Shown piece after piece: positions 1 to 20,000 of a DNA stretch of 20,000 nucleotides (position 1 is the stretch's first letter; each line of letters begins with the position of its first letter). The stretch comes from an uncultured virus (IMG/VR IMGVR_UViG_3300031687_000005). Its lineage: Duplodnaviria > Heunggongvirae > Uroviricota > Caudoviricetes. The notes under the pieces were generated by a model. The model ran no database searches. It was not told the DNA's origin and was given only the letters and a program-made list of their open reading frames with translations. The translations under genes and the position numbers were made by a program. The stretch lies in IMG/VR virus record IMGVR_UViG_3300031687_000005, one strand, 5' to 3'.

Positions 1-1506
1 GTAAGAGACTTTATGTTCTTGCATGGTAATATGTTCTATGACCCTAAAGCTAAAGTTTGGAATACTCTTTCGTGGGCTGGAGACGATAAAGCTTTAGAGC
101 ACTCTTATATAAGCGACGAAAAAGTTACTGATTCTAGATATTCTGGATTAAAGCATATAAGGTCAAACGAAGGAGATGCAAGTCTTAAAGATTATAAGTT
201 AGCGTTCTCAGGATTTAATGATAAGACTGCAGAAATAGATGCAGCAATGTCAAGCCTTGGAGATAATCATATAAATGCTAGGAAGTTTTTACAGAAAGTT
301 GTCAAGGAAGGATTCTTACTTAAAGAAAAGAGTCTTACTGTGAGTGATAAGACTATAAGGGTGTTGAACAGACAACCAGAGAAAGTTTTAGCTAACTTCT
401 TCACTCAATGGACTATGTATATCGCATTAGGATTTAACATTCCTGCTGCAAAAGGTAACGTGTTGATTGGTAAGTATAACGCTTATAGACAAGCTGGTGG
501 TAAAGCCTTAATAAAAGGTGAGGCTAGATACTGGGGATTAAGTAGCGATAAGATTTACGACAACCCTGCTAGGCTTAAAGCCCGTAAGATGATTGACGAA
601 CTAGGTATACTTACATATCGTGCTGAGGAATTAGCCGAAGGTTTAGGTGCAAGTTCTTTAAGCTCTCTTATCTTCTACCCTATGGTAGCTGCAGAGAACT
701 GGATACAACAAGCACAATTCTTAGGTCAATTAACTCAGAAACAATGGGATGGTTACTTCATAGACAAGAACGGAGACCTTAAATTTAATGGAGCAGAAGA
801 AGACAGACTAACTCAACAGGATGTAGCTGACTTAGAAAGGAAGGTAATTGATGTACAAGGTAGAGGATATTCTGAAACTGATGTACGTTACATACAATTG
901 TTCTCTCTTGGTACAATGGCTATGCAATTCAAGAGATGGTTTCCAACTTTCTTAGCTGATAGATTTAAAAACGAAGACGTAGATGACTTAGGTAATTTAC
1001 GTATGGGCTCAGTAATAGGAGCTAGAAAGTTTATAAGCAGAATGCATAAGGAAGGGAAGTTGTGGAAGTTTAGCGAGTTCAAGAAAGAACTTGATGAGAA
1101 CTTCAAGCCACACGAACGTGAGGCTGTGATGAGAGTATTCTATGGGACTAACGGTATTATGGTTGCTTCTTTATTGTATGCTATAGCTATTGCTAGCAGT
1201 GATGATGACGAGCCAGAAGATGAAACCGCTAAGTTGTTTGAGAAGCTTTTAGGAGATATGCTTTTATTAGGTAATGTTCCAAGGCTTACATACATGACTA
1301 ACATACCTGCCGTTGATACGATAGAGAATTTAGCTCTTGCACTTTACCATACTGCAGTTCAAACTGAATACCAGCGTAAGGCTAAGTATGGAGATAAAGG
1401 AGACTTAAAAGCTGTAGCAAACTTTGCAAGGTTATTACCAGCTCCTCTTAGAAAACCTCTACAATTAGAGAGTAATAAAAGCAAAAAAAGAAGAACCTTA
1501 AATTAA
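1..1506 (+). CDS. C-terminal part of a very large, probably virion-associated (cargo/ejection-type) protein; 5'-truncated
   Basis: The frame is open from base 1 (GTA AGA GAC TTT ATG...), so the gene likely starts upstream of the window. Helical composition, a late hydrophobic stretch (GIMVASLLYAIAIAS) and a 'MQFKRWFP...DRF' segment recall the ends of giant podovirus/crAss-like cargo proteins (recalled similarity, not searched). Confidence 0.5.
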   Translation, partial: VRDFMFLHGNMFYDPKAKVWNTLSWAGDDKALEHSYISDEKVTDSRYSGLKHIRSNEGDASLKDYKLAFSGFNDKTAEIDAAMSSLGDNHINARKFLQKVVKEGFLLKEKSLTVSDKTIRVLNRQPEKVLANFFTQWTMYIALGFNIPAAKGNVLIGKYNAYRQAGGKALIKGEARYWGLSSDKIYDNPARLKARKMIDELGILTYRAEELAEGLGASSLSSLIFYPMVAAENWIQQAQFLGQLTQKQWDGYFIDKNGDLKFNGAEEDRLTQQDVADLERKVIDVQGRGYSETDVRYIQLFSLGTMAMQFKRWFPTFLADRFKNEDVDDLGNLRMGSVIGARKFISRMHKEGKLWKFSEFKKELDENFKPHEREAVMRVFYGTNGIMVASLLYAIAIASSDDDEPEDETAKLFEKLLGDMLLLGNVPRLTYMTNIPAVDTIENLALALYHTAVQTEYQRKAKYGDKGDLKAVANFARLLPAPLRKPLQLESNKSKKRRTLN

Positions 1507-1514
1507 ACGACAAC

Positions 1515-1566
1515 ATATACGCTTTGTCTATACAACCAAAAAAGAATGTATAGATAAAGTGTATAT
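1515..1566 (+). terminator. 20-bp intergenic stem-loop (terminator or processing hairpin)
   Basis: ATATACGCTTTGTCTATACA (1515-1534) pairs with TGTATAGATAAAGTGTATAT (1547-1566), with two G:U pairs on the + RNA and a 12-nt loop, directly after the stop at 1506. Confidence 0.6.
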
Positions 1567-1569
1567 TTG
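1562..1569 (+). promoter_or_regulatory. Bacteroidota-type -7 promoter box (TAnnTTTG)
   Basis: TATATTTG ends 16 nt before the ATG at 1586. No clear -33 TTTG at canonical spacing. Confidence 0.45.
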
Positions 1570-1585
1570 TGTAAAACATAATTGA

Positions 1586-2167
1586 ATGGCTTTAGAATTA
1601 AATACCGACATAGCTGTAGAGCTTAATATAACGGCCAGAAGAGGCGACACCTTTGAAATGAAGTTAGCAGTCGTTGATTCTGCGGACACTAACTTGCCTT
1701 ATAATTTAGCTGGAACTCAAACTTCAGCTCCAGCTGATACTACCAACGGGTATGTTACTATATACCAAGGTAAAATAACCATCAAGAAGCTTGGTTCAGA
1801 ATTTGAAGCTCTTAATGTTTATAGTTATTTCTGGAAAGACAAACCAACAATTAACAAGATACCTACACTAATAAAGACGGGTCATTGGTCTGGAGAGAAC
1901 GCTACAGGTAATGGCTTATTAGCTCTAGGTAGTACTACTGCTAGCTATTCTGGTATATGGTTTAAGGATAGTACAGGAGTTGCTGGAGATACAATATCTG
2001 TCTCAATTCCAGGTGCTTACATGAACTTAGAAGCAGGGGTTTATGTGTATGATTTTCAAACTAGAAAGAAGGGTGTTTACGATAATGCTAACTCCGAACT
2101 AGGAACTGCATATACAACATGGATGTATGGTACGTTTACTATAGTAGATGAAATAACAAAGCAATGA
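1586..2167 (+). CDS. Putative tail/baseplate beta-sandwich protein (paralog 1 of 3)
   Basis: 193 aa. N-terminal 'NITARRGDTF' and C-terminal 'NLEAGVYVYDFQ...TWMYGTFTI' motifs are shared with 10877 and 11461, and resemble BppU-N-like phage proteins. Confidence 0.55.
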   Translation: MALELNTDIAVELNITARRGDTFEMKLAVVDSADTNLPYNLAGTQTSAPADTTNGYVTIYQGKITIKKLGSEFEALNVYSYFWKDKPTINKIPTLIKTGHWSGENATGNGLLALGSTTASYSGIWFKDSTGVAGDTISVSIPGAYMNLEAGVYVYDFQTRKKGVYDNANSELGTAYTTWMYGTFTIVDEITKQ

Positions 2168-2688
2168 CATTAATAATAAACCCAATAACTCAGTCTCAGA
2201 CTATATCTATAAACTCTTTTGGTATAGGGTTAAACTCTCTACCGAATGGTTCTCTTGAGAGTTTGATGGAACTTAAGTACGCCTTTGAAGGGTGGCCCTC
2301 TATTCCGTCTAACGTATCTTATGGTGATGTTGTTGTTTTCAATAACATAGTACCAGCAAATGTAAACCCTTATGGGGTTGAATTAGAGAAGGCTAATACT
2401 AGCACACCAGGTCATGCTAATAAAACTATGATGGTGTTTATTAGTCACGAGAGTGGAGTTCTTACGTTAATGCATAAAGGTTATATTGATTTTACTACTA
2501 TAACAGAAAGCTCTCTTAGCTCTTACGCTCAAGGTGACGGTTTATATGTGAACGGAAGTAATATAGCTATAAGCCCACCCCAAACTACAGGTAGTTGGGT
2601 TAAGTCTATAGGGTTTTGTATGCCGAACATGGAAGGAGTTTACAGAATCTGGTTTGAATCAGACAGTACGTATTTTACAATAGGATAA
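2164..2688 (+). CDS. Putative virion structural/fibre accessory protein
   Basis: 174 aa, ATGA overlap with the upstream gene. C-terminal 'GDGLYV...PPQTTGSWVKSIGFC...IWF' resembles small beta-rich capsid/fibre accessory domains. Confidence 0.45.
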   Translation: MTLIINPITQSQTISINSFGIGLNSLPNGSLESLMELKYAFEGWPSIPSNVSYGDVVVFNNIVPANVNPYGVELEKANTSTPGHANKTMMVFISHESGVLTLMHKGYIDFTTITESSLSSYAQGDGLYVNGSNIAISPPQTTGSWVKSIGFCMPNMEGVYRIWFESDSTYFTIG

Positions 2689-2711
2689 ACTAATTATTAA
2701 AAATAAACACA

Positions 2712-5700
2712 ATGGCTAAATACCCAAAAATTACAGGTAACATATCTGGAGCTTCAAAATTTGATAGACTAAAGTCCCCTCTTTACGGGCTACCTGCTCA
2801 CTCGGGAGGTATAAACGAAAACTACTTAGTTAAAAAGCTAACAGATTCTGCAGGTAATGAAACTGTATTCGCTTTAGTTATAATTGAGAGTAGTGGTGAT
2901 TCAGGTTCTTTCTTGAATGTTAGTGCTATTAACTTAAAGGATGAGTCTGACGTTTTAACTCAGTCAGGTACAGGAGCTAACAATGCAACTCAAAATGATT
3001 TGTTTTGCCTTACACCTCTTAAGAGGATAGGTAGTGACTCATATACTGTTACCGCACCTTATATGGCTAGTCAGTTATCTAATATGTCTGTAGAAAATCT
3101 ATATAGTACATTAGCTACAGATTCAGAGTACGTAGCAACAGACCTTAATACTGAGGCTGACGGAGCTGGTTCATTTATGAAATTCTCTTTAACTTCTGAG
3201 AAAAAGATTGTATGGGAGGCGGAAGGAAAAGCTTTATCTGCTTGCGCTGCTGTTATACCTGTTTATACTCACGCTTATGTAGTTGCTAATCCTATACCTT
3301 CAGGTTCTTATGCTGCAATATTGGTTAAATGTAATACTTTAGGTACGTCTATATTTGACGGTTCTAAAACTAATACATTAACAATAAGTCATGATGGCGA
3401 TATAACTGGTCAAGCCTCTAATTCTGATTACTCTTTAACTCTTAGCATTAATGCTGAGAATCTATTTGAATTATCTGCAACATTTAATGGTTCTCCAGTA
3501 GTTCATGGAGGCACAACAGCTCTTCAGGTACAAAGAATGATGTATGTACCTGATGATGCTTATAGTGGATATACATGGCCTACCAATTATCTTTCTAATA
3601 GTCTTTACAATTCCCAGAATAGTAATTCTATAGGGTCTCCAAGTACAGAAACGGAAGGACCTTTAACTCCTTCAGGTAGTGAACTTACCCCTACGCAGTA
3701 TAATAATATTATTGCTGGAGCAGGTCAACACATGAGTGACCCCGATATATTAGAAGCTATGTTCTCTAACGGAGTTAGTACTTTTGACAGTGCTGGTTTA
3801 ATCTTAAGAGATGGCTCACCTTTCCCTGAAGCTTTCTTGGCATCGTCTTCACAGAAAGACGGTGACTTATTAGTTCAATCGAGTCAAGGTTTATCAACTA
3901 ATATATCCATAGCTTCAGGTTCATCGTTCACTCAGAGTATCAAGCAAGGATTTTCTTCTACTATAGCTAGTCAGGGTACGATGGAGAAAGTTGACGGTAA
4001 AACATACGAAAACTTCTCGTTAGCCACAGCTACAAAGGAAGATACATCTTCATACCTTTTAGACCCACAATCTACTCCAGGTAAGGAGACTGTTGTTATT
4101 GATGTTAAGATACCGTACGCAGTATATCCTATATTCTCGTATTCAGCAGCAACAATAGCCAGAGAAGGTTTGTTAGCTAATAGTAGAGCAGAATTTCCTG
4201 CGGCTGCTATAGTAGCTGGGGCTTCTAATATGAATTTCAATATTCATTCTGGAGATGTTCACAACTCTTTTGATGCGCTTGGAGTGACTACAATCTCTCC
4301 TGTAAATACAGCTAAAGCTTACAGCGCTGTAAAGAATCATACTGCGGCTGACACTAAAATGAAGCTTGTACATAACGTAAGAATAAACTGCTTTAACGAT
4401 AACGACATACTAGATAGAAACGGTTTAGTAGGACCTGCTATATATGGTAATGACTCTAGTACTGTTAGTACGGCTAGAGCTGCTTCCAGTGAAGATGCTT
4501 TTGACACAACGTCAGCTATTGTAGCTACAAACCTTGTACCAACAAATGGTAGTCTTGATTATACTATTCTTTCAACTGTTGATTCTACTGAATCTAAAGT
4601 TGGTTTTTTAGGTAGGAATGCGGACGGCTCTTATGTTGGTCATGAATCTCAAGGATACAACAAGGTAGATACTGTATTCTCAGCTCCAATTACTTGCTGG
4701 AAGCCAGGTCGGTCTGAGGGCGCTTCTATCAATTTTGATAGAGTTCCTTACTTCAATGATATAGGTGCTACTCCTTCTAAGCTAACATTAACTACTGGAT
4801 ACTACAGTTCTAGACCTTTATTCCATCTTGGGTATCAAGGTGTGGGTGTTATGCCCGTAAGTAGGTTTGAGTTTTTAGGACCAAACACGGTTGTGTCTGG
4901 TGCGGTAACTCCATTAACAGGATATGCTCCTACAGGTAATGATTTAAATAATGGATTGTTCGATTACGGAACTGAAGTATATAGACAAGTGTCTGATGCT
5001 TTCTCTTCTACTGCTAGTGGAACTACATTCACTCACGTATCTAACGGAGCGACTCTACCAACTTCTTATGTAGAAGACATGGAGATATTTGATGTTCCGT
5101 CATCTGTAATTACAGACACTACACAAAGAAAGTTTGTTGGTACTGTAACTGCGGGGTCTAATTCTACTAAAACAACAATGACTATAAAGGATGTGAGTGG
5201 AACGCTTATAGCGGCAAACAACCTTTCTTCTACATTTACATTTAAAATAGGTAAACCAACTTTCGCTGCTAACTCTAGAAACACAAGCTTCACGCATGCT
5301 GTTGATGCTGTTAGAGGTACAGAAGGAGAAAGAGATAGAGTTAATTCTATTTATGGTTCTGATTTATCTTATAGAGCTCACACTACAGAGACATACATTA
5401 AGTTGAATGATGAAGTAGTTGTCAGTTCAATAGGTACAGAAGCTAACGTAAATTCTTTACACGCTGGTAGTAGCTCTGCTGCTAATCAGAAATTCTCATG
5501 CAACTCTAATAGTGTTCTTGCTACTGCTGGTACAAGTTCTCTTGATATAGTTAATTACTCTCCTGAAGAGGTTGGTATTGAAATCAATACATCTACAATG
5601 CTTAGTGCTAGATATTACGACTCTTCCGCACATTTAGATGTTTACGGTGGGACTGAATGTCAAATGTTCTACAAGACATTAACTTCTGATGACTTCGCTG

Positions 5701-6317
5701 GTTCGGCATATTCAAAGACTCTTACCTTCTATCCATTTAACGAAGGAGAGGAAGATGTGTTTATATCTCACGCAGAATTAACTGACCCATATTACCTACC
5801 TCAAGGAGTATTTACTAGTCAACCTGCTGGCTCATTACAAGCTACATGGACATTAACTGCTACTTCTACTAGAGAGGGTGATAACAATAAGGCGTATACT
5901 AAAGCTGCTCCATTAACGGGAGCTTCTAAAGACCCATCAGATGCAGGTCATCTTGCTAGTGAAGGTACTTTACATAAACTTCAAAAAAGAATGGGTACAA
6001 ATGCTGAGCCTTGGAATAATAATAATTCAACATCCTCTAAAATAGACGTAGGTTTCTCTGTTGATACCAATAACTATGTTACTGGTAGCTACTATAAAGT
6101 ATTAGAGATTAACTACTATAGAGATATATCTGCTAATCAGAGGTATTGGAATGGTTCTTCTTGGGTTATGAGAGAGTTTGGAAATCAAAATGTTTGGAAA
6201 ACTAGAAAGTTAATCAAAGTTGATATAAATGCTTCTTCTGGAATAACGTTAAGTGATGTAGATGAGAATAGTTTAACTGAAAGTTCTACAATATTATTCG
6301 GTACTATTAACGCATAA
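2712..6317 (+). CDS. Large Ser/Thr/Gly-rich virion (tail) protein
   Basis: 1201-aa ORF with beta-rich composition inside the structural block. No recognisable catalytic motif. Confidence 0.55.
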   Translation: MAKYPKITGNISGASKFDRLKSPLYGLPAHSGGINENYLVKKLTDSAGNETVFALVIIESSGDSGSFLNVSAINLKDESDVLTQSGTGANNATQNDLFCLTPLKRIGSDSYTVTAPYMASQLSNMSVENLYSTLATDSEYVATDLNTEADGAGSFMKFSLTSEKKIVWEAEGKALSACAAVIPVYTHAYVVANPIPSGSYAAILVKCNTLGTSIFDGSKTNTLTISHDGDITGQASNSDYSLTLSINAENLFELSATFNGSPVVHGGTTALQVQRMMYVPDDAYSGYTWPTNYLSNSLYNSQNSNSIGSPSTETEGPLTPSGSELTPTQYNNIIAGAGQHMSDPDILEAMFSNGVSTFDSAGLILRDGSPFPEAFLASSSQKDGDLLVQSSQGLSTNISIASGSSFTQSIKQGFSSTIASQGTMEKVDGKTYENFSLATATKEDTSSYLLDPQSTPGKETVVIDVKIPYAVYPIFSYSAATIAREGLLANSRAEFPAAAIVAGASNMNFNIHSGDVHNSFDALGVTTISPVNTAKAYSAVKNHTAADTKMKLVHNVRINCFNDNDILDRNGLVGPAIYGNDSSTVSTARAASSEDAFDTTSAIVATNLVPTNGSLDYTILSTVDSTESKVGFLGRNADGSYVGHESQGYNKVDTVFSAPITCWKPGRSEGASINFDRVPYFNDIGATPSKLTLTTGYYSSRPLFHLGYQGVGVMPVSRFEFLGPNTVVSGAVTPLTGYAPTGNDLNNGLFDYGTEVYRQVSDAFSSTASGTTFTHVSNGATLPTSYVEDMEIFDVPSSVITDTTQRKFVGTVTAGSNSTKTTMTIKDVSGTLIAANNLSSTFTFKIGKPTFAANSRNTSFTHAVDAVRGTEGERDRVNSIYGSDLSYRAHTTETYIKLNDEVVVSSIGTEANVNSLHAGSSSAANQKFSCNSNSVLATAGTSSLDIVNYSPEEVGIEINTSTMLSARYYDSSAHLDVYGGTECQMFYKTLTSDDFAGSAYSKTLTFYPFNEGEEDVFISHAELTDPYYLPQGVFTSQPAGSLQATWTLTATSTREGDNNKAYTKAAPLTGASKDPSDAGHLASEGTLHKLQKRMGTNAEPWNNNNSTSSKIDVGFSVDTNNYVTGSYYKVLEINYYRDISANQRYWNGSSWVMREFGNQNVWKTRKLIKVDINASSGITLSDVDENSLTESSTILFGTINA

Positions 6318-6326
6318 AACAACGAC

Positions 6327-6872
6327 ATGGCTCAAACAAGTATAGAATATACTGAGTACGGTCAGCAATATATAACCCTTCCTCTGGTGATTAAAAACAC
6401 CATGGGCGGGGTAATTGTTGTTAGTAAGGTTTATGTACAGAACATTTTCTTGCCAGAATCGGCTGTATCACAAGATGATTTGGTTTTAACCATAAATGAA
6501 AGTAACTCTGATTACTCAGAGGTTGAACAGAATTCAACAACCGACTACAAGGTTGTACACCCTAATGGGTTTAATGGAGCTTATGATGGCAACTTCAAAG
6601 TTGAACGAGTAATATCTTTAGGTATAAGCACTTCCTTTACTTTTCAGGTTGTATTTAACCCAAATCTTAGTAGGCATATAATAAATAGAGGTAACTTTGT
6701 AGGAAAGGTTGTGGTAGAGTATTCTATATATGGAATAGCTCAACCTAATTTCGAACTCAACTTAGAAGCATCGTGCTCAGATAAATCTATTACATTATTT
6801 AGCGGAGTACCTTATGGTAGCGTAAGTAATGTATTTGGAATAGCAGTAAACAACGTAAGAAACTTAAACTAA
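6327..6872 (+). CDS. Hypothetical structural protein (beta-rich)
   Basis: 181-aa ORF tightly packed in the operon; its stop overlaps the next ATG (TAATG). Confidence 0.55.
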   Translation: MAQTSIEYTEYGQQYITLPLVIKNTMGGVIVVSKVYVQNIFLPESAVSQDDLVLTINESNSDYSEVEQNSTTDYKVVHPNGFNGAYDGNFKVERVISLGISTSFTFQVVFNPNLSRHIINRGNFVGKVVVEYSIYGIAQPNFELNLEASCSDKSITLFSGVPYGSVSNVFGIAVNNVRNLN

Positions 6873-7990
6873 TGTTAGCAATAGGAGATTCAAAATTCGG
6901 AGGAACAGTGTTCTACTACAACCCTGATGACGATTTTTGTCTTGTCCTTGCTGATGTTGAGGTAACTGGACAACCTTTTAACGCAGACAACTCATTATCT
7001 GCTATAAATATGCCCGTCGAACAGACAGGGTTTTATCAGGGTTATACTAATTCATTAGTTATATACCCTTACCTTAGTTCTGGCGACGTACTTCATACTG
7101 TAATGAATAGCTCTGAAGGTGGGTATACTGATTGGTACTTACCAACCTTTACTGAATTGATGTACATTTTTACATCAAATGCCCTACCTGCTTTTAGTTA
7201 CGGTGTTCATTACACTGACGCTTACGTCTCTTCAAGTCTTGATTCTGCCACGAACGGATTTACATACGGTGTAGAATATTCAGGTAATTATGGCTCTCTT
7301 GTTTCCGTTAACTTCACCGAATCAACAAATGTTCGTGCTAAGATGATTAGAACTCAATCACTAACGAGTGTTGCTATACATGATGTAGATGAGTCTAAGC
7401 TGTATGGTGATTCTGAACTTTCGTTTGGGTTTATAACTCAAGATAGTGTACCTATTGATGCTGTAGATTTAACCACTCAAACTATAACAATACATACAGA
7501 TGAGCCTACCAGTATAATACTATCGACTTATATAAATGTTGATAAGTTAGAGTTTGACGAACAGCCAACTCCTGTTAATATTTTTGGAAGTATTCCTTTC
7601 TTGAAGAGCGTTGTTGATGATAGTGGAAGGGTATTCCACCCAAACCCCAATCTTACATCCACCCTTTATACTATAGAAAATGCCACTGCTTATCAGGTAA
7701 CTTTAGATAAAGCGATTCATTACGGTTTTGATATTGTAGGAGAAAGTTTAGCTGGTAATTTTAGCTTTACCATACCTGAAGGTGCTAGCTTCCTTCCTTT
7801 TATGGCTGAAACAACTATGTTTATAGCTTCAGGAAGAAACCCTTTATTTGGTAGAAGTGTTGTAAATAAGATAGATAAGCTAATAGACCTTCAAAGTGGA
7901 ATGACATTCCCTGGTCAACTTAAAAAACTTGTACCTGGTAGGGGTTATATAATAAATACCACAGATTCAATAACCGTAAAATTCAAGTAG
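6872..7990 (+). CDS. Tail protein with N-terminal DUF1566/Lcl-like (C-type lectin fold) domain
   Basis: 'IGDSKFGGTVFY...GGYTDWYLPTFTEL...YVSSS...VR' matches the DUF1566-type G(G)xVFY / DWxLPSxxEL / YWSSS / VRxVR pattern. Confidence 0.6.
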   Translation: MLAIGDSKFGGTVFYYNPDDDFCLVLADVEVTGQPFNADNSLSAINMPVEQTGFYQGYTNSLVIYPYLSSGDVLHTVMNSSEGGYTDWYLPTFTELMYIFTSNALPAFSYGVHYTDAYVSSSLDSATNGFTYGVEYSGNYGSLVSVNFTESTNVRAKMIRTQSLTSVAIHDVDESKLYGDSELSFGFITQDSVPIDAVDLTTQTITIHTDEPTSIILSTYINVDKLEFDEQPTPVNIFGSIPFLKSVVDDSGRVFHPNPNLTSTLYTIENATAYQVTLDKAIHYGFDIVGESLAGNFSFTIPEGASFLPFMAETTMFIASGRNPLFGRSVVNKIDKLIDLQSGMTFPGQLKKLVPGRGYIINTTDSITVKFK

Positions 7991-7991
7991 T

Positions 7992-8654
7992 ATGCTGAAT
8001 ATAAACTACCCTTTAGAGGTGACTGAAAACGAAGGAATTCATAGAATTAGAATCACTAAAGAGTCTTTAATTCTTGCTATATCTCAAATGCCTGAACATA
8101 CGTCTATAGGCGTTATGAGTAATGCTTTGATTGATGTATTTAGAGCTGCTGAAGCTGGCATAGAGGTTGAGTGGGTTAGCGGTGCTGTAGACAAGAACTA
8201 CGAGCTTATGCACTCTATATTCATGGGTACGGCTTCAGGGGTGGGTTATGGTTTGTTTGACGCTTGGGATAGAAAAGATTATCAGAACATATACAACGCT
8301 AAAAGAGATATACTATTAGTAACTGATGTTATATATACTGTAGTTATTAAGGATAGTTATACTAATGTGCTTGGTGGGTTTGAACCTTTTACAGCGAAGT
8401 TAGCAATAAAAAAAGATTTCTACATACTTCCTTTGACTCCAGCTAAAGGACTTGGGCATATACACTTAAGTATTACGCAAAACGATGGCTCTGTTTATGG
8501 TAAGTATAAAATAGCAAATAAATACCTTTTCTTTACATCTAAACAATACTTAAACTCATCACCTAGTTACAACTTTCTTATAGGTCTTAATCAAAACCCT
8601 ATAGACAGGGATATGAAAGGATTTGTAATCTTAGATGTTTTAAAAACTAACTAA
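7992..8654 (+). CDS. Hypothetical protein (structural block)
   Basis: 220-aa ORF, 1 nt from each neighbour. Confidence 0.55.
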   Translation: MLNINYPLEVTENEGIHRIRITKESLILAISQMPEHTSIGVMSNALIDVFRAAEAGIEVEWVSGAVDKNYELMHSIFMGTASGVGYGLFDAWDRKDYQNIYNAKRDILLVTDVIYTVVIKDSYTNVLGGFEPFTAKLAIKKDFYILPLTPAKGLGHIHLSITQNDGSVYGKYKIANKYLFFTSKQYLNSSPSYNFLIGLNQNPIDRDMKGFVILDVLKTN

Positions 8655-8655
8655 C

Positions 8656-10488
8656 ATGGCTAAAGAAGTAAAAATAACCATAAACACAAAGAATCCAACC
8701 ATATCGGTAGGAACAAAAGCTAATGTAGTTGTTGGTCGTGATTCCTCCCTAGACCCCGCTATACACTTTAAATCTACAGGGTCTTCAGGTAATAAAGGAG
8801 ACTCTGGTTCGGTAGGTCCAGCTGGTGTTGATGGTATTGATGGAGTTGGATTAACTACAGTTCAAGAAAATCAAATAGGGGTTAATAGTTTAAAGATTAC
8901 GTACCCTGAAGATGATGCTTCTAAACTTGCTGGAATATCTGCAGGTGCTGAGGTCAATGTTAGGTCTGATTGGAATTCTATTTCAGGTGATTCAGAGATA
9001 CTAAACAAACCATTTGTACCTCTTGACTTGACTGTAAGTGGTCAAGGGATTGTTCATGCAAACAACTACACAGACACCGATACAGTATACACACACCCAA
9101 GTAACCATTCTATATCTGTTATAACGGGATTGCAGTCAGCCTTAAATGGTAAGATAAACAATGCTCAAGTACTTACAGATGTGCCTAGTGGTGCTTTATT
9201 CACTGATACAGACACTGTATACTCTCACCCCGACAATCATGCCATTTCTGTAACTACAGGGCTACAATCAGCTCTAGATGGAAAGGTAGATGACGGACAG
9301 GTATTAACAGATGTCCCTTCGGGAGCTTTGTTTACAGATACAAACACTGTATATGACGCTACAACTATACAGGCGGAGGTTGACGCAAACACAACAAAGA
9401 ATACAAACGTAGTAGGAGACCTTACCGTAACAGCGGCTGGACATAAGTTACAACTAAACACTTCAAACGGTGCTGATGTGTCACTGCCATTAGCTACTAC
9501 GGATGCGTGGGGAGTAATGTCAGACGAGATGTTTGATGAACATGAGATTAATAAAGCTAAAGTATCTAACATAGTACAAGCAAATGTGACAGGTAATGCA
9601 GGTACAGTGACAACTAATGCCGACCTGACTGGCGATGTAACGTCTTCAGGGAATGCAACTACAATGGCTGCGGCACAAACAAACATAAACTCTATACTTG
9701 CTACAGATTTAGTTATCGGTGAAGATTTACAAACCTGCATAGATTTTGGTACTCCTAACAATATTAAGCTTAAATTAAATAATACTGATGAAATAACTAT
9801 AGCTGGAAACTCTATGTACCCTACTTCAAACAATGGTATAGCTCTAGGTGTTTCTAATAATGGTTGGTCAGATTTATTTCTAGCAAGTGGGGCAGCTCTG
9901 TCTTGGAGTGGGGGGGCTTATGTATATTCATTTTCAAATGAATTGCACGTAGGTCTTAACACATCTGGAAGTGATGTAAAGATACATGGAGATACTTCTG
10001 GGGCACACTTATTTTGGGATGAAAGTGCTGACAATTTATCTGCTCAAGGAAGCGCAACAATAACTGCTACAACCGTAACAACTTCCACTCACTTTATACA
10101 CACTGGTACTTACTTAAGTTACTCATACTCAAGGTATTTACCATTGAATGGTAGTTTGAATGAACAGAATACATCTACATCTGGACCTGAATATACTTCA
10201 TTTGTATGGCCTTACGGTGGTACTGTAAAATCTATATGGGTAAGAACTGAAGCGGACTCTGGAGATACGGTTATTAAACTATATAAAGGAGCTAATGGTA
10301 GTTCTGTTAGTACAGCCATGGGGAGTGTAACTCTTGATTGTGATGCTAACACTTCCGTCGAATTTGATATGACTGGAGTAACAAACAACTTCAATCAAGG
10401 AGAGGCTATGGCTATATGGATTGACCCAACCAATGCATCTCAAGGTGTGAATGTTACTATAGAATGTGTGTTTAATTTAACAACTTAA
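8656..10488 (+). CDS. Tail fibre protein with short collagen-like segment and internal 44-aa repeats
   Basis: 610 aa. Gly-X-Y run (GSSGNKGDSGSVGPAGVDGIDG), 'SDWN....SEILNKP' and 'HxISxxTGLQSAL' fibre motifs, and a beta-rich C-terminal head. Confidence 0.75.
   Translation: MAKEVKITINTKNPTISVGTKANVVVGRDSSLDPAIHFKSTGSSGNKGDSGSVGPAGVDGIDGVGLTTVQENQIGVNSLKITYPEDDASKLAGISAGAEVNVRSDWNSISGDSEILNKPFVPLDLTVSGQGIVHANNYTDTDTVYTHPSNHSISVITGLQSALNGKINNAQVLTDVPSGALFTDTDTVYSHPDNHAISVTTGLQSALDGKVDDGQVLTDVPSGALFTDTNTVYDATTIQAEVDANTTKNTNVVGDLTVTAAGHKLQLNTSNGADVSLPLATTDAWGVMSDEMFDEHEINKAKVSNIVQANVTGNAGTVTTNADLTGDVTSSGNATTMAAAQTNINSILATDLVIGEDLQTCIDFGTPNNIKLKLNNTDEITIAGNSMYPTSNNGIALGVSNNGWSDLFLASGAALSWSGGAYVYSFSNELHVGLNTSGSDVKIHGDTSGAHLFWDESADNLSAQGSATITATTVTTSTHFIHTGTYLSYSYSRYLPLNGSLNEQNTSTSGPEYTSFVWPYGGTVKSIWVRTEADSGDTVIKLYKGANGSSVSTAMGSVTLDCDANTSVEFDMTGVTNNFNQGEAMAIWIDPTNASQGVNVTIECVFNLTT
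9070..9354 (+). repeat. Intragenic tandem repeat, 132-nt/44-aa unit (two full copies plus the start of a third)
   Basis: TDTDTVYTHPSNHSISVITGLQSALNGKINNAQVLTDVPSGALF (9070), TDTDTVYSHPDNHAISVTTGLQSALDGKVDDGQVLTDVPSGALF (9202), TDTNTVY (9334). Confidence 0.9.
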
Positions 10489-10492
10489 GATT

Positions 10493-10873
10493 ATGCCATT
10501 AGGAACTCAACAGTCTGTATCAATACACGACAAGACAGGAAACGATAAAGAGAAACTTAAAGATGAGTTTGACGCTGGACACATGAATAGGATTGCTACT
10601 AGCCCAGACGAAGAACCTATGATAGCAAGTTTGATATATCAAATAGGATTATTGAAAGAAGATATAGACGAACTACGTAGGTACTTAACTGCAGAGGTTG
10701 GTGACGGAGCTGCAGGAACTAACGGAACTAACGGAACTAACGGTAGTAACGGTTCAGATGCTACTGTAGATTTATTTATGAGAACGCTTAACGGCAATAG
10801 ACTACCGAAAAAAGCCCCAGCTAGAGGTTCAGGCGTTCTTTGGAACGATAGAGGAATAGTTAAAATAGGATAA
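10493..10873 (+). CDS. Small coiled-coil/collagen-like fibre-associated protein
   Basis: 126 aa. Heptad stretch LKEDIDELRRYL, then G-T-N triplets and a C-terminal 'LP...P..SGVLWNDRGIVKI' motif typical of phage fibre-type proteins. Confidence 0.6.
   Translation: MPLGTQQSVSIHDKTGNDKEKLKDEFDAGHMNRIATSPDEEPMIASLIYQIGLLKEDIDELRRYLTAEVGDGAAGTNGTNGTNGSNGSDATVDLFMRTLNGNRLPKKAPARGSGVLWNDRGIVKIG
10715..10759 (+). repeat. 9-bp tandem repeat (GGAACTAAC x3 plus 2 degenerate copies) encoding Gly-X-Y triplets
   Basis: ggaactaac ggaactaac ggaactaac ggtagtaac ggttcagat. Confidence 0.9.
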
Positions 10874-10876
10874 GAC

Positions 10877-11458
10877 ATGGCTAAGATAGATATAAACTTA
10901 ACTACAAGTGTAGATATAAGTGTAAGAGAAGGAGATACCTTTCAGTTAGATTTAGGTATAACTAAAGAAGATGGGACTGATTTTAGTTTTGAAAATGATG
11001 CTATTATATTTTCTGTGTATGGTTCAGGAGGAGTCCCTGTAATGTTATTAAACTCTGGTTCTGTTCCTCATTACATAACAAGCTCTAGTCCTAGTGGTTT
11101 TGTTTCTGCAAGTATGCTACAAAAAGCTAGAGCCATAAGTAATCTACTAGATTTTGATATAAATTTACTTACCTTCATTGATTATGATAGTTATATAATA
11201 CCACGATATTTAAATAGTGCAAGTGGATTAACTACTAGTATTTATAATGTTCAACAAATAGAAGGAGGGATAAGGTTGATTGTTCAATCTCACGCATTTA
11301 ACCTACCTCAAGGCTCGTACTCTTACGAACTTAAGGTGGCTTCTGATTTAGTAGATGTACTTAAAGGGGTTAGTTACGATACAAATAATATTGTAGATAG
11401 CTACTTTAAAAACTCATCAACATGGATGGAGGGTAAATTTATAGTAAACAAAAACTAA
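10877..11458 (+). CDS. Putative tail/baseplate beta-sandwich protein (paralog 2 of 3)
   Basis: 'DISVREGDTF...FNLPQGSYSYELK...TWMEGKFIV'. Confidence 0.55.
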   Translation: MAKIDINLTTSVDISVREGDTFQLDLGITKEDGTDFSFENDAIIFSVYGSGGVPVMLLNSGSVPHYITSSSPSGFVSASMLQKARAISNLLDFDINLLTFIDYDSYIIPRYLNSASGLTTSIYNVQQIEGGIRLIVQSHAFNLPQGSYSYELKVASDLVDVLKGVSYDTNNIVDSYFKNSSTWMEGKFIVNKN

Positions 11459-11460
11459 TT

Positions 11461-12387
11461 ATGGCTATTAAAATCACAGCAGACAAATCTAAGAAGGTTG
11501 ATATAACAGCAAAGAGAGGTGATAGCTTTTCTGTAAACCTTGAGATTAAAAACGAATCAGGCTCTCTTTTAGAATTCACTAGAGACGGATACACGTACCT
11601 AAAGTACCAAGAATACTTATCTAACAATTACAGTGTCTCTTCTGGGGATAAGTGGTCGTGGTTAGGGGCTGAAGACGTTATGTTATTTGTTGTAACAACG
11701 GAAGATGACACCCCTGTACTGGCTGCGTGTAGTTCAGATTTAGACTTAGCTATGTTTAATCAAGACTTTGACCCTACTAGTCATTTAACTAACGTAATCC
11801 CTAATTCAGGATTGTACTCAAAACCAACCAATCAGAGAGATTTTGATAAGTACTACGACACTATGCACATGTATAAAATTATAGGTATAGCTAAAGCTAT
11901 ATCTAAGTCGTCTAATAAAAACACTGAACTAGAGAGGTCTAACTATGGTTTAGAAAACTTAGTTTTTTCAACCACATACATGAAGACTCTTGTGGATTTT
12001 GAAACCCCAGGTAGCTTTCAAATGAGTACAACCACTAACTACAGAACGTGGTTGCAGAATATCTTTACAAATTTAGACGTTATAACAAACTCAAACCTTT
12101 TAGTTGCCATGAAAAATACTATTGATGGGTACACAGAGCCTACTGGTAATGATTATATTTTCTGGGGAAGAGTGGAGGGCAACAATGCTTTTACGATTAA
12201 ATTTGACCATAACCACTTTAATCTTCCCGCAGGTAATTACAAATACACTTTTAAATCTCTTTCTGATTACAATATGGCTGAATCTACTGATGCTAGTACA
12301 ATTAACTATGAGGTAGATTCAAATGAAGGTAATCTATACACCAACATAACAACGTGGATACACGGTAAGCTCAAGATAAATGACTAA
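11461..12387 (+). CDS. Putative tail/baseplate beta-sandwich protein (paralog 3 of 3, long central insertion)
   Basis: 'DITAKRGDSF...FNLPAGNYKYTFK...TWIHGKLKI'. Confidence 0.55.
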   Translation: MAIKITADKSKKVDITAKRGDSFSVNLEIKNESGSLLEFTRDGYTYLKYQEYLSNNYSVSSGDKWSWLGAEDVMLFVVTTEDDTPVLAACSSDLDLAMFNQDFDPTSHLTNVIPNSGLYSKPTNQRDFDKYYDTMHMYKIIGIAKAISKSSNKNTELERSNYGLENLVFSTTYMKTLVDFETPGSFQMSTTTNYRTWLQNIFTNLDVITNSNLLVAMKNTIDGYTEPTGNDYIFWGRVEGNNAFTIKFDHNHFNLPAGNYKYTFKSLSDYNMAESTDASTINYEVDSNEGNLYTNITTWIHGKLKIND

Positions 12388-12520
12388 AGAAGAAGATAAG
12401 AAGGTTAACGAGGAAGTGGCTAGAAAACAATGGGACAGTTGGTTAACTGATTTAGAAGAAGGAGACCAACCAGAGTCATGCACTATAGACGACCCTGACT
12501 GTGAGGCATGTGGTTCGTAA
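12380..12520 (+). CDS. 46-aa acidic micro-protein ending in CTIDDPDCEACGS (resembles the NrdA C-terminal redox tail)
   Basis: Not in the ORF track. Hand translation: MTKEEDKKVNEEVARKQWDSWLTDLEEGDQPESCTIDDPDCEACGS*. It overlaps the previous stop and fills the gap. Confidence 0.7.
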   Translation: MTKEEDKKVNEEVARKQWDSWLTDLEEGDQPESCTIDDPDCEACGS

Positions 12521-12528
12521 AAAAGAAT

Positions 12529-12536
12529 TATATTTG
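12529..12536 (+). promoter_or_regulatory. Bacteroidota-type -7 promoter box (TAnnTTTG)
   Basis: TATATTTG in the intergenic gap before the ATG at 12560; the same octamer as at 1562. Confidence 0.45.
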
Positions 12537-12559
12537 ATAACAAACTAAAACAATATACA

Positions 12560-12817
12560 ATGGCTTCAATACATGATTTAAACACAAGACTAACAGCTTC
12601 AAACGGAACTGATATACATAAAGGAGTTGTCGCAACAACAGCAACTTCAGGCACTTACTTTGGTTGTCAATTCTTAAATGACGGTACATACACTTTTATT
12701 ATGGATGGAGTAACGAATACTTCTATTGATATAGTTGGAGGGTGTGTCCTGTTTGGGGATATAACATCTATGGATGCTACGGGTGGGTCAGATGCAGTCG
12801 CTCTATACAAAAACTAA
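12560..12817 (+). CDS. Small hypothetical beta-rich protein
   Basis: 85 aa, with an A-rich leader (AACTAAAACAATATACAATG). Confidence 0.6.
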   Translation: MASIHDLNTRLTASNGTDIHKGVVATTATSGTYFGCQFLNDGTYTFIMDGVTNTSIDIVGGCVLFGDITSMDATGGSDAVALYKN

Positions 12818-13029
12818 TGGAGATATTCAAGAACGATAATAACTGGAACGAGAAGTCTATCGTAGGATTCATAGCATTTGCTGTTATGTGTCTTATTATG
12901 GTAGCCGACCTTGTTACTGGCTGGCTCGGGGCTGAACTAATAGTAAACGAGTTTGTTTACCAAGCCTTTGTATGGGTTGTATTAGGATGCTTCGGTATAT
13001 CAGGTGCTGAGAAATTCGCCAAGAAATGA
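12817..13029 (+). CDS. Small two-TM membrane protein (holin-like)
   Basis: Start reassigned to ATG 12817 (TAATG overlap): MEIFKNDNNWNEKSIVGFIAFAVMCLIMVADLVTGWLG...AFVWVVLGCFGISGAEKFAKK, with two hydrophobic helices and a basic C-terminus. Confidence 0.6.
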   Translation: MEIFKNDNNWNEKSIVGFIAFAVMCLIMVADLVTGWLGAELIVNEFVYQAFVWVVLGCFGISGAEKFAKK

Positions 13030-14042
13030 AAAAATTACTATACATATTATTACTATGCCCAGCAATTGCAAGTGCTCAAATTCTAAGGTTCGCAACTTTC
13101 TACGCAAGCTTTTCAACTGGTGCTCCTTTCACGGAGAGCCAACAATTCCTAGTGAATGGTGTTGCTGGTTCAGGCCATCTAATGGAGATGACAGAGGTTA
13201 ATGAACCTAACTATAATATCAGTATAGGATTAAGAAAGATAGCTCGATTCGACTATCAAGTAAAACAAGGTAACTTTTACACTGGCTCAGAGAATGAGGT
13301 AAGTGATTACGCTACAATATCTAACGCTCCTGGGTTGGAGTACTTATTTGAGTACTCTTCTATACGGAGTAGGGGTATGACGTTTCGTCAACATGAATAT
13401 AAACTTCGGTATATATCAAACAACTACACAGCGAGAGCTTCGTATGTTAATGACGGTTTAATTAATTTACAATATACTTTGGGCGAAGTTAGGTTACGCA
13501 AGAGTTTGGGGAATGTAGACCTCACTCTGGGCGTAGCCCATCGTTCTCACCCTGTATATGGTTATTCCCCAGTAACTGAATGGTTCTCTAAGCCTGAGAA
13601 TAAACATTGGTGGCAGTTAGCTAATGAGTTTGGGTTCTATAGTGACGAGACTGAGTGCTGGACTAATGACGGTACATGCGTTGCAGTCTCAGATGTGGAG
13701 TTCTATACTTACCATTTCACTGATGCTGTAAACGAATACAATAATCAACAACTCGACCTTTTAGGGCTTCAACAAGAAGTGTCTGCTGTGATAGGAGCTG
13801 ATTATTATATGTACTCAACTAAAGCTTGGATACATGCTTGGGCTTCCTTATACCCTATACACAAAGGGCTGAGTGATTATTCATATTCTTATCCTAACAA
13901 ACAGACTGAATGGGATTTAGGTTTTGTTGCAGGCTCAAAAGTTAACAGACATTTTAGTATATTTGTAGAAGGCAGACACCTCAAGTACTGGGATATACTG
14001 TCTTACGAGATGAAAATTGGATTAAACTATATAATATTCTAA
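13026..14042 (+). CDS. Putative outer-membrane beta-barrel protein
   Basis: Sec signal MKKLLYILLLCPAIASA|Q, alternating aromatic beta-strands, and a terminal beta-signal-like 'YEMKIGLNYIIF' ending in Phe. Confidence 0.65.
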   Translation: MKKLLYILLLCPAIASAQILRFATFYASFSTGAPFTESQQFLVNGVAGSGHLMEMTEVNEPNYNISIGLRKIARFDYQVKQGNFYTGSENEVSDYATISNAPGLEYLFEYSSIRSRGMTFRQHEYKLRYISNNYTARASYVNDGLINLQYTLGEVRLRKSLGNVDLTLGVAHRSHPVYGYSPVTEWFSKPENKHWWQLANEFGFYSDETECWTNDGTCVAVSDVEFYTYHFTDAVNEYNNQQLDLLGLQQEVSAVIGADYYMYSTKAWIHAWASLYPIHKGLSDYSYSYPNKQTEWDLGFVAGSKVNRHFSIFVEGRHLKYWDILSYEMKIGLNYIIF

Positions 14043-14045
14043 ACA

Positions 14046-14324
14046 ATGGCTAAAGAATTAAGTGAAGACACGTCAATACAGTTAAGTGTAAAAACATTAG
14101 GTGGTATAGCCTTCGGAATTGCAACCCTAGTAGGTATGTGGTTCATGTTACAGAATGACATAGCAGAGGCTAGAGAGCTTCCCTTACCAACAGTTCCTGC
14201 AATTACACGTATGGAGTTTGACATGAAGGATAAGCTTGTTAGACAGACTATAATGAATACCCAGGATGATGTTTCCGAGATTAAGGAAGACATGAAGTTA
14301 ATCAAAGCAAAGCTTTATGAATAA
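14046..14324 (+). CDS. Single-TM protein with C-terminal coiled coil
   Basis: TM segment 'TLGGIAFGIATLVGMWFML', followed by heptads 'VSEIKEDMKLIKAKL'. Confidence 0.6.
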   Translation: MAKELSEDTSIQLSVKTLGGIAFGIATLVGMWFMLQNDIAEARELPLPTVPAITRMEFDMKDKLVRQTIMNTQDDVSEIKEDMKLIKAKLYE

Positions 14325-14685
14325 GCTACTACTCCTATTCTTGCTCACTACAAATATTGTAGCTCAAGAGTTCATCACTTCTAGCTCATTTGATTCAAAG
14401 ACAGCTAAAGGAATAGTGGTAATTGAGTTCTATGCCTCATGGAACGATGGTAATAAAGTTACTTTTCTACCCTCATTAAAGGATTGCGATAGTTATAAGC
14501 TGTCTATTGTTAATAACTCTTCAATACAACAACGTTTTAACGTTACTTCTATACCTACCTTGATTGTCTTGAACAACGGTATTGAAGAAAAGAGATTTAA
14601 CCCTAACATAATGATGCAGTTAAAGACTACCCAAAAGGAAGTCCAGTCATTTATAGACGAGATAATATTTAATAAGTTTCAGTAA
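14317..14685 (+). CDS. Exported thioredoxin-fold protein lacking the CxxC active site
   Basis: Signal peptide ...IVA|Q. 'GIVVIEFYASWNDGNK' sits where WCxxC is expected, and 'FNVTSIPTLIVLNNGIEEKRF' matches the thioredoxin cis-Pro region. Confidence 0.7.
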   Translation: MNKLLLLFLLTTNIVAQEFITSSSFDSKTAKGIVVIEFYASWNDGNKVTFLPSLKDCDSYKLSIVNNSSIQQRFNVTSIPTLIVLNNGIEEKRFNPNIMMQLKTTQKEVQSFIDEIIFNKFQ

Positions 14686-15233
14686 TGGATAAGGATAGAT
14701 TAGAGTATTCAGGATGGCTAACGCTTTGTATAGCGTTGTTAGTTTTCATTTTAATAGGTATTAGCACTGTAGCTAAAGCTCAACAACAGCAAGTGTTTGT
14801 AGAATGTACAACAGGAGAATATCCTGATGAAGTTTCTTGGCAGATACTAACATGTAATGGAGGTATCTTACTAGAAGGTATAGCCCCGTACTTAGGTGCT
14901 GTGGTTTTACCAGAATATTACCAGATAAACATGGTTGATTCATACGGAGACGGATGGAATGGTGCATACTTATATGTAGGACAGACTGAATATGGTTTCT
15001 TATCTGATGTAGATTGGATAGACTCTCTTGGTACTTGGCCTCAAGAATTTAAAGAACAACTAGTAGACGTAGGGTGTTTGACTATAGGGATAGAAGAGGT
15101 AGATAATACAAGATTCATTCCAACTCACTACTACGATATTTTAGGTAGAGAAGTAGAACCCGTTAGAGGTTTCTATATAGCAAGCAATGGCATACTAACT
15201 AGAAAGGTTTACATAGATGAGATTAAGCGATAA
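14685..15233 (+). CDS. Secreted protein with DSYGDGWNG domain and T9SS type-A CTD-like C-terminus
   Basis: Signal/TM ...VAKA|QQQ. 'GEYPDEVSWQI...DSYGDGWNG' is a module common in flavobacterial secreted proteins. The C-terminus reads 'IGIEE...YYDILGREV...GFYI....TRKVYI'. Confidence 0.65.
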   Translation: MDKDRLEYSGWLTLCIALLVFILIGISTVAKAQQQQVFVECTTGEYPDEVSWQILTCNGGILLEGIAPYLGAVVLPEYYQINMVDSYGDGWNGAYLYVGQTEYGFLSDVDWIDSLGTWPQEFKEQLVDVGCLTIGIEEVDNTRFIPTHYYDILGREVEPVRGFYIASNGILTRKVYIDEIKR

Positions 15234-15675
15234 TTTTGTATTGTCTGAGGTCACTCGAAGCAATGCAGCTAAACGATTGGGCATAGATAATGGACCTAGT
15301 AAAGAACACTTACGAAGTATACAAAGAATTATTACTAACCTTATACAACCTATGCGAGAAGCTCTTGGTCCTATTAGGATTAGTAGTGGTTATCGCAACC
15401 CAGCCCTCAACAGGGCTATCGGTGGAAGTGTTAAAAGTCAGCACTGTAAAGGTGAGGCTTTGGATTTACAATTCTGGAGTGAAGGTAAAATATCTAACAA
15501 AGAGATATATAACTGGGTACTAGAGAGTGGTGTAGAGTTTGACCAAATGATTAATGAATTCGACTTCGCTTGGATACATATATCATTAATCAAAGAAGAT
15601 AATAGAAAGCAAGTGTTGGAAGCCTACAAGGATGAAGACAACGATACTAAATATAAATACGCAGACCTATCATGA
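15217..15675 (+). CDS. Peptidase M15A-family endolysin (Zn peptidoglycan peptidase)
   Basis: 'LSDNFVLSE...ISSGYRNPALNRAIGG...SQHCKGEALD...WIHIS' contains the SxH-x6-D and HxS Zn-ligand motifs. Confidence 0.85.
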   Translation: MRLSDNFVLSEVTRSNAAKRLGIDNGPSKEHLRSIQRIITNLIQPMREALGPIRISSGYRNPALNRAIGGSVKSQHCKGEALDLQFWSEGKISNKEIYNWVLESGVEFDQMINEFDFAWIHISLIKEDNRKQVLEAYKDEDNDTKYKYADLS

Positions 15676-16055
15676 GCAAACTACTAGATTTTTTAGGTGG
15701 AAGCATCTTAGGAAGCGTTGGTAATATAGTAGATAACCTTACTACCTCTGATGAGGAGAGGTTGGCTGCTAAGAAAGCAATAGAAGAAGTTCTTATGAAG
15801 GCCGAAGTTCAGGCACAACAGGAAGTCACAAAGCGATGGGAAGCTGACATGAAGTCTGATAACTGGCTTAGTAAGAATATACGACCACTGATATGCATAT
15901 TTTTAACTGCCATATTTGTGGTTGTTTCTATTTTTGATGGTAACGCTGGTGGATTTACTATATCACCAGGCTATGTACCTATATATCAAACACTTCTTAT
16001 AACTGTATATGGTGCTTACTTTGCTGGAAGGACTATAGAAAAGATAAAGAAATAA
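15672..16055 (+). CDS. 3TM (GTA-type) holin family protein
   Basis: 'VDNLTTSDEERL...RWEADMKSDNWLSKNIRP...YGAYFAGRTIEK'; adjacent to the endolysin. Confidence 0.75.
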   Translation: MSKLLDFLGGSILGSVGNIVDNLTTSDEERLAAKKAIEEVLMKAEVQAQQEVTKRWEADMKSDNWLSKNIRPLICIFLTAIFVVVSIFDGNAGGFTISPGYVPIYQTLLITVYGAYFAGRTIEKIKK

Positions 16056-16435
16056 TGATTGAGTATCTTATAATACACTCTACGGGTACAGAGAAAGATT
16101 ACGTACCTGAGAAGAAAGAATATAATTTAACTGTATCTTGTGATATAGTACACTTTAACGGACAGCTTTCAAGATATAAAGCGGGGAAGGAGCACCCATC
16201 TGCAGATGAAGCCTACAAGCACATTGCTTATATAGGGGGCAAATTAGATGGCAAAGCTTCTGACACCGCAACTTGGAAGCAGTACGATAGTTTAGAGCAT
16301 GTTGTTATGTATCATTTACTATACAACCAGAACTTAAAGATAGCCTCTTCTTCTTTATTCTTTAATACCGACGCTGGTATAAAAGTTAGGAGATGGTTAG
16401 AAGACATAGGAGTTAACAAGAAAAATATAATGTAA
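16055..16435 (+). CDS. Degenerate N-acetylmuramoyl-L-alanine amidase (Amidase_2/T7 lysozyme-like)
   Basis: 'IEYLIIHSTGT...HIAYIGG...DTATWKQYDSL...VRRWL' follows the amidase pattern, but the C-terminal GH...CP Zn ligands are absent. Confidence 0.55.
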   Translation: MIEYLIIHSTGTEKDYVPEKKEYNLTVSCDIVHFNGQLSRYKAGKEHPSADEAYKHIAYIGGKLDGKASDTATWKQYDSLEHVVMYHLLYNQNLKIASSSLFFNTDAGIKVRRWLEDIGVNKKNIM

Positions 16436-16578
16436 TGACTATAGACATAGGCTTATATACAGGGATTCTTTTTGGAGTGAGAAGCTTTGAGCCTTCAGAG
16501 ACTCATCCATACTGGGAGTTTCATATTTATTTACCTCTTTTTTATATAGCATATATGAATGTAGACATAAGAGAATAG
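16435..16578 (+). CDS. 47-aa hypothetical protein
   Basis: Not in the ORF track. MTIDIGLYTGILFGVRSFEPSETHPYWEFHIYLPLFYIAYMNVDIRE*; TAATG overlap, fills the gap. Confidence 0.6.
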   Translation: MTIDIGLYTGILFGVRSFEPSETHPYWEFHIYLPLFYIAYMNVDIRE

Positions 16579-16580
16579 TT

Positions 16581-16859
16581 ATGGCAAGAAACACATTAGC
16601 GGGTAAAGGTAAAGGGTTAAGTAGAAGTGCAAAATACTACGCTGCAAACCCTGACGCTCGTAAAAAAAAGCAGGCTTATGATAAGAAGTATCATTCAACT
16701 GATAAACGTAAGAGTTATAGAGCTAAGTTGAATAAGAAAAATCGTGAAGCAGGTACTTACGGTAATAAGGATGGGAAAGATATGTCTCATACTAAGAAGG
16801 GTAAGTTAGTCAAGGAAAAGCAATCTACAAACAGAGCAAGAAATCGTGGGAAAAAATAA
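16581..16859 (+). CDS. Small highly basic protein, degenerate HNH-like
   Basis: K/R-rich; 'DGKDMSH...NRARN' resembles the minimal HNH-like proteins of phages. Confidence 0.5.
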   Translation: MARNTLAGKGKGLSRSAKYYAANPDARKKKQAYDKKYHSTDKRKSYRAKLNKKNREAGTYGNKDGKDMSHTKKGKLVKEKQSTNRARNRGKK

Positions 16860-18168
16860 GAATGACGAGCTACGTGCTTATCTAGTCAAAAATCCAGAGA
16901 AATTAAATGGTGGTTATTCAGATACTGCCGCAATGTTTAACACATCTTACGAAGCTGTAAGAGGGCAAGCCAGAAACTTAAGGGCGGCTTTCAATGACGA
17001 TATACAGGCAGCTTCATACTCATCGGCAGAAATACCAAATGAGAAAGTCATCACCAATGAAAAGGAAGACTCGTTAACAATATCAGTAGAGGACAGTAAT
17101 AGAGTAAAATCATTAGATGACCTTATACAGAACTGTAGAGTGGACCTGGATACCTGGGAGGTTGACTGGTTTGACATCGGTACATACGAAGTAACAGGAT
17201 TTGATAACGACAGGAAACCTGTCACTGTTACCATGTATAGAACCAAAGCTAAGTTTAAAAAGATAGATGTCTGGAAGAACATAGCTATACTAAGAGAAGA
17301 TTTAAAACAAGACCTATTAGAAGCATTCCAAGCTTATGCATTTAAACCTACTTATACTATTAGTAAGAAAGAAAGCGAAGGCTATTTGCTCGAGATTGGG
17401 GCATACGACCTGCATTTGGGTAAGTTGGGGATTGATGGCGATAACTATAGTCTTGATGTGGCTAGGGATAGGCTTTTCAGTGCTCTTCATTCCTTATTTG
17501 ATAAGGCGAGAGGATTCAACATCGAAGAAATAGTCTTCGTAGTAGGTAATGACTTCCTTAACATAGATAGAGCTAACCCGTTTAACTCTACTACAGCAGG
17601 TACACCACAAAGTAATACAGTTTCTGCATACGAGGCGTATAGATTTGGGAGAAAGTTGCTGGTTGAGGCTATTAATGGTTTGGCTGCTCAAGCTCCTGTT
17701 CGTGTCGTTGTTGTTCCTGGTAATCATGACGAAGAGTCTATGTTACATATGGGCGACGCATTAGAAGCTCTATACGAGAATACTCCACATGTTACAGTAG
17801 ATAATAGCAGACCCTTAATGAAGGGTTACCAATATGGTGAATGCTTACTTATCTTCGACCATGGACACAGAGTAAAGAACTATAAGAACCTTGCGTCTGT
17901 CATCTCCCAACGCTTTAGAGATGTTTGGAGTAGTGTGAGACACATTGAAGTCCACAGAGGACACCTACACAGCTTAAAGACGAGTGTAATGGGTCAGGTT
18001 GAAGAACTAAACGGTATTGCAGTGCGACACTTGGGTAGTATGTCTGCAACAGACCAATGGCATGATGATAGTGGATACATCTCCTCAATCAAGAGAGCTC
18101 ATGCTTTTATATGGCATAAGAAGAATGGTATGCAGTGTGAGTATTACTATAACGTCCCAATGACCTAA
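16846..18168 (+). CDS. Calcineurin-like metallophosphoesterase with N-terminal extension
   Basis: Motifs DLHLG, GND, GNHD, HGH and GHLH in canonical order; GTG start. Confidence 0.85.
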   Translation: MGKNKNDELRAYLVKNPEKLNGGYSDTAAMFNTSYEAVRGQARNLRAAFNDDIQAASYSSAEIPNEKVITNEKEDSLTISVEDSNRVKSLDDLIQNCRVDLDTWEVDWFDIGTYEVTGFDNDRKPVTVTMYRTKAKFKKIDVWKNIAILREDLKQDLLEAFQAYAFKPTYTISKKESEGYLLEIGAYDLHLGKLGIDGDNYSLDVARDRLFSALHSLFDKARGFNIEEIVFVVGNDFLNIDRANPFNSTTAGTPQSNTVSAYEAYRFGRKLLVEAINGLAAQAPVRVVVVPGNHDEESMLHMGDALEALYENTPHVTVDNSRPLMKGYQYGECLLIFDHGHRVKNYKNLASVISQRFRDVWSSVRHIEVHRGHLHSLKTSVMGQVEELNGIAVRHLGSMSATDQWHDDSGYISSIKRAHAFIWHKKNGMQCEYYYNVPMT

Positions 18169-18297
18169 CCACTACTGTCCATAGGTGATAAGTATTTTAA
18201 AAAAATGTAACATAATTATCTATGACTAAAGTATCTAAACCTTATCTAGACTCTACATACATTATACTACAAGACTTTATGTATTCATTAAATCCAC

Positions 18298-18325
18298 TTG
18301 ACCCAGCTCCAAAAGAGCTGGTCAA
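18298..18325. terminator. Hairpin between convergent transcription units
   Basis: TTGACCCAGCTC-CAAAA-GAGCTGGTCAA (one bulge) lies in the gap between the + strand end (18168) and the - strand end (18390). No clean U-tract. Confidence 0.45.
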
Positions 18326-18389
18326 TGAATGTATATACCAACTTGTTTGTAATTGGTATGATGAATGTGGAAACACTTGTAAGAATTAA

Positions 18390-18605
18390 TTATTCTCCCT
18401 TAGTCGGCTTAACCTTCTTCTTAGAAGGCTTAGGCTTACACTTACATTGTGCTTCACCTTTAGATACCTTTGAACAACACTTAGAGGTTTTCTTCTTTTC
18501 TTTGATTTCTTCAAAATCTCTGTAATAATCCCTTTCATCGTATAGATATTCTTTAGCTATTAGCGCAACGCTTGCGCCTAATATAAGTAGTAGTAGTAAC
18601 TTCAT
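18390..18605 (-). CDS. Small membrane-anchored Lys/Cys-rich protein
   Basis: 71 aa; N-terminal hydrophobic helix, then 'KCCSK...QCKCK'. Confidence 0.6.
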   Translation of the reverse strand: MKLLLLLILGASVALIAKEYLYDERDYYRDFEEIKEKKKTSKCCSKVSKGEAQCKCKPKPSKKKVKPTKGE

Positions 18606-18694
18606 CTTCCTTTAGTTTTGTTAACTGACTTGTCGTATATAATGAATAGGATAACAGCTACTGCCACCCCTACCATGAATATTGCTTGTGTCAT
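18602..18694 (-). CDS. 30-aa single-TM micro-protein
   Basis: Not in the ORF track. MTQAIFMVGVAVAVILFIIYDKSVNKTKGR*; ATGA overlaps at both ends. Confidence 0.65.
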   Translation of the reverse strand: MTQAIFMVGVAVAVILFIIYDKSVNKTKGR

Positions 18695-19035
18695 CTTAGT
18701 TTCTTTATTAGTTCAAGTAAATCTTTCACAAGACTTTCTTTGTTTACAGATACGATATGTTCTTCAATGCTTCTATCGAAATCGTCTCGTGCGTTTAGTA
18801 AGTCAAAGAAATTACTGTCTTCGCCTTCTTCGTCTTTCTTAGCTTCTTCAGCTTCTATTCGCTCTCCTCTCTCGTTCATTAGAATGTCTATCTTATCCTC
18901 TGCTGAGTCTACTCTAGCACTTTCTAGTTGTATTAGTTGATACAATACATCTCTAGTTTTGTTTGCACTCACTAATGAATCTGCGATTTGACCTAACGCT
19001 TGTGTAACGTGTTCGTTGAATTCTTCTTGTTTCAT
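18691..19035 (-). CDS. Acidic coiled-coil hypothetical protein
   Basis: 114-aa ORF bounded by degenerate junction repeats. Confidence 0.65.
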   Translation of the reverse strand: MKQEEFNEHVTQALGQIADSLVSANKTRDVLYQLIQLESARVDSAEDKIDILMNERGERIEAEEAKKDEEGEDSNFFDLLNARDDFDRSIEEHIVSVNKESLVKDLLELIKKLR

Positions 19036-19042
19036 CTTGGTT

Positions 19043-19243
19043 TTATTTAGCTCTGGTTAATATATTGACAGGTTCTTTACCTCGTCCTATTAGTAGCTTA
19101 TCTACTGCGATAGCTGCCTCTCTTTCTGTATCAAACTTACTCCTACTAACTCCATGTATATTTATGTACCAGCGTTGTATGTTATTAGTTCGAACACTAG
19201 CTACATGTTTATACATACTCTTAGCGTAGTTCATTTTATTCAT
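19043..19243 (-). CDS. AP2-like DNA-binding domain protein
   Basis: 'YKHV...RWYINI...FDTEREAAIAVD...G.EPVN' matches the AP2 pattern (YxGV..W.A.I...F.T..EAA.AYD). Confidence 0.65.
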   Translation of the reverse strand: MNKMNYAKSMYKHVASVRTNNIQRWYINIHGVSRSKFDTEREAAIAVDKLLIGRGKEPVNILTRAK

Positions 19244-19244
19244 C

Positions 19245-19409
19245 TTAGTCTTGTTTTAGTTCGTTAGGGATTTCCATCCATCTAATTATTTCTCCTTTTA
19301 ATGTAGTTTCCCACATATCTAACCATTCTGTACTTGTGTAATAGCACAACTTGATGTAGCCGTTACTCATTCTACACACATAACTTCCTTCTTTTTTTGG
19401 TTGTTCCAT
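19245..19409 (-). CDS. 54-aa DUF551-like protein
   Basis: Not in the ORF track. MEQPKKEGSYVCRMSNGYIKLCYYTSTEWLDMWETTLKGEIIRWMEIPNELKQD*, with a P..G.Y...W...I..WM.IP pattern. It starts in one repeat and ends in the next. Confidence 0.7.
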   Translation of the reverse strand: MEQPKKEGSYVCRMSNGYIKLCYYTSTEWLDMWETTLKGEIIRWMEIPNELKQD

Positions 19410-19421
19410 CTTAGTCTTGTT

Positions 19422-19514
19422 TTAGTTGTTTAAAAATAGTATCGCCAAATAAAACACCCAAGTTGCCAATATTGAAGCTACGCACCATTCAAACAAGTTA
19501 TTTTTCTTCTTCAT
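19422..19514 (-). CDS. 30-aa single-TM micro-protein
   Basis: Not in the ORF track. MKKKNNLFEWCVASILATWVFYLAILFLNN*. The ATG comes from one repeat, and the stop is the first TAA of the next repeat. Confidence 0.65.
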   Translation of the reverse strand: MKKKNNLFEWCVASILATWVFYLAILFLNN

Positions 19515-19515
19515 C

Positions 19516-19713
19516 TTAGTCTTGTTTTAGTTCGTTGATTCTTTGATTCAATGCTTTTGCAATTTCCTCCACAATAAAACCATCATACATACTGTCAATC
19601 ATATCTATGACATTTTCTAGCTCCTCTACACCTCTTTGTTTAGCATACCTCTCAACTTGTGATTTAAGGTCGCTATCTGAAATGTCTAAAGTTATCGTTT
19701 GTGATTCATCCAT
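19516..19713 (-). CDS. 65-aa hypothetical protein ending ELKQD
   Basis: Runs repeat to repeat. Confidence 0.7.
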   Translation of the reverse strand: MDESQTITLDISDSDLKSQVERYAKQRGVEELENVIDMIDSMYDGFIVEEIAKALNQRINELKQD

Positions 19714-19714
19714 C

Positions 19715-19885
19715 TTAGTCTTGTTTTAGTTCTTCGAAGCTTGCAGTGCACTCTTCAATACCTACATTCTCTAGCATTTCTAGTTGGAATTCACCTGAAT
19801 CCATACTTGCTTTAGCTTTAACCATCATATCAGTGTAATACTGATCAGTCACTGTGGTTTCTATTGTTACTTTTACCTTCTTCAT
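19715..19885 (-). CDS. 56-aa hypothetical protein ending ELKQD
   Basis: Start reassigned to ATG 19885 (MKKVKVTIETT...), 1 nt after the upstream stop at 19887. Confidence 0.65.
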   Translation of the reverse strand: MKKVKVTIETTVTDQYYTDMMVKAKASMDSGEFQLEMLENVGIEECTASFEELKQD

Positions 19886-19886
19886 A

Positions 19887-20000
19887 TTACTCATCTTCTT
19901 CGTTATAACCATCGTCGTTATAAAATCCTGTACCACAAGTTCCGCACCAAGCGTCTTTCGGGTTCTCTCTGTCTTTTCCTAGATTGTCTTCACAATTAGG
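19887..20000 (-). CDS. C-terminal part of a probable zinc-ribbon protein (5'-truncated)
   Basis: Hand translation: ...PNCEDNLGKDRENPKDAWCGTCGTGFYNDDGYNEEDE*, with (C)PNC...CGTC and an acidic tail. Confidence 0.55.
   Translation of the reverse strand, partial: PNCEDNLGKDRENPKDAWCGTCGTGFYNDDGYNEEDE

Follow-up and report, generated by a model that had tools for sequence, protein, structure and literature searches.

An exact 21-bp stop/start repeat bounds apparently promoterless single-gene cassettes whose content and order differ between uncultured marine phages

The window, by which we mean the whole 20-kb stretch of DNA that was analysed, closes with a leftward operon of small genes. It contains four exact copies of a 21-mer, AACTAAAACAAGACTAAGATG, all of them on the minus strand. 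The number expected is 0; none was found in 200 shuffles, and a search of the window allowing up to three mismatches revealed no further copies. The features of the locus, from upstream to downstream, are as follows.

19887..20000, minus strand: 3' end of a small Cys-rich upstream ORF that runs off the end of the window; joined to ORF X with no repeat
19715..19894, minus strand: ORF X, 59 aa, ATG at 19894; ends in ELKQD within repeat copy 1
19711..19731, minus strand: repeat copy 1, exact match; stop of ORF X (TAA, after ...ELKQD) and ATG of cassette A
19516..19713, minus strand: cassette A, 65 aa, predicted helical; member of the largest cassette family
19512..19532, minus strand: repeat copy 2; stop of cassette A (after ...ELKQD) and ATG of cassette B; 27 identical bases with copy 4
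19422..19514, minus strand: cassette B, 30-aa hydrophobic (membrane) peptide; ends in ...LNN at the first TAA, in a different frame
19407..19427, minus strand: repeat copy 3; end of cassette B at the first TAA (after ...LNN) and ATG of cassette C
19245..19409, minus strand: cassette C, 54 aa; no family assignable
19241..19261, minus strand: repeat copy 4; stop of cassette C (after ...ELKQD) and ATG of cassette D
19043..19243, minus strand: cassette D, 66 aa; starts at copy 4, 3' end with a loose version of the junction only
18390..19035, minus strand: next three genes downstream in the operon, 114, 30, and 71 aa

The copies are 166, 105, and 199 bp apart. Compared pairwise, they share 21–27 identical bases, the longest identity (27 bases) being that of the copies at 19241 and 19512. 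Every copy terminates in the ATG of a small ORF. Each interval between copies holds a single ORF, which begins at the ATG of the repeat and fills 93–100% of the interval, and a fourth ORF, of 66 aa, begins at the last copy. An earlier note on this DNA had described four identical copies at these distances, the 27-bp identity, and one ORF per interval starting at the terminal ATG; the exact-match scan, the pairwise comparison, and the ORF map agree with it on all these points. It had also remarked that the repeat is not palindromic like attC, and indeed no inverted repeat, inverted symmetry, or hairpin was found at any copy.

The 21-mer consists of 12 A, 3 C, 3 G, and 3 T and carries stop codons in two frames, TAA at bases 4–6 and TAA at bases 15–17. 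The second-frame TAA (bases 15–17) appends the tail ...LKQD to the upstream ORF. At 60 unique exact junctions, 32 upstream ORFs end with this tail, six stop at the first TAA, and 22 junctions have no upstream ORF of at least 25 aa. Three proteins of the window have the ELKQD end, which is the number given in the earlier note; its list, however, has to be corrected, as the three are ORF X and the 65-aa and 54-aa ORFs, whereas the 30-aa peptide ends in ...LNN. It can be noted that unrelated proteins gain an identical C-terminal tail through the junction. Outside the 21-mer, the information content is about 0–0.5 bits at most positions, with a peak of 1.1 bits at position −3. As read from the junctions compared, the conservation of the 21-mer is at the level of nucleotides, not of peptides.

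Pairwise blastp of the five array proteins of the window gave no match at E < 1e-3. The profile of the largest cassette family matched only the 65-aa ORF (E 1e-18, against 0.023 or more for the others), so the intervening ORFs are not detectably related, in line with what had been stated, and are not detectable duplicates of one gene. This family comprises 57 distinct proteins among the matches listed, with a common internal motif and a native ...ELKQD end. ORF X lies outside it (family profile: E 0.023, 3.3 bits). No repeat stands at the start of ORF X, which overlaps the 3' end of the ORF before it, and the family search for this protein gave a single weak PHROG match, phrog_34431, of unassigned function (E 0.0081). 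Nothing was found for cassettes A–D among PHROGs, and the cassette proteins had no Pfam match at E ≤ 0.01 and only chance-level matches at E ≤ 10. The label "DUF551-like", previously given to the 54-aa ORF, was dropped, since this ORF has no Pfam match even at E ≤ 10 and no PHROG match. The starts of the three genes at 18390..19035 have a decayed junction, with at least two mismatches in the last 12 bases, and relatives carry other genes at the position of cassette D. On the upstream side, the full Cys-rich ORF and 2.7 kb further upstream are present in contigs L082 and L102; both match the window without a difference over the 269 common bases upstream of the first repeat. No tRNAs were found in the window.

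The proposed scan of related contigs for the 21-mer was positive: exact copies were detected in 57 viral-contig stretches (56 loci) and in more than 125 stretches of metagenomes. The carriers are a group of uncultured marine phages with rows of tiny genes. No exact copy was found in the genomes of 185,579 bacterial and archaeal species, and the 21-mer was therefore rejected as a host-derived repeat. A blastn search with positions 18000–20000 against cultured phages revealed no match. Among the matches listed, the ATG of the 21-mer starts at least 157 distinct complete proteins of at least 56 families, none of them shorter than 25 aa; the families include GroEL-like, PhoH-like, and other proteins of 284–534 aa. 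In five related records (52–147 kb), the exact 21-mer occurs only in one or two tight clusters, with 2–6 copies, on one strand. It is thus not scattered before core genes, a case that the earlier note had considered, and was rejected as a genome-wide translation signal. Three sub-strings of the 21-mer were not found in any paper, nor was a paper found that brings together phage gene cassettes, conserved intergenic sequences, flavobacteria, and recombination.

Bacteroidota ignore Shine–Dalgarno (SD) sequences. In Flavobacterium johnsoniae, adenines at −3, −6, −12, and −13 (run −14 to −11) are reported to favour initiation with no SD (PMC6847099). Counted from the ATG, the adenines of the 21-mer are at −2, −3, −6, −8, −9, and −11 to −14, which includes every position reported for F. 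johnsoniae, and no SD word is present in the 21-mer. In the 24 other genes of the window, the frequency of A is 0.83, 0.71, and 0.75 at −13, −12, and −11, 0.62 at −6, and 0.58 at −3, against a background of 0.32, and SD-like words precede only two of these genes. The loose form of the motif, seen at these 24 starts, is the ordinary start context of this phage. The exact 21-mer unites a perfect SD-less start context with stop codons in two frames, and it would work as a universal stop/start adaptor that drives the translation of the gene behind it. Since the phage genes have no Shine–Dalgarno sequences, the host is most likely a member of Bacteroidota. GroEL gives a weak hint: among the best 80 loci, all 20 with at least 56% identity belong to Bacteroidota, and Proteobacteria reach 55%. 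A tblastn search for the host with the exonuclease and a relative's DnaB against cultured phages gave best identities of no more than 35%, with mixed hosts.

Other roles of the 21-mer were considered and rejected. Three promoter-like sites were found in positions 18200–20000 (6.2 expected), none of them at a repeat, and the Bacteroidota −7 promoter word TAnnTTTG gave 23 matches against 22.8 expected, that is, no signal; the 21-mer is therefore not regarded as a promoter. Nor is it regarded as a terminator or an attC-like hairpin, because there is no terminator-like site at the repeats, no inverted repeat, and the motif is unpaired. The mean unpaired probability of the motif is 0.69, compared with 0.48 and 0.55 in its flanks, but a shuffled motif reaches 0.65; the unpaired state is thus explained by the A-rich composition alone, and RNA structure was rejected as the reason for conservation. 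Divergence at orthologous junctions is 0.044 in the motif and 0.14 in the flanks, as estimated from only five usable pairs.

When related loci are compared, breakpoints are found at 58 of the 67 repeat junctions, and of the 240 remaining gene junctions up to 3 kb away, 93 have one (odds ratio 10, p = 1.5e-12), although the counts are not independent events and the p value is inflated, because the loci were selected for an exact copy and many of them are related or represent the same contig in two collections. Given the 93 ordinary junctions with breakpoints, mosaicism in these phages is not limited to the repeat. Of 860 unique internal ends of blastn alignments, 180 are no more than 10 nt away from a copy, compared with an expectation of 7.4. 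In such alignments, identity extends up to the repeat and the sequences are unrelated from the first codon past the ATG; the converse case is also seen. Among the matches listed, 169 unique junctions have 92 upstream and 99 downstream flank clusters in 152 combinations. The 3' end of cassette C is followed there by eight different downstream flank clusters and cassette B by four different downstream flanks, and cassettes A, B, and C have six different upstream flanks each.

The closest backbone to that of the window is L012, with 85.6% identity over 8.7 kb. The locus group of L047 has fewer than two large proteins in common with any locus of the window's group, and the window and L047 align over cassettes alone (98.5% over 326 nt for A and B together; 95.9% over 193 nt for C). 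The cassette order differs as well, being A-B-C-D in the window versus C-A-B-H; cassette C stands after B in the window and before A in L047 and L040. With L025, the window aligns over B and C alone (99.3% over 295 nt). The exact 21-mer stands on both sides of cassettes A, B, and C in these three loci (the window, L047, and L025), between which there is no other nucleotide similarity. Within the assemblies compared, whole genes are swapped, lost, and reordered exactly at the 21-mer, and near-identical cassettes are shown to be common to otherwise dissimilar phages. The earlier proposal that the repeat with its promoterless ORF behaves as a cassette, and that genes are gained, lost, and reordered at the repeat in relatives, is supported; of the three findings that the note had named as refuting it, none was obtained.

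No recombinase was identified among the window ORFs (20 kb; PHROG, Pfam), in agreement with the earlier note. A co-occurring site-specific recombinase was sought in relatives, and neither the tyrosine (PF00589) nor the serine (PF00239) type was found in any of the five related records, three of which are at least 97% complete; the positive controls for the recombinase searches were detected, with PF00589 in 14 of 14 control genomes. A single-strand annealing protein, which was also sought, lies beside the array in one near-complete relative. This relative is L038, whose 66-kb record has a completeness rating of 97%; its array has a Sak4-like annealase (E 6e-37) with a RusA-like resolvase (E 3e-19) on one side and, on the other, an exonuclease VIII-like nuclease (E 2e-49). 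AAA_24 is present in only two of the five related records, and no single recombinase is common to the carriers. In relatives, a conserved structured leader of about 100 nt, with a tRNA-like gene directly upstream, adjoins the first copy and is followed by six different first cassettes among the matches listed. The genotype of the window is an array without the structured leader.

We consider it likely that promoterless single-gene cassettes are shuffled by homologous recombination, with an exact translational junction as the place of exchange. The 21-mer would be a portable stop/start junction in a leftward operon of small accessory genes. As RNA, it would end the upstream ORF in either frame and place the following ATG in unstructured, A-rich surroundings. 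Many unrelated genes have exactly the same junction, base for base, in front of them, and therefore 21–27 bp of perfect homology flanks each gene; this is the low end of the lengths that known homologous recombination systems use. Homologous rather than site-specific recombination is likely because of the missing tyrosine and serine recombinases in the five related records and the lack of a hairpin. Recombination at the junctions could link any upstream cassette to any downstream one, either within one genome or between co-infecting phages, and would probably be performed by annealase, exonuclease, and resolvase functions of the phage or by host functions. Single promoterless genes would thereby be deleted, inserted, replaced, or reordered and still be translatable; excision, circles, and undisturbed expression of neighbouring genes would be expected. 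Cassettes with exact flanking copies would stay exchangeable, which may keep the junctions of the mobile pool identical and may be the reason for the exactness of the 21-mer.

It is rather unlikely that the repeat only marks the exchange points and does not mediate them, being kept for expression as an optimal start or as the site of a phage early-gene regulator, with illegitimate joints and selection at gene boundaries accounting for the mosaics. The general start context of the phage is the loose form of the motif, breakpoints occur at ordinary junctions too, and the start-associated sequence (SAS) of Cluster K mycobacteriophages is similarly exact, oriented, and placed beside ATG, with no recombination role known to have been proposed for it (PMC3203893). 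However, identity of 21 out of 21 bases goes beyond the needs of translation, as the loose form of the 24 other starts indicates, and the repeat junctions are far richer in breakpoints than ordinary ones. Moreover, the breakpoints fall inside the repeat, exact to the base, a given cassette is always flanked by the repeat on both sides in unrelated backbones, and illegitimate joining would not recreate an identical 21-mer at the 152 flank combinations found among the matches listed. A system in which the 21-mer is the target of an unrecognised recombinase, like attC for IntI, with the leader by the first copy as the entry site, seems quite improbable, even though it would agree with the sharp edges of a unit that is exactly identical across many phages, with the conserved structured element preceding six first cassettes (among the matches listed), and with several neighbouring proteins that have no family. 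Apart from the negative recombinase searches, the repeat has no inverted symmetry or hairpin, the array of the window has no leader, and the carriers fall into distinct backbone groups that have no enzyme obviously in common.

All the comparison sequences are metagenome assemblies, and 26 of the 56 viral contigs break off no more than 300 nt from a copy, a pattern that points to difficulties of the assemblers at these places and was counted as population heterogeneity. Nevertheless, it is very unlikely that the shuffling is chimeric, with unrelated contigs fused at a short repeat: in the viral set, the six types of junction between cassette C and the next gene recur in 2–6 separate records each, another contig reproduces the arrangement of the window without a single change over 4,760 bases, and a repeat of 21–27 bp is presumably shorter than ordinary reads. 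The array could also be thought of as a diverged tandem family with the repeat as its conserved gene end, given that the 57-member family (among the matches listed) natively ends in ...ELKQD, which may be the source of the 5' half of the repeat, and that L006 holds several paralogues in tandem. We reject this reading as extremely improbable, since the five proteins of the window have no pairwise similarity, the family profile matches cassette A alone and gives non-significant values for 55 other family representatives (best E 0.019), and at least 56 families, with the GroEL-like and PhoH-like proteins among them, stand behind the repeat.

An integron consists of IntI, attI, attC, and Pc, and attC sites are imperfect inverted repeats that fold as hairpins. 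The array resembles it in the one-orientation row of apparently promoterless single-gene cassettes, each bounded by a repeated site, in the variation of cassette content and order between relatives, and possibly in the conserved element ahead of the first cassette in relatives, an element that the window itself does not have. The array is not an integron: the five related records have no tyrosine recombinase, the site is not an imperfect palindrome but a putative translation signal lying partly inside coding sequence, and homologous recombination is the likely process. The earlier description of the system as integron-like therefore holds for the behaviour of the cassettes, which are gained, lost, and reordered, and fails for the machinery, with no tyrosine or serine recombinase in the five related records and no hairpin at the repeat. 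As a bolder reading, which we regard as improbable, the array would be a gene-capture system, a "translational-junction integron", in which the 21-mer itself is a site for an unrecognised phage factor or an RNA-guided step and the leader, which adjoins the first copy in many relatives, serves as the fixed platform for entry; marine phages of unrelated lineages would then exchange single promoterless genes as mobile units.

It is debated whether the mosaic structure of phage genomes is caused by crossover at short "linkers" or by random joining followed by selection. To our knowledge, linkers are rarely observed at mosaic boundaries, and the best-studied case is the T4-type PeSLs (promoter-early stem-loops), which are promoter–terminator elements. 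Boundary "linker" sequences were introduced in the original papers on lambdoid phages. In modular theory, general recombination is proposed to cross over at a short identical sequence found at module boundaries (Pope et al. 2011, PMC3029335). The cassettes exchanged between otherwise unrelated genomes, each with the exact 21-mer at either end, are similar in this respect; the difference is that one exact sequence is found here at 152 flank combinations among the matches listed and that the module is a single small gene.

By analogy, the array behaves like T4-type PeSL shuffling, but with a putative translation signal as the repeat. PeSLs are composites of a sigma-70 promoter and a stem-loop terminator, for which mini-circles were demonstrated experimentally (Arbiol et al. 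2010, PMC2839356; Comeau et al. 2014, PMC4122927). PeSLs and the 21-mer are both short repeated motifs between small non-essential genes of a variable region, both reach from the upstream stop to the downstream start, and in both the motif is where the insertions, deletions, and replacements that distinguish relatives end; exchange is attributed to homologous recombination between copies, here by inference. Unlike PeSLs, the 21-mer has no sigma-70-like promoter, terminator, or hairpin, and its cassettes appear promoterless. It is an exact 21-nt sequence, purely a stop/start junction in an SD-less system, and it overlaps the upstream coding sequence, giving unrelated proteins the same tail. The Cluster K SAS is a 13-bp sequence with a Shine–Dalgarno core, located mostly after intergenic gaps of more than 50 bp and present in 11–19 copies over half the genome, with no gene-exchange role described (Pope et al. 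2011, PMC3203893). SAS and the 21-mer are both exact asymmetric repeats in one orientation beside the ATG of non-structural genes of different families, conserved beyond the needs of a ribosome site and absent from host genomes (here, from all bacterial and archaeal genomes searched). In contrast to SAS, the 21-mer has no SD and no gap, overlaps stops, and has its copies clustered in one array at synteny breaks.

The repeat is one exact 21-base putative translation signal at 152 gene joints, among the matches listed, which would let any gene fit behind another. It offers a natural system, countable in metagenomes, for measuring gene flow between phages by short homologies. The array also indicates pools of small accessory genes that are common to several phage lineages, and host-takeover and anti-defence functions are usually found among small accessory genes of phages. 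In addition, genes could be linked in series in Bacteroidota with the 21-mer as a compact, natural stop/start adaptor. A further observation concerns the junction itself: a one-base deletion in the repeat joins adjacent cassettes into new two-part proteins.

The sequence AACTAAAACAAGACTAAGATG (the 21-mer) occurs in four exact copies in the window, all on the − strand (19241, 19407, 19512, 19711); no additional window copy was found at ≤3 mismatches, and there were none in 200 shuffles. Each copy terminates in the ATG of one ORF (A, B, C or D), which confirms what the earlier note had described, and the genes of this region read leftward.

Array at the right end of the window and its surroundings
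19715–19894, − strand: ORF X, precedes the first copy, stop inside the repeat, tail ELKQD
19516–19713, − strand: cassette A, 65 aa, ATG from the repeat, tail ELKQD
19422–19514, − strand: cassette B, 30 aa, ATG from the repeat, stop at the first TAA of the next repeat
19245–19409, − strand: cassette C, 54 aa, ATG from the repeat, tail ELKQD
19043–19243, − strand: cassette D, 66 aa, ATG from the repeat
15217–16055 and 16846–18168, + strand: lysis pair of endolysin (phrog_894, E 3.5e-31) and holin (phrog_3427, E 4.6e-27), then DNA-repair exonuclease (phrog_704, E 1e-61)

The inter-repeat intervals are 93–100% occupied by ORFs, and identity between paired copies extends over 21–27 bases. The shared ELKQD tail, previously attributed to three proteins between the repeats, holds for X, A and C, all of which stop within the repeat, but not for B, which stops in a different frame at the first TAA. 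No similarity is detectable among the five array proteins (X and A–D), so they are not recognisable as diverged duplicates of one gene. The Pfam and PHROG searches gave no significant family for cassettes A–D, leaving the former label “DUF551-like” unsupported; ORF X has a single weak match, to phrog_34431 of unknown function (E 0.0081). Cassette D, which we take by eye to resemble a small AP2-type DNA-binding domain, has no Pfam match even at E ≤ 10. The leftward small-gene operon is convergent with a rightward block of tail fibre, endolysin, holin and DNA-repair exonuclease genes, the last of which faces the operon. Decayed versions of the junction are located at downstream, non-exchanging genes of this operon.

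Cassette A belongs to a family with 56 other distinct small helical proteins, which have a variable N-terminus, share an acidic motif inside the chain and natively terminate in ...ELKQD; the locus L006 carries several paralogues in tandem. The native end of this abundant family may be the origin of the repeat's 5′ half.

Viral contigs contain the exact 21-mer in 57 stretches (56 loci), and metagenomes do so in over 125. Among these comparison loci (designated L), the metagenomic L102 is identical to the window across all 4,760 shared bases, and L082 represents the window genotype with a further 2.7 kb upstream, containing ordinary small genes without the repeat. The order of cassettes differs among relatives.

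Cassette order (E–J are cassettes found in relatives only)
Window: X-A-B-C-D
L047: C-A-B-H
L040: C-A-B-D
L022: A-B-D
L038: J-B-C-D
L025: B-C-F
L035: C-E
L019, L021, L027: C-G
L014: B-I

The differences include precise loss of C, its relocation across A-B and replacement of D; gene order is thus not conserved. When flanks of 90 nt per side were clustered at 75% identity, 169 unique junctions were obtained, which combine 92 upstream with 99 downstream clusters in 152 ways; the end of C has eight downstream partners and the end of B four, and cassettes A, B and C have six upstream partners each. Junction sequences are identical as far as the repeat and unrelated from the first codon past the ATG, and the reverse is also seen. 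Of 860 unique internal ends of blastn alignments, 180 fall no more than 10 nt from a copy, with 7.4 expected from coverage. Of the 67 repeat junctions, 58 carried a breakpoint within 25 nt; among 240 non-repeat gene junctions no more than 3 kb from the arrays, 93 did (odds ratio 10). These numbers refer to junctions and not to independent events, because related loci were compared and some contigs enter twice, from two collections. The breakpoints of gene gain, loss and reordering therefore fall where the earlier note had proposed to look for them, and the tests it suggested speak for its cassette interpretation. Chimeric assembly could also join unrelated genes at an exact repeat, and 26 of the 56 viral contigs do end within 300 nt of a copy, a pattern to be expected from populations that vary at the array; however, each of the six junction types after C in the viral set recurs in 2–6 separate records, which argues against chimeras.

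Cassettes are also shared across backbones. The alignment of the window with L047 is confined to A+B (98.5% over 326 nt) and C (95.9% over 193 nt), which stand in a different order, and stops at the repeats; with L025 it is confined to B+C (99.3% over 295 nt). L012, whose backbone is nearest, is only 85.6% identical over 8.7 kb, and when the window and the 56 viral loci (57 sequences) are grouped by large proteins, four groups result, with L047 and the window apart. The near identity of these repeat-bounded cassettes thus indicates that they moved recently between otherwise dissimilar phages.

The 21-mer might instead be a translation signal dispersed through the genome. In five related records of 52–147 kb, including three with a completeness rating of 97% or more, copies at ≤3 mismatches are confined to one or two compact groups of 2–6 that keep to a single strand, and a control with the reversed pattern gave none; at its full level, the 21-mer is not a genome-wide start signal. 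It nevertheless has the features of a start site. No Shine–Dalgarno (SD) sequence was found at the window genes, with SD-like words ahead of 2 of the 24 genes outside the array, and starts lie in A-rich contexts: the A frequency in these 24 genes is 0.83 at −13, 0.71 at −12, 0.75 at −11, 0.62 at −6 and 0.58 at −3 (background 0.32). In the excerpted text of Baez et al. (PMC6847099), A at these positions is a positive determinant of initiation in Flavobacterium johnsoniae, whose phylum ignores SD sequences. Counted back from the ATG, the 21-mer has adenines at −2, −3, −6, −8, −9 and −11 to −14; judged by sequence, it is a perfect instance of such a context. Comparison with cultured phages yields no host clue, and none of the genomes searched, from 185,579 species, contains the 21-mer. 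In L018 a repeat copy is followed by a GroEL-like gene that most resembles those of Bacteroidota (among the 80 matches listed, all 20 that reach 56% identity or more, with Proteobacteria at 55% at most), and this similarity gives a weak hint of a Bacteroidota host.

The repeat contains TAA at bases 4–6 and 15–17, so that upstream ORFs in two of three frames terminate inside it. Among 60 unique exact junctions, the upstream ORF ends in ...LKQD at 32 and at the first TAA at 6, and 22 have no preceding ORF of at least 25 aa; this mixture indicates conservation of the nucleotide sequence and not of a peptide. In 182 sequences, 352 copies (≤1 mismatch) end in ATG, and 157 distinct complete proteins in 56 families begin there, none below 25 aa (median about 65 aa). 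A few large proteins lie behind the junction in L018, L009/L041 and L014/L051. The L018 protein (534 aa) is GroEL-like by sequence comparison; the others are, presumably, a PhoH-like ATPase and a 284-aa Cys-rich enzyme-like protein, both named by eye, and a 309-aa protein.

As for the mechanism, the earlier note had advised searching for a co-occurring recombinase. No tyrosine or serine recombinase was detected in the five related records, with control genomes positive. The copies have no inverted symmetry, in agreement with the earlier description of the repeat as non-palindromic, and no promoter-like or terminator-like site. The L038 array sits inside a homologous-recombination module, flanked just upstream by genes for a Sak4-like annealase and a RusA-like resolvase and just downstream by one for an exonuclease VIII-like nuclease. 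AAA_24 is present in only two of the five records, so the carriers have no one enzyme in common. According to excerpts of PMC5499656, PMC8093625, PMC3945230, PMC5928155 and PMC2896510, phage annealases recombine short and diverged sequences and add to mosaicism. Given this literature, the L038 module and the lack of a detected site-specific recombinase or hairpin, joining would most likely occur by homologous recombination across the 21–27 bp of identity. Drift of the flanking copies would then make a cassette no longer exchangeable, and the circulating pool would retain exact copies; the motif-versus-flank divergence test had only five usable pairs.

Short conserved boundary sequences are a long-standing idea. 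The integron-like character proposed earlier applies to behaviour and to the layout of apparently promoterless cassettes, but not to membership, as the enzyme and the site differ. Closest in behaviour are the promoter-early stem-loops (PeSLs) of T4-type phages, which, in excerpts of PMC2839356 and PMC4122927, are repeated among small genes in hyperplastic regions, where replacements terminate and inter-PeSL recombination yields mini-circles; their defining parts there, a sigma-70 promoter and a stem-loop, are both missing at the 21-mer. The start-associated sequences of Cluster K mycobacteriophages are likewise exact, oriented and adjoining the ATG, but they have an SD core and are dispersed, and the excerpts of PMC3203893 describe no exchange role. 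The literature search found neither the motif nor a description of such a system. We class the array as modular shuffling, which is already known, at a conserved junction of a new type: an exact SD-less stop/start signal overlapping the coding sequence.

In relatives, a conserved structured element of about 100 nt adjoins the first repeat copy.

Leader element conserved in relatives
L025:10272–10422, − strand
L004:2510–2660, + strand
Also present in L008, L012, L017, L019, L033, L038, L039, L043, L052 and L053

RNAalifold predicted 20 pairs, five of them retained via two-sided changes; no Rfam family matched at E ≤ 1. The leader is followed by six different first cassettes and is absent from the window genotype. 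Just upstream of it, L004:2470–2539 (+) matches the Rfam tRNA family (36.3 bits, gathering score 29); ARAGORN called no tRNA in 10 loci, and a T-arm-like stretch occupies the corresponding place in other loci.

L001 and L010 are the termini of a single viral record of 147 kb, and each terminus falls within the array; read across them, the order is C-A / B-H, uninterrupted in L047. The record is possibly a concatemer or circularly permuted. In L011 and L036, the junction about 120 nt past repeat copies (coding-strand positions 6346 and 7423) has a one-base deletion in the A-run, so that the in-frame stop is lost and the ORFs are fused: a 40-aa Cys-rich ORF is joined to two different downstream cassettes, giving bipartite proteins 104 and 100 aa long.

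Follow-up and report, generated by a model that had tools for sequence, protein, structure and literature searches.

A 21-nucleotide repeat that contains the start codons of small cassette genes in an uncultured tailed virus: a candidate portable leader and boundary of gene exchange

The DNA analysed here (the window, 20,000 nt from an uncultured tailed virus) contains a plus-strand late region and, towards its right-hand end, a minus-strand array of small genes (Table 1). The array carries four exact copies of the 21-mer AACTAAAACAAGACTAAGATG, all on the minus strand, and 200 shuffles of the window give an expectation of 0 exact copies by chance. Copies with one to five mismatches do not occur in the window, and the matches with six or seven mismatches are at the level of the shuffles. 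The 21-mer includes the start ATG of the gene that follows, so that the last three bases of copy 1 are the ATG of the 65-aa gene, and it contains TAA in two frames. The pentamer ACTAA can be read twice within the repeat, 11 nt apart.

Table 1. Features of the window, with positions counted from its first nucleotide
Feature	Position	Strand	Remarks
Late genes	1–18168	+	tail-fibre-like protein, endolysin, holin, exonuclease
Acidic Cys-rich small protein	12380–12520		46 aa (range 40–54 aa)
Generic leader	12529–12562	+	TATATTTG, 6 nt, AACTAAAACAA, 6 nt, ATG of 85-aa gene
Row of eight small ORFs	20000 down to 18390	-	no family assignment
Cassette gene ..SFEELKQD	19715–19885	-	likely start ATG at 19885; no family match
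Junction repeat copy 1	19711–19731	-	exact match; between ..FEELKQD gene and 65-aa gene
65-aa cassette gene	19516–19713	-	paralogous family, members end R-I-x-E-L-K-Q-D
Junction repeat copy 2	19512–19532	-	exact; ends 65-aa gene in frame 1 (..INELKQD*), opens 30-aa ORF
30-aa hydrophobic ORF	19422–19514	-	MKKKNNLFEWCVASILATWVFYLAILFLNN; stop is the AAC TAA of the repeat
Junction repeat copy 3	19407–19427	-	exact; ends 30-aa ORF in frame 2 (..LNN*), opens 54-aa gene
54-aa cassette gene	19245–19409	-	conserved core to about Pro48; ELKQD tail encoded by the repeat
Junction repeat copy 4	19241–19261	-	exact; ends 54-aa gene in frame 1 (..PNELKQD*), opens 66-aa gene
66-aa gene opened by copy 4	19043–19243	-	3′ junction GCTAAATAAAACCAAGATG, not a repeat copy
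Three more small array genes	18390–19035	-	114, 30 and 71 aa; ATGA overlaps and A-rich ..AAGATG contexts, no repeat

The initial annotation of this DNA held that the repeat can terminate translation in all three frames. Two of these stops are read directly from the sequence and are used by named ORFs: frame 1 reads CTA AAA CAA GAC TAA and ends the ORFs at 19245–19409, 19516–19713 and 19715–19936, all of which finish with ..ELKQD, and frame 2 reads AAC TAA and ends the 30-aa ORF at 19422–19514 (..FLNN). Frame 3 reads ..CTA AGA TG+N and is a stop only if N is A, which is the case after the repeat ATG in 35 of the 62 unique junctions; this conditional ATGA stop exists, but its use is not seen at any exact copy. 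The stop-start distances at the junctions are +1 nt in frame 1, +12 nt in frame 2 and −4 nt at an ATGA. A degenerate copy of the repeat had also been placed at 18692. The ORF at 18691–19035 does end ..KKLR with a TGA that overlaps the next ATG at 18694, but the label is a generous one, as the site has just ACTAAGATG in common with the repeat and shows 7 mismatches in an ungapped alignment. Stops in at least two frames are found in 15 of the 24 other start regions of the window, compared with 23.6% of random 21-mers, and multi-frame stops are ordinary for the start regions of this genome.

The ATG at 19885, which is the likely start of the ..SFEELKQD gene, lies one base after an upstream TAA, and the ORF listing contains a longer, GTG-started 73-aa form of this gene that reaches 19936. 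The 65-aa gene has nine close homologues with 94–100% identity. The 30-aa ORF is overlapped by a 25-aa ORF in a different frame (19411–19488) and is represented by four nucleotide alleles among other contigs. Searches of PHROGs and Pfam returned nothing above threshold for the cassette proteins, an Rfam scan of eight loci returned one tRNA only, and ARAGORN reported no tRNA.

The bases of the repeat that precede its ATG include A at −2, −3, −6, −8, −9 and −11 to −14, and neither GGAG nor AGGA occurs within the 21 nt. SD-independent initiation in F. johnsoniae is described as favoured by A at −3, −6, −12 and −13 and by an A-rich motif at −14 to −11 (Baez et al., 2019; PMC6847099, available part), and the A positions of the repeat agree with these determinants, in line with the Bacteroidota-type initiation context first ascribed to it. 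Start regions across the window have a similar character. Of 29 starts, one has an SD-like motif (GGAG, GAGG or AGGA). The number of these starts with A is 25 for position −13, 21 for −12, 22 for −11, 19 for −6 and 17 for −3, and TAAAA begins between −18 and −12 at 11 of them (7 of 25 when the repeat copies are removed), compared with 1.6% of random positions. The 21-mer has no predicted fold (MFE 0 kcal/mol), and the same applies to one of two 41-nt contexts; its predicted unpaired probability is 0.685 versus 0.478 in control segments of the same loci (n = 100 each), a difference to which A-richness by itself contributes.

The first 11 nt of the repeat, AACTAAAACAA, had been noted to recur upstream of the plus-strand gene that starts at 12560. 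The recurrence is exact (12543–12553, 6 nt ahead of the ATG), but the 11-mer most plausibly represents the generic TAAAA(C) motif at starts of this phage, in a leader of the same type as the repeat, and not a relic of the repeat. The TATATTTG box that precedes it fits TAnnTTTG, which is given as the −7 element consensus of Bacteroidetes promoters in the available part of one study (PMC6847099). Matches to TAnnTTTG are not enriched across the window (23 found versus 22.8 expected). The rarity of SD motifs and the A-rich start regions point to a Bacteroidota host, an assignment that we consider likely from these signal patterns alone. A search for the host among genome contigs found neither the 21-mer nor the 338-aa signal-peptide protein. 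Among cultured phages, megablast of 17000–20000 found no match, tblastn of the exonuclease and the endolysin found only matches below 60% identity from mixed hosts, and the 497-aa protein had no match.

Beyond the window, the exact 21-mer occurs at 57 viral-contig loci and, among the matches listed, at more than 125 metagenome loci, some of them in records named ‘marine metagenome’. Removal of redundancy from the viral and metagenome contigs leaves at least 148 unique junctions; since related samples supplied many of the contigs, recent common ancestry may account for part of the exactness. The repeat ATG opens 115 complete ORFs, every one of at least 25 aa (median 66, maximum 534). Of random ATGs, only 32% open an ORF of this length. 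The downstream genes are mostly tiny ORFans, and they also include a Cpn60 chaperonin (534 aa) and a spore-photoproduct-lyase-like gene (284 aa), so the repeat heads captured genes of cellular type too, as the idea of gene capture had anticipated. Conservation falls to at most 0.9 bit immediately outside the 21 nt. Both edges are abrupt, the one exception being a weak, A-rich stretch of about 10 nt that precedes the core. An unbiased sample was obtained from the 3′ junctions of genes picked solely by their 5′ copy (n = 57), of which 19 are exact, 8 have one mismatch, 11 have two to six mismatches and 19 are unrelated. Scans of the viral contigs with 14-mer half-sites gave, among the matches listed, mostly chance hits, and only all-or-none matches were left after filtering.

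Five whole phage records (G001–G005, 57–147 kb) carry exact copies, on one strand per genome, and no antisense copy is present in them at up to 3 mismatches. The window is closely related to G002 (86–93% nucleotide identity) and more distantly to G004; G001, G003 (95 kb) and G005 have little in common with the window, G002 or G004 beyond cassettes and a few late genes. G001 (147 kb) has 2–4 of its 172 ORFs in common with the other four records, G005 (57 kb, with terminal repeats) has 2–5 of its 69 ORFs in common with the others, and no ORF of at least 60 aa is common to all five. Only three to five genes per genome use the repeat, and their neighbours have generic leaders. The 21-mer was not found in the literature searched, searches for start-codon or intergenic repeats in Flavobacterium or Cellulophaga phages gave nothing relevant, and our literature search found no description of such elements in Bacteroidota phages.

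The use of the stop frames is strongly skewed. The tally required an ATG start and an upstream ORF of at least 25 aa, and protein families were defined after trimming the last 10 residues. Among the at least 148 junctions, 80 use frame 1, 11 use frame 2, none uses frame 3, 46 have no such upstream ORF and 11 have too little flank; counted by protein family, the figures are 25, 7 and 0. With a threshold of 40 aa, 76 junctions use frame 1, 5 use frame 2 and none uses frame 3, corresponding to 23 and 5 families for the first two. The excess of frame 1 has a binomial p of about 0.001, computed on 26 versus 7 families (the cleaned counts are 25 versus 7). One apparent user of frame 3 has an incomplete flank, and its full-length homologue reads frame 1. 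The proposal that almost any sequence placed between two repeats would work is not supported by this tabulation: the skew means that cassettes mostly travel with a fixed 3′ register and are not arbitrary inserts. A passive connector open to any frame leaves the frame-1 excess unexplained, so either common descent or an advantage of the 1-nt stop-start gap for reinitiation may have to be invoked.

The ELKQD ending behaves as a by-product of translation into the repeat. Close homologues of the 54-aa protein end in ELKQD, ELNQD, ELKQER or ELKQG, the two most distant ones end in APKE and APTQ, and those located outside any repeat in L283, L284 and L302 end in ..PESPTE, ..PKELFYL and ..MNLPK. Because these distant homologues outside the repeat lack ELKQD, the tail is written by the repeat and is not a protein motif; the initial annotation had named ELKQD endings in such homologues as the observation that would speak for a protein-level motif, and they are not seen. 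Frame-2 genes of 45–77 aa use the repeat without the tail, and the variant copies mostly alter its residues (D to E, N, Y or K). At 46 of the 137 junctions with enough flank, no upstream ORF of at least 25 aa ends in the repeat, and many of these follow a non-coding structured element. Junctions of this kind, the sharp edges of conservation and the 115 of 115 open ORFs downstream identify an element that is defined at the nucleotide level and associated with starts. One paralogous family of 38 unique proteins, to which the 65-aa gene of the window belongs, ends in RIxELKQD. This family suggests that the repeat began as its 3′ end together with the leader of the next copy. Such an origin within a single set of tandem paralogs (3′ end plus start region), followed by a spread to unrelated genes, is probable.

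Flanking sequences reveal reassortment at the repeat. The 41 upstream and 40 downstream flank classes form 57 pairings, with one gene end joined to 6 different downstream partners and one gene start to 5 upstream partners, and the cassettes that are ordered 65-30-54-66 aa in the window are ordered 54-65-30 in L048. Six BLAST blocks between the window and G001–G004 start or stop no more than 3 nt from a repeat edge (block edges at 19407, 19427, 19532, 19535 and 19732). At copy 2, the matches to G002 and G004 stop at 19535 and 19532, and the blocks to G001 and G003 begin or stop at 19407 or 19427, at copy 3. These alternative partners and orders, together with the homology breaks at repeat edges, bear out the suggestion that cassettes are exchanged there. 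In G004, the array lies within the replication/recombination module, flanked at one end by a Sak4-like annealing protein and a RusA-like resolvase and at the opposite end by an exonuclease VIII-like gene, a setting that fits exchange by the relaxed, homology-dependent recombination machinery of the phage itself. Relaxed homology-dependent recombination in phages has reportedly been the subject of one study, which serves here for comparison. For the 54- and 65-aa genes, allele diversity in the flanking repeats is not lower than in the gene bodies, by a measure that is dominated by whole-junction replacements. Variant copies and off-site deletions also exist, for example the L157 fusion, and a structured hairpin element is found only at array heads.

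A second junction family, the 24-mer TAACCTTTAAATCAGAGTAAGATG, flanks a homologue of the 54-aa gene on both sides in another phage and occurs exactly in 11 viral loci, ahead of diverse genes. Its TAA triplets at −21, −14 and −4 lie in three different frames and each serves upstream ORFs (53–210 aa), of which five stop at −21, a single one at −14 and three at −4. In an alignment anchored on the ATG, the two families have in common T at −15, AAA at −13 to −11, AGA at −8 to −6 and TAAG at −4 to −1, which are the generic initiation positions plus a stop. Positions at which the families diverge do not vary inside either family. At the level of sequence comparison, the 24-mer supports the general idea of a frame-proof connector that the initial annotation had put forward, and it suggests that the remaining positions are either lineage-specific passengers or a lineage-specific recognition word.

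We favour, with moderate confidence, the reading of the 21-mer as an SD-free leader that is portable, carries its own stops and also acts as a homology patch for cassette exchange. Where the repeat lies, its conservation and context, the shuffling and the dispensability of the tail are observations; the roles in translation, coupling and recombination, like the host, are inferences. An unstructured, A-rich leader of 21 nt would let SD-independent ribosomes of the Bacteroidota type start at the repeat ATG, and the TAA of the repeat, which leaves a gap of 1 nt in frame 1 or 12 nt in frame 2 between the end of the upstream gene and this ATG, could couple termination to reinitiation. The same 21 bases flanking many small accessory genes would form a patch of homology, at which phage recombination enzymes may exchange, insert, delete and reorder whole genes, both within and between unrelated phages, and this gene traffic could keep the copies identical. 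Letter-perfect identity over 21 positions exceeds what an initiation context needs, which counts against this reading, as do the small number of genes per genome that use the repeat, the frame-1 excess and, within the limits of that measure, the allele diversity of the flanking repeats. On the combined reading, start-associated and junction repeats would extend from SD-using mycobacteriophages and T4-type phages to phages of hosts that ignore the SD, and one 21-nt word would be a common boundary of gene exchange for phages with almost nothing else in common. It would offer a testable route by which accessory genes, mostly small but also as large as the captured chaperonin gene, move and are at once expressed in marine phage communities, and as a compact natural leader the 21-mer could be tried as a portable translation signal in Flavobacteriia genetics. 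The perfect identity, the frame-1 bias and a co-occurring small protein are features left for explanation.

The main alternative, which we regard as unlikely, is that the 21-mer is an mRNA or DNA operator for a sequence-specific trans-acting protein or RNA, of phage or host, that switches the cassette genes together; RegA-type translational repression and stoperator-type control are the comparisons for such a role. Conservation that is all-or-none over 21 nt, the paired ACTAA at a spacing of 11 nt, the existence of two lineage-specific repeat families and the co-occurrence of the repeat with the acidic Cys-rich protein of 40–54 aa all speak for an operator. This protein is the only ORF of at least 28 aa with a match in all four other records among G001–G005. 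Among family-1 records it occurs in all 6 that are at least 86% complete and in 10 of the full 15; it occurs in 0 of the 5 family-2 records searched, only one of which is complete. However, the protein is acidic and belongs to no known family (for the 46-aa form, PHROGs and Pfam gave nothing above threshold and the Atlas gave unnamed clusters only), and it may simply mark a shared host or environment. The five phages have neither an ORF of at least 60 aa in common nor an antisense copy at up to 3 mismatches, and the positions common to both repeat families are generic initiation positions. A bolder version, which we judge quite unlikely, would make the 21-mer an ‘expression socket’ that circulates among unrelated phages of one host guild as a word read by a dedicated small factor, with the Cys-rich protein as the candidate. 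A gene recombined behind such a socket would be translated at once on SD-blind ribosomes, the factor would give cassette mRNAs priority or timed control and in this way enforce letter-perfect conservation, and the 24-mer TAACCTTTAAATCAGAGTAAGATG, with its stops in all three frames, would be the corresponding word of sister phage lineages.

Other readings assign the repeat to transcription, to a dedicated recombinase or to the protein. High conservation, a single orientation and a place directly upstream of genes would suit a promoter for the host or phage RNA polymerase in each copy, so that each cassette would be a transcription unit with little or no leader. A precedent is halovirus HF2, in which promoters are reportedly carried by the intergenic repeats, and a TAnnTTTG box that ends 4–6 nt before AACTAAAAC in L055 and at window position 12529 could mark a transcript 5′ end. 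We nevertheless hold a promoter to be very unlikely, as the sense strand of the 21-mer contains neither TTTG nor TAnnTTTG, the window shows no enrichment of the latter, copies are embedded in the coding sequence of the upstream gene and no terminators stand between cassettes. A start at or inside the repeat would also produce leaders of 0–18 nt, in contrast to an average of 33 nt for the transcripts of F. johnsoniae, which are mostly leadered (PMC6847099, available part). The exact breakpoints, the promoterless cassettes in one orientation and the same site in unrelated genomes could also be read as integron-like cassettes moved by an enzyme, with the repeat as the crossover site of dedicated site-specific recombination. 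That reading is highly improbable in view of a 21-mer without inverted repeat or fold, the existence of variant copies and of deletions away from the site, as in the L157 fusion, the lack of any protein of at least 60 aa common to the five carriers, and the 10 kb around the G004 array, where general recombination genes are present and no integrase or recombinase is found. We give scarcely any credence to the proposal that ELKQD, extended to R-I-x-E-L-K-Q-D, is a selected C-terminal protein motif to which the DNA repeat is secondary. The dominance of frame 1, the reality of the 38-member family and the weak 10-nt extension upstream of the core are in its favour, but the repeat is equally exact with nothing encoded upstream, frame-2 genes and homologues outside the repeat do without the tail, variant copies mostly alter residues rather than codons, and ATC is reused for Ile in the extension.

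The putative leader and homology patch can be compared with several known systems. Termination-reinitiation coupling of adjacent genes was reportedly treated by Huber and colleagues in 2019. Coupling of this type requires very short stop-start distances (Huber et al., 2023; PMC10666635, available part), and the +1, +12 and −4 nt distances of the repeat junctions lie within the short range needed; the coupling studies, as far as the available text goes, were done in E. coli and Haloferax and not in an SD-blind host, so coupling at the repeat is proposed by extension. The Kozak-like, A-rich initiation region of Bacteroidia is described as having no SD and low structure (Baez et al., 2019; PMC6847099, available part). 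The 21-mer has the same sequence properties, namely no SD, A at −3, −6, −12 and −13, the run at −14 to −11 and the higher unpaired probability given above. The published signal differs from the repeat in being statistical, a preference at a small number of positions and not a fixed 21-nt word, and the available part of that work describes no phage element of such a kind. Integron cassettes, too, are promoterless small genes that are arrayed in a single orientation and exchanged as units at a boundary that recurs. The present arrays differ from these in that the boundary has no hairpin-forming attC (the MFE of the 21-mer being 0) and is also a putative ribosome-loading site. Among the 11 ORFs around the G004 array, no IntI-type integrase is found.

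Junction modules of T4-type phages provide a comparison at the level of gene shuffling. PeSL (promoter-early stem-loop) cassettes of these phages were reportedly described by Comeau and colleagues in 2014. The PeSL is a module of promoter and stem-loop, and recombination at it shuffles small ORFan genes (Arbiol et al., 2010; PMC2839356, available part). In both cases, conserved short modules flank small ORFans in hyperplastic regions, with insertion, deletion and replacement between copies, and the alternative partners and orders and the homology breaks at repeat edges reported here are of this type. Unlike the PeSL, which in the available description combines a sigma-70-like promoter with a terminator stem-loop, the 21-mer has neither: its 21 nt contain no TTTG, TAnnTTTG or sigma-70 hexamer pair, its MFE is 0 and the hairpin element stands only at array heads. 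The 21-mer would act, if at all, in translation.

The closest described kind is the Start-Associated Sequence (SAS) of Cluster K mycobacteriophages, a repeat a few nucleotides upstream of starts for which, together with the ESAS, a role in translation initiation, possibly via a factor, has been proposed (Pope et al., 2011; PMC3203893, available part). In the features described there, the SAS resembles the present repeat as a short, asymmetric, start-adjacent sequence with a strong preference for ATG and one orientation, which precedes non-structural genes of different families and often contains the upstream stop. The SAS is 13 bp long (GGGATAGGAGCCC) with the SD core AGGAG, whereas the present repeat is 21 nt long, includes the ATG, has no SD, belongs to an SD-free genome and is common to phages with almost no common genes. 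An inverted repeat of the ESAS type is not seen here, and the cassette shuffling seen here is not among the SAS features in the available description. All copies of the 21-mer abut an ATG that opens an ORF of at least 25 aa, on one strand per genome, and the genes that they precede comprise 40 downstream flank classes and, in G004, belong to the replication/recombination module.

A conserved structured element of approximately 100 nt is located directly 5´ of the first copy of the 21-mer junction repeat in many arrays, the rows of small genes that are joined at the repeats. The element has one hairpin at its 5´ side and another that is GC-rich and variable, with a loop reading ..GGGATT..; its outer stem (AGTC/GACT) ends exactly at the repeat edge. 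Compensatory changes are found at 8 of the 18 predicted base pairs. Rfam gives no match for the element itself. At the contig locus L004, Rfam finds a tRNA (36 bits) just 5´ of the element; the same tRNA is not called by ARAGORN.

A second family of junction repeats was identified, whose repeat unit carries TAA in each of the three frames, and the genes upstream of it stop in all three.

The 30-aa cassette of the first family contains two overlapping ORFs (25 aa and 30 aa); four alleles were compared, and either ORF could be translated. At another contig locus, L157 (plus strand, approximately 290–520), a deletion has one end inside a copy of the repeat and the other in the 54-aa gene. The 54-aa gene is thereby fused to the 30-aa cassette, read in the latter's alternative frame, as a chimeric ORF of 62 aa. 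Genes of cellular type, a chaperonin and a spore-photoproduct-lyase-like gene, also begin at repeat copies, and GroEL-like ORFs are present in two of the whole phage records (G001 and G005).

Features in the window and at other contig loci (L numbers)
Feature	Location	Strand	Remarks
25-aa ORF, frame 1	window 19411-19488	-	ends ..FKQLKQD; overlaps the 30-aa ORF in the same cassette
Acidic protein, 40-54 aa	window 12380-12520	+	C-terminus ..QPExCxIDDxDCEACGS
Cpn60/GroEL-type chaperonin, phage-borne	L018:1399-3003	-	starts directly at an exact repeat copy
Spore-photoproduct-lyase-like gene	L009:3456-4310	+	starts directly at an exact repeat copy
TATATTTG	window 1562-1569 and 12529-12536	+	each site in an intergenic gap, of which the late region has few
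Structured element, ~100 nt	L319:2782-2886 (-); L101:494-598; L144:196-300; L044:2903-3007; others		outside the window
Second junction-repeat family, TAACCTTTAAATCAGAGTAAGATG	L317:1501-1704 (-) and loci L308-L318		

The small acidic protein has homologues in the whole phage records G001–G005 and in five others (G013, G014, G017, G019 and G020). Among the five unrelated repeat-carrying phages G001–G005, it is the sole ORF of at least 28 aa that matches all four other records. It occurs in every carrier that is at least 86% complete (6/6) and in 10 of the 15 carriers overall, with no match in the five searched records that carry the second repeat family, of which only one is complete. Searches of PHROGs, Pfam and Atlas returned neither a family nor a name for it.

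Judged by sequence, the two TATATTTG sites are candidate -7 promoter boxes of the Bacteroidetes type; the total count of the motif across the window is at the chance level. A block of the late region (window 12817–14685, plus strand) is kept in G001–G004 and adjoins the lysis genes. It encodes a membrane protein of 70 aa, a protein of 338 aa that carries a signal peptide, one of 92 aa, and a secreted protein that resembles thioredoxin (Pfam PF00085).
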